From Deltaproteobacteria bacterium (GTDB lineage Bacteria > Desulfobacterota > Desulfobaccia > Desulfobaccales > 0-14-0-80-60-11): DNA of 64,000 nucleotides. The notes under the pieces are model-generated. The model was not told where the DNA came from. It searched no databases and saw only the letters and a list, made by a program, of their open reading frames with translations. The position numbers were made by a program, and so were the translations under genes. Location of the stretch: positions 30,447 to 94,446 of the forward strand of contig JAKAKP010000144.1 in assembly GCA_021813445.1 (NCBI GenBank). The letters run 5' to 3'. Positions 1-64,000 of this stretch are shown in pieces. Position 1 is the first letter of the stretch, and every line of letters starts with the position of its first letter.

Positions 1-1
1 C

Positions 2-622
2 GCCTGCAGCTGCTTTCTGCTACTGGCCCTGGGGCTGGCCGGCTGCGGCAAACCGCCGGTCATGGTCTACAAGCATCTCCTGGAATACCCCTCCCCGGAG
101 CTGCCCCGCCGGGCCCAGGTGCCGGAAGGCCTGAAGGTGGAGCTCTTCTCCGTGGCCCAGGCCTTCAATAGCCCGGATATGGTCTATCGCCCCAATTCTT
201 ACCAGAGTGAGACTTATCGCTACCACCGTTGGCGGGTCAATCCCGGGCAGATGGTCACCGACTTTCTCCTTCGGGACCTAAGGCATGCCCGCGTGTTTAA
301 GGCGATTTTCTCCTATGAAAATACGGCCAAAGCCCGCTTTCAGTTGGAAGGCGCGGTGGAAGAGTTCCAGGAGGTGGATACGGGAGATAACTGGACCGCG
401 GTGCTGGCGGTGAATATTACCCTCCTCGATACCTCCAGGGAGGAGATCACTCAGAGGGTCTTATTCCAGAAGAACTACCGCGCGGCTGAGCCCATTATTT
501 CCAGGACCCCCCAGGGACTGACCGCAGCCATGAGCCAGGCCATGCAAAAACTTTCGACGCACATCATTTCTGACATCCAGCAGGCGGCTTGGAACCGCTG
601 GTCTTCCAAGGAGAAGAATTAA
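2..622 (+). CDS. ABC-type transport auxiliary lipoprotein (PqiC/YmbA-like), 5'-partial
   Basis: The frame is open from the window edge. The upstream in-frame sequence reads LLALGLAGCG (lipobox), and the YRYHRWRVNPGQMVTDFLLRDL block is typical of this family. Confidence 0.6.
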   Translation, partial: ACSCFLLLALGLAGCGKPPVMVYKHLLEYPSPELPRRAQVPEGLKVELFSVAQAFNSPDMVYRPNSYQSETYRYHRWRVNPGQMVTDFLLRDLRHARVFKAIFSYENTAKARFQLEGAVEEFQEVDTGDNWTAVLAVNITLLDTSREEITQRVLFQKNYRAAEPIISRTPQGLTAAMSQAMQKLSTHIISDIQQAAWNRWSSKEKN

Positions 623-672
623 CTGTTAACTGGGGAATTTCTGCGCGCTGGCGGCGTTCCCCCGTCGCCGAG

Positions 673-3414
673 TCAAAAAGGCTGGCCGCCCTCCAGCACC
701 TCCCGCACCTTTTGCAGCAGACTGAGGACTTTCACGGGCTTTTGGACAAAGTTGATGCCTTCGTCCAGGACCCCGTAGTGGACAATGGCGTTGGTGGTAT
801 AGCCCGACATGAAGAGCACTTTCATCTCCGGACGCAGTAGGGCCATGCGTTCGGCCAGTTCCCCGCCGCCCATCTGCGGCATCACCACGTCCGTGAGCAG
901 CAGGTGGATGGGCCCTTTTTCCCTGTCACAGATGCTGATGGCTTCCTGGCCATTGGCTGCTTCCCAGACCTGGTAGCCATATCGCCGGAGGGCTTTGGAC
1001 ATCAACCCCCGCAGGGCCGCATCATCCTCCACCAGCAGGATGGTCTCCCAGCCGCCGGGGGCCTTGAGCAGTTCCCGGCTGGGCCGGAGCGCGGCGGGAC
1101 TCTGGCCTTCCGCCACCCGGGGGAAATAGACTTTGAAGGTGGTCCCCCGGCCCGGTTCGCTATAAACCCAGATATGGCCGCCGCTTTGTTTGACGATGCC
1201 ATAGACCATGGCCAGGCCCAGACCGGTGCCTTTGCCGCTCGCCTTAGTGGTGAAGAAGGGTTCGAAGATGTGGGCCAGCTTGTCCCCATCCATGCCCACC
1301 CCGTTATCGGTGACGGCAATCATCACATAGGGGCCGGGGGTGACCTCCGCATGGGTCTGGGCGTAAGCTTCGTCCAGAAAGACATCGGCCGTCTCAATTG
1401 TAAGTTTGCCGCCGTGGGGCATGGCGTCCCGGGCATTGACCGCCAGGTTCATGAGGATATGCTCCACCTGGCCGGGATCGGCCTTCACCAGGCCCAATTC
1501 TTCAGAACAGTAGGTAACCAGATCAATATCCTCGCCGATCAGACGCCGCAGCATCTTGTCCATACCCGTAACAATGGCGTTGAAATCGATCACCCGGGGC
1601 TGCAAAATCTGCTTGCGGCTGAAGGCCAGGAGCTGCTTGGTCAAGGACGCGCCGTGCTCCGCGGCGTTTAAAATCTCCTCCACATGATAGCGTAGCGGGT
1701 CTTTTTCAGGAAGGTCCAGCAGCATGATTTCGCTGTAGCCGGTGATGGCCGTGAGCAGGTTGTTGAAATCGTGGGCCATGCCGCCGGCTAGCAGGCCTAT
1801 GGCCTCCATCTTCTGGGCCTGAGCCAGTTGATCTTCCAGGGTTTTGCGCGCGGTGATATCGAAGAAAACGCCGCTGATATATTCCGTCTTGCCCGCGGCG
1901 TTGACGATGATTTGATTCCGGGCCTGGATCCAGCAGGCCTCGCCATTCTTTTTGCGGATGCGGTGTTCCGTAACGTACCGCCGATTGCCGCGGCGGGCCT
2001 CGGCAAAGAGCTTCTTGGCCGACTCCAGGTCTTCGGGAAAGATCAAGTCAAGCCAGGTTACCCGGCGGGAGTCGAAGTCCTCTTTGGCATAACCGGTGGT
2101 TTTTTCGATTTTGTCATCAAAGTAATCGATGCTCCAATCCAGGTACCCCTTATACACCACCACCGGGACCTGGTTCACCAGCAACCGGTATTTCTCTTCG
2201 CTTTCCCGGAGCGCCCTCTCCGTGCGGCGGCGGGTGGCGACATTGACTATTAAAAGAACGATGACGATCCCTTGGAGGACGATGAAACCCAGCACCAGCT
2301 GAATCAGCCCCTTATGCAGCCGGTAAAAGGAATAAGGCCGGTTAATGATCTTACTGCCTGCGGGCAACTGGGCCGGGAGGATTCCAAATTTCTGCATTTG
2401 CTGATAGTCGAACATGTAATGGTTGGGGCTTTGCCGGACCACCTCAATGGCAGACGGTTTTTCTCCCTTCAGGATACGGACGGCAATGCGGGCCGCCAGT
2501 TCCCCCTGGGCATAGCCGCTGGTCAACATGCCGCCCACGATGCCCCGCCCCAGATAAATATCCCAAAGACTGTAAATGGGAACCCGGGTCTGGGCCTTAA
2601 CCATCTGGAAACTCTGATCGTAAGAAAAGACCCTGCCAGTCTTATCCCGGAAAAAGATGAGAAAGAACATGAGGCCGTCCTCAGGTATCTGGGCGGCCTG
2701 CCGGGCTATTTCCTCAATTGACATATTTTCCAGAAAAACGAATTGCACCGCGCGGTAAAGTTGGGGCACCGTCTCCAGGACCTGGGCATGGAGCGCCCGG
2801 CCAACCTCGCTGGTATCCACGACCACATAGATCCGCCGGGCCTGCGGATGCAGCGTCAAGGCCGTATTCAGGGTCTCCCGGATGCTGACGTCTTCCAGCA
2901 CCCCGGTAAAGTCCTGCCGTTCCCGCATCGCTGCTGCGGAATAATTATTGATGCCGCAGAAGATTACCGGCGTATGGGGCCAGAGTTCCGGCTGGTAGCG
3001 CAGCATAAAGTTCAAGGCGTCGTCGTCGGAGACCAGGATCGCGGCAAAATGGATGCCCTGATATTTATGCTTGTAAAGACGGTAAAGGTTTTGCAGATGC
3101 TCGGGATCTTTAATCCTCTTGGTGTCCATATATTCGGTGTGGATTTCCGCGCCGGGGAAATCCGTATTTAACACCGCTTCCATGCCCTCGGCAATTTTAT
3201 CCGTCCAAATATAGCCGTGATTATAGGAATGGAGAATGAGGATGTGGGGTTTACTCTGTCCCTGGGCCGCGGCCGGTGGGGGGAAAAGCAGTAGTGCACA
3301 GCAGACGGCCAGGGGCCAGAAAAGCAAGTGTCTTTTTACCCCGTGGCTCATGGCGGGTCGCTCTCGGGACAAGGTCAAAGGAGGGTTGCGCCTCAATATT
3401 ATCCGTTTCTGCAT
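673..3414 (-). CDS. Hybrid sensor histidine kinase/response regulator with a periplasmic ABC-substrate-binding-like domain and a PAS domain
   Basis: Signal/TM segment, then the [18 protein letters not shown] periplasmic-binding-like domain and a TM segment. PAS follows, then HisKA (MAHDFNNLL), HATPase (DNGVGM, GTGLGL) and a receiver domain (ILLVEDD...[13 protein letters not shown]). An alternative start at Met22 (3351) is possible. Confidence 0.85.
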
Positions 3415-3530
3415 CTGCTAATTATTGCCGGAGTTTACCGGCACCGCCACTAATTCGTGCACTCATTATTACATCAGTACAATCATTTTCCCAAGAAAAT
3501 TTTCTTTTATACTTATGGAGGGAAAGAAAA

Positions 3531-3538
3531 TGTATAAT
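3531..3538 (+). promoter_or_regulatory. Candidate -10 element (TGTATAAT) in the AT-rich divergent intergenic region
   Basis: TATAAT at 3533-3538 is preceded by TG and lies 47-60 nt upstream of the DUF599 gene start. No convincing -35 element was found. Confidence 0.3.
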
Positions 3539-3584
3539 AATATCAATTAATCTCTTTATGAGATTGAAAAAATTTTTTTAACGG

Positions 3585-4316
3585 TTGGAATGGGCGATGG
3601 GTAGAATTCATTGGACGGAGCTCGTTTTCGGCGCGGCCACTTTCCTGGTCTTAACCACCTACCACGTGTACTGGCTGCACCAGGTGCGCCAGGCGCCGCT
3701 CCGCACCTACCGGGGCATCACCCGCTATCTCCGGCGCATCTGGGTGGAATCCGTGATGACGGAGAAACGGGACATCCTTTCCGTGCAGAGCCTGCGCAAC
3801 TGGATCATGGCCGCCAGTTTCCTGGCCTCCACCGCCATGATCATCGGCCTGGGGCTGCTCAGCTTTCTCTTCCGGCCCGAGCATGCCACCGAGATCCCCT
3901 TCGAATTCACCCTCATCTTTTCCCGGATGAAGACCCTCTTCCTGGCCAAGCTGATGCTCTTGATGGTGCACTTCTTCTTTGCCTTTTTCAGCTTCACCCT
4001 CTCCATCCGCTACCTGAACCAGGTCAACTTCATGATCAACGTGCCCATCGAATGCGACCCTATGCTGACCCCGGAATTCATCGCCCATACCCTGGATCTG
4101 GGCATGATGCACTACACCCTGGGGATGCGGGCCTATTATCTGTCGGTGGTCGCGGCGCTGTGGCTCTTCGGGCCGGTGTGGATGTTTTTAGGGAGCCTGA
4201 TTCTGACCTTTTTCCTCTATAAGCTCGATCATTGCTGTTCCCTGGATTATTCCACCGCCAGTTGCGATGTGCAGTTGCACACCCTCAAGGAGCCCCTCTC
4301 CGGGACCAAGGGCTAA
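3585..4316 (+). CDS. DUF599 family membrane protein
   Basis: The N-terminal TM segment followed by YHVYWLHQVRQAPLRTYRG...WVESVM is typical of DUF599, and there are several TM segments. The start is TTG at 3585 or ATG at 3597. Confidence 0.6.
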   Translation: MEWAMGRIHWTELVFGAATFLVLTTYHVYWLHQVRQAPLRTYRGITRYLRRIWVESVMTEKRDILSVQSLRNWIMAASFLASTAMIIGLGLLSFLFRPEHATEIPFEFTLIFSRMKTLFLAKLMLLMVHFFFAFFSFTLSIRYLNQVNFMINVPIECDPMLTPEFIAHTLDLGMMHYTLGMRAYYLSVVAALWLFGPVWMFLGSLILTFFLYKLDHCCSLDYSTASCDVQLHTLKEPLSGTKG

Positions 4317-4347
4317 GCGGCAGTTCTGTTTCAAAAAGATTGCCCGC

Positions 4348-4455
4348 ACGCAAAGACGCCAAGCCGCAAAGAAAGTCGCAAAAAATATTGTGTGGGGTGC
4401 GTCCCACGCGCACCATCCCATATTCTTGCGTCTTTGCGCCTTGGCGTCTTTGCGT
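4348..4455. repeat. Long imperfect inverted repeat (arms acgcaaagacgccaag.cgcaaaga) with a central GC hairpin
   Basis: The left arm from 4348 and the reverse complement of the right arm ending at 4455 match almost base for base. The central hairpin is ggtgcg...cgcacc. The repeat lies between convergent genes. Confidence 0.8.
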
Positions 4456-4470
4456 GAGATATTTTTTCGC

Positions 4471-5175
4471 TTAGTCTCTCCGGCTTCCCAGGATCCGCAG
4501 CAGCATCAAAAAGAGGTTGATAAAGTCCAGGTAGAGGGCCAGCGCGCCCAGCACCGCGGTTTTGCCCTCGGTTTCCGCATCGGCAAAACCCGCCATCGCC
4601 ATGGCCTTCAGCTTATTGGTGTCATACGCGGTCAGGCCCACAAAGACCAGAATCCCGGCGTAGGTCACCACCCAGTAAACCATGGGGCTGCGCAAAAAGA
4701 TGTTGACCACCGAGGCGATGATGATGCCGATCAGGCCCATGAAGAAAAAACTGCCCCAACTGCTCAGGTCCTTTTTGGTGGTATAGCCGTAAAGACTCAT
4801 GGCCCCGAAGGTGCCCGCGGTGACAAAAAAGGTGCTGGCAATGGAGGCCTGGGTGTAGGCGATGAAGATCACCGACAGAGTCAGGCCGTTTAAGGCCGCA
4901 TAGACAAAAAACATCAGGGTGGCGGTGGAATAGCTGAGGCGGTTGATGCCCGCGCTCAGGGCAAAGACCAGGATCAATTCCCCGATAATCAGCCCGAAAA
5001 ACACCAGGCTGTTGCCGAAGATCATCTTCAACAACTGGGGGTTGGACGCGGTGTACAGGGCCACCAGCGCCGTGGCCGCCAGTCCCAGCCCCATCCAGTT
5101 AAAGACCCGACGGATGAACTCCCCCTGGACCGCCGCGGCCCGTTCGCTTTGATATGATATTTGACCGTTAGACAT
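4471..5175 (-). CDS. Bax inhibitor-1/YccA family membrane protein
   Basis: About 234 aa with seven predicted TM segments. Both the N-terminal FIRRVFNWMGLGL and the C-terminal YLDFINLFLMLLRILG are typical of BI-1/YccA. Confidence 0.8.
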   Translation of the reverse strand: MSNGQISYQSERAAAVQGEFIRRVFNWMGLGLAATALVALYTASNPQLLKMIFGNSLVFFGLIIGELILVFALSAGINRLSYSTATLMFFVYAALNGLTLSVIFIAYTQASIASTFFVTAGTFGAMSLYGYTTKKDLSSWGSFFFMGLIGIIIASVVNIFLRSPMVYWVVTYAGILVFVGLTAYDTNKLKAMAMAGFADAETEGKTAVLGALALYLDFINLFLMLLRILGSRRD

Positions 5176-5274
5176 TTCTTGTTTCCTCCGTTAAGGTTCA
5201 CCAGGCCGGCAATCTGCCTGCCCGATTTCTTTCCTCATATATTCCTGGATTATTAAATAATATCTTTTTTGCCT

Positions 5275-5895
5275 TCAAGCAATGTCCTTATCAAAAAAGT
5301 AGTGATAGGTCCACAATGCCGTAAAAATGCCCACAAAGGCGCCAAGAAGCACATCGCTGGGGTAATGGGCGGTCACCAGCACCCGGCTGACGCCGATGAG
5401 TGCGGCCAGGGAGAGAAAGACCGCGGTCCCCCGCCGGTACAGCAGGGAGACCGCGGTCAACAGGGAAAAGGCCCTGATGGTGTGGCCGGAGGGGGTGGAG
5501 TTCAAGGCCCACGTGTGGGCAAAAAAGTGGAGCCCGTAGAGATGCTCTTCAAAGAGCATGGCCGGGCGGCAGCGTCCCAGGAGATATTTCAGGCCGTCCC
5601 CGATAATAATGGCGCAGGCCCCGGTGACGCAGACATAGAGCAGATTCCTGGTCCATTTTTTTTGTAAGCCGGAATCAACCGCGATGACGAGAATGAAGCC
5701 CAGGGCCAGCCCCAGCTTGATGACCTCACCCTGGCCCAGCAGCGAGATATACGCACCCCAGCGCGGCACCCAGGTCTGGGCCCAATTCGCTTGGATCCAC
5801 AGATCCACGGATCGATCGACAAAGAAAAACATGACCAGATAAACGATAAAAGTTATCGCGGCAGCAATTCCCGTCTTCTTCAAGAGATTGTCCAT
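5275..5895 (-). CDS. PAP2 superfamily phosphatase
   Basis: PAP2 motifs are present: KYLLGRCRP, PSGH, SRVLVTAHYPSDV. It is a multi-TM protein. Confidence 0.8.
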   Translation of the reverse strand: MDNLLKKTGIAAAITFIVYLVMFFFVDRSVDLWIQANWAQTWVPRWGAYISLLGQGEVIKLGLALGFILVIAVDSGLQKKWTRNLLYVCVTGACAIIIGDGLKYLLGRCRPAMLFEEHLYGLHFFAHTWALNSTPSGHTIRAFSLLTAVSLLYRRGTAVFLSLAALIGVSRVLVTAHYPSDVLLGAFVGIFTALWTYHYFFDKDIA

Positions 5896-5926
5896 GTCGT
5901 TCTTCGGTCGGAAATCCTTCCAGTAG

Positions 5927-6008
5927 GGTGCGTCTTACGCACCATCTTCTGTCCTGAAAAGTCTAAGTACCTGGTTCCAAATTGGTGGGGCGGGCCTCCG
6001 TGCCCGAT
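5927..6008. repeat. REP-like GC hairpins (ggtgcgt-ctt-acgcacc and ggggcgggcctccgtgcccg)
   Basis: Hairpin at 5927-5943. The 5984-6008 segment recurs as a reverse complement at 59060-59089, and ctgtcctgaaaagtc recurs at about 58836. Confidence 0.75.
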
Positions 6009-6111
6009 CTTCCTTCATGGTTCCCAAGCAATTGGGGTGGCTAACAACTATACTTTCCGTTACAAGTTCTTACCAAGGTATAGCTTGGGGACGATAAGAT
6101 AAAACCCAACT

Positions 6112-7020
6112 CTATATCCCATAGTATTTCGCAATCGCCTGAGCTAAAAGACTTCCAGCAGCCCCAAGACTAATCTTCCACCCCCCCTCTGCTGCTTTCC
6201 CCATCATTTTTGCGATCCAAGCTGATACCCGGGGGCCAAACTTGTCTTTGGCTATCGCTTTTGGTTCAGATTCTATGCTTTCCTTTAATTCAGCAATGTC
6301 CTCTGGGTGAATGCCGTGGTAAATAAGTACGCGTTCTAAAGACCCAAAGTCATTTGCTCCAATATGAAATGTTATTATTGAATCGTTCGCTGTGCCGATT
6401 ATATTGGCAGAACCACCATAAATAATAGTATTGAAAATATGAGTTACCATTTCAGATTCAAGTGGTGCGGTTAGGGCCTTTCCAACTTCGCCAGCATTAG
6501 GCGATTCTTTCCACAACGCAAGGACAAAATCCAATACACGATTGCGAACAGAATTGAGTAACTCGACTAGAGCGCCAGTTCCAAATTGAGCCTTGACCTC
6601 TATGCAGTTCATGCCTTGGTAAACGTTTTGACCTAATAAAAGCATAAGGTCCGCGGTGTCTATATACAATATATCTTCTTTAGCCTTACTTAACACTGCT
6701 TCAATCGCAGCTATACTTTGCCTGCACTTATAATTTTCATAACTTTCCATAGCCCTCTCTGGAAGGCTTGCAAAAGGTATAGTAACATTCCGCAAGCTTG
6801 AGCCACCCCACCCTGCAAAAGTTCCTCTAATTTCAAGTCGCCAAATGCGGTAATCTGGGACTTGCACATCATCAGGATAACCATTTGACTCCCATATAAG
6901 CCAGTCCTCTAATGGCTGGCTACCCAGACGTGCCGCCAGTATCTTACATTTCCGCAAGAGTGTCCCGAGGTCACTCTTTGCATCAACAGCAGATTTCTGA
7001 ATGTCTTCCAAGAGTGTCAT
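6112..7020 (-). CDS. AbiTii-like (abortive-infection-associated) protein, in a low-GC islet
   Basis: The N-terminus LLEDIQKSAVDAKSDLGTLLRKCKILAARLGSQPLEDWLIWESNGYP matches my recollection of the AbiTii N-terminal domain. Composition is clearly more AT-rich than both flanks. Confidence 0.5.
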   Translation of the reverse strand: MTLLEDIQKSAVDAKSDLGTLLRKCKILAARLGSQPLEDWLIWESNGYPDDVQVPDYRIWRLEIRGTFAGWGGSSLRNVTIPFASLPERAMESYENYKCRQSIAAIEAVLSKAKEDILYIDTADLMLLLGQNVYQGMNCIEVKAQFGTGALVELLNSVRNRVLDFVLALWKESPNAGEVGKALTAPLESEMVTHIFNTIIYGGSANIIGTANDSIITFHIGANDFGSLERVLIYHGIHPEDIAELKESIESEPKAIAKDKFGPRVSAWIAKMMGKAAEGGWKISLGAAGSLLAQAIAKYYGI

Positions 7021-7076
7021 AAGAACTCCTGCATTAAAACATTCTCTTAATATTATTACTGAAAACTGGATATATT

Positions 7077-7916
7077 TCAGGCTTCTGCGCCTGGAGAGTC
7101 ATTTTTGATAGGAAGGTCGGTGAGCGCGGAAGCCACCAAAAACGTCTGTAACGCCTCTTCCACCCTTTCTAAGTTCACCAGGGTGTCGTAGCAGGGGCCG
7201 TTGGGGCGGGAGTTGAGGATGCCGAAGACCGGCAGGGGGTAGCTGTCCTGGATGCCGCTGGAGAGGTCCCGTTCGCAGGCCACGGCGATGATCATCTTGG
7301 GCCGCCGCTCCACCACGATGCGCCGGGCCAACGTGCCGCCGGTGGCCACCGCCAGGCCCACCCCGTATTTCTCGGAGAGCTCCACCAGGCCCTTGATGGG
7401 GCACTTGCCGCATTTTTTGCAGTGGACCACGCTGCCGGTGATGCGGAACTGGCATTCGTGGAACTGGAGGCAATGGGGCATAAGCAGCAGGAGTTTATCC
7501 GGGGTGGTCTTGAGGTGCTGGGCCAGGACCAGTTGGTTGTTGATGGCGATGAAGGAGCGCCGCACCTGGTCCTTGGAGACGCCGCAGAGTTTGCCCACCC
7601 CGCTCATCAGGGGCAGCAGCAGCTTGATCACCACCCCCCGGAGCCTTTTGGAGAAGAACAGGTCCCGGCCCAGGACCACGGTGAACCCCAGCATGGCCAC
7701 CAACATGAACACCAGGACCAGGAGGGCCAGGAAGAATACGCCCAGGATCAGGGGCAGGCGCGGGCTCAGGTTGGAGAGGCCCACGTAAGGCACGTACCAG
7801 AGGACCGCCAGGATGGCGGTAAAGAGGACGCAGGTCACCGCCAGCAGGCCCAGGAAGATGCGCTTCTGGGGCCTGATGGAGTTGCCGCCGTTCAGGATTT
7901 TGGGAGGCTCGTCCAT
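7077..7916 (-). CDS. DUF116 domain-containing membrane protein
   Basis: N-terminal TM segments followed by the Cys-rich block MPHCLQFHECQFRITGSVVHCKKCGKCPI and ATGGTLARR, as in DUF116. Confidence 0.6.
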   Translation of the reverse strand: MDEPPKILNGGNSIRPQKRIFLGLLAVTCVLFTAILAVLWYVPYVGLSNLSPRLPLILGVFFLALLVLVFMLVAMLGFTVVLGRDLFFSKRLRGVVIKLLLPLMSGVGKLCGVSKDQVRRSFIAINNQLVLAQHLKTTPDKLLLLMPHCLQFHECQFRITGSVVHCKKCGKCPIKGLVELSEKYGVGLAVATGGTLARRIVVERRPKMIIAVACERDLSSGIQDSYPLPVFGILNSRPNGPCYDTLVNLERVEEALQTFLVASALTDLPIKNDSPGAEA

Positions 7917-8000
7917 TTAATCCTTGGGAAATTTCATAAATTCTCTCTCCCCCGGCAGGGGGAGAGGGTCAAGGTGGAGGGAATGCCATCGCCAGTTGTC

Positions 8001-8063
8001 AGTAATCAGGGATCTGTGATCAGAAGGTCTTTCCTGCCCCCTGGCCCCTGGCCCCCGATCCCT
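8001..8063. repeat. Heptamer tandem repeats (nnnGATC x3 and CCTGGCC/CCCCTGG-type units)
   Basis: The sequence reads agtaatc agggatc tgtgatc ... cccctgg cccctgg cccccga tccctg. Confidence 0.6.
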
Positions 8064-8070
8064 GTTTTTA

Positions 8071-9018
8071 TCACTCCCCCAGTACTTGCCCGATCAACCG
8101 GTGCCCCCGGAGAAACTCCGCTGCGGCCAGGCGCTTTTGCCCGCCCAGTTGCAGCTCGGCGATGGTGACGCTCCCCTGGCCGCAGGCGATCTCCAGCCCC
8201 TGGGGGGTGAGTCCCAGGGCGGTTCCGGCCGGGGCCGGGGACCCGGCGTTTTTCTTGACCCGGGCACCGAAGAGTTTTAACACTTTTCCCTGGCTGAGGG
8301 TATAGGCCCCGGGCCGGGGGTCCAGCCCCCGGATCCAGTTGGCCGCCTCGTTTGCAGGCAGATAAAAATTTATCCAGCGCATCTCCGGGGTGAGCCGGGG
8401 GGCGAAAGTAACCCCGGCCTCATCTTGAGCCTGGCGGATAACCTCCCCCCGGCGCAGCATCTCCAGGGACTGGACCAGCAGGGCTGCGCCCCGCTCCGCC
8501 AACTTGGCCGCCACACTGCCGGCGTTGTCCTCTTCCAGGAGCGGGAGCCGTTCCTGCAGGAAAACCTCCCCGGTGTCCACTTCGTATTTGAGCCACTGGA
8601 TGGTGACCCCGGTTTCCCGGTCGCCCCGGATCAGGGCCCAGTTGATGGGCGCCGGGCCCCGGTAGCGGGGCAGCAGCGAGGCGTGGACGTTCAAGCTCCC
8701 CACCGTGGGCAGCGCCAGCACTTCATGGGTGAGGATGCGGCCATAGGCCACGACGATCAGCAGTTCCGGCTGCACCGCCCGGAGTGCGGCCATGAAGTCC
8801 GGGGCTTTGAGGCTCCGGGGCTGTAAGACCGGCAGATGCCAGGCCAGGGCCAGTTCCTTCACCGGCGAAGGGCTGACCTTCTGCCCCCGGCCCCGGGGCT
8901 TATCCGGCTGGGTGACCACCGCGGCCACCTCTTCCCCCGCGGCCAGCAGGGCTTCCAGGGAAGGCAGGGCAAAGGCCGGCGTGCCCATGAAGATCAGGCG
9001 CCAGGGTCCTGTTTTCAT
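8071..9018 (-). CDS. fmt: Methionyl-tRNA formyltransferase
   Basis: The N-terminus IFMGTPAFALPSLEAL and the blocks PDKPRGRG and NVHASLLPRYRGPAPINWALI are present. The gene overlaps def by 4 nt. Confidence 0.95.
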   Translation of the reverse strand: MKTGPWRLIFMGTPAFALPSLEALLAAGEEVAAVVTQPDKPRGRGQKVSPSPVKELALAWHLPVLQPRSLKAPDFMAALRAVQPELLIVVAYGRILTHEVLALPTVGSLNVHASLLPRYRGPAPINWALIRGDRETGVTIQWLKYEVDTGEVFLQERLPLLEEDNAGSVAAKLAERGAALLVQSLEMLRRGEVIRQAQDEAGVTFAPRLTPEMRWINFYLPANEAANWIRGLDPRPGAYTLSQGKVLKLFGARVKKNAGSPAPAGTALGLTPQGLEIACGQGSVTIAELQLGGQKRLAAAEFLRGHRLIGQVLGE

Positions 9019-9524
9019 CGCCTATTTGCCGCCAGCTTTTTAAGCCGCCTTAGATAGAGCCCCCTTTTCAACCGGCCGATATGATCAATGAACAAAATGC
9101 CATCCAGATGGTCGATCTCATGCTGCAGCACCACCGCCAGGAGCCCTTCACCGCTGATCTCCAGGGGTTTGCCCTCCCGGTCCAGGCCGGTGACCGTCAC
9201 CCGGGCGTGCCGCCGCACCTCCGCGGAAAAATCCGCCACCGACAGACAACCTTCTTCCCGGACCGCCTCCCCTTCCCCGGACTTGATGCAGGGGTTGAGA
9301 ATGACTTTCAGGTCCTTGGCCCCGTCCTTATGGGCCACATCCAGGACGATGAGCCGCTGGAGCACCCCCACCTGGTTGGCAGCCAACCCCAGTCCTGGTG
9401 CGGCGTACATGGTCTCCGCCATGTCGTTGATCAGGCGCTGCAGCTCGCCGTTGATTTCCGTGATTTCTTGAGCCTTCTGCCGCAAAACCGGATCAGGCAA
9501 TTGAATAATCGGTAATTTAGCCAT
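9015..9524 (-). CDS. def: Peptide deformylase
   Basis: Motifs GLGLAANQVG, EGCLS and QHEIDHLDG are present. The start was chosen at MAKLPIIQLPDP (ATG at 9524) rather than the ORF-track start at 9650. Confidence 0.92.
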   Translation of the reverse strand: MAKLPIIQLPDPVLRQKAQEITEINGELQRLINDMAETMYAAPGLGLAANQVGVLQRLIVLDVAHKDGAKDLKVILNPCIKSGEGEAVREEGCLSVADFSAEVRRHARVTVTGLDREGKPLEISGEGLLAVVLQHEIDHLDGILFIDHIGRLKRGLYLRRLKKLAANRR

Positions 9525-9681
9525 AGCAATGTCTAACAACTGGTAATAATTATTGATTCTACGACAAATAGTGACGTTTTTCAAGGGATAGCTGCGTATT
9601 GGCAGCGAAATTTGCGGGGGGGTGGTTGGTTCACCGGGAGAGAGACCCATTCTTCCGGGAGATGATCCCCGGAAAAATTTC

Positions 9682-9813
9682 TAGAAGCCATCTGAAAACC
9701 TTTTTTTCTGTCATCCTGAAGGCTGTGAAGGATCTCAAGGCCTCGAAAATACCAGATTCTTCGCGGTGCTCAGAATGACAAATCAGGATAATTGAGGTTC
9801 TGAAACGGCTTCT
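9682..9813. repeat. Imperfect palindromic, MITE-like element of about 130 bp
   Basis: The outer arms are agaagccatctgaaaacc and ggttctgaaacggcttct. The inner arms are tgtcatcctgaaggctgtgaaggatc and gattcttcgcggtgctcagaatgaca. Confidence 0.7.
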
Positions 9814-10118
9814 AACCTTGCCTGTGCCGCTCCGGTATTTTCCCGCATAACGCCGCCAGGGGAGCCGGGGGATGACAGGCAGACGCCCGAATCAGTGACA
9901 TATGTCTTCGATATAACTACAATTAAAGTACAAAAGCGCTTTTTTTTGTTCCCTTTCAGAAATTTTTATGTTAAAAGCTTCACAATCTCTCACATAATCG
10001 CAAACCTTTTAGCAGGGCGACTAGATCAAGCACACCCTTCTGAACGCGGCAGCCCTCAATTTCCAGCGATAACCTAAACAAATCACCCCAAAGCCCAAAC
10101 CAAGGAGGTACTCTGGGT

Positions 10119-10631
10119 ATGAAAGCTCTAGGTATATTCTTAGTATTGACTACTGCGGCGACTACCGCGGCGGTGGCCCAACCCCCGCAGTTTTGGCCCA
10201 AGACCGCGCCCAGAATCGGCAACCTTTACCTGAAGCAGGAATACTGGAACTACATCAAGGAAGCAGCCCAACGCTATGACATTTCTCCCTTTCTCATCCA
10301 GGCGGTCTGCGCCATTGAATCTAGATATGACCCGGAGGCCAAGTCGGGGAAATGCTACGGCCTGATGCAGTTACATAAGGATACTGCCAAGAAATATGGG
10401 GTGGACGCGCATAATCCCCGGGAAAACATTATGGGGGGAGCCGCGGTCCTGGCCCACCTGCTGGAGAGGTTCCACGGCAACATCAGCAGGGTGCTGCATG
10501 TCTATAACGCCACCTGCGATGCTTCCTATGAGCGCGAGGTCCTCCGTGCCTATCATCAGGCGCAGCTCATGGAATCTCAGACTCCGTTCCTGGAAGCCTC
10601 ATCCCGGCTGTCCCATCACTATCGCAATTAG
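10119..10631 (+). CDS. Lytic transglycosylase (SLT domain) protein, secreted
   Basis: Signal peptide plus the SLT catalytic block AIESRYDPEAKSGKCYGLMQL. Confidence 0.8.
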   Translation: MKALGIFLVLTTAATTAAVAQPPQFWPKTAPRIGNLYLKQEYWNYIKEAAQRYDISPFLIQAVCAIESRYDPEAKSGKCYGLMQLHKDTAKKYGVDAHNPRENIMGGAAVLAHLLERFHGNISRVLHVYNATCDASYEREVLRAYHQAQLMESQTPFLEASSRLSHHYRN

Positions 10632-10664
10632 CGAGCCGCTGAAAAGCGGAGGTCGCCGAAAAAA

Positions 10665-10695
10665 GGAAAAGCCGCCTGGTCCAGGCGGCCTTTCC
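10665..10695. terminator. Candidate bidirectional terminator hairpin between convergent genes
   Basis: The hairpin is gaaaagccgcc-tggtcca-ggcggcctttc. The flanking A and T tracts are weak. Confidence 0.4.
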
Positions 10696-10731
10696 CCCAT
10701 CATTGACTCGGGCTGCTGTAGTCGCCCCGGA

Positions 10732-11961
10732 TTACTGATACTGGATATAAGTCGGTCTCGGGGTCAGCTTCAGCAGGTCCTGACAGGTCAGCAGCGGGTC
10801 ACCTTTTTTGGTGTCATTGTGATAGAAGAGCTTGAAGCCCGTATATTGGACCGGCTCCTTGATGATATAATCCCGGTACGAATCACGCTTCAGCCAAGGA
10901 GGGCCCCAGCCGTCCATATTCATGACGATCTGCACCTCGGGGCGGAGCACGATATTCTTGGCATTGGTGACCATGTTGCGGGTGAAGCGGTGGACAATAA
11001 ACACCTTGGGCGGCAGGTGATACTTTTTCACCAATTCCTGGAGAAAGCCTGAGGCGTAGTTGATGTCCGCGGCATCATAGGTGCCGATCTTCTTCCCCGG
11101 TATCTTGCCGCTCTTGATCATGTTGAACTCCGGGTCCATGGCCAGGTGCACGTCCGGATTCTTCAAGATCCACTCGAAGCGGGGCAGGATGGTGCGGATG
11201 TCGGAATGTCCCGTCTGGATGTCGATGAAGAGGATGGCCTTAATCTCTTTGGCCCAGCTGTAAACCTCGTTGACCACCGCGTCCGGCATAATCATCCGGT
11301 ATTTGCCGGCCTTGCCCGGCGCCCCCTGGGCCACCACCGTCACCAGGTGCAGGGCGGGTTGTACCGGGGTGGACGGGTCCGCTTTCTCCCATTTGGCCAC
11401 CTCGGCTTGCAGCCGGCGCAGCATCTCGTCCTTGGGGTACTCACCCAGGGCCCCCATTTTCTTGGATTTAGGGTTGCCATAGTAGGCGACAATCCGCTTA
11501 TAGGGCAGAATTGCACCCGGCAGCGGCTGGGCCAGTTTCAACGGCCAGCCGCACTTTTGGGCATACTCCGGGTTCTCGCCTGCCAGGTACTTGATCTTGG
11601 CCGGTTTACTCTCGGGGCCGGTGGCCTTGACCATTTTCATCGGGGGTCCGGCGGGAGGAGCAGGGGCGGCCTCGGCATTGGGGGGCGAGGTTTTCTCGCC
11701 TGCGGCTGGAGCCGCCGGCGTATCGGCTGGGGCCGCGGCCGGGGCCGGGGCAGTAGCCGGCGCTGGGACCGAGGGCGGGGTCTTTGCCGCGGCCGGGGCC
11801 GGGGAGGCAGCAGCGGCCTGATCATTTATCGCGGTGGTGGTCGCCGCGGCATCGTCAGGACCATCGCTGGCACAGCCGGCCAGGATGAACGCCAAAAATA
11901 GGGCAGCCGGCAGCAAATAAGCAAATTTCCGGATAGACCGATGTAAATGCGGGTGGGTCAC
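10732..11961 (-). CDS. Lipoprotein with an Ala/Pro-rich linker and an uncharacterised C-terminal domain
   Basis: Lipobox FILAGC, then about 90 aa of low-complexity AAPAPA sequence, then a conserved-looking globular domain of about 280 aa that I could not assign to a family. Confidence 0.55.
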   Translation of the reverse strand: MTHPHLHRSIRKFAYLLPAALFLAFILAGCASDGPDDAAATTTAINDQAAAASPAPAAAKTPPSVPAPATAPAPAAAPADTPAAPAAGEKTSPPNAEAAPAPPAGPPMKMVKATGPESKPAKIKYLAGENPEYAQKCGWPLKLAQPLPGAILPYKRIVAYYGNPKSKKMGALGEYPKDEMLRRLQAEVAKWEKADPSTPVQPALHLVTVVAQGAPGKAGKYRMIMPDAVVNEVYSWAKEIKAILFIDIQTGHSDIRTILPRFEWILKNPDVHLAMDPEFNMIKSGKIPGKKIGTYDAADINYASGFLQELVKKYHLPPKVFIVHRFTRNMVTNAKNIVLRPEVQIVMNMDGWGPPWLKRDSYRDYIIKEPVQYTGFKLFYHNDTKKGDPLLTCQDLLKLTPRPTYIQYQ

Positions 11962-12754
11962 AGACTACTCCTTGAATGAAATAGGCGGCGTCAGGGGGCT
12001 CAACCGGCTGGCAGGATAGTCTCGGGATTACCTCAGGATAACTTGGACCTCATTCCCCGCCTCCCTTGGGGGAAGGAGGAGGAGGAGTGGCCGTCTTCTG
12101 GGGTGGCTTCGGCTGCCTTGGCTGGCGGGTCCGGAGGCTTGCGTCCACCCCGAATTTCACCCCCCCGTCCCCGCACCCAGGCCCCGGCACGGGAGGGAGA
12201 ATAGGCCTTCAAGATCAACTACCGGTAATTTTCAGACTATAATCTATTGCCTCAAAAAATATCATTAATCACAGGTCTGCCCCACAGCAGCCTGAGCCAT
12301 CTTCCACGCCCTTTACCAGGACCTTCTTAGGTAAATTCATCTCTGTCAAGAGAGGTCATGGTGTTCATATAATAACAGTTACTCTAGAACATCGGCAAAA
12401 GTTTATCCAGAAAATTTTTCCAAGCAGAATTATTTTTTGGGGGAAAGAGTTCCCTACACTCCTTCCAGCCCCCGGAGGGCTCTCCCCAAAGACTAATCTT
12501 TGCCAACAATTTTTTTTTAACCGGCGGCGCAGCCTTTCAAGGCTGCGCCAAAAAACTGCGCAAGCCTGCGCTCCCAAAAAATACCTTAAATCAAGCACTT
12601 TCTTACTCCCCCTTTGAAAAAGGGGGCTGGGGGGATTTTGAGGCGCTCCAATCCTAAGACCCCGTGGTTCATAAGAATTTAGCCCTGGTAGCATCTGGAC
12701 ACAATCAGAAATGCTTTCCCGCCAAATTAAGACTTGTGGCTAATGATAAGCCCG

Positions 12755-12785
12755 AAAAAAAAGGGCGGCCCCAGAAGCGCCGCCC
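12755..12785 (-). terminator. Rho-independent terminator of the spy/cpxP-like gene
   Basis: On the minus strand the sequence is gggcggc-gcttctggg-gccgccc followed by T8. Confidence 0.8.
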
Positions 12786-12811
12786 TCCCCTGGTTTTAAT
12801 CTGGGGGTGGC

Positions 12812-13294
12812 TTATTGGTCTATCGGCCCCAGACCCGGGCAGTCACCAGGCATGGCCATGCCCATCTGCATGCCCATACCCATGCCGGGGCCCATACCCA
12901 TGCCCATGCCTCTACCCATGCCTTTACCGGGTCCGAAGGGGATAGGAGCAATCTTCCGGGCCTGAATCCGGAAGGCCACCATCTTTTCCTGCAACTGTTC
13001 CCTCAAAGCGCCGATCTCTTTCTGTTTGGCCGTAATCTTAGCCTGGTCCGGGTTTTCGGCCTTCCATAGGGCCGCCATCTCTGCCCGTTTGACCCACAGA
13101 CCCTTGCGGATGCTGGCAGTCTCATCCATAAATTTCTGCTTGAGGTCGAAAAGCTGCCCCGCCTGCTCCGGGGTGAGATTCATGCCCCGGAAGCCGCAGC
13201 GGAAAGGCTGGGCCCAGGCCGCGGTGCTCAGCCCCAGGACCAGGGCCAGCATCAGCAGCACCGGCAATCCTTTAGTCAACATTTGGTGTTTCAT
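12812..13294 (-). CDS. Spy/CpxP (LTXXQ) family periplasmic protein with a Met/Gly-rich C-terminal tail
   Basis: Signal peptide, an LTPEQAGQL (LTXXQ) motif and the C-terminal tail GKGMGRGMGMGMGPGMGMGMQMGMAMPG. Confidence 0.7.
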   Translation of the reverse strand: MKHQMLTKGLPVLLMLALVLGLSTAAWAQPFRCGFRGMNLTPEQAGQLFDLKQKFMDETASIRKGLWVKRAEMAALWKAENPDQAKITAKQKEIGALREQLQEKMVAFRIQARKIAPIPFGPGKGMGRGMGMGMGPGMGMGMQMGMAMPGDCPGLGPIDQ

Positions 13295-13481
13295 GTGCGA
13301 AATCTCCTCTTAATTTGCTCGCAAGATGGGGGAGCCGAGGTGCGGCTCTTACCCTATTAAACCCTGGACCCACCCCAATCCGGCGCGGGGGGAGAAAAAA
13401 AAGGGACCAGGGGTCAGGAAATGATAACTAGAGCCACTGCCCACTGATCACTGGAGATAAAGGGAGGAAAAATTACTGAGA

Positions 13482-14672
13482 TTACTTTTTCAGACGCAGG
13501 CGGCTGGTCAAACCCTCCAGGCGCTCGCGCCAATGAGGCCAGGAGACCGGCAGCACCGGCAGCTCCCGGACGGTGCGGTTCCAGAGGAAGAGGGCCACCC
13601 CGGCGAAAAGGAAATTGGAGATCCAGGGGGCCAAAAACGGGTTCAAGCGGGCACTGAAGGCCAAGCGCCAGGACGCGGTGAAGACTACATAATAAACCAG
13701 AAAAACCAGGAGGCCCAGGATCAGGCCCCAGGTGCGGCCGTGATGGCGGGGGCTCATCCCCAGGGGCATGGCGATGAGACACAGGAGGAGCGCACCGCAG
13801 GGCAGGGAAAATCTCCGGCTCAACTCCACCGCGTAGCGGATATGGTTATCCGAACCCGCGGGCGCCTGACGCAGGTTTTGCCATAATTCCCCCACATACA
13901 TCTCGTCTTCTGATTTCTTGCTCTTCATGCCAAAACTGAATAGGTTCAAAGGCAGCTGGTAGCTCTTAAATTCCACGGTTTGCCAGCGGGTCAGAGAAGT
14001 TCCCCAGCGCATCACCCGGCCATTCTCCAGATGGAGCACCAGGGTTTCCTGGGATTCATCGAAGGTCAATTGCCCCTTTTGGGCATAGACCGTGTTGGGA
14101 TTGTCCTTGTCCCGGGAGTCATAAATGAAGACGCCGTCCAATTGGCCGCCCTTGGGGGCCACATGGTTGACAAAGAGCATCAGCCCCTGGAAGTCCGTGT
14201 TAAAGACCTGCTCCTTAATGCCCAAATCAGCCCGGCGTTTGACCACTTCCATCATCAATTGCCGGGTGGCCTTTTGCCCCCAGGGACTGCCGTAAGCGGT
14301 GAAAAGCAGGGTCAGTATGGCAGTGGCCAGGGAAAAGATGAAAATCGGCGGCAGCAATTGGGTATAGCTCAGGCCCGCAGTCTTTAAGGCCACCACTTCC
14401 TGGTCCTCGGTTAGGCGCATGAGAGCCAGCAAGATCCCCACCGTCCCGGCCATGGGCAGAGTAAAGACCAGGAGATAGGGGAAAAGATAGGCGCAGGTTT
14501 TGAGCACCTCGATCAGGCCCACCCCCTTGACCACAATCATTTGGGTCACCCGCATCAGCCGGCCCAAAAAGACGATGGTGGTGAAAGCCAGCAGACTGGC
14601 GCCAAAGGGGGCCATAATCTCCTGGAGGAGATAACGGTAAATGATATAAGGCAGGGTCAAGGCGCGGCGCAT
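13482..14672 (-). CDS. LptF/LptG family LPS export permease
   Basis: The N-terminus IIYRYLLQEIMAPFGASLLAFT, the six-TM layout with a periplasmic beta-jellyroll insert, and the length all fit the YjgP/YjgQ family. Confidence 0.8.
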   Translation of the reverse strand: MRRALTLPYIIYRYLLQEIMAPFGASLLAFTTIVFLGRLMRVTQMIVVKGVGLIEVLKTCAYLFPYLLVFTLPMAGTVGILLALMRLTEDQEVVALKTAGLSYTQLLPPIFIFSLATAILTLLFTAYGSPWGQKATRQLMMEVVKRRADLGIKEQVFNTDFQGLMLFVNHVAPKGGQLDGVFIYDSRDKDNPNTVYAQKGQLTFDESQETLVLHLENGRVMRWGTSLTRWQTVEFKSYQLPLNLFSFGMKSKKSEDEMYVGELWQNLRQAPAGSDNHIRYAVELSRRFSLPCGALLLCLIAMPLGMSPRHHGRTWGLILGLLVFLVYYVVFTASWRLAFSARLNPFLAPWISNFLFAGVALFLWNRTVRELPVLPVSWPHWRERLEGLTSRLRLKK

Positions 14673-14679
14673 GGAGGTG

Positions 14680-16506
14680 TCAGTTGCTGTTAGTTAGCAT
14701 CGGACCTGCGGGAACCATTCGGTTCTCCGCATGCCAGGAGCTTCCTTCATAACTTACTAGAATACTATTTTTATACCAGCCCAGTAAGCGAAATTTTCCC
14801 GGCAATTCCTCCTGCAGGCGTCCCAGATCCCGGGGTTTCATGAAAAAGAAGACCATTGGCCGGGCCTTCGCCCAGGAGAGCATCTCCTCGGGGGTGCGAA
14901 AAAACAGAGAGTTCTGCGGAACCAACTTCCGGCCGTAATCCAGCTCCGTGGAAAACTCCAGGATGTGAAAAATCTGCCCGCTGTAAAACGAAATCCCCTG
15001 GGAATAGAGCCGGTAACCTACCAGCCCCGCGCCCGGCCGCCAGCGGGATTTCAAAATCAGGGCCAGGTCCCGGGGCGAGCGCTGTTCACTCACTTTTTCC
15101 ATCCCCCAGAACACCAGCGTGCCCAGCAAAAACGCGCCCACAAACAGCACCCCCACCCGCCGCAGGATCAGGGTGAAACTGGGGGTCAGGGCCAGAATGA
15201 CCACTCCCAGCAGGGCGCAAGGGGTCACCAGGGCCCCCTGGAGCACCAGGGGCTTCAAAAAAGCAGGAGGCCAGATATACAGGCCCAAGGCCACCCAGCA
15301 CAGTATTGCCCAGAGGCCCAAGGTGAGCCGCAAGCCGCGGCTGTCAGCCAGCCGCCGGCCGGCTACCTCCCACAGGGCCTGGCCCACCAGGAGGGCCAGG
15401 GGCAGCAAGGCCGGGAGGATATAAGGGGCCAGCTTGCCCCGGGACAGGGTAAAAAAGCAGAGAACCACCCCGGCCCAAATGAGCAGAAACACCCGGTCCG
15501 GATTGCCTCTGACCTTCTGCCGCCCCAAGGCCCAGGGCAGGAGCAGGCACCAGGGCAGCATGAAGGCCAGGAGGATGGGCAGGTAATAGAAAAAGGAGTG
15601 CTGGTGGTGGATGTAGGGAGTCAGGTAGCGCCCCAGATGCTGCTCCAGGATAAAAAACCGCCAGAAATCCGGATAGCGTATCGTTACCACCAGGAACCAG
15701 GGCAGGGAGACCGCGGCCAGGAGCGCCAGGGGCCAGGGATGGAGCCAGGAGCGGACCCAGGGACGCGACTGGGCCCAGGCCGTGGTGGTCCAGATGATGG
15801 CCGCCAAGACCAGGGCCACCGGCCCTTTGGTGAGGACCCCCAGGGCCAGGGCCAGATAAGCCCACCACCACAAATAGCGGCGCTCCCGGCTCATGGCCAG
15901 GTAACCCAGCCCCACCCCCAGGTTGAGGAAGAAAGTCAGGGCCATGTCCAGGGTCAGGAGCCGGCCCATGACCACATAGCCCCCGCAAGTGGCCAGGACC
16001 AGGGCGCTGAGCATGCCCGCGGCCGCTCCCCAGAAGGCCTTCCCCAGATAATATGCCAGAATGATGCCCCCCAAAGCGCACAGGGCCGAGGGCAGGCGCG
16101 CGGCCAACTCGGAAAACCCCAAAACCTTAAAACTCAGGGCCGTCAGCCAGTAGACCAAGGGGGGCTTTTCCAGATAAGGCAGGAGATTGAGGTGAGGGAT
16201 GAGCCAGTCCTTTAAGAGCAACATCTCCCGGGCAATTTCGGCATAGCGGCCCTCGTCCGGGTCCATCAGGCCGGGGACCTCCAGCCGGAAGAAGAAGAGG
16301 ACCAGCCCCACCAGCAACAGGGCCGGGACGGCATGCCTTATTCCCAGGGTCGGCCCCGGCCTTATGTCCCCTCCGGTCTCAGAGGTCAAGCTGCCTGCTC
16401 CGCTAAATAGGCAAATCTTGCCGGTTTTGCTCCCATCCGTCCCTCTTTTATCAATGAATTTAAATAGATTAGCCAATGGTCCATTTATTGCAAGATTGGG
16501 CTCCAT
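14680..16506 (-). CDS. GT-C fold glycosyltransferase (ArnT/PMT-like, GT39/GT83)
   Basis: DPDEGRYAEIAREML...LEKPPLVYWL is the typical first periplasmic loop, followed by many TM segments. The exact start is uncertain. Confidence 0.75.
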   Translation of the reverse strand: MEPNLAINGPLANLFKFIDKRGTDGSKTGKICLFSGAGSLTSETGGDIRPGPTLGIRHAVPALLLVGLVLFFFRLEVPGLMDPDEGRYAEIAREMLLLKDWLIPHLNLLPYLEKPPLVYWLTALSFKVLGFSELAARLPSALCALGGIILAYYLGKAFWGAAAGMLSALVLATCGGYVVMGRLLTLDMALTFFLNLGVGLGYLAMSRERRYLWWWAYLALALGVLTKGPVALVLAAIIWTTTAWAQSRPWVRSWLHPWPLALLAAVSLPWFLVVTIRYPDFWRFFILEQHLGRYLTPYIHHQHSFFYYLPILLAFMLPWCLLLPWALGRQKVRGNPDRVFLLIWAGVVLCFFTLSRGKLAPYILPALLPLALLVGQALWEVAGRRLADSRGLRLTLGLWAILCWVALGLYIWPPAFLKPLVLQGALVTPCALLGVVILALTPSFTLILRRVGVLFVGAFLLGTLVFWGMEKVSEQRSPRDLALILKSRWRPGAGLVGYRLYSQGISFYSGQIFHILEFSTELDYGRKLVPQNSLFFRTPEEMLSWAKARPMVFFFMKPRDLGRLQEELPGKFRLLGWYKNSILVSYEGSSWHAENRMVPAGPMLTNSN

Positions 16507-16642
16507 AAATAGAAATAATTCCAGAACCCTGGAGGGAATGTAGCATTTTTGCCAAGAATTTTCTCCTGATTTTCCTCTGGATTTTCATGGCGCCGCAAGG
16601 CGGCGCCGGGGGCAAGTTGAGCGCACCTGGAGGAGCGGGCAG

Positions 16643-17413
16643 ATGAAGGTGGTCATTTTAGCCGGTGGTCTCGGCACCCGGTTGGCAGAGGAGACCGAAG
16701 TCAAACCCAAGCCCATGGTAGAGATCGGCGGGCGCCCCATCTTGTGGCATATCATGAAGCTCTATGCCCATTACGGCTTCAACGAATTCCTCATTGCCCT
16801 GGGCTACAAAGGGGAGGTCATTAAGCGCTTCTTTCTGGACTACTACCGCATGAACGGCAGCATGACCATTAACCTCTGGAACGGCGATGCCCTCATGCAC
16901 CACAAAAAGGCGGAGGACTGGACGGTGCACCTTCACGACACCGGCATGAACGTCAACACCGGCGGCCGGGTCAAACGCCTGGAGTCCTGCCTGCGCAATG
17001 AGACCTTCATGGTGACCTACGGCGACGGCGTCAGCAACATTAATCTGGACGAACTGCTGAAATTTCACCACGCCCATGGCCGGTTGGCCACCGTCACCGC
17101 GGTGCGGCCCCCGGCCCGCTTCGGAGGCCTGATCTTCGACGGCGACATGGTGGCCCAGTTCACGGAAAAACCCCAGATCGGCGAAGGCTGGATCAACGGC
17201 GGTTTTCTGGTCTTCGAACCCGGGGTCTTCTCTTATTTGAAGGGAGATTTGGCCAGCCTGGAATCGGACGTCCTGGAGCAGTTGGCCGCGGAAGGGCAAC
17301 TGGCAGCCTATCGTCACGGCGACTTTTGGCAATGCATGGATACCCTGAGGGACAAGTTCCTGCTGGAAAACCTCTGGCAAAAGGGAGAACCCCCATGGCG
17401 GGTGTGGCAATGA
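16643..17413 (+). CDS. rfbF: Glucose-1-phosphate cytidylyltransferase
   Basis: [38 protein letters not shown] and overall colinearity with RfbF. There is an ATGA overlap with the next gene. Confidence 0.88.
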
Positions 17414-18432
17414 CCGCCGGGCAAACCCATTCCTTCTGGCAGGACCGCCCCACCCTGGTCACCGGGGCCACCGGTCTTTTAGGGGGCTGGCTGGTGCCGC
17501 GGCTGCTGGCTCAAGGTGCGGACGTGGTCTGCCTGGTGCGGGATTGGGTCCCCCAGAGCGCCTTAATTTCCGGCGACTGGCTCAATCGGGTCAAAACCGT
17601 CCGGGGGGAAATCGAGGATCAGGCGCTCCTGGAACGGGTGCTGGGGGAGTACGAGATCGACACCGTCTTCCATCTGGCCGCCCAGACCATAGTCGGCATC
17701 GCCAATCGCAACCCGGTGTCCACCTTTGCCTCTAATATCGGCGGCACCTGGGCCCTCCTGGAGGCCGCCCGGCGCAGCCCCGGGGTGCGGCAGATCGTCC
17801 TGGCCTCCTCCGATAAAGCTTACGGCGAGCACACCGGCGAGCCCTACCGGGAGGACAATCCCTTGCAGGGACGCCATCCCTACGATGTTTCCAAATCCTG
17901 CGCCGATCTCATTGCCCAGTCTTACGCGACCACTTACGGCCTGCCGGTAGCCGTCACCCGCTGCGGCAATTTTTTCGGCGGCGGCGACCTCAACTGGAAC
18001 CGCCTGGTGCCGGGGACCATTCGCGCCATTCTCCGGGGACAACCGCCGGTCATCCGTTCCGATGGCCGCTACGTGCGGGACTATTTCTACATCGAAGACG
18101 CCGCGGCCGCGTATATGCTCCTGGCCGAAAAGCTGGCGGCCCACCGGGAGCTCAAGGGTCAGGCCTTCAATTTTGCCCACGACACCACTTTGACGGTCCT
18201 GGAACTGGTGGAAGAGATCCTGCACCGCCTGGATTCCAGCCTGACCCCGGTGATCTTGAACGAGGTGCAAAGCGAAATCCTGTACCAGGCTTTGGATGCG
18301 GACAAGGCCCGCCGGGTGCTGGGCTGGCGGCCCAGGTTCTCCCTGGGGGAGGGCTTGACGCGGACCATCTCCTGGTACCGGGATTTTTTCGGGGCCGGGC
18401 AACCGCCGCTGCAGGCGGTTATGGGGAGTTAG
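17410..18432 (+). CDS. rfbG: CDP-glucose 4,6-dehydratase (SDR family)
   Basis: [20 protein letters not shown] and the YDVSKSCAD (YxxxK) motif are present, and the gene sits directly after rfbF. The start was placed at the ATGA overlap (17410). Confidence 0.7.
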
Positions 18433-18438
18433 AAACTG

Positions 18439-18500
18439 GTAGGGTGGGCGTCTCGCCCGCCCAGGCAATTCGCCCAGGCGGAAAGCCTGGGTCACCGGTA
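18439..18500 (+). repeat. Composite double-hairpin repeat of about 62 bp (copy 1 of 3)
   Basis: The sequence gtagggtgggcgtctcgcccgcccagg...cccaggcggaaagcctggg aligns with 39806-39866 and with the reverse complement of 58858-58918. Confidence 0.75.
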
Positions 18501-18538
18501 CAAATACTTCGAACTTTGGGCTTCTTAGAGAAGAAGAC

Positions 18539-19177
18539 ATGATAATTCGCCCCCTGCCAATAGACACCGCCACCTTGATTGAGGCCGAGCCCTTCGAGGA
18601 CCACCGGGGCCTCTTTGCCCGTTTTTTCTGCGCCCAGGAACTGGCCCAGATCTTGGGGGAGCGGCAGATCGTCAACGTCAATTTCTCCTGCACCCGCCAG
18701 GCCGGGGCGGTGCGGGGGATGCATTTCCAATTTGCCCCGCACCAGGAGATGAAGCTGGTGCGCTGTATCCGGGGGGCCGTCTTTGATGTGCTCGTGGACT
18801 TGCGGCCCTCGTCCCCCACTTTTCTTAAGTGGCACGGCGAAGTCCTGTCAGCCGCCAACTTGAGGATGCTCTGCGTGCCTGAGGGGTTTGCCCATGGGTT
18901 CCAGGCCCTGGAGCCCGACAGCGAGGTGCTTTACCTCACCACTGCGTTTTACCAGCCGGACGCGGAAGGGGGCCTCCGCTACGACGACCCGGCCCTGGGC
19001 ATTGAGTGGCCCCGGGAGGTCACGGATATCTCCCGGAAAGACGCGGCCCATCCGCTCCTGCAACCGGGGCAGCAGCCCTTGGAGAGGAATGGGGCGGAGC
19101 GCGGCCCCTGGACTTTAGGATCTAAGGAATCGGTGGGCAGTGCCCACCCTACATTAACTTTGAACTTTGAACCTTGA
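18539..19177 (+). CDS. RmlC-like NDP-4-keto-6-deoxyhexose 3,5-epimerase (cupin)
   Basis: Blocks FEDHRGLFARFF, RGMHFQ, FDVLVDLR and VPEGFAHGF are present. The last ~30 aa are a non-conserved extension that runs through a REP hairpin (VGSAHPTL). Confidence 0.8.
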   Translation: MIIRPLPIDTATLIEAEPFEDHRGLFARFFCAQELAQILGERQIVNVNFSCTRQAGAVRGMHFQFAPHQEMKLVRCIRGAVFDVLVDLRPSSPTFLKWHGEVLSAANLRMLCVPEGFAHGFQALEPDSEVLYLTTAFYQPDAEGGLRYDDPALGIEWPREVTDISRKDAAHPLLQPGQQPLERNGAERGPWTLGSKESVGSAHPTLTLNFEP

Positions 19178-19202
19178 ACTATTTGAAAGAACAGGAGCAA
19201 GC

Positions 19203-20072
19203 GTGAAAGTCTTGGTGAGCGGCGCCACGGGGTTCATTGGCCAGCAGGTCGTGCCCTTCCTGCAGGGCCTGGGCCGGTGCCGCATCCTCGCCAGCGCCAG
19301 GGATGAAGCCAAGCTCCAGGAACTGGGTGCGGATTATGTTGTCTATGACCTCAATCAAGAGCCCCATGATTGTTACGAGCGGCTGGGGCGGCCGGAGGTC
19401 TTGATCCACCTGGCCTGGGAGGGTCTGCCCCATTACCAGGAATCCTTTCACCTGGACCGCAACCTGGTGAACCATTACCGGTTTTTGCAAAGCATGATTG
19501 CGCAAGGGTTGCCCAGCCTGACAGTCACGGGCACCTGCTACGAATACGGGTTGCACAACGGCTGCTTGCCGGAAGAGACGGCTCCCAACCCCACCACCTG
19601 TTACGGCCTGGCCAAGGATGTCCTGCGCCGCCGCCTGGAGGCCCTGCAACAGCAGCATCCCTTCCGGCTGCGCTGGCTCCGCCTTTTCTTTCTTTATGGC
19701 CCAGGCCAGCCGGAACGGACCCTGATGGCCAAAGTGGACCAGGCCCTGGACACAGGGCAGGAGACCTTCGATATGTCCGGGGGCGAGCAGCTCCGGGACT
19801 ATCTCTCCGTGACGGAGGTCGCGGCCCTGATCGCCAAAGTGGCCCTGCAGCCGCGCTATGACGGGATTTTCAACATCTGTTCGGGGCAGCCCATTTCGGT
19901 GCGCCGCCTGGTAGAGGAGCATATCGCCGCCAGGGGCGGCCGGCTGCGCCTGAACCTGGGGGTCTTCCCCTACCCGGCCCATGAACCCCTGGCCTTCTGG
20001 GGCGACCCCAGCCGGCTGCGCCTCGCCGTAGCCGCATTTGAGGAGGAACAGCACCATGCCGCACACCCCTGA
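19203..20072 (+). CDS. NAD-dependent epimerase/dehydratase family 4-ketoreductase
   Basis: GTG start with an AGGAG RBS five nt upstream. VKVLVSGATGFIGQ is the Rossmann motif and the protein is of the RmlD/SDR type. Confidence 0.7.
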   Translation: MKVLVSGATGFIGQQVVPFLQGLGRCRILASARDEAKLQELGADYVVYDLNQEPHDCYERLGRPEVLIHLAWEGLPHYQESFHLDRNLVNHYRFLQSMIAQGLPSLTVTGTCYEYGLHNGCLPEETAPNPTTCYGLAKDVLRRRLEALQQQHPFRLRWLRLFFLYGPGQPERTLMAKVDQALDTGQETFDMSGGEQLRDYLSVTEVAALIAKVALQPRYDGIFNICSGQPISVRRLVEEHIAARGGRLRLNLGVFPYPAHEPLAFWGDPSRLRLAVAAFEEEQHHAAHP

Positions 20073-21324
20073 ATCGAGGCTAACAACCGTAACCGACCGC
20101 CTCCGGGACCGGGAGGTCTACCTCTGGGGAGCCCGTCAAGACGGCCTGAGCATGTGCCGGGTCCTGGAGCGCCAGGGGCGGCGGCCCGCAGGTTTCATCG
20201 ACAGCAGCGTCTCCCTCCAGGGGAAAACCGTCCTGGAGTATCCGGTCAAGGCACCGGCGGAGATCCTCAAGCATAACGGCCACCGGCCCTATATCATCAT
20301 CACCTCCGGCTTTTTCGCGGACGAAATCGCGCTCCAATGCCAGGACGCGGGTTTCACCACGCCCGAGGATTTCATCACCTTCTCGGAAATTCAGCGCTTC
20401 GACTACCAGATCGATATTTCCGGGGCCTGCAACCTCCGCTGCATCTCCTGCCCCCGGGGGAATTTTTCTCCCCAGCCCCGGGCCGGTTTCATGACCGCGG
20501 CCATCTTTGAGCAGGTCCTGGCCAAGATCCTCCGGGAAGACCCCTTTGTGGGCGCGGTCAGCCTCTATAACTGGGGCGAACCCTTGCTAAATCCGGATCT
20601 GGCCGCGATCATCCGCCACGCCAACGCCAAAGGGGTGCACACCGCGGTCTCCAGCAACCTCAATATCCGCAAGGACTTTGCCGAGGTCATCGCCGCCCGC
20701 CCCACCTGGTTCCGGGTCTCGGTGTCCGGCTCCGGGGCCAACTACGAAACCACCCATACCGGCGGTTCCTGGGACCTGTTTCTGAAAAATCTGTACCGGC
20801 TGCGGCAGTTGCAGACGGAACTCCACCCGGACCTCCAGGTGGAAGTCTTTTATCATATCTACCGCCATAACAATGGCGAGGATTTCCGGCTGCTGCAACG
20901 GCTCTGCGAGGAACTTGACTTTACCCTGCGCTTTCGCCACGCGGCCCTGGCCCCCCTGGAAAACATCGAAGCCGTCATCGACGGCAAGCCGCTCAATCCC
21001 CAGGTGCAGCGCACCATGGAGTTGCAGGCCCTGCCGGTCCCGGAAGCCATGGAGATCGCCCGCAGCCAAAAGGACCGGCCCTGCTTTTACGAGCGCTGCC
21101 TCTGGATCACCTGGGACCTCAAGGTGAGCCAGTGCATGGAATGGTTTGACCCCAAGCTCCTGCTGGTGCCGGGGGATTTTTTGTCCACCCCCATGGCAGA
21201 AATCGAAGCTGCCAGGAAGAACAACGCCTTTTGCCGCCACTGTAAGGAAAAGGCCATTCACCGCTGCTACGCGGTTTACGGCGACGAAAAGCTGGTGCAC
21301 GAGCGCCAAAGCGTGGCTTTGTAA
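20056..21324 (+). CDS. Radical SAM enzyme, paralog 1 (N-terminal Rossmann-like module, C-terminal Cys-rich auxiliary-cluster region)
   Basis: CNLRCISCP (CxxxCxxC), YNWGEPLLNP, SSNLN, YHIYRHN, and C-terminal Cys residues (PCFYERC, SQC, CRHC). [10 protein letters not shown] before the ATG at 20056. Confidence 0.8.
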   Translation: MPHTPESRLTTVTDRLRDREVYLWGARQDGLSMCRVLERQGRRPAGFIDSSVSLQGKTVLEYPVKAPAEILKHNGHRPYIIITSGFFADEIALQCQDAGFTTPEDFITFSEIQRFDYQIDISGACNLRCISCPRGNFSPQPRAGFMTAAIFEQVLAKILREDPFVGAVSLYNWGEPLLNPDLAAIIRHANAKGVHTAVSSNLNIRKDFAEVIAARPTWFRVSVSGSGANYETTHTGGSWDLFLKNLYRLRQLQTELHPDLQVEVFYHIYRHNNGEDFRLLQRLCEELDFTLRFRHAALAPLENIEAVIDGKPLNPQVQRTMELQALPVPEAMEIARSQKDRPCFYERCLWITWDLKVSQCMEWFDPKLLLVPGDFLSTPMAEIEAARKNNAFCRHCKEKAIHRCYAVYGDEKLVHERQSVAL

Positions 21325-21337
21325 GGGAGATGCCGTG

Positions 21338-22621
21338 ATGTCGGAATCGAGGCTGAGTTCCACCCCCTTGCAACACCTGAACGGCAGCCGCCCCATTTAT
21401 CTCTGGGGCGCCAGCCAGGCCGGCATGGGCATGCTCTACGCCCTGCGCCGCCAGGGTGTTGACATTACCGGTTTCATCGATAAGCGCAAGGCCCTCCAGG
21501 GCGGCGCCATTTACGACCAGCCGGTGTACAGTCCGGAAGAGGTCTTATACGGGCCGCGGCGGGCCTCCAGGCCTTTCATCATCAACACCACCTTCCAGCA
21601 TAAAAATGAAATCAGCGCGGTCTGTGAGGCCGCGGGCCTGCTCCCCGGTGAGGACTACCTCTATTATGAGGAATTGAGCCCCTTCGATTACCAGGTGGTG
21701 GTCTGCGGCATCTGCAACCTCCGCTGCATCTCCTGCCCCATGGGGAATATGCCGGCAAAGGAGCCCGCGGGCATGATGTCCGCGGCCACCTACGCCCGGG
21801 TCCTGGACAAAATCCTCCAGGAGAATCCTTACCTGGGCATCATCCAGCTCTACAACTGGGGGGAGCCCCTCCTTAATCCGGAGCTGCCGGAAATCATCCG
21901 CCTCACCAATGAGCGGCAGGTGCTTTGCGCGGTCTCCAGCAACCTGAGCCTGACCCGGGATTTCGAGGAAGTCATCCGAGCCCGGCCCGGCTGTTTCCGC
22001 ATTTCTTTGTCAGGTTGGGGCGAAACTTACGCCATCACCCATACCAAAGGCAATTGGAGCCTGGTGCTAAAAAACATGCGTCGCCTCAGTGAGCTGCGGG
22101 CCCGGCACTGCCCGGAGATGCCCGTGGAGGTCACCTACCATCTCTACCGGCACAACCAGAACGACGCCATGAAGATCGGGCTTTTATGCGCGGAGTTGGG
22201 TTTTGTCTTCCGGCCCCACATGGCCGCACTCCTGCCGTTGGATAATGTTGTCACCTATATTAACGGCGGCCAATTGACCCCGGCGGCGGAACAGACCCTG
22301 GAAATCCTGCTCCTCCCCATCGACCAGGCCGTGAAAATGGCGGCCGGGGAAAGACACCTGGCCTGTAATTTTGAGCACGCCATCAATATCGATTGGGACC
22401 TGACCGTCAAACACTGCGGCTTGTACTACAGCCGCGCCGATAACCAGGCTGCGGACTCTTATCTGGAGACCTCTCTGGCCGAGATTATAGCTCGGCGCCG
22501 GACCAGCCGGTTGTGCCGTACCTGTCGGGGGAAAGGCCTCCATCGGTTCTGCCGCCTCTATACCAGCGAGACCCCCGAACTCGAAGAACAAACTCATACC
22601 ATCAGGGAAGCTGCCTCATGA
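21338..22621 (+). CDS. Radical SAM enzyme, paralog 2
   Basis: The same architecture with CNLRCISCP, YNWGEPLLNP, YHLYRHN and CRTC. AAGGGAGA RBS before the ATG at 21338. Confidence 0.8.
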   Translation: MSESRLSSTPLQHLNGSRPIYLWGASQAGMGMLYALRRQGVDITGFIDKRKALQGGAIYDQPVYSPEEVLYGPRRASRPFIINTTFQHKNEISAVCEAAGLLPGEDYLYYEELSPFDYQVVVCGICNLRCISCPMGNMPAKEPAGMMSAATYARVLDKILQENPYLGIIQLYNWGEPLLNPELPEIIRLTNERQVLCAVSSNLSLTRDFEEVIRARPGCFRISLSGWGETYAITHTKGNWSLVLKNMRRLSELRARHCPEMPVEVTYHLYRHNQNDAMKIGLLCAELGFVFRPHMAALLPLDNVVTYINGGQLTPAAEQTLEILLLPIDQAVKMAAGERHLACNFEHAINIDWDLTVKHCGLYYSRADNQAADSYLETSLAEIIARRRTSRLCRTCRGKGLHRFCRLYTSETPELEEQTHTIREAAS

Positions 22622-23910
22622 CCACGGAAAGAACGGCTGCCATCAAGTGTATGGACCTTAACGACCTGGAGGCGCTGCGCCGGGGCCGCCCCGTGTATCT
22701 CTGGGGCGCGTCCATCGTCGGCCACGGCGTCTGCCGGGCTCTGGAGCGCAGCGGCCTGGCCCCGACGGCCTTTCTCGACCGCAGCCCCCGTCTGCGGGGC
22801 AAAAAGGCCCTGGACTACCCGGTCTGGCCCCCGGAGGCCCTGCTGGAGCAGGCCGACGCCCGGGAGAAAGCCTTCATCATCATCGCCTCGGGGCATTATG
22901 AGGATGAAATCGCGGGCAACTGCCGGGAGGCTGGCCTGGAACCGGGGCAGGACTTCATCTCCTCCCGGGCCCTGTCTCCCCTGGACCCCAGTGTGGACAT
23001 CGCCGGGATTTGCAACCTCCGCTGTATCAGTTGTCCCCGGGGCAATATGGCCGAAAAGCCTCCCAAGGGGTTCATGACTCCCGCCACCTTCGAGCTGGTG
23101 CTGGACAAGTTGCTCAAGGAGCTGCCTTTCTTGGGCAATATCCAGCTTTATGCCTGGGGGGAGCCTTTGTTGCACCCCCAGATAGCCGAGATCATCCGCC
23201 TGACTCGGAAGCGCCGGCTCCTGAGCGCCATTTCCACCAACCTGAACGTGCGCCGGGACCTCACCGAGGTGATCCAGGCGCAGCCCGACTGGCTGAAAAT
23301 TTCCGCGTCCGGCTTCGGGGCCAATTACGAGATGACCCATACCGGCGGCAAATGGGACCTGTTCTATAGCAACCTCTTCCGGCTCCAGGAGTTACGGGAA
23401 CGCCACCACCCCAGCATGTATGTGGAGATGAACTACCACCTCTACCGCCATAACCTGGGGGAGGACTACCGGCAAATGGCCCAACTCTGCCAGAAGCTGG
23501 GGTTCGCATTCCGTCCCAATTGGGCCTATCTCTATCCCCTGGACAACGTTCTGGCCTATTGCCAGGGACAGCCCCTGAGCCCGGAGGCCGAACGCACCCT
23601 GGACCTCTTGCTGTTGAGTCTGGATCACGGTCTGGCCCGGGCCCGCAGCCAGGCCCATCTGCCCTGTGCCGAGGCCCGCTGCTTTCCCATTGCCTGGAAT
23701 CTGAACGTGCGTTCCTGCGGCGCGTTTTTTCTCCCCACCGTGGTGGACAACTTTCTGGAAGTGCCTCTCCCGGAAATCCTCCGCCGCCGGGACGCCAGCG
23801 GTATTTGCCAGGAATGTCAGCGCCATGCCCTGCATCGCTTCACCAGCGTCTATCTGGAGGAGGCCATGCCCATTGCTGCCGGCGCCACCCAGCAAGGAGC
23901 CACAGGCTGA
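22618..23910 (+). CDS. Radical SAM enzyme, paralog 3
   Basis: The same architecture with CNLRCISCP, YAWGEPLLHP, YHLYRHN and CQEC. ATGA overlap with paralog 2. Confidence 0.8.
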   Translation: MTTERTAAIKCMDLNDLEALRRGRPVYLWGASIVGHGVCRALERSGLAPTAFLDRSPRLRGKKALDYPVWPPEALLEQADAREKAFIIIASGHYEDEIAGNCREAGLEPGQDFISSRALSPLDPSVDIAGICNLRCISCPRGNMAEKPPKGFMTPATFELVLDKLLKELPFLGNIQLYAWGEPLLHPQIAEIIRLTRKRRLLSAISTNLNVRRDLTEVIQAQPDWLKISASGFGANYEMTHTGGKWDLFYSNLFRLQELRERHHPSMYVEMNYHLYRHNLGEDYRQMAQLCQKLGFAFRPNWAYLYPLDNVLAYCQGQPLSPEAERTLDLLLLSLDHGLARARSQAHLPCAEARCFPIAWNLNVRSCGAFFLPTVVDNFLEVPLPEILRRRDASGICQECQRHALHRFTSVYLEEAMPIAAGATQQGATG

Positions 23911-25178
23911 TGCAGACCTTCCAGGCACATAGTCGGATTCGCCCGGTCCTGGAGCGCCTCTCCGGACGCCCGGTCTATATCTGGGGTGCAGGGCAGCAGG
24001 GCCGGGGCATGGGCCGGGTGCTGGAACGCCAGGGGGTAGAGCTCCGGGGCTACTTGGATTCCAGCCCGCAGTTGCACGGTCGCTCCGCCTTGGGCTATCC
24101 CATCTCCCCGCCCGAGGCGGTCCTGCAGCCCGCCGTCCCCAACGGCAAACCCTTCGTGATCATTGCCTCCTTTTTCTTTGAAAAGGACATCATGGAGCGC
24201 TGCCGCCTGGCCGGCCTGGAAGCAGAGCGCGATTTCATCTCCTACAAGGACCTGAAACCCTTCGATTATGCCATCGACGTCTCCGGGGCCTGCAACCTGC
24301 GCTGCCTCTCTTGCCCCCGGGCCACCCGCAGCCACCGCCACCCGCCGCCGGGGTTCATGACCCCCGGCGTTTTTACCCAGGTCCTGGATAAGATCCTGGA
24401 CGAAGACCCCCTGGTGGGCAATCTCCAGCTTTATCAATGGGGCGAGCCCCTGCTCAACCCCCAGCTGCCGGAAATCCTGGGCCTCGCCAACGCCAGGGGG
24501 CTCCCCTGCGCCCTGTCCAGCAACCTGAATTCCACGACCAACCTGGAGCCGGTCATTGCCGCAGGCCCGGCCTGGTTCCGTATCTCCGTCAGCGGCGTGG
24601 GCCGGGAATACGAGCGCACCCATACCGGGGCCACTTGGGCCAAGTTATTGAAAAACATGGAAAGCCTGGCCGAGTTGCGGGCCCGCCTGCGGCCGGACAT
24701 GAAGACCGAGGTCTACTACCATCTCTACCGCCACAATCGGGACGGCTCCCTGGACGAAGTGAAGCGGCTGTGCGAGCGCTTCGAGTTCGAGCTCCACCCG
24801 GTCTGGGCTTATCTCATCTCCCTGGACGACGTGCTGGAATATCTCGAAGGCGGCGAACTCACCCCCCAGGCCCAAGAGGCCGCAGAGATGCTGGCCCTGG
24901 GTCTGGAGCAAGGCATGGCCCTGGCCCGCAGGGAGATTCGGGAAAAGTGCCTGGTGGACCGGTGCATCCATGTCAATTGGAACCTCACGGTGAGTAACTG
25001 CATGATGTTCTTTTATCCCCAGGACAATATTGCCGCGGCCAATTTTCTGGAAACGCCCCTGGAAGAGATTTTGTCGACCCGGGTCAAAAGCAGCCTCTGC
25101 CGGCGCTGCCGGGCCCAGGCCCTGCACCGCTACTGCAACGTCTACAATACCGAACAGATCGAAGGAGCCGCCGCCTGA
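23910..25178 (+). CDS. Radical SAM enzyme, paralog 4
   Basis: The same architecture with CNLRCLSCP, YQWGEPLLNP, YHLYRHN and CRRC. TGATG overlap with paralog 3. Confidence 0.8.
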   Translation: MQTFQAHSRIRPVLERLSGRPVYIWGAGQQGRGMGRVLERQGVELRGYLDSSPQLHGRSALGYPISPPEAVLQPAVPNGKPFVIIASFFFEKDIMERCRLAGLEAERDFISYKDLKPFDYAIDVSGACNLRCLSCPRATRSHRHPPPGFMTPGVFTQVLDKILDEDPLVGNLQLYQWGEPLLNPQLPEILGLANARGLPCALSSNLNSTTNLEPVIAAGPAWFRISVSGVGREYERTHTGATWAKLLKNMESLAELRARLRPDMKTEVYYHLYRHNRDGSLDEVKRLCERFEFELHPVWAYLISLDDVLEYLEGGELTPQAQEAAEMLALGLEQGMALARREIREKCLVDRCIHVNWNLTVSNCMMFFYPQDNIAAANFLETPLEEILSTRVKSSLCRRCRAQALHRYCNVYNTEQIEGAAA

Positions 25179-25179
25179 A

Positions 25180-26649
25180 ATGAGCACGATCTTACATATC
25201 ACCCCCCACCTGGGGGGCGGGGTCGGCCGGGTCCTCCGGAATTTTTTGACCTACAGCCGGGATCATTCCGCGGATACTCACCGTCTGGCCTGCCTGGATT
25301 ACGCCAACGCCCCCTCCCAGGCCTGGGCCGCGGCCGCAGGGATCGACTTGAGCGACAACCTGGCCTGGCGTCTGCCGGCATTGCTGGAGATGGTGGCCGC
25401 CGCCGACCTGGCGGTGGTCAACTGGTGGAACCACCCCCTGCTCTTCGACCTGCTGGTGCGCCACCCCTTGCCGCCAGCCCGGGTGCTCCTGTGGTCCCAC
25501 GTTTCCGGGCATACGCCGCCCCAAAATTTTTCCCGGGCCTTGCTGGATTATCCGGACCTCTTCGTGGTGGCCACCCCTTACAGCTTCGAGGCCCCCGCCA
25601 TCCGCCGCCTGCCCCGGAAAAAACGGGAGGCCAAAGTGCGGCTGGTTTTCAGCTGTGCCGGGATCGACCACGTCGCCCAGGCCAGCCCCCGGCCCCATGC
25701 CGGTTTCCGCATCGGCTACATCGGCACGGTGGATTATGCCAAGATGCACCGGGATTTCCTGCAGATGAGCGCCGCGGCCCGGATTCCCGGGGTGCGCTTT
25801 GTGGTTTGCGGCGGCCCCAGTGAGGAGGCCATCCGCCGGGAAGCTCTAGCGGCCGGCATTGCCGAGAAATTTTATTTTCTGGGCCAGGTCGATGATGTCG
25901 CCCAGGTGCTGGCCGACCTGGACGTCTTCGGCTATCCCCTGGCCCCGGGCCATTACGGCACCGGCGAGCAGGTCCTGATCGAGGCCCTGGCCGTGGGAGT
26001 GCCGCCGGTGGTCCTGGATAACGGCCCGGAAGGCCACGTGGTTGCGGACGGCGTCACCGGTTTGGTGGTGCAAAATAGCCGGGAGTATACCGTAGCCCTG
26101 GAGCGGCTCTTCCGGGAACCGGCCTGGCGCCTGCGCCTGTCGGAAAACGCCCGGCGCCACGCCCGCCAGAGATTCACCATCGCCCAGACGGCCCAGGCCT
26201 GGCAGGCCCTTTTCCAGGAGGCCCTGGAGTTGCCCAAGAGCCCCCGGGCCTGGCCTCAAAAGAACGGCGGCGCCACCGCGGCCGAGGTCTTTGTAGCCGC
26301 ACTGGGGGAAGAAGCCAAAGAATTTGCCCGGAGCCTGGACCAGGACCAACTGAAGCGGGCCCTGGCCGCGGATCGGCGCATCGCCCGGAAGCCCGGTCTC
26401 TTCCGCAGCGCTACTCGGGGCAGCGTCTTCCATTACCAGTCGTTTTTTCCGGACGACCCGTATCTCAACCTCTGGGCGGGGCTCATGCTCCTGGCTGACG
26501 GCGACCCCGTCAAGGCCCGGGAGCGCTGCGCGGCCGCGCAAAGCCTTTTGCCGCCCTGGCGTCTCTCCCAGTATCTGCGGAAACTGGGCATCCCGGCGGG
26601 CGACACCCGGCCCCGGGAGAGCGCGGCCCCTTGCCGCGCCTCGGCCTGA
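25180..26649 (+). CDS. GT-B glycosyltransferase (GT4/Glycos_transf_1-like) with a C-terminal extension of about 130 aa
   Basis: MSTILHITPHLGGGVGRV at the N-terminus and the E-x7-E-type block GEQVLIEALAVGVPPVV...VTGLVV. The start is 1 nt after the upstream stop codon. Confidence 0.75.
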   Translation: MSTILHITPHLGGGVGRVLRNFLTYSRDHSADTHRLACLDYANAPSQAWAAAAGIDLSDNLAWRLPALLEMVAAADLAVVNWWNHPLLFDLLVRHPLPPARVLLWSHVSGHTPPQNFSRALLDYPDLFVVATPYSFEAPAIRRLPRKKREAKVRLVFSCAGIDHVAQASPRPHAGFRIGYIGTVDYAKMHRDFLQMSAAARIPGVRFVVCGGPSEEAIRREALAAGIAEKFYFLGQVDDVAQVLADLDVFGYPLAPGHYGTGEQVLIEALAVGVPPVVLDNGPEGHVVADGVTGLVVQNSREYTVALERLFREPAWRLRLSENARRHARQRFTIAQTAQAWQALFQEALELPKSPRAWPQKNGGATAAEVFVAALGEEAKEFARSLDQDQLKRALAADRRIARKPGLFRSATRGSVFHYQSFFPDDPYLNLWAGLMLLADGDPVKARERCAAAQSLLPPWRLSQYLRKLGIPAGDTRPRESAAPCRASA

Positions 26650-26712
26650 CCGCAGCTCTTGGGGGACGATTTTAGCAAGTATGCACCTGAACGACCGTAT
26701 AAGGGGAATAAT

Positions 26713-28155
26713 ATGAAAATCCTACTCATCCCGTCCTACACGCTGGATTCCGTTACCCGGGTGGGGCGCACCCCGCCCTTGTCTCTGCTTTTCCTGGCCG
26801 CGGTTTTGCGCCAGGCCGGGCACGAGCCCCGGATCCTGGACTTGGATTCGCTCCCCGCCCCCCGGAACCTGGACCGGGAAACCTTTTATCTGCAAACCGT
26901 GCTGGCAGCGGTGGCGGAGCAGCGTCCCGGGATGGTGGGGATCAATTGTCTGCTCACCACCCATTTCCCCTTTGTGCGGCGCACCGCCGAGGCCATCAAG
27001 GCCCGGCATCCCTCCCTGCCTCTGGCCATCGGCGGCATCCATCCCACCTTGTTCGCCCGGGAGATCCTGGAGCATTGTCCGGCCATCGACGCCATCGCCC
27101 TGGGGGAGGGGGAAGATCAGGCGGTGGCCCTGGCCCAGGCCTTTGCCCAGGGCAACCGGACCGCTCTAGGCCATATCGAGGCCCTGGCCTTCCGGGACCA
27201 AAACGGCGCGGTGCAGGTCACCCCCCGCCGGGGCTACATCAAAGATCTGGACCGGCTGCCGGCTCCGGCCTGGGACCTGATCCGCCTGGAGGACTACTAC
27301 ACCGATCATTCCACCTGGTACAACCCCCGGGGCCTGGAGATCAAGATGTCCATCCCCATCCTCTCCAGCCGGAGCTGCCCTTACAATTGCAGCTTCTGCT
27401 CCGCCCACAAGATGATGGGCCGGGGCCACCGCCTCCGCAGCCCGGAGCTGGTGGTGGACGAAATGCAGATGCTCTATGAGCGTCACGGCATCAATTATTT
27501 CGGCTTTGTGGACGACAATCTCACCCTGAATAAACCGCACATCCTGGCGATTTGCCGGGAGATCGTGCGCCGCGGCCTGGTCATCCAGTTCGAATCTTTC
27601 AACGGCTACAACCTCAACTCCCTGGATGAGGAGATCATGGAGGCCATGGTGGAGGCCGGCTGTGTTTACGTCATCCTCCCCATTGAACACGGCTCCGACC
27701 GCATGCGCCAGGAAATCATCGGCAAAAAGATCAGCCGGGGAAAAATCTTCCAGGTGGCGGAACTCTGCAAGCGCTATGACCTTCTGACCAGAGGGGTCTT
27801 CATCATGGGCTTTCCGGAGGAGACCCGGGAGACCCTGACCGACACCTATAATATGATCCACGACCTGCAGCTGGACATGAACCTGGTCTTCAATCTCATC
27901 CCCTATCCCGGGACCAGGATCTTTCAGCAGGCCCTGCGGGATAACCTCTTTTTAACTGAAATCGACGCCGGACGGCTCTGGGACGGCACCTGGGACCTGA
28001 ACGCCCTCCAGAGCCAATTCTATCTCCGGCCTTATCACCTGAGCCTGGAGGATTTGCAGGAGTTTCGGGAAAAGTTTGACGCCCTCAAGTTCTTTTCGCC
28101 CCGGGCCCAGGCGTTGCAGGCCCCCAGGACTCATGAGCATGTGCTCCAGACTTGA
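26713..28155 (+). CDS. B12-binding-domain radical SAM enzyme (class B)
   Basis: N-terminal B12-binding-like fold (MKILLIPSY...LSLLFLAAVLRQAGHEPRILDLD) and the SRSCPYNCSFCS radical SAM motif. AAGGGG RBS before the start. Confidence 0.8.
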   Translation: MKILLIPSYTLDSVTRVGRTPPLSLLFLAAVLRQAGHEPRILDLDSLPAPRNLDRETFYLQTVLAAVAEQRPGMVGINCLLTTHFPFVRRTAEAIKARHPSLPLAIGGIHPTLFAREILEHCPAIDAIALGEGEDQAVALAQAFAQGNRTALGHIEALAFRDQNGAVQVTPRRGYIKDLDRLPAPAWDLIRLEDYYTDHSTWYNPRGLEIKMSIPILSSRSCPYNCSFCSAHKMMGRGHRLRSPELVVDEMQMLYERHGINYFGFVDDNLTLNKPHILAICREIVRRGLVIQFESFNGYNLNSLDEEIMEAMVEAGCVYVILPIEHGSDRMRQEIIGKKISRGKIFQVAELCKRYDLLTRGVFIMGFPEETRETLTDTYNMIHDLQLDMNLVFNLIPYPGTRIFQQALRDNLFLTEIDAGRLWDGTWDLNALQSQFYLRPYHLSLEDLQEFREKFDALKFFSPRAQALQAPRTHEHVLQT

Positions 28156-29344
28156 AACCAGCCGCGCCTTAACCAGGCCCTGCCCGCAGTGCAGCGGCCG
28201 CCGGGGCCGGGAGCTCAGTCGGCTGCGCTTCCAGGGCTTCGACGACTCACCCCTGGCCGGGGCCTTCTCCCTGGCCGTCTGTGCGGAATGCGGCGCGGCT
28301 TTTTACGATACACCTTCGCAGCAAAGCGATTACGACCGGTATTACCGGGGCAACGCCTATTACTTCACTTCGGCCGCCAGCGGTAGCGGCGGTGCCACGC
28401 CCGCAGACCGGCGGCGTTTTGCAGAACTAGCCCGGCGTCTGGTCCCTTATCTGCCCCGGCAGGACGCGGCCATCTTTGACGTGGGCTGCGCCAAGGGCGG
28501 CCTCCTGGCAGTTCTGGCGGAGCACGGCCATACCCGTCTCTACGGCGTGGACCTGATGCCCGCCTGTATTGATTATGTCCGGAACCACCTGGGGCTGGCC
28601 GCGGACTTCGGCTCGGCCTTGGATCTCCCCTTTCCGGAAGTCCGGGCCGATGTCTTGATTTACTCCCATATCGTCGAGCACGTCATCGACTTGCCCGCGC
28701 TGCTGGCCGCGGCCCGGGAGAAGCTGAGTGACCAGGGGCTGGTCTATGTGGAAGTGCCGGACGCGTCCCGTTACGGGGAAAATTCCCGTTATCCCTACCG
28801 GGACCTGTACCTGGAGCACGTCAACCACTTCGACCGGGACACCCTGGTCGGCCAATTCCAGGCCGGGGGCTTCTCCCTGGTGAGCAGCGGCGGCTTTCTC
28901 CTGGAGCCTTTGCCCCAGGGTCCCGTGCCCTGTCTCTGGGCCATCTTCCGCCGGGGGGATGAGCAGAAACGAACCGCAAGCAACGGTCTGGAAGGGCGGC
29001 TCCGGGACTACCTGGCCTGGTCCCGGCAGCATCCGGCCCTGGGAAAAATCGCCCAACTGGCCTGGCAGCAAACCCCCCTTTACCTCTGGGGGCTCTCCCA
29101 ATACGCCATGCTCCTGCTGGGCCAAACCGACTTGGGCCGCTGCGCCCTCCAGGGGTTGGTGGACCAGGACCCTTACAAGCAGCAGCGGACGGTGGGCGGG
29201 AGGCCGATCCACGCCCCCGAGGTTTTACGGGAGGCCGATCCCCGGGCCGCGGTCCTGGTCACGGCCCTGGGGTACGAGGACCAGATCGCCGCGGCCCTGG
29301 AGGAGATGGGCTTTCGCGGCCTAGTGGTGACGACTGCGGGCTGA
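28133..29344 (+). CDS. Zn-ribbon class I SAM-dependent methyltransferase with a C-terminal Rossmann-like module
   Basis: CPQCSG...CAECG zinc ribbon, IFDVGCAKGG methyltransferase motif I, and a C-terminus (PLYLWGLSQYA...YEDQIAAALEEMGF) homologous to the N-termini of the four radical SAM paralogs. The layout resembles sugar C-methyltransferases. Confidence 0.7.
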   Translation: MSMCSRLETSRALTRPCPQCSGRRGRELSRLRFQGFDDSPLAGAFSLAVCAECGAAFYDTPSQQSDYDRYYRGNAYYFTSAASGSGGATPADRRRFAELARRLVPYLPRQDAAIFDVGCAKGGLLAVLAEHGHTRLYGVDLMPACIDYVRNHLGLAADFGSALDLPFPEVRADVLIYSHIVEHVIDLPALLAAAREKLSDQGLVYVEVPDASRYGENSRYPYRDLYLEHVNHFDRDTLVGQFQAGGFSLVSSGGFLLEPLPQGPVPCLWAIFRRGDEQKRTASNGLEGRLRDYLAWSRQHPALGKIAQLAWQQTPLYLWGLSQYAMLLLGQTDLGRCALQGLVDQDPYKQQRTVGGRPIHAPEVLREADPRAAVLVTALGYEDQIAAALEEMGFRGLVVTTAG

Positions 29345-29430
29345 ACTACGCAAGCATGGGAGACGCGAAACTAAAAGGTACAAATAAGGCCACCGCAGGT
29401 GAAGGACAATGACTAAATACCTCACGGCAG

Positions 29431-30222
29431 ATGGAGACAAATATGTCATATCATAACCAGATCATGGAAGATGCGGGCTTCGAGAAGCAAAAATGGCTGA
29501 TCAACCTGCTGCAACGGGAAAATGTCACCGTCGTCGACGTCGGCGGCCATGTCGGTGAAAGCATCGAAGAATATCGGACGCTATTTCCAGACTGCCGCGT
29601 CTATTCCTTTGAGCCCCATCCCGAATCTTTCATTACCCTGGAACAGCGCTGGGGCCGCTTAAACGGCGTCCACGTCGAGCGGCTGGCATTGGGCGCCAAG
29701 TCCGGAGCCGTGTCTTTTTACGCCACCAGATGTTCTTCCGCTTCCTCCTTGCTGCCCCCGGAAGGCTTCCTCCAGGAACGCAGCGCCAAAAGAAATTATG
29801 ATTATTTGAAAATGGAAGTGCCCATGGACACTTTGGACCACGTCGCCGCCCGCCTTTCTTTGAGCGGCATCGATATTTTGAAAATGGACGTCCAGGGCTC
29901 GGAACTGCAGGTTCTACAAGGCGCGGCAGGCCTCCTGCGGGCATCGCAGATCGACCTTATCTTCTCTGAAGCCCTGTTCGCTGAAACCTATGCGGGGCAG
30001 AGTGATTTTAATGAAATTTGGAGTTACCTAAAGAATTACGGGTATGTGCTTTGGGACCTGTTCCCCTTTGTCCATACGACCCTGGGCCGGTTGTGGACCG
30101 CCAACGCCATCTTTCTAAGCGCCCCCATTGCCGCCCAAATCGACCGCTGCCATCCGCCTGTCTCACCCAGGCCTGCGGACCAAATGGAGTATGGTGCCAA
30201 GAATCTTGCTGATCATTTCTAG
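29431..30222 (+). CDS. FkbM family methyltransferase
   Basis: VVDVGGHVGESIEEY...VYSFEPHPESF...LALGAKSG...LKMDVQGSE is the characteristic FkbM pattern. Confidence 0.8.
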   Translation: METNMSYHNQIMEDAGFEKQKWLINLLQRENVTVVDVGGHVGESIEEYRTLFPDCRVYSFEPHPESFITLEQRWGRLNGVHVERLALGAKSGAVSFYATRCSSASSLLPPEGFLQERSAKRNYDYLKMEVPMDTLDHVAARLSLSGIDILKMDVQGSELQVLQGAAGLLRASQIDLIFSEALFAETYAGQSDFNEIWSYLKNYGYVLWDLFPFVHTTLGRLWTANAIFLSAPIAAQIDRCHPPVSPRPADQMEYGAKNLADHF

Positions 30223-30245
30223 TTGCTCAAGGAGAACTTACCGCC

Positions 30246-33200
30246 ATGCAAGGCCATGAGATTAACCAACACCCCCTGGTCTCCATCGGCATGTTGGTTT
30301 ACAACGGCGAACGATTCCTGGCGCAATCACTCGAATCACTGCTTTCCCAAGAATATAAAAATTTTGAACTCATCATCTCGGACAATGCCTCGGAAGACCG
30401 CTCCGGGGAGATCTGTTTAAAATACCAGGCCCGGGACTCCCGCATTCAATACTCCCGCAATGAAACCAATATGGGGTCAATCTACAACGGCACCAAGGTC
30501 AGGGACCTGGCCCGGGGCAAATACTTCATGTGGGCCTCCGATCATGACCTCTGGCATCCCACCTTACTGACCAAGGCCGTGGCAGTTATGGAAAATGATC
30601 CAGAGGTAATCTTGTGCTATTCCCGGGCCCAGCGGATCGATAAAGAGGGCAATTTCCTCTGCCTGGGCCCCGACTATTTGGATACGCGAGGCATGTCGCC
30701 GCCGGCGCGCTTTCTCCATCTCATCGGTTACCATTGCGGCGGCGAATTGATTTATGGACTTTTCCGCCGGGAAAACCTCAGTCGTATCAAAACGAAAGCA
30801 ATTTGGGCCTCAGATATTTATATCTTATCGGCTTTAGCCCTGGAGGGCACTTTCGTCCACCTGCCCGAGGTGCTTTTTTCCTTGCGCAAGATCCGGGATG
30901 AAGAGATAGAAAGCCACAAGAAGACCCAGGCCCACAACCTGGACCCGGCCAGGACCAAGGAAATGCTGGCCATGGACCTGCATGCGCTCTGGCGGGAATT
31001 GGGGGAAGAATGCCTGTCCGTGGTACAAGGCAGTTCCTTCCCGGACCTGGAGAAAGAGGTTCTGCTGGAGGAAACCAAGAACTGTTTTACCACGCGTTTT
31101 GAGGTGCAATGGCCAGGCTCCCCGGAGGCTGCCGAAAACAAGGGCATCCGTGGCCAGGTTGACGCCCCCGCCCTCCTGACCGATACCGCCGCCAAAGAAG
31201 CCTGGAGAGAACGCCGCGCCGCCAGGCTGGCCCGCAAGGAGGCGAAACAAAGAATTGTGGAGGAGGCAATGCGGCGGCGGCAATATTGGGGGGGACAATG
31301 GCCCCTGGTCTCGGTGATCGTCCCCACTTACAACCGGCCGGATACCCTGGGGGCCGCCCTGCAAAGCATCCTCAATCAAACTTATAAGAACCACGAAGTC
31401 ATCGTGGTCAACGACGGCGGCCTGGACGTGAGCGGCATCGTGGGCTGGCTCAATCAGCAGGGCAACATCACCTACGTCCAGCATGACCGCCGCCGAGGCC
31501 GGGCCGCGGCCTGCAATACCGGCCTGAAACTGGCCCGGGGCCAATATATCGCTTACCTGGATGATGACTCCCTCTTCTACCCCGAGCACCTGGCGGTTCT
31601 GGCAACCGTGCTGGTGGACAGCGAGTACCGGGTGGCTTACACAGACGCGCTTCGGGCCCGTTTAGAGAATCAATGCGGCCGGAATGTGGTCGCCGCCAAA
31701 GACCTGCCTTATTCATATGAGTTTGATCAGGAGCGGTTGCTGGTGGCTAACCAGTTTCCGAGCCTCTGTCTCATGCACGAGAGATCCTGCCTGGAGCAAG
31801 CCGGCCTCTTCGATGAAAGCCTGAGTAGCCATGAGGATTGGGATTTATTGATCCGGCTTTCTTTCCGCGATAAATTTTTCCACATCAAACGGGTCACCTG
31901 CGAGTTCACCCAGGGCCAGGAAGACGACGCCACGGTCGGCCAGAAGCAGGCGGATCTCGTGCGCACCATGGAAATCGTCCATGGCAAGTATCAAGATCAC
32001 CTGCAGGACAAACCGCAGATTCAGGAGCAGCAACGGCAATTCTTGCAGCATCAAAAAGATGCCGCCCAAAGGACCTGCGCCGGATCCAGGCCTGAGACCC
32101 CCAACCCGGATCAACTGCTGCAATTGACCAATGAGGCCCTGGAGCGGGAGGACTGGGAAGCCGCGGAAACCTGTCTCCGGGACCTGATCCGCAGCCACCC
32201 GGACCTTCTGGATGGTTACCTCTCTTTGAGCGACGTCCTCACCTTGCAGGGGAAAGATCAGGACGCCAGGGAAGTCTTGCGGGCCGCCCGGGAGCTGGCC
32301 CCCGAGGCCCTGCCCCTGCTGAAGCGCCTGGGCGCCAATTGCCGGAAGCGGGGTGACTTCAGCGGCGCCTTGACCGCGTTTACCAAGGTTTTGGAGCACA
32401 CCCCCAGAGATACCGAGGCTCTCTGCCAATTAGGCGCCACTTACCTCGATCTGGGGCTCTTGCAGGAGGCCCAGACCCATTTAACCGCAGCGCTGCAGAT
32501 CAATCCCACGAATCTTGATGCCCGGAAGTTACTGGCCCAGGTGGCCCAATACCTGGCAAGTGGCGAGACCTCAGACCCGGTCTCCTCCCAGGCCCCCGCG
32601 CCTGATGCCGGGCACCGCGCTCCGGAAAAGACCGGGACCGGCCAAGCCGGGGAATTCGTCAATATCTGCATGGTTACTTATAACCGCTTGGATTTCACCA
32701 AACAGGCCATCGACGCCCTGGTCCGGCTTACCCACTATCCCTATGTGTTGACGGTGGTGGACAACGGCAGCACCGACGGCACTCCGGCGTATCTGGAAAG
32801 TCTCAAGGCCCGGGGAGTAATTAAAAACCTGATCCTGCTGGATGAAAACCTGGGAGTGGCCAAGGCCTCCAACCTGGCTTGGAGCCTGGAGCCGGAAGCC
32901 GCCTGCTATCTCAAGCTGGACAATGACATCATCCTGCAAAAGGATGGCTGGCTGGAAGACATGGTGGCGGTGATCAATCAGGTGCCTGAAATCGGCGTCC
33001 TGGCTTACAGTTTCGAGCCCCGCTCCTACCCGCTGGAAGTGTGGCACGACGTGACGATACGCATCAAAAAGGGCACCCTGGGGGGGGCCTGCCTGCTGAT
33101 CCCCAAACGCACCGAACGTCTCTTGGGGTATTTTTGCGAAGAATACGGGCTTTACGACGAAGAAGATGCGGATTACGGGGTGAGAGTCCTGGCTGCCAAC

Positions 33201-35873
33201 CTGTTGAACGCCTACATGGAGGATGAACACGTGGGCCTGGCGGAGCCCGGGGCGCCTAACCCCCAGGAAGCCTCCCCTGCCACGGGCGTCCAGGAGGAAA
33301 GCGCCTCCGGTAATTATAAGCAGTTCAAACACCAATCCAAGCGGGCCCACATGCCCTTGTTTATCCGCAATCGCAAGGCTTACTTAAATGGCAGCAAGCC
33401 CTTATTTATACCCAACCCTTATCTGCGGCCGCAGCAGCCCGCCGCGCCTGGCCCGGTGACTGCGCCCAGCCAACCGGAGTCTGATTGCCCCGCTCCTGCA
33501 GGTGAGTCGGACGGCACGCCGCCGCAGTCCCCTCTCTCCTCTGATTTTTCTGAATCTTTGGCGTCCATTATTATTCCGGTTTTCAACAACCTCTCCCTGA
33601 CCCGCCAATGTCTGGAGTCCATCGAGGCCAACACCGATGCCCCCCATGAAATCATCGTGGTGGACAACGGCTCCAGCGACGGCACCCGGGACTATCTGCT
33701 GCAGCTGGAGGCCCAGGGCCGGCTGCGGGTTATCAGCAACCGCCTGAATCTGGGCTTTGCCCGAGCCTCTAACCAGGGGGCCCAGGAGGCCCGGGGCCAT
33801 TTCCTGGTCTTCCTCAACAACGACACCATCGTCCAACCCGGCTGGCTGGAGGAATTGGTGGCCTGCGCCCGGAAAGAAGAGAAGGCCGGGGCCATCGGCG
33901 CCAAGTTGTTATATCTGGATGACACCATTCAGCATGCCGGAGTCGTCTTTAACGAAGAGATCACCCAAATCCTGCATATCTACCAGCATTATGATAAGGA
34001 CCATCCTGCGGTTAACCAAGGGAGGGAGTTCCAGGCCGTCACCGCGGCCTGCATGTTGGTCAGGAAGGACCGCTTCTTTGAAGTGGGCGGCTTCGAAGAG
34101 TGTTACCAGAACGGCTATGAGGACGTGGACCTCTGTTTCAAGCTCAGGGAGCAGGGCTACAAAGTCATTTATAATCCCCGGACCGCGGTCTATCACCTGG
34201 AGTGCCAGACCCAGGGAAGGCACGACCGGGATGCGGAAAACGGCCGCACCTTCAAGTTAAAATGGTCCGGCAAGATCCGGGGTGATGCCGCTAAATATTA
34301 TCAGGAAGACAACATTACCGTGGAAGTGATGGCGCCGCCGGACGCCGATCCCTATATCGTGGCCCATGACGGCAATGACAATGTTTTTTGGCAGGAAGCC
34401 CAAAGATACAGGCAGCAGGGCCTCTGGGATCAAGCCGAAGCCAGCTATCGCCGGGCCTTGGGGTTCAATCCCTTTGACCCCCGGAAGTTAACCATAGGCA
34501 GAGAACTGGTAAATTTGTACGAAACTCAGGGCAAACTTGACCAGGCGCAGAGATTACGCCAGATCATGGCGGCACAGGCCTCTCGCTTTAATCGTCAGCA
34601 ACAGGCGCAGGAGGCCAGCAGGCCCTCTGCCCCGGAGCAGGCAGACGGTGACCGGGCCTGCCGCCAGGGCGAGGCCCCTGCGGTCCAGCGGCCCCGGCCG
34701 CGGCCCCAGGGCCTAGCGCCCGGTAACGGGGGCGGCCCGCCACCGCCTCCGGAGGCAAGCCCCCAGGATTTTTCCTCCAACCCCATGGGGGGGCTATCCT
34801 CCATCATCATTCCGGTGTTCAACAACCTGGCCCTGACCAGACAATGCCTGGAATCCGTGTGGCGTGACACTAATGCCCCCTGTGAAATCATTGTGGTGGA
34901 TAATGCCTCCACCGACTGCACCCGGGACTACCTGCACCGCCTGGAAGCCGCGGGCCGGGTGCGGGTCATCACCAATCGCCGCAACCTGGGTTTTTCCCGG
35001 GCTTCCAACCAGGGCGCCCGGGCGGCCCGGGGCGAATACCTGCTGTTTCTCAATAACGACACCATCGTCCAACCCGGCTGGCTGGAGGCCATGGTGGCCT
35101 GCGCCCGGAAAGATGCCAAGATCGGGGTCGTGGGGGCCAAGCTACTATATCCGGACGACACCATCCAGCATGCCGGCGTGGCCTTCAATGACGAAAAACT
35201 GGTGCATCACATCTATCGCCAATATGACAAAGACCACCCGGCCGTCAATAAGGAAAGGGAATTTCAGGCGGTAACCGCGGCCTGCGCCCTGATCAAAAAA
35301 GACCTGTTTTTCCAGGCAGGCTGCTTCGACGAAAGCTACCAGAACGGCTTTGAAGATGTGGATCTCTGTTTCAGGCTGCGGCAACAGGGCTACAAAGTGG
35401 TCTATACTCCCCGGGCGGTAGTCTACCATCTGGAGAGCAAGACCATGGGCCGGCACGACCGGGATACAGAAAACTCCCGGGTCTTCCGCATGAAATGGCA
35501 GGACAAGATCGTCGGCGATGATCAGAAGTACTATGAAGAAGACCACATTACCATCGAAGTCCTGGGCAAGGAAGGCAATGTCACCATTATTTTTGCCCAT
35601 GACCGCAACGGCAACCCTTTTTGGCAGGACGCGGTGCGGTTCAAACAGCAGGGCCTCTTTAATCAGGCCGAGGCCTCCTATTACCGGGCCTTGAAGTTCA
35701 ATCCCTTCGATCCCCGAAAGGGCTACATTGCCGAGGAGCTGGCCGACCTTTATGAAGCCCAGGGCAAACATGCCCAGGCCGAGGAACTGCGCCAGCAAGC
35801 CGCGCCCCTGACTAATCGCCTGGGAATCCGGAAAGAAACAGGGAAAATCCAGGAGATGGCGGCAGCAGTTTGA
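30246..35873 (+). CDS. Giant multidomain glycosyltransferase: five GT2 domains plus TPR-like regions (1875 aa)
   Basis: GT2 N-terminal signatures lie at about aa 10 (VSIGMLVYNGERF...SDNAS), 352 (VSVIVPTYNRP...VVNDGG), 803 (NICMVTYNRLD...VVDNGSTDGT), 1106 (IIIPVFNNLSLTRQC...VVDNGSSDGT) and 1519 (IIIPVFNNLALTRQC...VVDNASTDCT). TPR-like helices span about aa 620-760, with more after domains 4 and 5. Confidence 0.85.
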   Translation: MQGHEINQHPLVSIGMLVYNGERFLAQSLESLLSQEYKNFELIISDNASEDRSGEICLKYQARDSRIQYSRNETNMGSIYNGTKVRDLARGKYFMWASDHDLWHPTLLTKAVAVMENDPEVILCYSRAQRIDKEGNFLCLGPDYLDTRGMSPPARFLHLIGYHCGGELIYGLFRRENLSRIKTKAIWASDIYILSALALEGTFVHLPEVLFSLRKIRDEEIESHKKTQAHNLDPARTKEMLAMDLHALWRELGEECLSVVQGSSFPDLEKEVLLEETKNCFTTRFEVQWPGSPEAAENKGIRGQVDAPALLTDTAAKEAWRERRAARLARKEAKQRIVEEAMRRRQYWGGQWPLVSVIVPTYNRPDTLGAALQSILNQTYKNHEVIVVNDGGLDVSGIVGWLNQQGNITYVQHDRRRGRAAACNTGLKLARGQYIAYLDDDSLFYPEHLAVLATVLVDSEYRVAYTDALRARLENQCGRNVVAAKDLPYSYEFDQERLLVANQFPSLCLMHERSCLEQAGLFDESLSSHEDWDLLIRLSFRDKFFHIKRVTCEFTQGQEDDATVGQKQADLVRTMEIVHGKYQDHLQDKPQIQEQQRQFLQHQKDAAQRTCAGSRPETPNPDQLLQLTNEALEREDWEAAETCLRDLIRSHPDLLDGYLSLSDVLTLQGKDQDAREVLRAARELAPEALPLLKRLGANCRKRGDFSGALTAFTKVLEHTPRDTEALCQLGATYLDLGLLQEAQTHLTAALQINPTNLDARKLLAQVAQYLASGETSDPVSSQAPAPDAGHRAPEKTGTGQAGEFVNICMVTYNRLDFTKQAIDALVRLTHYPYVLTVVDNGSTDGTPAYLESLKARGVIKNLILLDENLGVAKASNLAWSLEPEAACYLKLDNDIILQKDGWLEDMVAVINQVPEIGVLAYSFEPRSYPLEVWHDVTIRIKKGTLGGACLLIPKRTERLLGYFCEEYGLYDEEDADYGVRVLAANLLNAYMEDEHVGLAEPGAPNPQEASPATGVQEESASGNYKQFKHQSKRAHMPLFIRNRKAYLNGSKPLFIPNPYLRPQQPAAPGPVTAPSQPESDCPAPAGESDGTPPQSPLSSDFSESLASIIIPVFNNLSLTRQCLESIEANTDAPHEIIVVDNGSSDGTRDYLLQLEAQGRLRVISNRLNLGFARASNQGAQEARGHFLVFLNNDTIVQPGWLEELVACARKEEKAGAIGAKLLYLDDTIQHAGVVFNEEITQILHIYQHYDKDHPAVNQGREFQAVTAACMLVRKDRFFEVGGFEECYQNGYEDVDLCFKLREQGYKVIYNPRTAVYHLECQTQGRHDRDAENGRTFKLKWSGKIRGDAAKYYQEDNITVEVMAPPDADPYIVAHDGNDNVFWQEAQRYRQQGLWDQAEASYRRALGFNPFDPRKLTIGRELVNLYETQGKLDQAQRLRQIMAAQASRFNRQQQAQEASRPSAPEQADGDRACRQGEAPAVQRPRPRPQGLAPGNGGGPPPPPEASPQDFSSNPMGGLSSIIIPVFNNLALTRQCLESVWRDTNAPCEIIVVDNASTDCTRDYLHRLEAAGRVRVITNRRNLGFSRASNQGARAARGEYLLFLNNDTIVQPGWLEAMVACARKDAKIGVVGAKLLYPDDTIQHAGVAFNDEKLVHHIYRQYDKDHPAVNKEREFQAVTAACALIKKDLFFQAGCFDESYQNGFEDVDLCFRLRQQGYKVVYTPRAVVYHLESKTMGRHDRDTENSRVFRMKWQDKIVGDDQKYYEEDHITIEVLGKEGNVTIIFAHDRNGNPFWQDAVRFKQQGLFNQAEASYYRALKFNPFDPRKGYIAEELADLYEAQGKHAQAEELRQQAAPLTNRLGIRKETGKIQEMAAAV
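33555..35805 (+). repeat. In-frame tandem duplication of a GT2+TPR module inside the giant GT gene (period 1236 nt)
   Basis: The two modules (about 33555-34565 and 34795-35805) are colinear. They share an identical 34-nt run at 33819-33852 and 35055-35088, followed by an identical 22-nt run. Confidence 0.85.
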
Positions 35874-35990
35874 GGTAATGGTCCTGGCAGGCTGAGCCGG
35901 CGCCTGCTGGCCGGTGAGCCGGGACTTCATCCCCCCGCGCCATCAAAAGTCACGGAATTCCAGGGGCGCCCGCTCCCGGGCAGCCCCACA

Positions 35991-36026
35991 AAAAAGGCCG
36001 GCTCTTTGAGAGCCGGCCTTTTCTTT
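35991..36026. terminator. Bidirectional rho-independent terminator
   Basis: The sequence is aaaaa-ggccggctct-ttg-agagccggcc-ttttcttt, a perfect 10-bp GC stem with an A tract upstream and a T tract downstream. It sits between convergent genes. Confidence 0.85.
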
Positions 36027-36043
36027 AGCTGAAAATTACGCGC

Positions 36044-38113
36044 TTACTTGATGAGCAGAGGCACCAACAGCAGGGCCACGATGTTCACCACCTTGATCAT
36101 GGGGTTGATGGCCGGGCCAGCGGTGTCTTTGTAGGGGTCGCCCACGGTGTCGCCGGTGACCGCGGCTTTATGGGCATCGGAGCCCTTGCCGCCGTAGAGG
36201 CCGTCTTCGATGGCCTTCTTGGCGTTATCCCAGGCGCCGCCGCCGGAGGTCATGGCAATAGCCAGGAACAGACCGGTGACAATGGAGCCGATGAGCATGC
36301 CGCCCAGGGCCACGGGACCGAGACCGGGGCAGAAGCCCACGACGACCGGAGAAAGGACCGGGATCAGGGCCGGAACCATCATCTGGCGCAGTGCGCTCTT
36401 GGTGACGATGTCCACGCAGGTGCCGTATTCGGGCTTGGCGGTGCCTTCCATGATGCCGGGGATTTCCCGGAACTGCCGCCGCACTTCTTCCACCACGCCG
36501 CCCGCGGCCTTACCCACGGCCTCCATGCACAGGGCGCCGAAGAAGTAGGGCAGCAGGCCGCCGATGAACAGGCCGGCCAGGACCCGGGGGTCGGACAGGA
36601 AGAAGGTGACGTTCATGGATTCCGGGAAGGCCCGGGAGTACTCGGCGAAGAGCACCAACGCGGCCAGGGCCGCGGAGCCGATGGCGTAACCCTTGGTCAC
36701 CGCCTTGGTGGTGTTGCCCACTGCATCCAAGGGGTCGGTGATGTTGCGGATGTCTTCAGGCAGTTCCGCCATTTCGGCGATGCCGCCGGCGTTGTCGGTG
36801 ATGGGGCCGTAGGAGTCAATGGCCACCACGATGCCGGTCATGGAGAGCATGGCCACCGCGGTCAGGGCAATGGCGTAGAGGCCGGTGCCGGGGTGAGCCA
36901 GGCCGCCGCCCAGTTGGAAGGCCGCTAGGATGGCGCAGACGATGACGATAACCGGGGCGCCGGTGGACTTCATGGAGATGGCCAGGCCCTGGATGACGTT
37001 GGTGCCGTGGCCGGTGGTGGAGGCCAGGGCAATGGATTTCACCGGGGTGAAGCTCTTGGAGGTGAAGTACTCGGTGATGCCCACGATCAGACCGGTGAGG
37101 AGCACGCCGATCACCGCCAGCAAGAAGACGTTAAAGGTCGGAATGGCAAAGCCCGCCGAGCCCTTCAAAGCCTTGGAGGCCACGCCGGTCATGAACTTGC
37201 CGGCCAGGGGATAGAAGGCGATGATGGCCAGGACCGCGGCCACAATCAAGCCCTTATAGAGGGCGCCCATGACGTAGGCGGATTTGCCCAGGCGGACGAA
37301 ATAAGTGCCGATGACCGAAGCGATGATGGACACGCCGCCCACCACCAAGGGGAAGAGGATGGCCGGGGAGCCGGCGCCGTACACGGTGTAGGCCAGCAGC
37401 ATGGCGGCCACCATGGTGACGACGTAGGTCTCATAGAGGTCAGCGGCCATACCCGCGCAGTCGCCCACGTTGTCGCCCACGTTGTCGGCGATAACCGCGG
37501 GGTTCCGGGGGTCGTCCTCAGGGATGCCGGCTTCGACCTTACCTACCAGGTCGGCGCCCACGTCCGCAGCCTTGGTGTAGATGCCGCCGCCCAACCGGGC
37601 AAACACGGACACCAGGGAGCAGCCAAAGCCCAGGCCCACCAGGGCGTGCATGGCTGCATGGGGATCAACGTTCATCAGGAACTTGAAGTAGCCGGCCACG
37701 GACAGCAGGGCCAGGCCCACCACCAGCAGACCGGTAACGGAACCGCCCCGGAAAGCCACGGTCAGAGCATGGGCCATGCTGGTGAAGGCCGCCTGCGCAG
37801 TGCGCACGTTGCTGCGCACCGACACGTACATGCCCACGTACCCGGCCAGGGCCGAACCCGTGGCGCCAAGGGCGAAGCCCACCGCCACCCATTTGCCCAG
37901 GCCGAAGAAGAGCAGGACAAAGACCACCGCACCCACCATGGCTACGGTTTTATACTGCCGGTTCAAGAAGGCATTGGCCCCTTCCCGCACCGCCGCGGAG
38001 ATTTCCTGCATCCGGGCGCTCCCTGCATCCTGTTTCAGAACCCAGGTGGTGGTGAACAGGCCGTAGGCGACGCCGATCGCGCCGCACAACAACGCAAAAC
38101 TCATAATATCCAT
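36044..38113 (-). CDS. hppA: Membrane-bound H+-translocating pyrophosphatase, K+-independent type
   Basis: Full-length colinearity with H+-PPases ([28 protein letters not shown]). GNTTKA carries Lys at the K+-dependence position. Confidence 0.95.
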
Positions 38114-38419
38114 CCGCTACCCTCCTATGAGTAATAATTCCCTAAGGTTTTAAGGTTCTTAACGCCGGCAAAAAAAATCGATCACCTCCCCAGCCTATTT
38201 TTTCCTCCTGAAAATACTAGCTTTAGATGAATGACAATACATACCCTAGATTACCCCGCCCTGTAAAGGAAAAATTTCACAAGTCTAGAAGCTATTTTTC
38301 CCTCCCCTATTTTTCCCTGGCGAAGATTTGCTCTAAGCTTAATTTGTGGATATTATTACAAATCACCTGCGGCCTGGAAATTTTTCCTTGCGCCCGACGT
38401 GGAGGAACAATTTGAAAAA

Positions 38420-39112
38420 TTAATTGGATTCAGGTTCTTCCGGGGTTTTTTCCGGGGCTGGCAGGGATGGAGACCTCGGGGAGATAATTTTTTTTCCCTC
38501 CCCTGCGGGCCTCAGGCCCGGAGGCAGGGGCCGGTCCACCAAAAATACCCCGTGCCGTTCCGCCAGAGTGAGTAAGTACTGGTATTCCATGGCCTTTTTC
38601 TGCAACCGGTAGCGCAGCAAGAGGCGCAGGGGAAAATACAGCGCGGCCAGGGCCACGAGGGCAATCAGCAGATAGGTCCCGCCCAGGCCCAGGGTCTTGA
38701 TGGCGGCGGCGAGGTGGGGAAAAGCGAACACTCCTGCCAGGAGCAGCAATACCCCGCCCGAGACCAGCCCCAGCCACCAAAAGCAACGCCCCTTACGTTT
38801 CCGGCCCGGGGCCAGGCCTGCCTGGTCCCCGGCCGGGGAGGCCCCTTCCGGGGCCATCAGCTCAAAACCCCGCACCACCACGCCAAAGAGGAACAGCAGG
38901 ATGATGGGCGCGGTCACCGTGGCCAGCAGGTACTCTTTCCAGGGAAAGGGGACCGGGGGCCGGGCCTGCTCCAGAAAAATGCCGTCAAAATCGATCTTCC
39001 AGATGAGGGTGAAGATCAGGATGAGGACCTCCACCAGGGCCACAATCACCAGGAAGGAGTTGAAGACGTAGCGCTTTTCCAGCGGGTCGTAGAAGTTAAA
39101 GAATTTAGACAT
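38420..39112 (-). CDS. Hypothetical multi-TM membrane protein
   Basis: A 230-aa ORF with about five hydrophobic segments and genome-typical GC. No family was recognised. Confidence 0.5.
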   Translation of the reverse strand: MSKFFNFYDPLEKRYVFNSFLVIVALVEVLILIFTLIWKIDFDGIFLEQARPPVPFPWKEYLLATVTAPIILLFLFGVVVRGFELMAPEGASPAGDQAGLAPGRKRKGRCFWWLGLVSGGVLLLLAGVFAFPHLAAAIKTLGLGGTYLLIALVALAALYFPLRLLLRYRLQKKAMEYQYLLTLAERHGVFLVDRPLPPGLRPAGEGKKIISPRSPSLPAPEKTPEEPESN

Positions 39113-39265
39113 AAAAATATAAAAACTTCCTCACATCTGAAATATCAGATATTTCTTCTTACTATCTCTTGCAATTTATAAATAGATATTATAATCCAAA
39201 AAGACGCATTTATTATTGTTACCACTGATATTATAATCATAATTCCATATATAAATTCATGAACA

Positions 39266-39616
39266 CTATGCTTCAATCCAATAATTTTCGTCATTATCCG
39301 CCACATATTTTGCCATAACAGATATTATAAGTTGTATTGTTAGATATAAAAACCTATTACCCTGAATATTTAATTCTATTGAATCGCTTTCTTGTTTACA
39401 AACCTTGGAGGCACTATAACATAAAGATGATATCCCTATCGCAGAGCCTATTAATGCCAACAATACCGTTGTTAGATGTGCGTTTATATCTTTTGTAATA
39501 AATATTAATGCAATAATTAATACAAGAAAGAAAATAATTGGTAGAAATAAAAAAATCTGTAATTTTCTCAATATATTTTTTATCTTAAACATTAAGTTAT
39601 TCATAATCATTGTCAA
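39266..39616 (-). CDS. Hypothetical small membrane protein in an AT-rich islet
   Basis: A 116-aa ORF with two or three hydrophobic helices. Composition is very AT-rich relative to the surroundings. No family was recognised. Confidence 0.35.
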   Translation of the reverse strand: MTMIMNNLMFKIKNILRKLQIFLFLPIIFFLVLIIALIFITKDINAHLTTVLLALIGSAIGISSLCYSASKVCKQESDSIELNIQGNRFLYLTIQLIISVMAKYVADNDENYWIEA

Positions 39617-39631
39617 TTAATTTTTATTACT

Positions 39632-39716
39632 CATTCCCAAGCCCTACTTGGGAATGCAATTACCTGCCAAGCTAAGCTTGGCAACTATCTTCATTCCCAA
39701 GTATAACTTGGGAACG
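39632..39716. repeat. Three consecutive hairpins (cattcccaag-N5-cttgggaatg; tgccaagc-taa-gcttggca; ttcccaag-N5-cttgggaa)
   Basis: The stems were read directly at 39632-39656, 39665-39683 and 39695-39714. Confidence 0.8.
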
Positions 39717-39805
39717 AGATGTAAAGCTGGAGCTTTCTCCTCCAATTGGGATTCCAAAGCAGTTGAACATGAGCCTTTGCCTCACCCATGAACCATGAAA
39801 AGGTC

Positions 39806-39866
39806 GTAGCGGCGGGCGTCTCGCCCGCCCGGTAAGCCGCACAGGCTGGAAAGCCTGTGCTACCGC
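39806..39866 (+). repeat. Composite double-hairpin repeat of about 62 bp (copy 2 of 3)
   Basis: The sequence is gtagcggcgggcgtctcgcccgcccggtaagccgcacaggctggaaagcctgtgctaccgc. The two internal hairpins are closed by gtagc/gctac ends. Confidence 0.8.
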
Positions 39867-39940
39867 TCAGGAACTTTTCGGACAGAAACAGCCTTGATTA
39901 ATCAACCTGCCAAGGTGGCGGGCAATGCCCGCCCTACCAC

Positions 39941-39967
39941 CCCTGGCCCCTGACCCCTGGCCCCTGC

Positions 39968-39989
<22 letters not shown>
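39941..39989. repeat. Heptamer tandem array (CCCCTGN x7)
   Basis: The sequence reads ccctggc ccctgac ccctggc ccctgct tactgcc ccctgct cactgtt. It overlaps the last codons of the DoxX-like ORF. Confidence 0.75.
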
Positions 39990-40453
<464 letters not shown>

Positions 40454-40536
40454 AAACTGTTTCCTTTTGTCCCCAATCTCAACGTTAGAACAATTATCCG
40501 TGACCCTATGCTCCGTGGTGAATCTCTTCCTTGCGC

Positions 40537-41046
40537 TTACATACTCGTATCCACCGGGTAGCCGGCCTCATCCCAGGCCTTGAATCCTCCCAGGAACGCC
40601 GATACCCGGGTGAATCCCAGGGATTGTAGCTTCTCGGCTACCTTCAGGGCAATATCGCAATGGGCCTCCGCGCAATAAACCACGATTTGCCGGTCTTTGG
40701 CGATGTCGGCAACGGCCTGGTTACCTACCTTTTCCACCTTCGGCAGCGGCAGATTCACGGCGCCGGTGATATGCAGCTCTGCGTATTCCTCGGGTTGGCG
40801 GGCATCGATGAACAGGCTCTGGCCCTTTTGAAACAACGCATAAGCCTGGGCTAAGTTCAGGGTTTTGACCCCCTGGAACTGGACCTGGCGGCGGTGGGTC
40901 CGCATTTCCTCCAGATGCGCGGCTAGGTTCCCTTGGAAGGAAAGGGTCACCACCTGCCAGTGCTTAGCCAGGCCAAATACTGTGGCCAGGAATAGCAAAA
41001 AAAAGGCCCAAGCCAGGTCTTCTCTGAGTAAGCCGCGCCCTCTCAA
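40537..41046 (-). CDS. Rhodanese-like domain protein with an N-terminal TM anchor
   Basis: FIDARQPEEYAELHITGAVNLP and VVYCAEAHCD (active-site loop Cys) are present. Confidence 0.8.
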   Translation of the reverse strand: MRGRGLLREDLAWAFFLLFLATVFGLAKHWQVVTLSFQGNLAAHLEEMRTHRRQVQFQGVKTLNLAQAYALFQKGQSLFIDARQPEEYAELHITGAVNLPLPKVEKVGNQAVADIAKDRQIVVYCAEAHCDIALKVAEKLQSLGFTRVSAFLGGFKAWDEAGYPVDTSM

Positions 41047-41058
41047 CAGCTCCTCTCC

Positions 41059-41460
41059 TTACTCCGACTCTGGGGTTTGCACTGCCCCGGCGCTGTCGTA
41101 CTTCTTGCCGCCAAAGTAAAAAGGCAGGGGCAGGAAACCTTCTTCTTCCTTCAAGTGGCCGTCTTCCCGGGTGTAATGGTAGTAGCGCCAAACCCGCCCT
41201 TCTTTGAGGTCCGCCAGGAAGGTCTGCTTGCCGTCGGACACTAACTGAAACCGGCCCCCCGGCCCCAGGGGACCAAGAGCCTTCATATCCGGCTTGGTCT
41301 TGTCCACCTCCGCGATCTTGCGGGGCTGGGCTTTTTCGCCCTCCCCGATTTGGCGACTCACCTCCTGCTGCAGAGATGGCCCGTAAAGGAAAAAAGCTGT
41401 CGTCCCGGCGACACCCAGTAATAAAGCCCCAATGATGCGCCAACCTTGATTTCTAGCCAC
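41059..41460 (-). CDS. Hypothetical protein with an N-terminal TM or signal anchor
   Basis: A 133-aa ORF 12 nt upstream of the rhodanese gene on the same strand. No family was recognised. Confidence 0.45.
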   Translation of the reverse strand: MARNQGWRIIGALLLGVAGTTAFFLYGPSLQQEVSRQIGEGEKAQPRKIAEVDKTKPDMKALGPLGPGGRFQLVSDGKQTFLADLKEGRVWRYYHYTREDGHLKEEEGFLPLPFYFGGKKYDSAGAVQTPESE

Positions 41461-41689
41461 CTGCCACCCCCAATATGAGTTAGATGCCCCGGGTGTGGAA
41501 GGAAGAGGGGCCGGAGCTGCGTCCCTGCCCTCTCCCCATGTTTCTTTCCCCCCGCCATGGCGGGAAAAAGATTTTTATAGGCTGCTGATCCTAATTAATA
41601 ATTATCGTCTCCAATGTTGCTATGATTTAATAAATCTCTGTTAATATTTATTATAGCCTTTATTTCCATGAGGATTCCAGGGGTCAGTC

Positions 41690-42310
41690 ATGAGCACAGT
41701 CGCCGGTTCAGCCATCGCGGCCATCACCTTCGATCTGGGCAACGTCCTGGTAGCCGTGGATCACTTCCGTTTCTGCCGCCCTTTTGCGGCCTTGGCGGGT
41801 CTAACGCCGGAAGCAGTTTACCGCGCGGTCTTCGATTCCGACCTGGAGCCCGGCTATGACACCGGCCATCTTTCCTCTGAAGAATTTTACCGGCAGGTCA
41901 TGGAACGCTTCCGCCTCAATCTCCCCTACCCCCAATTCTGCCATCTCTGGAGTGATATTTTCTCGCCCCTGGAGGATATGGAACAAACCGTGGCGCGCCT
42001 AGCTGGCCGTTATCCCCTCTACCTGCTTTCCAATACCAATGCCTTGCATTTTCAGTATATCCGGGAGCGCTATCCCCTGCTCCGCCACTTCCGGCGTTTC
42101 ATCCTCTCCTTCGAGGTGGGCAGCCGCAAGCCGGAACCCGGCATTTTTCAGGCCCTGATCCGGCAACTGGGCCTGCCCCCGGCCCACTGTCTCTATCTGG
42201 ATGACAAGCCGCCCTTCGTGGAGGCCGCCCGCACCCAGGGCCTGATGGCCTGGCACTTCACCACGCCCGCTGATTTTCACCGGAGACTCACGCAATACGG
42301 CCTCTGGTAA
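41690..42310 (+). CDS. HAD superfamily hydrolase (subfamily IA)
   Basis: AITFDLGNVL (DxG variant of motif I), LLSNTN (motif II) and YLDDKPPFVEAA (motif IV). Confidence 0.75.
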   Translation: MSTVAGSAIAAITFDLGNVLVAVDHFRFCRPFAALAGLTPEAVYRAVFDSDLEPGYDTGHLSSEEFYRQVMERFRLNLPYPQFCHLWSDIFSPLEDMEQTVARLAGRYPLYLLSNTNALHFQYIRERYPLLRHFRRFILSFEVGSRKPEPGIFQALIRQLGLPPAHCLYLDDKPPFVEAARTQGLMAWHFTTPADFHRRLTQYGLW

Positions 42311-42314
42311 GGAT

Positions 42315-42443
42315 GGTCTTCGGTCCGCAGTCTTCGGTCTCCGGTTTCCCAGCTTTTGGTTTCTTCAGATTTTATGTCAAAACTCGCAATTTGAGTCTTT
42401 TATTCCCTAAACACTGAAGACCGTTGACCGAAGACCGAAGACC
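42315..42443. repeat. Inverted pair of heptamer arrays (GGTCTTC-type x5 and CCGAAGA-type x4) flanking a 64-nt AT-rich spacer
   Basis: The left array is at 42315-42349 and the right array at 42414-42443. They are mutually reverse-complementary and fill the gap between the convergent HAD and TolC genes. Confidence 0.8.
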
Positions 42444-43783
42444 TAAAAAGGCTTCCCAATGGCTTTATCCAACTGCGCCTCCGCCACCCGGTAGTCGTAC
42501 AGGGCCTGGACGAACTTCAGGTCCGCCTGGAAAAACTGCACCTGGGCGTCGGTGACTTCGATGATGGAGCCCACGCCCACCTGGTAGCGCCCCTGGGCCA
42601 GGCGGTAATTCTCCCGGGCCGCTTCCAGGGCCTTTTTAGTGGCCCGGATCAACTCCCAGGCCGAGGTTAGATCCAGATAGCGCTGCTCTACTTCCTTAGT
42701 AATATTTTGGCTGAGCACCTCGGCGTCGGCCAGGGTGGCGCGGGTATTGGCGCTGGCAGTGCGCACGTTATTTAAGGTGAGCAGGCCGTCAAACAGAGGC
42801 AGCGTCACCCCCGCACCCACCCACCAGGACTTATTGTCAAACGAATTGTTGCCGAAAGGGGCATCGGGGGCCGACCAGCCGTACGCCGCCAGGGAACTCA
42901 CCGTCGGGAACCAGCCCGCCCGGGCCACCCGGTAGGAGGCCTTGTTGTAGTCCTGCTGGTAGCGGTTCTTGACGATCTCGGGACGCCGGTTCAGGGCCTG
43001 GGCCTTTAATTCCGTCAGGGACTGGGGCTGCGGGGTCACTTCCAGCACGTCCTCCACCCCGGAGAAAGGAAACTTTTTCAGCCCCATGGCCGTCATCAGG
43101 GTGACCTTGGCCAGGTCCACCGCGTTCTTGGCCTTGATCAGATCGGCCTCGGCATTATACAGGTTGGCTTCCGCCTTGGTGACGTCGATCTTGGCCTTCA
43201 GGCCCACCTGATAAAAACCCTGGGCCTGCTTCACCAGTTCCTGGTTCTGACGCACCGTCTCTTCGGTGACCTTTCTGGCCCGCTGGGCCGCCAGATAACC
43301 GAAATAGGCGGTGCGCGCCTCCAGGACCACTTGCTGGCGGCTGCCCGCGTAATCCTCTTCGCTCTGATGGAACGTCGCCCGGGACTGGTCGATCTGCCCC
43401 GGAGTCTTGCCGAAATCGTAGATCAGCTGGCTCAAAGAGAAGCGGTTGACATAGTAGTCCGTGGTGGCGCCGCCGACGCTGCTGCCCAAGCCGGGGGGCC
43501 CCCCGCTGACCGCGCCGGAGGTGGCGGGAAACGCGTTTCCCCAATAGGCGTTATAAGTATAGGTGACCTGCGGCAGGTACGCGGCCCGGGCGGAGCCGAT
43601 CTGGTACTTGGCCGCGCTCACTTTCTCCCTGGATTCCTTCAATATGGGATGTTCCTTCAGGGCAATCGCCGTGGCCTCCTGCAGGGACAAGCGCCCGCCG
43701 GTCTCTCCGGCCGCCACCGCAGCCGGAGTCAAGGCCAGAAGGGCCAGGAAGATCAGTGCCGCCTTCGCTTTTCCCAGTTTCAC
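42443..43783 (-). CDS. TolC family outer membrane efflux protein
   Basis: Signal peptide and two repeated OEP halves. Typical blocks include LSLQEATAIAL, AAYLPQV and QALYDYRVAEAQLDKAIG. Confidence 0.85.
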   Translation of the reverse strand: MKLGKAKAALIFLALLALTPAAVAAGETGGRLSLQEATAIALKEHPILKESREKVSAAKYQIGSARAAYLPQVTYTYNAYWGNAFPATSGAVSGGPPGLGSSVGGATTDYYVNRFSLSQLIYDFGKTPGQIDQSRATFHQSEEDYAGSRQQVVLEARTAYFGYLAAQRARKVTEETVRQNQELVKQAQGFYQVGLKAKIDVTKAEANLYNAEADLIKAKNAVDLAKVTLMTAMGLKKFPFSGVEDVLEVTPQPQSLTELKAQALNRRPEIVKNRYQQDYNKASYRVARAGWFPTVSSLAAYGWSAPDAPFGNNSFDNKSWWVGAGVTLPLFDGLLTLNNVRTASANTRATLADAEVLSQNITKEVEQRYLDLTSAWELIRATKKALEAARENYRLAQGRYQVGVGSIIEVTDAQVQFFQADLKFVQALYDYRVAEAQLDKAIGKPF

Positions 43784-43829
43784 CCAAAACTCCTGATCAC
43801 CAAGCCGTCATCCACGAATTTTTTTGTAG

Positions 43830-43879
43830 GGGCGAACCTTGTGTTTGCCCAGCACGCCCAGGGCGAACACAAGGTTCGC
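43830..43879. repeat. REP-like long hairpin (15-bp perfect stem ggcgaaccttgtgtt / aacacaaggttcgcc)
   Basis: Read directly, with a 20-nt loop. It lies between gatA and the TolC gene. Confidence 0.8.
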
Positions 43880-43970
43880 CTAATACCTTTATGAGGGAAA
43901 TTTGGTAGGAAAGATTCTCAAACGGCATCTTTTCTTTGGGTTTGCAAACCAGTTCTTAACCATCATTATT

Positions 43971-43994
43971 CCGAAAACCGGAAACCGAAAACCC
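43971..43994. repeat. Heptamer tandem array (CCGAAAA / CCGGAAA x3)
   Basis: The sequence reads ccgaaaa ccggaaa ccgaaaa ccc, immediately downstream of gatA. Confidence 0.8.
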
Positions 43995-43996
43995 TT

Positions 43997-45457
43997 TTAT
44001 AGTTGCGGCTTGCGCTTATGCCAGTCCGTGGCCTGCTCAAAGGCGTAGGCCGCCTGGAACAGCGCGGCCTCCCCCAGGGGCGGCCCCATGAGCTGCAGGC
44101 CGATGGGCAGGCCCCCGGAGCTGAAGCCGCAGGGCACCGAGATGCCTGGGATACCCCCCAGGTTGGCGGAGATGGTGAAAATGTCCGACAGGTACATGGT
44201 CAGGGGGTCGGCCATCTTCTCCCCCAGGCGGAACGCCGGCGTGGGGGAAATCGGGGTGGCCACGACCTCACATTTTTTGTAAGCCGCATCAAAATCCCCC
44301 CTAATTAAAGAGCGCACCTGGGAGCCCTTGCGGTAGTAGGCGTCGTAGTAGCCCGCGGACAGGGCGTAGGTGCCCAGCATGATGCGCCGCCGCACTTCCG
44401 CGCCGAATCCCTGGGTGCGGGTGGCCCCGTACATCTCCAGGAGGCTGCGGCCCTCCCCCCGGAAGCCGTACTTCACGCCGTCGTAGCGGGCAAGGTTGGA
44501 GGAGGCCTCGGCCACCGCCACCAGGTAATACACGGCCACCGCGTATTCGGTGTGGGGGAGGCTCACTTCCACCAGTTCCGCGCCCAGCCCCTCCAGGGTC
44601 TTCAGCGCCTGGCGCACCGCCGCGTCCACGTCCGGGTCCAGGCCGCCGCCGAAGTATTCCCGGGGCACGCCGATTTTTAAGCCCTTGATCTCCCGGCCCA
44701 GGCTCTCCAGGTAATCCGGCACGGCCGCGTCCAGGGAGGTGGAGTCCCGGCGGTCGTGGCCGGCGATGCAATTGAGCAGCAGGGCTGCGTCCCGCACCTC
44801 CTTGGTCAACGGCCCGATCTGGTCCAGGGAGGAGGCATAGGCCACCAGGCCGTAGCGGGAGACCCGCCCATAGGTGGGCTTTAACCCCACCACGCCGCAG
44901 TGGCTCGCAGGCTGGCGGATGGAGCCCCCGGTGTCCGACCCCAGGGAGGCGCTGCACAGATCCGCGGCCACCGCCGCGGCGGAGCCGCCGCTGGAACCCC
45001 CGGGGATGCAGTCCCGGTTCCAGGGATTGTGGGTGGGGCCGAAGGCCGAATTCTCCGTGGACGAGCCCATGGCGAACTCGTCCATGTTCACCTTGCCCAA
45101 AAAGACCGCGCCCGCCTGCCGCAACCGGGCGCACACCGTGGCGTCATAGGGGGGGACGAAATTCTCCAGGATGCGGGACCCGCAGGTGGTCCGCAAGCCC
45201 CGGGTGACTAGGACGTCTTTCAAAGCCAGGGGAATGCCGGTGAGAGGCGTGGCTTCGCCCTTAGCCAGGCGGCCCTCTGCTTCCCGGGCCTGGGCCCGGG
45301 CCCCGTCCGCGTCCACGGTGAGATAGGTGTGGAGCTGCCCGTCCAGCCCCTCGATGCGCTCCAGGAGCTGGTCCGTGACCTCCAGGGGCGACACCTCCCG
45401 CCGGGCCAACAGCGGCCCCAGTTGACTGATGCTCAGGCTGTATAATGCGTCTGTCAT
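43997..45457 (-). CDS. gatA: Asp-tRNA(Asn)/Glu-tRNA(Gln) amidotransferase subunit A
   Basis: Amidase signature [13 protein letters not shown]...[13 protein letters not shown] and full-length GatA colinearity, directly downstream of gatC. Confidence 0.95.
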
Positions 45458-45473
45458 TTATTTAAAACCGTCT

Positions 45474-45758
45474 TTAAATAATCCGGGGCACCACGAAATT
45501 GCCTTCTTCCCCCTCCGGCGCGTTCTCCAGGGCTTCGTCCCGGGGCAGGCCGGTCTTGACCTCGTCTGCCCGGAAGGCGTTAAAGACCGGGATGACGTGG
45601 GCCATGGGCGCTATCCCCGCGGTGTCCAATTCCTGCAATTTTTCCACGTAAGCCAAAATATCATTGAGCTGCCGGGTGAACAGCTCCACTTCCGCCGGCT
45701 CCAGGCTGAGCCGCGCCAGTTGCGCCACGTGCAGCACTTCTTCCCGGGTCAGGGCCAT
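45474..45758 (-). CDS. gatC: Asp-tRNA(Asn)/Glu-tRNA(Gln) amidotransferase subunit C
   Basis: A 94-aa protein with LTREEVLHVAQLARLSL...LNDILAYVEKL, typical of GatC. Confidence 0.9.
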   Translation of the reverse strand: MALTREEVLHVAQLARLSLEPAEVELFTRQLNDILAYVEKLQELDTAGIAPMAHVIPVFNAFRADEVKTGLPRDEALENAPEGEEGNFVVPRII

Positions 45759-46094
45759 GTTTGCCTCTCCTCAGCCGGCCCTGGACCCCAGGGCCGCAGC
45801 TATCAACAAATTATTATATAACCCCGCTGCCGTTAAGAATAAAAGATAATTTTCTCCGGCAAGCCGGATCTCCGCCTTCTCCCCTGGATATCCAGGTGGA
45901 TCAGCCTCCCCAGACCCTCCCACGCCTCTCCCCACCCTTCCGAAAAAGGAGACAAAGAGGCTGGCGGCGCAACGAGTATTGAAAACGGTAAATAATTATG
46001 GAATTATGGGTCTTGACTAGTGAAACCGCAGTTTTTTTTGGGTTATGGTGGCAAATAATTCAATAATTTATTATATTAATTTTGGGACCATTAA

Positions 46095-46937
46095 ATGGTG
46101 AAGAATTCCAAAGAAATTCCGGATATTGCCCGCTTGCGGGAGACGGCCCGGCTGGTCCGGCTCGATATTGTGGAAATGCTGCACCGAGCCAACTCGGGTC
46201 ATACGGGTGGGTCGCTGTCGGCCACCGATATCCTGGTGGCCTTATTTTTCGCGCAAATGCGCCATAACCCCCAGGATCCCTGTTGGCCCTTGCGGGACCG
46301 CTTTGTCCTCTCCAAAGGCCATGCCGCGCCGGCCCTCTACGCGGTGCTCTCCCGGCTGGGCTATTTCCCCCGGGAGGAACTGGGCACCCTGCGCCAGTTC
46401 GGCAGTTCCTTGCAGGGCCACCCGGATTCCAGCTGCACCCCGGGAGTGGAGGTGCCCACCGGCTCCCTGGGCCAGGGTCTGTCCATTGCCAACGGCATGG
46501 CCATGGCGGCCCGCCTCAACGGCAACGGCGTGCGGGTCTATGCCTTGTTGGGTGACGGCGAAGTCCAGGAGGGGCAAATTTGGGAGGCGGCCATGTCCGC
46601 GGCCCATTACCGCCTGGATAACCTGACTGCCATCCTGGACCGGAACCGCCTGCAGATTGACGGCCGCACGGGAGAGGTGATGGGCATCGAGCCCCTGGCC
46701 CGCAAATGGGAAGCCTTCGGCTGGCATACCCTCGAAGTCGATGGCCACAGTTTTCCGGAATTGCTGGACGCGCTCGAGGACGCGGTGCAGTTCAAGGGCC
46801 GTCCCACCATGATCATTGCCCACACGATTAAGGGCAAAGGGGTGTCCATCTTCGAAAACCAGGTAAAATACCATGGAATGGCCCCCAATAAAGAGGAATA
46901 TGAGCAGGCCTTGAAGGAGTTGCAGGTTGTCCGCTAA
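46095..46937 (+). CDS. Transketolase, N-terminal (TPP-binding) subunit
   Basis: SGHTGGSLS, DRFVLSKGHAAPALYA and GDGEVQEGQIWEA are present. This is the split-tkt arrangement. Confidence 0.9.
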   Translation: MVKNSKEIPDIARLRETARLVRLDIVEMLHRANSGHTGGSLSATDILVALFFAQMRHNPQDPCWPLRDRFVLSKGHAAPALYAVLSRLGYFPREELGTLRQFGSSLQGHPDSSCTPGVEVPTGSLGQGLSIANGMAMAARLNGNGVRVYALLGDGEVQEGQIWEAAMSAAHYRLDNLTAILDRNRLQIDGRTGEVMGIEPLARKWEAFGWHTLEVDGHSFPELLDALEDAVQFKGRPTMIIAHTIKGKGVSIFENQVKYHGMAPNKEEYEQALKELQVVR

Positions 46938-47874
46938 AGAAAGCACCCGGGTCGAATACGGCAAGGCCCTGCTGCAATTGGGAGAAGAAAACTCGGATAT
47001 CGTGGCCCTGGACGCGGATCTGTCCGGCTCCACGCAGACGAAGCATTTTGCCAAGGCCTACCCCGATCGCTTCTTTAATATGGGGGTGGCCGAGCAGGAC
47101 CTGCTGGGCACCGCCGCCGGGCTGGCCCTGGGGGGGAAGATTCCCTTCGCCAGCACCTTCGCCATGTTTGCCACCGGCCGGGCCTGGGAGCAGATCCGCC
47201 AGAGCATTGCCTACGCCAAGCTCAACGTCAAGATCGTGGCCAGCCACGGGGGCGTCAGCGTCGGCGAAGACGGCGGCTCCCACCAGGCCGTGGAAGACCT
47301 GGCACTGATGCGCATCCTCCCCAATATGGTGGTCCTGGTGCCGGCGGACGGTCCGGAAACCCGGGCCATGGTGCGTTGGGCCGCTGCTTATCAGGGGCCG
47401 GTGTACATCCGCACCGGGCGCATGGCCTTTCCCGTGATTTTTCCGGAGAGCCATCGCTTTGAGCTGGGCCGGGGCCAGATCTTGCGGGAAGGAGAGGACG
47501 TCACCCTGGCGGGTATCGGCCTGATGGTGCATCATTGCCTGGAAGCCGCCGACTTGCTGGCCCAGGAGGGGGTCTCCGCCCGGGTCCTCAACCTCTCCTG
47601 CTTGAAACCTTTGGACTGGCAGGTGGTGGTAGACTCCGCTAAGCGCACCGGGGCCCTGGTCACCGCCGAAGAGCACATGGCCACCGGCGGGTTGGGCAGC
47701 GCGGTGAGTGAAGTGTTGGCCGAACACCATCCCGCGCCCCTGCAACGCGTCGGTCTCCGGGACATCTTCGGCACCTCCGGCACCGCGGGTGAACTTTTGA
47801 AGCATTACGGCCTGATGCCCGATGATATTAAAAAAGCCGCTCTCAAGGCGATGGGGCGTAAGAGCGGCCACTGA
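46927..47874 (+). CDS. Transketolase, C-terminal (pyrimidine-binding) subunit
   Basis: FFNMGVAEQDLLGTAAGLA and HGGVSVGEDGGSHQAVEDLALMR are present. The TTG start overlaps the upstream gene. Confidence 0.9.
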   Translation: MSAKESTRVEYGKALLQLGEENSDIVALDADLSGSTQTKHFAKAYPDRFFNMGVAEQDLLGTAAGLALGGKIPFASTFAMFATGRAWEQIRQSIAYAKLNVKIVASHGGVSVGEDGGSHQAVEDLALMRILPNMVVLVPADGPETRAMVRWAAAYQGPVYIRTGRMAFPVIFPESHRFELGRGQILREGEDVTLAGIGLMVHHCLEAADLLAQEGVSARVLNLSCLKPLDWQVVVDSAKRTGALVTAEEHMATGGLGSAVSEVLAEHHPAPLQRVGLRDIFGTSGTAGELLKHYGLMPDDIKKAALKAMGRKSGH

Positions 47875-47954
47875 AAAATCTTAGCTGGGCTCGTGATTCC
47901 GGTCACCTCCATGACCTGGTTTTTCCGGCCTGCAAACGCAGAAGGGTCAGTCGA

Positions 47955-49211
47955 GTGAAACTTTCTAAGAACCAAAACCTCCGGACCAGCCGTGGTCGGC
48001 TCTCTTACCGGATATTTGCCATCTTCTTGGCCCTTTTCCTGGTTACTTCCTGGAGCGGGCCGGTGGCCGCGGCTTCCGCCCAGGACTATGAATACCTGCG
48101 GTTGCTCTCGGAAGCTTTCAACGAAATCTCTACGAAATACGTCTGGAAAAAGAGTGAAGAAGAAATGATCTACGGGTCTCTCCGGGGGCTGATGAATTCC
48201 CTGGACCCCGATTCTTCCTTTCTCACTCCCCAGGAATACCAGCAGACTTTGAGCGGGCAGAAGGGACTGGGCGCCTCAGCCGGCGTTGATTTGGTCTACA
48301 AAGACACCCTGCTCACCGTGGTCGCGGTGATGGAGGGCGGACCGGCGTGGAAGGCCGGACTGCGGCCGGGGGATCACATCCTCAAGATCGATGGGCACCT
48401 GGTCCGCAATCTCACCACCCAGGAAGCCAACCGCCGCTTCCAGGGCAAGGCGGGGACCTCGCTCAATGTGCAAGTTTTGCGCAACGGCCTGCTCAAGCCT
48501 CTGGAGTTAAAGGTTATCCTGGAGCCCCTGACTCCGCAGCAGGTAACCCATAAGATTCTGAAGGATTCTTACGCATATATCCGTATGCCTTGCTTCACTC
48601 CGGAGACGGTGATGGAATTGTCGAAGACGTTGAAGGCGCTGCAGCGGCAACGCCCGGCGCTCAAGGGCTACGTCCTCGATCTGCGCAATGATGCCTGGGG
48701 CAATATCGACCTGGCGGTACGCGCGGCTTCCCTGTTCCTGGGGGATAAAGAGGTGCTCTCCACCCGGGGGCGGCCGCCGGAGCCGAACCAGACTTATAAC
48801 GGCGTAGCCCGGGAAGAAGTCCTAAAGCCCGGCGTGCCCCTGGTAGTGCTGGTGGACGGCGGTACGGCCCGGGCTGCCGAAGTCCTGGCCGGGGCCCTCA
48901 GGGACCAGTTCCAGGCGGTGCTTCTGGGAAGCAAGACCGTGGGGCTGTGCGGGGTCACCAAGACTCTGCCCCTCCAGGACGGCTCAGCGGTGATTATGAC
49001 CGTGGCCCAATGTTACACGCCCAGCGGCCAGAAGATCCACGGCAAAGGCCTGGAACCGGAGGTCGCCGGCCAAACGCCGGTTGCCGCCAGTACCGGCGTC
49101 ACCCCGGCGGCCAAAATTCCTCCGGAGCAGGACCCCTGGGTGAACCAGGCAATTGAGATCTTGAAAAGCGGTAAGCCTCGCAAGGTAGCGGAAAAGGTGG
49201 AAAAACCATGA
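47955..49211 (+). CDS. S41 (C-terminal processing peptidase) family paralog lacking the Ser/Lys catalytic dyad
   Basis: A PDZ domain and S41 core are present. Where the intact neighbour has GSASASE and FGKGSVQ, this protein has GTARAAE (Arg codon at 48870-48872) and VGLCGVT (Leu codon at 48945-48947). Confidence 0.75.
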   Translation: MKLSKNQNLRTSRGRLSYRIFAIFLALFLVTSWSGPVAAASAQDYEYLRLLSEAFNEISTKYVWKKSEEEMIYGSLRGLMNSLDPDSSFLTPQEYQQTLSGQKGLGASAGVDLVYKDTLLTVVAVMEGGPAWKAGLRPGDHILKIDGHLVRNLTTQEANRRFQGKAGTSLNVQVLRNGLLKPLELKVILEPLTPQQVTHKILKDSYAYIRMPCFTPETVMELSKTLKALQRQRPALKGYVLDLRNDAWGNIDLAVRAASLFLGDKEVLSTRGRPPEPNQTYNGVAREEVLKPGVPLVVLVDGGTARAAEVLAGALRDQFQAVLLGSKTVGLCGVTKTLPLQDGSAVIMTVAQCYTPSGQKIHGKGLEPEVAGQTPVAASTGVTPAAKIPPEQDPWVNQAIEILKSGKPRKVAEKVEKP

Positions 49212-50584
49212 TGTGGTTCAGGAGGCGGAGAAGCACCCCGGTAACCGCCAAAACAATCTTGGGGCTCGCCTCGGGCCTGTTACTGATTTTGGTCCTCTGC
49301 GGGGGCCTGTTCCTGGCGGGTCCGGCGGCGAACGCCGGGTCCGGGTCCGCCTTCTTAAAATTGGCCTCTCTGCCGGATGCCATTTCCCCGGCTGCCGACG
49401 CCAAACTCAAGGTCCTGGCCCAGGCCCTGGCCCTGGTGGAAGAGCAGTATGTAGAGCCCAAGTCCCCCAAGGATTTGATCTACGGGACTATCCAGGGCGC
49501 AGTGAGCACTCTGGATTCCCACTCCTCTTTCATGACCCCGGAAGAATACCGGGAATTGCAGATCGAAACCAAGGGCAAGTTCAGCGGCATCGGTATCGAA
49601 ATCACCCTGAAAGACCGGATTCTGACGGTGGTCTCCCCCATTGAAGGCACTCCGGCTTACCGGGCCGGCCTCCTGGCCGGGGATCAGATCGTCAAGATCA
49701 ACGGCGCCACCACCAAGAACATGACCCTCACCGAGGCGGTGAAATCCATCCGGGGCCCCAAAGGCAGCAAGGTGGTCCTGACCATTAACCGGCACGGATT
49801 CACCCAGCCCAAGGACTTTGCCATCGTCCGGGAAATCATTCCCATCCGCAGCGTCAAAGCCCGGGTCGTCGACGGCGGCATCGGTTACGTCCGGGTGACC
49901 AACTTCCAGGACCAGACCGACTCCGACCTGCATGCCTACCTGGTCAAGATGCACCAGCGCCTCACTCCCTTTAAAGGCCTGATCCTGGACCTGCGCAACG
50001 ATCCCGGGGGCCTGCTGGAGCAAGCGGTGCGGGTGGCGGATGAATTCCTCAACTCCGGCCTGATCGTCTATACGGAAGGGCGCAGCGCCCATCAGAGCAT
50101 GCGTTTTTACGCCCACCCCGGGGAAAAAACCGGGGTGCCCATCCCCATGGTGGTCTTGATTAATGAAGGCAGCGCCTCGGCCTCGGAAATCGTAGCCGGT
50201 GCGCTCAAGGATCAGAAACGGGCCTATATCGTCGGCTCGAAGAGCTTCGGCAAGGGGTCGGTGCAAACCATCATCCCCCTGGAAGACGGCTCGGCCCTGC
50301 GCCTGACCACGGCCCTGTATTACACACCCAGCGGCATCACCATCCAGGACAAGGGCATTATCCCGGATGAAGTGGTGAAGGAGCCGGAACCCCCTGCGGG
50401 CGGCAAGGCCCTCCAGAAATTCCGGGAAGAGACTCTGACCAAGCACATGCGCAGAGAGGGACTCACGGATAAGCCCTGGACCCAGCCCATCACCGATGCG
50501 GAGCTGAATCAGGATCCCCAGCTGAAGCGGGCCGTGGAAATTCTTAAAAACTGGCCTCCCAAGAAGATGGCCCAGGCTAAGTGA
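49208..50584 (+). CDS. S41 family C-terminal processing peptidase (intact)
   Basis: PDZ domain, LDLRNDPGG, EGSASASEIVAGAL and SFGKGSVQ are present. ATGA overlap with the upstream paralog. Confidence 0.88.
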   Translation: MMWFRRRRSTPVTAKTILGLASGLLLILVLCGGLFLAGPAANAGSGSAFLKLASLPDAISPAADAKLKVLAQALALVEEQYVEPKSPKDLIYGTIQGAVSTLDSHSSFMTPEEYRELQIETKGKFSGIGIEITLKDRILTVVSPIEGTPAYRAGLLAGDQIVKINGATTKNMTLTEAVKSIRGPKGSKVVLTINRHGFTQPKDFAIVREIIPIRSVKARVVDGGIGYVRVTNFQDQTDSDLHAYLVKMHQRLTPFKGLILDLRNDPGGLLEQAVRVADEFLNSGLIVYTEGRSAHQSMRFYAHPGEKTGVPIPMVVLINEGSASASEIVAGALKDQKRAYIVGSKSFGKGSVQTIIPLEDGSALRLTTALYYTPSGITIQDKGIIPDEVVKEPEPPAGGKALQKFREETLTKHMRREGLTDKPWTQPITDAELNQDPQLKRAVEILKNWPPKKMAQAK

Positions 50585-50585
50585 G

Positions 50586-50827
50586 GGTTTTCGGTTTTCG
50601 GTAAAAACCAAGGACCTTTTGGATAATTTGAGGGGGAATGATCTAATCATTCCCCTTTTTCATAAAGAAGGCGAGGGCATTTTTTCAAGAAGTTTTCATC
50701 CTTGGTATCCTCTTCCCTCTTAAGCATCCTTAACTTATTATTAATAAATACAACCCCATTATTCACCCTTCGGAATTTACATGTCCGCTTCTTTTCACCG
50801 AAAACCGAAAACCGAAAACCGGAAACC
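50586..50827. repeat. Inverted pair of heptamer arrays (GGTTTTC x2-3 at 50586-50606; CCGAAAA x3 plus CCGGAAA at 50798-50827) flanking an AT-rich spacer
   Basis: Read directly. The arrays are reverse-complementary to each other. Confidence 0.8.
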
Positions 50828-52154
50828 ATCAAGCCCGCAAGGCCTGGTGGCCATCATCGGCCGGGCCAATGTGGGGAAGTCCACCCTCTTTAACCGCCTG
50901 ACCCGCACTTCCCAGGCCCTGGTGGCGGATTTTCCCGGGGTGACCCGGGATCGCCTCTATGGGACCGTGGACTGGGAAGACCACGCCTTCCTGCTGGTGG
51001 ACACCGGCGGCCTGGTGGGAGGTGAGGAGGAACTGGGGGAATTGGTGCGCCGCCAGGCCGCGGCCGCAGTGGCCGAAGCCGACGTCATCCTCCTGGTGAT
51101 GGACGGCAAAGAGGGCCCCCAGGCCGGGGACAGCGAGGTGATCGATTATCTGCGGCGCACCGGCAAGCCCTTTCTGCTGGTGGTCAATAAGATCGACCAC
51201 CTGGGTAGGGAGGAGCGGCTGCCGGAATTCTACCGCTTCGGCATCGACCCCTTGTTCCCCGTAGCCGCCGCCCACGGGCTGGGCCTCGAAACCCTGCTGG
51301 CGGCCCTGGTCCGGAAACTCCCCGGTCCCGAAGAAACCGCGGCTCCGCCCCTGCCGGGCATCCGGGTGGCCATCCTGGGCCGGCCCAATGTGGGGAAATC
51401 CTCCCTGGTCAATCGTTTATTGGGAGAAGAGCGTCTCCTGGTCAGTCCCCTGCCGGGAACCACCCGGGATATCGTGGACACGCCTTTAACCTGGCAGGGC
51501 CAGGATTATGTCCTGGTGGACACCGCGGGGCTCCGCCGACCCAGTCAGGTTGCAGCCGGACTGGAGCGGCAAATGGCGCTGAAGGCCATCAAAACCATAG
51601 CCCGGGCGGAAGTGGCACTGCTGCTGCTGGACGCCCAGAAGGGGCTGACTCAACAAGACCTGCGCATCGCCCGGCTCATAGAGGAGCAGGGCAAGGGTTG
51701 CCTGATTCTGATCAATAAATGGGACCTGATGCAACCGGACCCCCGGCAGGCTCAAAAGGTCCGGGAACAGGTGGCCGCGGACCTGGAGTTCATGGCCCAC
51801 GTCCCGGTGCTGCCAATCTCCGCTAAAACCGGCTATCACCTGGCCCGGATTTTTCCCCTGGTCAACGCTATCCACGACCAGAGCCAACGCCGGGTGGCCA
51901 CCCGGGAACTAAATCTGCTCCTGAAAGAGATCACCGACCGGGTTGCTCCGCCTCGCTACCGGGACCGGCCGGTAAAATTCCTTTACCTGACCCAGGCCGA
52001 AATCCAGCCCCCCACCTTCATCGCCTTTGTGAACCAGCCCGCCGGAGTCAAGGACTCCTACCGCCGCTATCTGCTGAAACAATTACGGGAAAGGCTAAAA
52101 CTGCCCTACACGCCGCTGCGGCTCTACCTGAAAGGCAGAAAACGCCGGGATTAA
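50781..52154 (+). CDS. der: Ribosome-biogenesis GTPase Der (EngA)
   Basis: Two G domains (GRANVGKSTLFN and GRPNVGKSSLVN) plus a KH-like C-terminus. The ORF-track N-terminus (KPKTENRKP) is heptamer-encoded, and the in-frame GTG at 50847 gives a more canonical start. Confidence 0.9.
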   Translation: MSASFHRKPKTENRKPSSPQGLVAIIGRANVGKSTLFNRLTRTSQALVADFPGVTRDRLYGTVDWEDHAFLLVDTGGLVGGEEELGELVRRQAAAAVAEADVILLVMDGKEGPQAGDSEVIDYLRRTGKPFLLVVNKIDHLGREERLPEFYRFGIDPLFPVAAAHGLGLETLLAALVRKLPGPEETAAPPLPGIRVAILGRPNVGKSSLVNRLLGEERLLVSPLPGTTRDIVDTPLTWQGQDYVLVDTAGLRRPSQVAAGLERQMALKAIKTIARAEVALLLLDAQKGLTQQDLRIARLIEEQGKGCLILINKWDLMQPDPRQAQKVREQVAADLEFMAHVPVLPISAKTGYHLARIFPLVNAIHDQSQRRVATRELNLLLKEITDRVAPPRYRDRPVKFLYLTQAEIQPPTFIAFVNQPAGVKDSYRRYLLKQLRERLKLPYTPLRLYLKGRKRRD

Positions 52155-52357
52155 GATTAACCACAGAGACACGGAGAGCACAAAGGTTCACAGAGAAAAA
52201 TATCCTCTGTCCTCTGCCTCCCAGCTAATGCAGATGTGAATTCAAAGAGATAAAAAAATGAGGGAAAAACAGGATAATGAAATAGTGATCCCTGCCCCTT
52301 CCCTCTGCTGCCGGTAAAGAGGCCATTTGGGAAATAGCCGAGTTTTGCCAGGGAGTT

Positions 52358-52609
52358 TTAAACTTTTACCAGTCTTAGTGTGGGGCGTCCGCCCTGTTGG
52401 CGCTCCGTCTTGGCCGTATTTCCTCGTTTCAGGGCGTTTTTGACCCGGACCCCGTTAATCAGGAAGTAGGCGATCACCGCCCGTTCCCAGGCGGGAGAGA
52501 TCTCCAACTGCTCCATGCGGGATTTGAAATAATTAAGCAATTCATTGAGGTCCGGTTCATCGTAGGCTAGTACTCGGTCAGCTAAGCGTTCAATGGCTTC
52601 AGCGATCAT
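52358..52609 (-). CDS. Hypothetical small protein
   Basis: The ORF is open to 52681. The internal Met at 52609 gives an 83-aa helical protein. No family was recognised. Confidence 0.35.
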   Translation of the reverse strand: MIAEAIERLADRVLAYDEPDLNELLNYFKSRMEQLEISPAWERAVIAYFLINGVRVKNALKRGNTAKTERQQGGRPTLRLVKV

Positions 52610-52706
52610 GAATGCGGTTTTTTTCCTCCAACTATTTTCTGTCCCATCGCGCACCCTAAAACACATGGGACAAAAAGTCAAGCAAAAGTGTTATAAGAAA
52701 AAATGT

Positions 52707-53441
52707 TCAGGTTCCTTCTTCCTGTTCCAGGGCGGCGATCACCTGGAGCAAACGCTGCACCTCCGCCTGTAAAATCTCCTCCCCCTGGGCCCCGGTGGCC
52801 CGGGCAGGATTGCCCCACACCCCTCCGGGCCAGAAGCGCCGTTTATCCCGGACCAGGATATATTTGGGAAAGGTGGGCCATTCCTCCGGGGCCGTGCCCT
52901 TAACCAGACGGGGGTACGCGGCCAGCATCAGCGCGGTCTCCACTTCCCCGGCGTGGGAGTCGCCTTTGGTGCGCACCAGATGGGGGTTGGCCGTGAGCAC
53001 CTCCCGGAGCAGATCCAGGACGTTGACCACCGCCACCCGGATTTCCGGCAGCTCAGCCAGCAAGGTCTCCCCCGCCTCCAGGAGTGCGGCCATATGGGTG
53101 CCGCCGGCATGGCCGCTGATGATGATCAGGTTACGGAAGCCATGGCGGCAAAACTCCCGGCCCAGGTCCTTAACCAGAGCCCGCAGGGTATCCCCGGAAA
53201 TACTCACCGTGCCCGGGTGCTCCCGGGTGGAGCGGCAGATCCCGTAAAACAGCAGCGGCGCCACCACCACCGGGAGTTCCTGAGCTACCCGCCGGGCCAC
53301 CTCCAGAGCGTGGAACGCGTCCGTGCCCAGGGGCAGATGCGGCCCATGCTCCTCCAGGGAGCCCACGGGCAGGATCACCGTCCGGCTTTTCTCCCGGGCC
53401 GCCTCGAACTCTGGCATGGTCAGGTCTTGCCAGTTAGCCAT
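52707..53441 (-). CDS. Creatininase family amidohydrolase
   Basis: ILPVGSLEEHGPHLPLGTD, ISGHAGG and GDSHAGEVETA are the metal-ligand blocks of the creatininase/ArfB/MftE family. Confidence 0.8.
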   Translation of the reverse strand: MANWQDLTMPEFEAAREKSRTVILPVGSLEEHGPHLPLGTDAFHALEVARRVAQELPVVVAPLLFYGICRSTREHPGTVSISGDTLRALVKDLGREFCRHGFRNLIIISGHAGGTHMAALLEAGETLLAELPEIRVAVVNVLDLLREVLTANPHLVRTKGDSHAGEVETALMLAAYPRLVKGTAPEEWPTFPKYILVRDKRRFWPGGVWGNPARATGAQGEEILQAEVQRLLQVIAALEQEEGT

Positions 53442-53523
53442 ATACCGACAATTTCCTTATTTAATTGTAGGGCTTCGTCTTACCGGAGCCTCGGTGGTTT
53501 GAGGAATCCGCTGTCAGATCTCC

Positions 53524-54708
53524 TTAGTTACCCACGAGCAATAAATTCAAGGAACTCAGAGGATTAATCCAGCGACCCAACCTCCCGGTGTGTCCGGGGT
53601 CATGACGGAACATCGGCCAGGACGTTTCGGCCGGCCCTGCGGAACTGCCATTGATGGCGTACAAGTACCCATCCTCTGAGCCTACATAGATGGTGCCATC
53701 CCCGGCAATGACCGGAGAGGAAAAAATAATCCCCCCGGTTTTATACTGCCACCTTAGAGATCTGTCGGTATTGTAAGCATAGAGGTAAGTATCCTCGCAG
53801 CCCACATAGATGATGCCATCCTTGCCGACGGCCGGGGAGGAGGCGATCATTCCTCCCAAGAAAACATACCATAAATTGCTGCCGTTGCTCTTGTAGGCAT
53901 GGAGGGTCTTTTCATCATCGCCCACGTAGATAGTGTTATTCAAGCCAATTGCCGGGGAGGAGCGCAGGGTCAGCCGGCCCGTATTAAGCCACTTCCTAGT
54001 GCCATCGGCATTGAGGGCATAGAAGTGATTATCCGCCGAGCCCACATAGATGATGCCGTCTGCGCCAATGGCGGGGGAGGAAAACACCCCACTCGAGGTT
54101 TGATATCTCCACTTCAGGCTGCCGTCGCTCTTGAGGGCATAGAGGTACCAATCGCTCGAGCCTACATAGATGGTGCCGTCCAGGGCGATGGCTGGGGAGG
54201 AGCTTATGCTGCTGCCTGTTTGATACTTCCACTTCAGGGTGCCGCCGGGATTGAGGGCATAGAGGTACCCATCCGCCGAGCCCACGTAGATGGTACCGCC
54301 CGCGCCAATGCCCGGGGAGGAGAAAATAATACCGCCGGTTTGATACTTCCACTTCAGAGTGCCAGTAGGATTTAAGGCGTAAAGGTAAGTATCGTTAGAA
54401 CCCACATAGATGGTGCCGTCCCTGCCGATGGCCGGGGAGGAGTCTACAATACCGCCGGTTTGATATCTCCACTTCAAGTTGCCGGAGGAATCTAGGGCAT
54501 AGAGGTAAGCATCATTGGAGCCTACATAAATGGCGCCATCCCGGCCAAGGGCCGGGGAAGATCTGACCGCGGCTCCGGTTTGATACCTCCACTTCAGAGT
54601 GCCTTCGGCTGCCCCCAGGGCGGTCCCGGAGGACATCACTGCCAGAAGCGGGAGCGCCAGCAAAACACCCAAAAAGCCCTTTATCAGGAACCGGAAGATC
54701 TGTTTCAT
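53524..54708 (-). CDS. Secreted 8-bladed PQQ-like beta-propeller repeat protein
   Basis: Signal peptide after a strong [16 protein letters not shown]. There are eight ~40-aa repeats of the form G.LKW.YQTGG.I.SSPAIG.DGTIYVGS.D.YLYAL. Confidence 0.85.
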   Translation of the reverse strand: MKQIFRFLIKGFLGVLLALPLLAVMSSGTALGAAEGTLKWRYQTGAAVRSSPALGRDGAIYVGSNDAYLYALDSSGNLKWRYQTGGIVDSSPAIGRDGTIYVGSNDTYLYALNPTGTLKWKYQTGGIIFSSPGIGAGGTIYVGSADGYLYALNPGGTLKWKYQTGSSISSSPAIALDGTIYVGSSDWYLYALKSDGSLKWRYQTSSGVFSSPAIGADGIIYVGSADNHFYALNADGTRKWLNTGRLTLRSSPAIGLNNTIYVGDDEKTLHAYKSNGSNLWYVFLGGMIASSPAVGKDGIIYVGCEDTYLYAYNTDRSLRWQYKTGGIIFSSPVIAGDGTIYVGSEDGYLYAINGSSAGPAETSWPMFRHDPGHTGRLGRWINPLSSLNLLLVGN

Positions 54709-54831
54709 AACCTCCTCACCTCCAGTGACGGAAATACCAGATTGGTCAGTGGGCCAGGTCATCTGACTTCCTTAGATCATACATCCCGGGCAGTTGCCCT
54801 CAAACTTATTTCGATTCCACAACCTTTTATC

Positions 54832-56445
54832 TCAATCTTCCTCTTCATCCTCGTTGAGGAGCATATGCAAAACCCCGGGAAGGGATCTAATTTCTCCCGT
54901 AAAATCTACCCCCCACAGATTACCGATGGTATTTTCCTTGGTATCCGATGTATCGGTGGTTACTTCCTGCGATTTGAACTTATATCCGGCCTTGGTGACC
55001 TGAAGGGTATAGGAGGAATCGGAGGGCACATTGACCAGGGCGTAAATGCCCCGGTCATTGGTTTTGCCGGTATAGGTCCCGCCACCGTCCCTGGTGGCTT
55101 CCACCTTGGCATTGCTAACAGGCCGGCGCCCCGCCAGGACTCGCCCGCTGATAATCTCCCCGGTGCCGCTTTTATAAACATTATAAACACACTCCTCCAC
55201 CAGATTATAATAATCTTTGGGCAGGTCATAATCGATATTGGGCAAATTGTACCAGGCATCATATAAACCACTCCAACCCATGTTGAGATGATGGTACAAA
55301 GTCGATAAATTGTAGCCGTAGCCGTCGGCCACCACGAGATGCGCCTCGTCTTTGGCGCCTTGTTTGTCCAACCCTAATAGCACCGGCAGGGAGGCATCCA
55401 GGTTGGAGTTGATTATCCGCTTCAGGTTGGCGATGGGCATTGTGGTTTGGGTATTTGACAAGCTCGCCAGGATGGCGTTGCTATATTTGAAGGTTTTTGT
55501 TAAAGCGGGAATCGCATCTGAGGTATTGGCCTCAGACCAATCCTTGGTATATGACGTCTTCATCGCCACCCCGGCGTCATGGGTCAGGGCGCCGATGGCC
55601 TGCAGTTGCACGGGATCGGTGTCCTTGTTCGGAACCGCCGCCATATTTTTCCAATCATATGGCCCTCCTTTACCATCCCCGCCCCTGAGTTTTTCCTGTT
55701 GTTCTCTGCCATTCACCTTGATGGTGAATTCTGGCGTTCCTACCTTGTCCTCGGGGTATTCATGGTAGCGCATCAGCTGGGCCACGGCAGTGGCTGGACA
55801 ACCGCAATAATAATTGTTGGGGGTATAAAAATTGTAGCAGTTTTTTCCAGCTACTGTGGACTGATCCCATTTGCTTTTGACCATGGGATCTACCCTTAGG
55901 TCCGAAATCGTGTCAAGACCGGCCTCCTGCCCCTGGTTTTCCCGCGGGCCGGCCTCCGCCCCCAGGTTTTGCAAAGCTTGCCATTTGCTTAAGGCCTGGG
56001 CCTGCGCTCCTTCAGGCCGGAACGGAGTCCCTTCCCCCCGGGCCCGGGCTTCCGCGGCCCGGACCAGGGCCACCCGCTGGGGCACATCCTTGGTGACCCA
56101 AGCCCCCAGGGGGTTGGCGCTGGAAGGGTCATATTGTCCCTGGGGGGCGAAGGCGATAATCGGCTCCACCAGGTCGTCCCCGGGCACGATGACCAAACCC
56201 TGGGGCTCCAGGGAAACGACATAGTAGGCGACTCCCGTTTGCCCCTGAAAGGCTTGGACCTCCTTCACCTGCTGGCCCATTACGGCCCCCAGGGGTCTGC
56301 TATCCCGGGCCAACCAGCCCTGCACCACCCGTTGGGCCTGATCGGCAGTGGTGGGCGCAGCCAGCGCCGACGCCGGGAAAAACCAGAGGACCAATACAAA
56401 AACAGCCCAAGCCTTGGGAGACATCTTATTCAGAAGCTGCCGCAT
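54832..56445 (-). CDS. Peptidase C10 (streptopain-like cysteine protease) with a C-terminal carboxypeptidase-regulatory-like domain
   Basis: Signal peptide and propeptide. The catalytic Cys block CGCPATAVAQLMRYHEYP resembles SpeB GHCVATATAQIMKYH, and the His block is AHLVVADGYGY. The C-terminus ISGRVL...NDRGIYALVNVP...TLQVTKAGY is CarboxypepD_reg-like. Confidence 0.8.
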   Translation of the reverse strand: MRQLLNKMSPKAWAVFVLVLWFFPASALAAPTTADQAQRVVQGWLARDSRPLGAVMGQQVKEVQAFQGQTGVAYYVVSLEPQGLVIVPGDDLVEPIIAFAPQGQYDPSSANPLGAWVTKDVPQRVALVRAAEARARGEGTPFRPEGAQAQALSKWQALQNLGAEAGPRENQGQEAGLDTISDLRVDPMVKSKWDQSTVAGKNCYNFYTPNNYYCGCPATAVAQLMRYHEYPEDKVGTPEFTIKVNGREQQEKLRGGDGKGGPYDWKNMAAVPNKDTDPVQLQAIGALTHDAGVAMKTSYTKDWSEANTSDAIPALTKTFKYSNAILASLSNTQTTMPIANLKRIINSNLDASLPVLLGLDKQGAKDEAHLVVADGYGYNLSTLYHHLNMGWSGLYDAWYNLPNIDYDLPKDYYNLVEECVYNVYKSGTGEIISGRVLAGRRPVSNAKVEATRDGGGTYTGKTNDRGIYALVNVPSDSSYTLQVTKAGYKFKSQEVTTDTSDTKENTIGNLWGVDFTGEIRSLPGVLHMLLNEDEEED

Positions 56446-56491
56446 AGCACTTATCCCTCTATGCTTATCCTGAAAACTAAAGAACTAATTT

Positions 56492-56529
56492 AGAGTTGGC
56501 CTCCGGGGGAAGAGCTGGAGGCCAACTCT
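56492..56529 (-). terminator. Candidate terminator of the cyclase gene (13-bp perfect stem)
   Basis: The hairpin is agagttggcctcc-N12-ggaggccaactct. On the minus strand it is followed by a U-rich but interrupted tract. Confidence 0.45.
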
Positions 56530-56751
56530 GGTTGGGAGAATATGATGGGTTTATAAAGTAGTTACGGTCATATTGTCAATATCTGAAGTGGCATCTTCAA
56601 GATCAAAAGAAGTTGTTAGCTTGGGGAAATGGGTTTTAAGAAGACAATTGGGGACACTAAAATAGGGACTTCTTTGGTTTAGCCTCTACTGATGGCAGGT
56701 GCCAAAATTAATTTTCACCTGCACCAGCCAAGACTGCAGCACAATCTCAGT

Positions 56752-58722
56752 TTAGACCTCGCTCCGGGAATTCCCCATGAGCCGTCGGATGCCGGACTCG
56801 GCCTCAGGGGACACGGAGGTAAAGCGGATCAGGGCCTCCTGCCCTGCCTCACCGCCGGGGTTGATCTCCGCCACTTTGCCGTAAATCTTGCCGCTCAGGG
56901 GCCGGGGGCCTTCCTCCACCGGCAGTAGGAGCACATCTTGCCATTGATGCAGCTCCCCTGCTGCGATCACGACGGCGGAGTTGCGGCATAGTTGGGTGAT
57001 CCAGGCCCGAGCCGCATCGCCGGCAACGATCTTGTCACTGATCCACAGAATTTGCACCGGAATCCTCTCCGGCAGCGGCCGCAGGTCTTCCACCTTTCTT
57101 CCCGCCCGTAAATTGTAGGGCGCCCCGATGGCCAGGACCTCATAGATAGTCACCGGCCCTGGCACGCCTTTCATCTGCGCTTCGATTTGGGCGCCCACTT
57201 CCACCACCTGTTTTACCCGGTCATAGGTGGCGGCGCTGATAAGCACCTGTCCCCCCGTGGCATAAGACTCAATGCGGCTGGTGAAATTTACATGGGAACC
57301 CACTACGCTGTATTTGGCCCGCTTCTCCGAGCCGATGTTGCCCACCACCACCGCGCCGGTGTTGACGGCAATGCCCATCTCCAGATTAGGAAGCCCGTCC
57401 GCGACGTTCAAGGCGTTGATCTCCTCCATGGCCGCCTGCATTGCCAGGGCGCAGGCCACGGCCCGGACCGGATGGTCCGCCAGGGGCTCCGGCGCGCCGA
57501 AAAAGGCCAAAATCCCGTCGCCCACGATCTCGTCGATGATGGCATGATAATCCACCAGAATTTCGATCATCTTGCCCAGATAGCGGTTGAGGAAAGTGAT
57601 GACCTTTTCCGGATGCATATCCGCGGTCAAAGCCGTAAAGCCTCGGAGATCGGACATGATCACCGACACATCCCGCATCTCGCCCCCCAATTCCAGGGCT
57701 TCTTTATCCTCCAGGAGCTTCTTTACCACCTCCTGGGTGACATAGCGGCTGAAGGTGTCCCGGATAAAATCCCGCTTCTCCATATAATCCGTGAGCTGCT
57801 GGCCCAATTGGTTGAAAGACTGGGCCAGCTGGACTACTTCCCGGGCGCCTTTCTCCGGCACCGCCACCTCAAAATTGCCTTCCCCCACCTCCTTGACCCC
57901 GTCCCGCAGCCCGAGGATAGGGCGAGAAATATGAGTGGCAAACCACAGCCCTGAGAAGGCCCCAACAATGCAGAAAAATACGCCCCCCATCAAGGTCACC
58001 CGGTAAACCTGCCGGACAATTCCCTTGGAAGACTCCGTGAAACGTTTCCGGGACTCAGCCATCACCTGCTCACTGGCCAGCTTCAGCTTCTTCTGGGCCG
58101 GCAGGAAGAATTCGTCGACATTGACTGACCCGGAGACGATGAACGGGGTTCCGGGAACGTGGATCCGCACCGAGAACCTTTGCCTCTCCTTATTTTTCGC
58201 CTGATCGAAGAAGGTAAAGTAGCCCTTGACGGTATCTTCAGTCAGGGAGCGCTCGATTAGAGCATGAGTTTGGGCATAGTCTGTCTGCCACTGCAAGACA
58301 TTGCGGCCCTCGGCCGCCCGGTTGCGGGCGAAGACGATGACCCCCCGGTTGTCGTAAACCAACAGATTTCCGGCCACGCCCTCGGGGGTCTCGATATCCC
58401 TGGTGGCAATACGCCGCAAGGATTCATCTTCCCGCAGCTTCCCATAATCGGTGAAATCCCGCCCTTTAAGCCGAAAAGCCAGGGCCTTGGCCGCGCCTTC
58501 CACGTCTCTCTCCACCAGCCGCTGCCCATATACGGAAAGCACGTTTTCGGCGATCTTGTAGGAAGCTTCGATGTTTTTCCGGGAGCCCCGCTCGGCGTTG
58601 GCCAGGCTTTGTTTGGTGAGGCGCTGGGAGAGCTGCTCGGCCATGCCCAACATGCCGAATATCAGCAGAACAATCAGCACCAGATTGGACAGGATCAAAT
58701 ATGTGCGAATACCCATAACCAT
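56752..58722 (-). CDS. Membrane adenylate/guanylate cyclase with a periplasmic sensor, HAMP domain and an extra C-terminal domain
   Basis: TM segment, a ~230-aa periplasmic domain, TM segment and HAMP (ISRPILGLRDGVKEVGEGNF). The class III cyclase core is VSVIMSDLRGFTAL...IVGDGILAFFGAP...GSHVNFTSRIE. About 130 aa at the C-terminus are unassigned. Confidence 0.85.
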   Translation of the reverse strand: MVMGIRTYLILSNLVLIVLLIFGMLGMAEQLSQRLTKQSLANAERGSRKNIEASYKIAENVLSVYGQRLVERDVEGAAKALAFRLKGRDFTDYGKLREDESLRRIATRDIETPEGVAGNLLVYDNRGVIVFARNRAAEGRNVLQWQTDYAQTHALIERSLTEDTVKGYFTFFDQAKNKERQRFSVRIHVPGTPFIVSGSVNVDEFFLPAQKKLKLASEQVMAESRKRFTESSKGIVRQVYRVTLMGGVFFCIVGAFSGLWFATHISRPILGLRDGVKEVGEGNFEVAVPEKGAREVVQLAQSFNQLGQQLTDYMEKRDFIRDTFSRYVTQEVVKKLLEDKEALELGGEMRDVSVIMSDLRGFTALTADMHPEKVITFLNRYLGKMIEILVDYHAIIDEIVGDGILAFFGAPEPLADHPVRAVACALAMQAAMEEINALNVADGLPNLEMGIAVNTGAVVVGNIGSEKRAKYSVVGSHVNFTSRIESYATGGQVLISAATYDRVKQVVEVGAQIEAQMKGVPGPVTIYEVLAIGAPYNLRAGRKVEDLRPLPERIPVQILWISDKIVAGDAARAWITQLCRNSAVVIAAGELHQWQDVLLLPVEEGPRPLSGKIYGKVAEINPGGEAGQEALIRFTSVSPEAESGIRRLMGNSRSEV

Positions 58723-58799
58723 CTCCAGGACGGCGAAAGATATCCTACTTCTACCATATCGCTTGATCTTTTAAAATTAACTAGGCTTTTGCAAAAGTC

Positions 58800-59200
58800 T
58801 TTTTCTCTGCGCATCCTCTCCTGCGCTCTCTGCGCCTCTGTCCTGAAAAGTCCCGGGCGGTGGCACAGGCTTTCCAGCCTGTGCGGTTACCCGGGCGGGC
58901 GGGGACGCCCGCCCCTACGTTCCCTTTTCATGCTTTACGGGTGGGCCATACGGCCCATGGATAACTGCTTCGAAAAGTTCATTCTGTAGGGTGGGCACTG
59001 CCCACTTAGCTTCTCCGGAAAGAGGGAATGGGTGGGGCGGGCGTCCCTGCCCGCCAGACGCGCGGCGGGCACGGAGGCCCGCCCCACCAGAACTTTTCAT
59101 GCTTTACGGGTGGGCCAATGGCCCATGAATAACTGCGGTGAAAAACAGGGAAATTCACCGCGGAGACGCAGAGGACGCAGAGAATTCGCGGAGAGTCTTT
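58800..59200. repeat. Dense nested repeat cluster (BIME-like): inverted CTCTGCG/CGCAGAG heptamer arms, copy 3 of the 62-bp element, a ~50-bp direct repeat x2 and several GC hairpins
   Basis: 58858-58918 is the reverse complement of the 39806 element. The ttttcatgctttacgggtgggcca..ggcccatg.ataactgc repeat occurs at about 58925 and about 59093. Hairpins lie at 58986-59006, 59033-59055 and 59060-59089. Confidence 0.8.
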
Positions 59201-59439
59201 ACGATTAAATAAGCATTTTGCAAAAGGCTCATTAACCTTTTCTCTCCCCCGGCGGCAAGCTTCGGTCAAAAATAGCCCTAAAATTTCCATGAACGGTCTC
59301 TGGAGAAGGAGGTATTCTTCCCAAGAAAGAACCCCTGTACCCGACTCGTTCACCCTCGGGGACGGGACTTTCTCCTCCGGCTATTCTGTATGATTTTCCG
59401 ACTATCCTATACGATTTTTCCTCCAGAAGAAAAAAACCC

Positions 59440-59469
59440 TTGACTAAGTTTTTCCCAACTAGGTATAAC
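59440..59469 (+). promoter_or_regulatory. Candidate sigma70-type promoter of the nuo operon (TTGACT-N18-TATAAC)
   Basis: TTGACT at 59440-59445 and TATAAC at 59464-59469, about 40 nt upstream of the proposed nuoA start. Confidence 0.5.
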
Positions 59470-59509
59470 AACATAGTTTTTGTTAAAAAATGCACAAGGA
59501 GAATGGGCT

Positions 59510-59902
59510 TTGGAAATCCCTGAGGCCTTGAGCGATTTTTCCTTCGTTCTGGTGTACCTGCTGGCCGGGGGCCTCTTTGCCATGGGCCCCATCATTATCG
59601 CTTACCTGATCGCGCCCAAAAGCTTCGGCGCCACCCGGGACGCGGTGTATGAGTGCGGCATGCCGGCCATCGGCAGCGCCTGGATCCAAGTAGCCGTCAT
59701 CTACTACCTCTTTGCCTTGCTGTTCCTGGCTTTCGACGTCGACGTGCTCTTCCTCTTCCCGGTGCTGCTGGCCTACGGCAAAGGCTACGTCTGGCGGGAC
59801 TTCGTGGAAATTACCATTTTCATAGGCATTCTCTCCCTGGTCATCGTCTATGCCTGGTGCAGAGGAGTATTCAGTTGGAAGCGAAAACAGGTGAACCCTT
59901 AA
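59510..59902 (+). CDS. nuoA: NADH-quinone oxidoreductase subunit A
   Basis: Three TM segments with YECGMP...[10 protein letters not shown]. The start was set at the TTG 9 nt after the AAGGAG at 59495-59500. The ORF track extends to the TTG at 59480. Confidence 0.85.
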
Positions 59903-59907
59903 TCCAT

Positions 59908-60375
59908 TTGGCCCTCCTGGAAGAGGCCCTGAATCTGGCCCGGGCCAATTCCTTATGGCCCCTGACCTTCGGCCTGGCCTGCTGCGCCATCGAGATGATG
60001 GCCGTGGGTATGGCCCGGTTTGATCTGGCCCGCTTCGGGGCTGAGGTCTTCCGGCCCTCGCCCCGGCAGGCGGACCTGATGATCGTGGCCGGGACCATTT
60101 CTAAAAAGATGGCCCCCGCAGTGGTGCGCCTCTACGAGCAGATGCCCGCGCCCAAGTGGGTCATCGCCATGGGCAACTGCGCCATCTCCGGCGGGCCTTT
60201 CTATTATGAAAACCAGTATGCCATTGTGCCGGGAGCCGACCTGATCATCCCCGTGGACGTCTATGTGCCCGGTTGCCCGCCCCGGCCCGAAGGGTTGATC
60301 GAAGGCATCTTGAAGCTGGAAGAAAAAATCACCAAACGGGGCCGTTTAAGGAAGTTCCGCGATGTTGCTAGATAG
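59908..60375 (+). CDS. nuoB: NADH-quinone oxidoreductase subunit B
   Basis: [28 protein letters not shown] and VPGCPPRPE are present. The start (TTG at 59908) is inferred, and the long ORF-track N-terminus overlaps nuoA. Confidence 0.85.
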
Positions 60376-60826
60376 CATCTCCAAGGCCCTGGCGCCTCTG
60401 AACCTGGAAAAGGTGGCCCCCGGGGATTACGCCAAGACGGGCTATCACCTGGAAGTCGCCGCCACCCCCGCGCAAATGCCGGCGGTAGCTGAGGCCATGC
60501 TCAAGGAGGCCTGCTTCCTGGAGTCCCTCACCGCGGTGGACGCGTCCCGGGAGGCCTTCACCCTGGTCTATCATTTCGCCAATTTCAGCGAACTCTGCCG
60601 CACCGTGGTCCACGCCTCCCTGGCTAAGGACACCGAGGCCCCCACCATCAGCCACATCTATCCCGGGGCCGACTGGTACGAGCGGGAGGTCTACGACCTC
60701 TTCGGCATCAAGTTCGCGGGGCATCCCAACCTGAAGCGCCTGCTGCTTCCCGAGGATGCCACCATCCACCCCTTGCGGAAGGAATTCCCCGCAGAGGCGG
60801 AAGCAAAAGCGGAAGCGCCCAAATGA
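60362..60826 (+). CDS. nuoC: NADH-quinone oxidoreductase subunit C
   Basis: LTAVD...YHF...[30 protein letters not shown] is the NuoC signature. Confidence 0.9.
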
Positions 60827-61935
60827 TCACCTCCGGAATCGAAGAAAAGACCTTTGTCCTCAATCTGGGTCCCCAACATCCCAGCACCCACGGGGTCTTG
60901 CGGGTCCTGCTGGAGATGGATGGCGAATATATCGTCACCGCGGAGCCGGTCATCGGCTACGGCCACCGGGCTCATGAGCATATGGCCGAAAACCGCAGCT
61001 ATCTGCAGTTTCTCCCCAACCTGGCCCGGGTGGACTACCTCCACGCCCTGGCCTACAACCATGGCTATTGCATGGCCGTGGAGAAGCTCATCGGCGTGGA
61101 AGTGCCGGAGCGGGCCGAGTTCATCCGGGTCATCACCAACGAACTCAACCGCATCACCTCCCACCTGCTGTGGTTCGGGGCCTACCTCCTGGATCTGGGG
61201 GCCTTCACCCCCATCATGTATTGCTTTGATGACCGGGAACATATCCTGGACCTGCTGGACCGCATCACCGGTTCCCGCCTCACTTATTGCTTTTACCGTT
61301 TCGGCGGCGTGCCCGTGGACCTGGACGACGATTTCATCTTCGGGGTCCGGGCCTTTATCAAGCGCCTCCGCAGCCGCTGGGTGGACTATCACAACCTGGT
61401 GACCAAAAACGTCATCTTTATCAACCGCACCAAAGGGGTGGGGGTCTTCACCAAGGAGCAGTGCCTGCTCTACGGCATCACCGGCCCCAGCCTCCGGGGC
61501 AGCGGCACCGCTTACGATATCCGCAAGAGCGAGCCTTACTCCGCCTATCCCTTGTTCGATTTCGACATTCCCACCGGGGCCAACGGCGATATCTTCGACC
61601 GCTATCTGGTGCGCCTGGAGGAGATGGAGCAAAGCTGCCGCATCATCGAGCAGGCCCTGGATAAGCTGCCCAACGGCCCCATCATGGCGGAGAAGGTGCC
61701 CAAGCGGATCAAGCCCGCAGCCGGCGAGGTCTACCAGGCCGTGGAGACCGCCCGGGGCGAATTCGGCTGTTACATCGTCAGCCAGGGAGATATCAAACCT
61801 TACCGGGTCAAGCTGCGGGTGCCGTCTTTCGCCAATTTGAGCCTCATGGTGGAAAGCTTTAAGGACAACCTGGTAGCCGACGTGGTGGCCATCCTGGGGT
61901 CCATCGACGTGGTGATCCCGGAGATCGACCGCTAA
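60823..61935 (+). CDS. nuoD: NADH-quinone oxidoreductase subunit D
   Basis: LNLGPQHPSTHGVLR, GYGHRAHEH and VVIPEIDR at the C-terminus. ATGA overlap with nuoC. Confidence 0.93.
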   Translation: MITSGIEEKTFVLNLGPQHPSTHGVLRVLLEMDGEYIVTAEPVIGYGHRAHEHMAENRSYLQFLPNLARVDYLHALAYNHGYCMAVEKLIGVEVPERAEFIRVITNELNRITSHLLWFGAYLLDLGAFTPIMYCFDDREHILDLLDRITGSRLTYCFYRFGGVPVDLDDDFIFGVRAFIKRLRSRWVDYHNLVTKNVIFINRTKGVGVFTKEQCLLYGITGPSLRGSGTAYDIRKSEPYSAYPLFDFDIPTGANGDIFDRYLVRLEEMEQSCRIIEQALDKLPNGPIMAEKVPKRIKPAAGEVYQAVETARGEFGCYIVSQGDIKPYRVKLRVPSFANLSLMVESFKDNLVADVVAILGSIDVVIPEIDR

Positions 61936-61956
61936 GGACCTTTACGAGCGCGAATT

Positions 61957-62931
61957 ATGGAAATGCTGGCGTCATATTTGGGAACGGAAGTGGCCCGGAT
62001 GGTCGTGGGCCTGATCGGGGTTATCGCCCTGGTGTCGGTGAACGCCTTGTTTCTTATCTGGATGGAGCGCAAGGTCTCGGCCCATATTATGCTGCGGCCC
62101 GGCCCCATGGAAGTGGGCTGGCACGGTTCCGTCCAGACCATCTGCGATGCCGTGAAACTCATGGCCAAGGAACTCATCACCCCGGAGGAAGTGGACCGGC
62201 CCGTTTATTACCTGGCGCCGGTGGTGGTCTTTCTTCCGGTGCTCCTCACCTTCCTGGTGATTCCTTTCTCCCAGAGCCTGATCATCAAAGACCTGAACGT
62301 GGGCATTGTCCTGATCCTGGCCTTCTCCACCCTCACGGTCCTGGCCATCCTCATGGCCGGTTGGTCGTCCAACAACAAGTACTCGGTCTTCGGGGCCATC
62401 CGCTCCGTGGCCCAGAACATCGCTTATGAAATTCCCCTGCTGGTGACGGTGATGAGCATCCTCCTCATGGTGGGCTCCTTCAAACTCAGCGACATCGTCG
62501 CCGCCCAGGGCCGGTACTGGTTCATCCTGGTGCAGCCCTTAGCTTTTATTCTTTACATCATTTGCGCCACCGCGGAGACCAATCGGACCCCATTCGATCT
62601 ACCTGAAGCTGAATCCGAGTTGGTTGCCGGTTTCCATACGGAATATAGCGGCATGCGCTTCGCCCTCTTCTTTCTCGCGGAATACACCAACATGTTCATT
62701 GTCTCCGCGGTGGCCACCGTGCTTTTCCTGGGTGGCTGGCGAGGCCCCATCCTCCCCGGGGTGGTCTGGTTCCTGCTCAAGGTCTACGCCCTGATCTTCC
62801 TGATCATGTGGTTCCGCTGGACCTTCCCCCGGGTGCGTTTCGACCAGTTGGTCACCTTTGCCTGGAAGATTTTGATCCCCTTATCTTTTGCCAACTTGCT
62901 GATTACCGCCTTTCTGATGAAACTCTTTTGA
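61957..62931 (+). CDS. nuoH: NADH-quinone oxidoreductase subunit H
   Basis: [54 protein letters not shown]. Confidence 0.93.
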
Positions 62932-62954
62932 GGGCCCTTGAAGGTTAAACTGCA

Positions 62955-63539
62955 ATGATAGCTTACTTCAAAGAGATTCTGGTGGGTTTCTGGAGCCTGT
63001 TGGCGGGCATGGCGGTCACCATCCGCTATTTCACCAAACCCATCGTCACCGTCCAATATCCTCGGGAAAAAATTGCCATGAGCCCGAAGTACCGGGGTTA
63101 TCCCCAGCTCGTCATCGATCCCGAGACCCAAACGCATCGCTGCATTGCCTGCGAGATGTGCTCCCGCACCTGCCCCTCCCAGCTCATCACCGTGGAAGGG
63201 GCCAAGTTCCCGGGCGAAAAACAGAAACGGGCCACCAGGTACATCCACGAGCACTATTACTGCAGCCTCTGCGGCCTGTGCACCGAGGTCTGCCCCACCT
63301 CCGCCCTGGAATACTCCCAGGAATACCGCCTGGCGGGCTTTTCCCGGGAGGACGCGGTCATCGACCATCTGCTGCTCCTGCAGCAGCGGCAGAAGGCCGC
63401 GGGCCTGCCCGTCACCCCGGTGCCCACGGACGCGGATATCGCGGCGGCTGCTGCTGCCGAAGCCGCGGCCAAAGAAGCCAAAGCCAAGGCCGCCGCGGCT
63501 GCGAAAAAACCGGCGGAAGGCAGCGAGGTGAAAGAATGA
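62955..63539 (+). CDS. nuoI: NADH-quinone oxidoreductase subunit I with an Ala/Lys-rich C-terminal tail
   Basis: Two 4Fe-4S motifs (CIACEMCSRTCP and CSLCGLCTEVCP). The tail reads AAAAAEAAAKEAKAKAAAAAKKPAEG. Confidence 0.9.
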   Translation: MIAYFKEILVGFWSLLAGMAVTIRYFTKPIVTVQYPREKIAMSPKYRGYPQLVIDPETQTHRCIACEMCSRTCPSQLITVEGAKFPGEKQKRATRYIHEHYYCSLCGLCTEVCPTSALEYSQEYRLAGFSREDAVIDHLLLLQQRQKAAGLPVTPVPTDADIAAAAAAEAAAKEAKAKAAAAAKKPAEGSEVKE

Positions 63540-64000
63540 GCCTCCTTTCTCTTTCCCCCCAGGCAGTGGCCACCGTCGCCTTCTTTATGGTGATGGCGGT
63601 GACTCTCATCGGCGCGCTCATCGCCGTGGCCGCCCGCAACATCTTCCACAACGTGCTGGGGCTGGCCCTGTGCCTGTTCGGGGTGGCCGGGCTGTTCCTC
63701 TATCTCAACAGCCCCTTTGTGGCCCTGATGGAGATTCTCATTTACGTGGGGGCCATCTGCATCGCCATCTGCTTTGCCATTATGCTCTCCGAGCCCCTGT
63801 ATCTGCCCCGCCCCCCCCGGAGCGCCTCGAAAATCCTGGGCGGCGTGGTGGGCGCCGGTTTAGTCCTGGTATTCCTGGGCCTTCTCACCAGAAAGACCCA
63901 GTGGGTCCCTGCGGCCCAGCGGAGCACGGATTGGTCCGTCACCACTTTGGGCCACTACCTGCTCACCAATTACGCCTTGATCTTTGAAGTGATCTCTTTA
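63536..64000 (+). CDS. nuoJ: NADH-quinone oxidoreductase subunit J, 3'-partial
   Basis: This gene is not in the ORF track because no stop occurs before the window end. My own translation from the ATG at 63536 (ATGA overlap with nuoI) gives MSLLSLSPQAVATVAFFMVMAVTLIGALIAV...MEILIYVGAI...YALIFEVISL, typical of NuoJ. Confidence 0.85.
   Translation, partial: MSLLSLSPQAVATVAFFMVMAVTLIGALIAVAARNIFHNVLGLALCLFGVAGLFLYLNSPFVALMEILIYVGAICIAICFAIMLSEPLYLPRPPRSASKILGGVVGAGLVLVFLGLLTRKTQWVPAAQRSTDWSVTTLGHYLLTNYALIFEVISL

What the first reader, a model, noticed from the sequence alone, without database searches (positions are those of the whole stretch)
30246..35873. A single 1875-aa polypeptide carrying five GT2 domains interleaved with TPR-like regions
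Five separate GT2 N-terminal signatures (hydrophobic strand, then P.YN/FNN, about 30 aa, then hhhh-DN/DD-[GA]S.D) lie in one uninterrupted ORF, along with TPR-like helical stretches and a Pro-rich linker (aa about 1455-1510). Multi-domain polymerising GTs with helical rulers are known, such as the WbdA and WbbB types, but they usually have two or three catalytic domains. Five in one chain would amount to an assembly line for a complete repeat unit or a defined oligosaccharide. The four radical SAM paralogs and the five GT2 domains might be functionally matched, but this is speculative.
Basis: partly seen in the sequence, partly recalled or inferred. Interest (0 to 1): 0.6.

Follow-up and report, generated by a model that had tools for sequence, protein, structure and literature searches.

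The report
Five-module glycosyltransferase in variable glycan island
One real, intact 1875-residue protein strings five working-looking sugar-adding (GT2) modules and a TPR scaffold together; it is the last gene of a strain-variable sugar-decoration island, and such giant enzymes turn out to be common but unstudied rather than unique.

Summary
ORF 30246-35873 (+) is uninterrupted and carries five GT2 domains, each above Pfam's cut-off, a central TPR block, two short TPR-like tails and two Pro-rich linkers. All five domains keep nucleotide-binding, metal (DxD or NxD) and acid/base motifs. The identical ORF occurs on at least 9 independently assembled contigs. Against a sister lineage, the four shared domains have dN/dS of 0.16-0.26.

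Five GT2 domains are not exceptional here: 35 of the 120 best database relatives have five or six.

The protein grew by accretion. The conserved core is D2-TPR-D5, and D1 is optional. The D4/D5 pair is an old duplication (66% aa). D3 is a 292-codon in-frame capture of a stand-alone GT2 that the sister lineage lacks.

The gene closes a 19-kb accessory island (CDP-6-deoxyhexose genes, four radical SAM paralogs, a B12-radical SAM, two methyltransferases, a GT4). The island sits at a hotspot that is empty in one related genome.

The acceptor is unresolved. Giant relatives cluster with flagellar filament genes (25/41 loci) and never with Wzt, which favours protein (flagellin-type) glycosylation. 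However, this window has no flagellar genes and the order's type species is non-motile. The proposed matching of radical SAM paralogs to GT2 domains is unsupported.

The parts
30246..35873 (+). Complete ORF, 1875 aa: a soluble five-GT2/TPR protein. AAGGAG lies 11 nt upstream of the ATG.
   Evidence: maximum Kyte-Doolittle 19-residue mean 1.44, so no TM segment
30270..31007 (+). D1, GT2 module (aa 9-254). Motifs: ISDNAS at aa 44, SDHD at aa 98, ASDIY at aa 188. Optional module within the family.
   Evidence: dN/dS 0.26
31008..31298 (+). Charged/helical linker between D1 and D2 (aa 255-351)
   Evidence: dN/dS 0.37
31299..32039 (+). D2, GT2 module (aa 352-598). Motifs: VNDGG at aa 388, LDDDS at aa 438, HEDWD at aa 529. 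Part of the conserved family core. The best solved relative is labelled PglI (GalNAc(5)-diNAcBac-PP-undecaprenol beta-1,3-glucosyltransferase) in the sequence table and AvpGT in the fold library (9jma); K4CP also matches.
   Evidence: dN/dS 0.20
32103..32555 (+). Central TPR block (aa ~620-770, about four repeats). Part of the conserved core.
   Evidence: dN/dS 0.49
32613..33488 (+). D3 cassette (aa 790-1081; GT-A core aa 802-1034). Motifs: VDNGS at aa 838, LDNDI at aa 891, EEDAD at aa 972. A 292-codon in-frame insertion absent from sister proteins P0002/P0003. Its nearest relatives are stand-alone GT2 proteins.
33408..33545 (+). Pro-rich linker 1 (aa 1055-1100), disordered in the model
33552..34580 (+). 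D4 module (aa 1103-1445): GT2 (NND at aa 1191-1193, YEDVD at aa 1291, IQHAG at aa 1228, VYHLE at aa 1315), a beta hairpin pair and a TPR-like tail. Paralogue of D5.
   Evidence: dN/dS 0.155 (GT) and 0.18 (tail)
34581..34787 (+). Pro-rich linker 2 (aa 1446-1514)
   Evidence: dN/dS 0.56
34788..35870 (+). D5 module (aa 1515-1875): GT2 (NND at aa 1603-1605, FEDVD at aa 1702), a beta hairpin pair and a two-hairpin TPR-like tail. This is the C-terminal module conserved in all close relatives.
35993..36030 (.). GC-rich palindrome flanked by A- and T-runs: a bidirectional terminator between the GT gene and the convergent H+-PPase gene
16643..20072 (+). First four genes of the island: glucose-1-phosphate cytidylyltransferase (TIGR02623, 366 bits, above cut-off), a CDP-glucose 4,6-dehydratase-like SDR, an RmlC-type 3,5-epimerase and a further SDR
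20056..25178 (+). Four tandem radical SAM paralogs (about 422-430 aa each, 43-45% identical, CNLRCxSC motif plus C-terminal Cys residues)
25180..30222 (+). GT4 glycosyltransferase (25180-26649), B12-binding radical SAM (26713-28155), Methyltransf_23 protein with a weak C-methyltransferase C-terminal match (28139-29344), and FkbM methyltransferase (29443-30222)
14680..16506 (-). Conserved left flank of the hotspot: an ArnT-like GT-C (PMT_2). It is still present where the island is absent, so it is not part of the island.
36044..38113 (-). Conserved right flank of the hotspot: H+-translocating pyrophosphatase

Best explanation
The ORF encodes a soluble cytoplasmic 'glycan assembly line'. It has five catalytically competent inverting-type GT-A (GT2) modules joined by flexible linkers and organised around a TPR scaffold.

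It is the last gene of a 13-gene accessory island in a Desulfobaccales genome. The island also makes a CDP-activated 6-deoxyhexose and modifies it or the glycan (four radical SAM paralogs, one B12-radical SAM, two SAM methyltransferases), and it encodes one GT4. Together the GT4 and the five GT2 modules would add up to six sugars, giving a strain-specific, methylated deoxyhexose-containing oligosaccharide or short repeat.

The protein evolved by module accretion. The conserved core is D2-TPR-D5. D1 was added in a subset of relatives. The D5 module was duplicated to give D4. A free-standing GT2 was then captured in frame as D3, so each step would lengthen or alter the glycan.

The acceptor is most likely a protein that is recognised through the TPR block and glycosylated before export, with flagellin as the leading candidate by analogy with relatives. 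A lipid-linked polysaccharide made by an ABC-transporter pathway is less likely.

Shown: domain content, integrity, selection, evolutionary history, island variability and the family's genomic associations. Inferred: sequential action, the donor sugars and the acceptor.
For: - **Domains and motifs:**. GT-A folds are confident for D5 (pLDDT 88.6) and D3 (core above 93).
- **Selection:** purifying on D1, D2, D4 and D5 (dN/dS 0.16-0.26), with linkers at 0.37-0.56.
- **Localisation:** no TM segment.
- **Island content:**
- **Accretion history:**
- **Hotspot between the ArnT-like gene and H+-PPase:** empty in L128, a 2-gene cassette in L088, a single fusion gene in L089, an Epimerase_2-TPR-GT2 protein in L129.
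- **Acceptor, genomic association:** of 79 GTDB loci carrying the D4/D5-type module, carriers of at least 1300 aa lie within 10 kb of flagellin, FliD, FliS, FlaG, FlgK or MotAB in 25/41 cases (8/21 outside Nitrospirota) and next to Wzt in 0/41. Smaller carriers show Wzt in 8/38.
- **Acceptor, orthologous cassette:** the cassette at this very hotspot in L088 (Hexapep-MTase plus giant GT) is orthologous to one placed just downstream of flgK-flgL in L009 (65% and about 51% identity).
- **Acceptor, Geobacter:** the G. sulfurreducens KN400 relative sits between homologous NDP-sugar (CDP-sugar-type) genes and flbD-motAB.
- **Acceptor, missing export genes:** no wzm/wzt, flippase or phosphoglycosyltransferase appears in any of 9 close-relative islands.
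- **Acceptor, fold:** the D5 fold is closest to polypeptide GalNAc-transferases (E 1e-15).
- **Acceptor, precedent:** GT+TPR flagellin transferases exist, namely GmaR (PMC9638930) and FlmG (PMC7591256, abstract seen).
Against: - There are no flagellar genes anywhere in the 64-kb window or in the visible flanks of the closest relatives.
- The CgeB-like and GT9-like partners that accompany the giant GTs in Nitrospira and Geobacter flagellar loci are absent here.
- The type species of the order, Desulfobacca acetoxidans, is non-motile and has only 14 motility-category genes (PMC3156406). The organism may therefore have no flagellum.
- TPR domains also occur in polymerases of lipid-linked capsules, e.g. 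Cps3D (PMC11666461).
- D2-type domains are also found beside Wzt.
- D4 and D5 carry NND instead of DxD. This is invariant in the family, but activity is untested.
- No enzyme of this family has been characterised.
Confidence: 0.45

Rival explanations
1. It is a lipid-linked glycan polymerase or assembly enzyme of an ABC-transporter-dependent (O-antigen, capsule or S-layer glycan type) pathway. The five modules build a repeat unit or adaptor plus polymer on undecaprenyl diphosphate at the inner face of the membrane. The methyltransferases cap the chain. The transporter and initiating enzyme are encoded elsewhere.
For: - Characterised multi-GT polypeptides are of this kind: WbdA, WbbB, and ORF6 of K. 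pneumoniae O7, which has a methyltransferase plus two GT2 modules (PMC11231755).
- The D2 and D1 modules resemble PglI, WcaA, TuaG and EpsE-type enzymes that act on lipid-linked glycans.
- Smaller proteins with the D4/D5-type or D2-type domain do sit beside Wzt.
- TPR is used by capsule polymerases.
- The island lies next to LptFG and an ArnT-like gene.
- The organism may be non-flagellated.
Against: - No wzm/wzt, wzx/wzy, phosphoglycosyltransferase or ligase appears in this island or in 9 related islands.
- 0/41 giant relatives have Wzt nearby.
- No long coiled-coil ruler and no membrane-association element were seen (by inspection only).
- The LptFG/ArnT flank persists when the island is absent, so it is backbone rather than a partner.
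Confidence: 0.3
2. It glycosylates another acceptor in the cytoplasm: a non-flagellar secreted or surface protein (adhesin, pilin, S-layer or similar), or a small molecule or peptide, as the mycofactocin transferase MftF does.
For: - The protein is soluble and has a TPR block.
- The best NCBIfam match of D4/D5 is MftF, although far below cut-off (112-115 vs 280 bits).
- D1 and D3 resemble GalT1 of serine-rich-adhesin glycosylation (5hea).
- The island occurs in a lineage whose type species is non-motile.
Against: - No candidate acceptor gene (Ser/Thr-rich protein or RiPP precursor) was seen in the island.
- All family-level context points to flagellar loci or to Wzt, not to other acceptors.
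Confidence: 0.17
3. Only some modules are catalytic. One or more (for example one of the D4/D5 pair with NND, or D1) serve as carbohydrate-binding or scaffolding pseudo-enzymes, so fewer than five linkages are made.
For: - D4 and D5 lack the first Asp of DxD.
- Duplicated modules often subfunctionalise.
- D1 has the highest dN/dS of the four shared GT modules (0.26).
Against: - NND is invariant across 12 diverse family members, together with QH, EDxD and HxE motifs. It is therefore the family's normal active-site form.
- D4 and D5 are equally constrained (dN/dS 0.155 and 0.156).
- All five keep the acid/base and nucleotide-binding positions.
Confidence: 0.08

Closest known systems
Multi-module glycan polymerases of ABC-transporter-dependent O-antigen pathways: WbdA (2-3 GT4 modules), WbbB (3 GTs), K. 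pneumoniae O7 ORF6 (methyltransferase, coiled coil, 2 GT2) (PMC11231755)
   Same: Several glycosyltransferase modules sit in one soluble polypeptide, one module per linkage. Methyltransferases are associated with the pathway. Deoxyhexose donor genes lie in the same cluster.
   Different: This protein has five GT2 modules rather than two or three, and a TPR block instead of a coiled-coil ruler. No wzm/wzt lies in this or related islands. Sequence similarity is limited to the generic GT2 fold, and none of the five domains reaches any curated NCBIfam cut-off.
GT-plus-TPR flagellin O-glycosyltransferases: Listeria GmaR (GT domain plus TPR; PMC9638930) and Caulobacter FlmG (TPR plus GT; PMC7591256)
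   Same: They are soluble cytoplasmic enzymes combining a GT domain with TPR repeats thought to hold the protein substrate. The GmaR GT domain is detected by the D4/D5 profile (22ao, E 6e-8). Giant relatives of this protein lie in flagellar filament loci.
   Different: GmaR and FlmG have one catalytic domain and add one sugar. This protein has five catalytic domains. It is not linked to flagellar genes in this window, and similarity to GmaR is weak and no better than to many other GT2 enzymes.
Uncharacterised giant GT2/TPR (with or without B12-radical SAM, methyltransferase or GT4) proteins of Thermodesulfobacteriota, Geobacter/Geomonas, Nitrospira and others, e.g. G. sulfurreducens KN400 2597-aa protein (P0082) and P0002-P0025
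   Same: This is the true family. It shares the D2-TPR-D5 core at 50-73% identity, the same C-terminal module with the FNPFDPRK tail, and the same kind of island (CDP-sugar genes, radical SAM, methyltransferases, GT4).
   Different: The exact five-module arrangement with the D3 insert is found only in this organism's own contigs. Relatives carry other accessory modules such as B12-radical SAM, methyltransferase or GT4 fusions.
Polypeptide GalNAc-transferases (GT27) as the structural neighbour of the D4/D5 module
   Same: They are the best Foldseek matches to the D5 model (E about 1e-15, TM about 0.52 over the GT-A part). Both are GT-A enzymes, and the GT27 enzymes act on Ser/Thr of proteins.
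   Different: Sequence identity is 15-20%. GT27 enzymes are retaining, with DxH and a lectin domain. This module has NND, an EDxD acid/base motif typical of inverting GT2, and a TPR-like tail.
TPR-containing capsule polymerases Cps3D/Cps7D (PMC11666461)
   Same: They are multi-enzyme polypeptides with an integral TPR domain needed for processive elongation and dimerisation.
   Different: Their catalytic domains are GT-B/TagF-like and they act on a lipid-anchored capsule primer within kps-type loci. None of these features was found here.

Membership tests
Glycosyltransferase family 2 (Pfam PF00535, GT-A fold), tested for each of five domains | Significant match to the family model above the curated cut-off | tested here: met
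   Five separate stretches score 50.8-108.7 bits against a cut-off of 23.3.
Glycosyltransferase family 2 | GT-A Rossmann-like fold | tested here: met
   AlphaFold models: D5 module pLDDT 88.6; D3 core above 93. Foldseek returns GT-A enzymes only. D4 is 66% identical to D5. D1 and D2 align to the solved GT2 enzymes GalT1, K4CP and 9jma (PglI/AvpGT); they were not modelled.
Glycosyltransferase family 2 | Metal-binding DxD motif and downstream acidic catalytic residue | tested here: inconclusive
   D1 has DHD, D2 DDD and D3 DND, and all have an acidic motif downstream. D4 and D5 have NND, invariant in the subfamily, plus EDVD. The motifs are present but activity was not assayed.
ABC-transporter-dependent O-antigen polymerase/terminator systems (WbdA-WbdD, WbbB type) | wzm/wzt transporter genes in the same cluster | tested here: not met
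   None was found in the 64-kb window or in related islands. 0/41 giant relatives have Wzt nearby.
ABC-transporter-dependent O-antigen polymerase/terminator systems | Extended coiled-coil molecular ruler separating terminator and polymerase modules | tested here: inconclusive
   Only a ~40-residue charged helix (aa ~300-345) and TPR hairpins are visible. No dedicated coiled-coil predictor was available.
ABC-transporter-dependent O-antigen polymerase/terminator systems | Acceptor is an undecaprenyl-diphosphate-linked glycan | not testable with these tools
   This needs biochemistry. No phosphoglycosyltransferase gene lies in the island.
GT+TPR flagellin glycosyltransferases (GmaR/FlmG type) | Soluble protein combining a GT domain with TPR repeats | tested here: met
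   TPR block at aa 620-770; no TM segment.
GT+TPR flagellin glycosyltransferases (GmaR/FlmG type) | Genetic linkage to flagellin or flagellar genes | tested here: not met
   No flagellar gene lies in the window. Linkage is seen only for relatives: 25/41 giant carriers, L009 and G. sulfurreducens.
GT+TPR flagellin glycosyltransferases (GmaR/FlmG type) | Flagellin is the substrate | not testable with these tools
   It is unknown whether the organism has a flagellin gene. The type species of the order is non-motile.
Giant GT2/TPR family of Thermodesulfobacteriota and allies (uncharacterised) | Collinear D2-TPR-D5 core with the conserved C-terminal tail | tested here: met
   Identity is 60-69% (D2), 50-58% (TPR) and 67-73% (D5 module) to P0004-P0025.

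The most novel reading that the evidence does not exclude
The protein is a collinear, cytoplasmic oligosaccharide assembly line that builds a defined glycan of up to six sugars directly on a protein held by its TPR domain. Its product is lengthened or re-specified in evolution by inserting or duplicating whole GT modules, as seen in the D3 capture and the D4/D5 duplication, in the manner of PKS/NRPS module shuffling. Radical-SAM- and B12-dependent tailoring would yield unusual C-methylated deoxysugars. In a non-flagellated host it would define a new class of target for this enzyme family.
Probability: 0.15. Interest if true: 0.7.

Novelty: new variant of a known kind. Interest (0 to 1): 0.4.

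Why it matters
Multi-module glycosyltransferases are the machines that fix the sequence of bacterial surface glycans. The studied ones have two or three modules.

This locus offers a natural series at one chromosomal site: empty site, 3-module, 4-module and 5-module proteins, with a cleanly delimited 292-codon module insertion. That series could be used to test whether adding a GT module adds a sugar, and how TPR scaffolds choose the acceptor.

It also flags a very large, uncharacterised enzyme family. Members are often fused to B12-radical SAM domains and often sit in flagellar loci of environmental bacteria, and their chemistry is unknown.

For annotation purposes, the main message is sobering: 'five GT2 domains' is common in this family and not in itself a discovery.

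Tried and rejected
1. **Assembly artefact or duplicated-module collapse: rejected.** The D4/D5 copies are only 71-80% identical in DNA, the ORF is identical on at least 9 contigs, and the frame is conserved in a sister lineage.
2. **D3 as a degenerate remnant (lowest Pfam score): rejected.** It retains all invariant residues of stand-alone homologues and folds confidently.
3. **Deletion of D3 in the sister lineage rather than insertion here: rejected as less parsimonious.** None of 120 relatives has a D3 orthologue.
4. **ArnT-like/LptFG neighbours as functional partners: rejected.** They persist at the empty site.
5. **Radical SAM count matching GT2 count: no support**.
6. **Assigning donor or linkage specificity from NCBIfam or PDB neighbours: led nowhere.** No domain reaches a curated cut-off.
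7. **Walking beyond the window to look for flagellar genes: failed.** The exact-sequence look-up of the first ORF found nothing.
8. **Literature searches for characterised members** of this giant family or for Geobacter flagellin glycosylation found none.
9. **The metagenome scan with D2-TPR** returned only distant relatives, with both flagellar and Wzt contexts.
10. **Rfam and tRNA scans of the window** found nothing.
Full report
**1. Observation**

The ORF at 30246-35873 (+) is real and uninterrupted: 1875 aa with an ATG start. AAGGAG lies 11 nt upstream of the start. A GC-rich palindromic terminator at 35993-36030 is shared with the convergent H+-pyrophosphatase gene.

Pfam finds five separate PF00535 (GT2) stretches. 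Scanned piecewise, each exceeds the 23.3-bit cut-off:

| Domain | Residues | Bits |
|---|---|---|
| D1 | 13-136 | 90.8 |
| D2 | 356-469 | 102 |
| D3 | ~806-919 | 50.8 |
| D4 | 1107-1227 | 104 |
| D5 | 1519-1643 | 108.7 |

Other features:
- A strong TPR block occupies aa ~620-770.
- Weak TPR-like tails follow D4 and D5.
- Pro-rich linkers lie at aa 1055-1100 and 1471-1515.
- There is no hydrophobic segment; the maximum 19-residue hydropathy is 1.44. The protein is therefore predicted to be soluble.

**2. Is the long ORF an artefact?**

This is unlikely, for three reasons:
- The D4 and D5 modules are 66% identical in protein and 71-80% in DNA. That is far too diverged to be collapsed or expanded by an assembler.
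- The identical 1875-aa product is called on at least nine contigs from independent assemblies, one at NCBI and several at ENA.
- A sister lineage (L130, 81-88% nt identity, same chromosomal site) keeps the frame through D1-D2-TPR-D4-D5.

**3. Are the modules competent?**

Motif positions are:

| Domain | Nucleotide-binding | Metal motif | Acidic motif |
|---|---|---|---|
| D1 | ISDNAS (44) | SDHD (98) | ASDIY (188) |
| D2 | VNDGG (388) | LDDDS (438) | HEDWD (529) |
| D3 | VDNGS (838) | LDNDI (891) | EEDAD (972) |
| D4 | VDNGSS (1139) | LNNDT (1190) | YEDVD (1291) |
| D5 | VDNAS (1551) | LNNDT (1602) | FEDVD (1702) |

- **D4 and D5.** The NND form is invariant across 12 diverse members of the subfamily, together with QH and HxE motifs. 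It is therefore the subfamily's normal active site.
- **D3.** This is the weakest Pfam match, yet it retains every residue that is invariant among 19 stand-alone homologues. It is modelled as a GT-A domain with pLDDT above 93 over its core.
- **D5 module.** The model has pLDDT 88.6. It shows a GT-A domain, a small beta-hairpin sheet and two TPR-like helical hairpins.
- **Selection.** Nei-Gojobori dN/dS against the sister lineage:

| Region | dN/dS |
|---|---|
| D1 | 0.26 |
| D2 | 0.20 |
| D4 | 0.155 |
| D5 | 0.156 |
| TPR block | 0.49 |
| Linkers | 0.37-0.56 |

All four shared catalytic modules are therefore maintained by selection. The refutation criterion 'fewer than five domains or most degenerate' is not met.

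**4. Is five unusual?**

For characterised enzymes, yes. WbdA has two or three modules, WbbB three, and the O7 ORF6 two GT2 modules plus a methyltransferase (PMC11231755).

For this family, no. A search of 5.8 billion proteins returned hundreds of giant GT2/TPR proteins, many fused to B12-radical SAM, methyltransferase or GT4 domains. They come mainly from Thermodesulfobacteriota, Geobacter/Geomonas, Nitrospirota, Verrucomicrobiota and cyanobacteria.

Counting GT2 domains in the 120 best hits with an iterated HMM gave the following:

| GT2 domains | Proteins |
|---|---|
| 2 | 3 |
| 3 | 45 |
| 4 | 37 |
| 5 | 27 |
| 6 | 8 |

Ranking by summed score favours multi-domain proteins. No member appears to have been characterised, and no domain reaches a curated NCBIfam cut-off.

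**5. How the protein was built**

Segment-wise comparison shows:
- **Core.** The conserved core of the close family is D2 (60-69% identity), TPR (50-58%) and the D5 module including its tail (67-73%). In 23 of the closest relatives the D5 module is C-terminal.
- **D1.** It is present only in a subset.
- **D4/D5.** The duplication is shared with P0002 and P0003 (84% and 83%).
- **D3.** It has no orthologue in any of the 120 relatives.
  - Its nearest relatives are free-standing GT2 proteins of 250-345 aa, up to 56% identical.
  - In the sister locus L130, window positions 32613-33488 (aa 790-1081, 292 codons) are simply absent. The frame is preserved and both flanks are collinear.
  - D3 is therefore an in-frame capture of a stand-alone GT2 into the TPR-D4 linker.
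- **Adjacent gene.** Between the two lineages the gene just upstream was also swapped: an FkbM methyltransferase here, a Methyltransf_23 gene there. The B12-radical SAM and methyltransferase are fused there.

**6. Context**

The ORF ends a 19-kb co-directional cluster at 16643-35873:
- glucose-1-phosphate cytidylyltransferase (TIGR02623, 366 bits);
- a CDP-glucose 4,6-dehydratase-like SDR;
- an RmlC-type epimerase;
- a second SDR;
- four radical SAM paralogs (43-45% identical);
- a GT4;
- a B12-binding radical SAM;
- a Methyltransf_23 protein with a weak C-methyltransferase C-terminal match;
- an FkbM methyltransferase.

GatA places the organism in Desulfobaccales (91% to a MAG of that name).

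In related genomes (GatA 88-91%) the flanks are syntenic but the content between the ArnT-like GT-C gene and the H+-PPase gene varies:

| Locus | Content at the site |
|---|---|
| L128 | Nothing except a small MazE-like gene |
| L088 | Two-gene cassette |
| L089 | Single fusion gene |
| L129 | Epimerase_2-TPR-GT2 protein |
| This window | 13 genes |

The island is thus accessory and hypervariable, as expected for a surface-glycan determinant. The ArnT-like and LptFG genes belong to the backbone, not to the island.

**7. Acceptor**

A GTDB scan with the D4/D5-module profile gave 80 loci. Neighbours were clustered, representatives were checked by Pfam, and 79 loci were tabulated:

| Carrier size | Loci | Flagellar genes within 10 kb | Wzt nearby |
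|---|---|---|---|
| At least 1300 aa | 41 | 25 (17/20 Nitrospirota, 8/21 other phyla) | 0 |
| Under 1300 aa | 38 | 4 | 8 |

The flagellar genes counted are flagellin, FliD, FliS, FlaG, FlgK and MotAB.

Further links to flagellar loci:
- In G. sulfurreducens KN400, the relative lies between homologous NDP-sugar (CDP-sugar-type) genes and flbD-motAB.
- The two-gene cassette occupying this very hotspot in L088 is orthologous to a cassette just downstream of flgK-flgL in L009. The Hexapep-methyltransferase is 65% identical, and the giant GT is about 51% identical over about 1000 aa.
- None of nine close-relative islands has wzm/wzt, a flippase or an initiating phosphoglycosyltransferase.
- The D5 fold is closest to polypeptide GalNAc-transferases.
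- GT+TPR flagellin transferases are known: GmaR and FlmG.

Evidence against a flagellin acceptor:
- The window has no flagellar gene.
- The CgeB-like and GT9-like partners seen in flagellar loci are absent here.
- The type species Desulfobacca acetoxidans is non-motile with 14 motility-category genes (PMC3156406).
- TPR domains also serve capsule polymerases.
- D2-type domains occur beside Wzt as well.

My estimates for the acceptor:
- protein, with flagellin as the leading candidate: about 0.45;
- lipid-linked polysaccharide: about 0.3;
- another protein or a small molecule: about 0.17.

**8. Verdict**

The 'assembly line' reading is reasonable. The claim of rarity and the radical SAM/GT2 matching are not supported. 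Related islands with 3- or 4-GT2 proteins have a single SPASM radical SAM.

The protein is a new variant within a large, uncharacterised family of multi-module GT2/TPR enzymes. Its most useful feature is the natural series of module gain at one hotspot.

Noticed in passing
window 20056-25178 (+): Four tandem radical SAM paralogs (422-430 aa, 43-45% identical, CNLRCxSC motif plus conserved C-terminal Cys residues). Related islands carry a single SPASM-type copy, so this is a lineage-specific fourfold expansion of unknown chemistry. In one assembly (L001) the second copy is split into 269-aa and 150-aa pieces.
   Followed up: partly
window 26713-29344 (+) versus L130:434-3100: The B12-binding radical SAM and the Methyltransf_23 gene overlap by 17 nt here. 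In the sister lineage they form one 888-aa fusion protein. Many relatives fuse B12-radical SAM domains directly to the GT2 modules (e.g. P0010-P0012, P0015, P0017).
   Followed up: partly
window 29321-30243 versus L130:3044-4393: The gene just upstream of the giant GT differs between sister lineages, inside otherwise collinear DNA of about 83% identity. It is an FkbM methyltransferase here and a 410-aa Methyltransf_23 protein there, i.e. a gene replacement.
   Followed up: partly
L128:19571-20040 (related genome, JGI 3300037484): This is the empty form of the hotspot. H+-PPase is followed only by a 74-aa MazE-like antitoxin gene and then the ArnT-like gene. The same metagenome holds a Hexapep-MTase plus giant-GT cassette on another contig (L090), next to response-regulator/HD-domain genes. 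That flank also borders the island in L087, which suggests a second insertion site.
   Followed up: partly
window 39110-39640: A roughly 550-bp stretch of very low G+C (by eye; the enclosing 2-kb window is 47% against about 60% elsewhere) in the 855-bp gap between the 230-aa membrane protein gene and mauE. It holds a 116-aa hydrophobic ORF (39266-39616, -). Relatives L088 and L129 have only 27-62 bp there, so it looks like a foreign insertion.
   Followed up: partly
window 39630-39720: Two near-identical hairpins (TTCCCAAG-N5-CTTGGGAA) sit at the G+C-rich edge of the AT-rich insert. There is no Rfam match.
   Followed up: no
L011-L036 (Nitrospira), L006 (G. sulfurreducens), L025, L039: In flagellar loci the giant GT2 protein is regularly accompanied by a Glyco_trans_1_2/DUF3880 (CgeB-like) protein of about 600 aa and one or two GT9 (heptosyltransferase-like) proteins. 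An unannotated 181-aa protein also recurs in the Nitrospira loci. This looks like a conserved, undescribed flagellar glycosylation gene set.
   Followed up: partly
window 6112-7020 (-): An AbiTii-family (abortive infection) gene lies among housekeeping genes (DUF116, fmt, def) in a locally low-G+C stretch (51.7% at 6001-8000).
   Followed up: no
window 46095-47874 (+): A split transketolase (N-terminal and pyrimidine-binding/C-terminal halves as two genes) is conserved in the flank. A similar split pair sits inside the glycan island of relative L005, beside NeuB and a C-methyltransferase.
   Followed up: no
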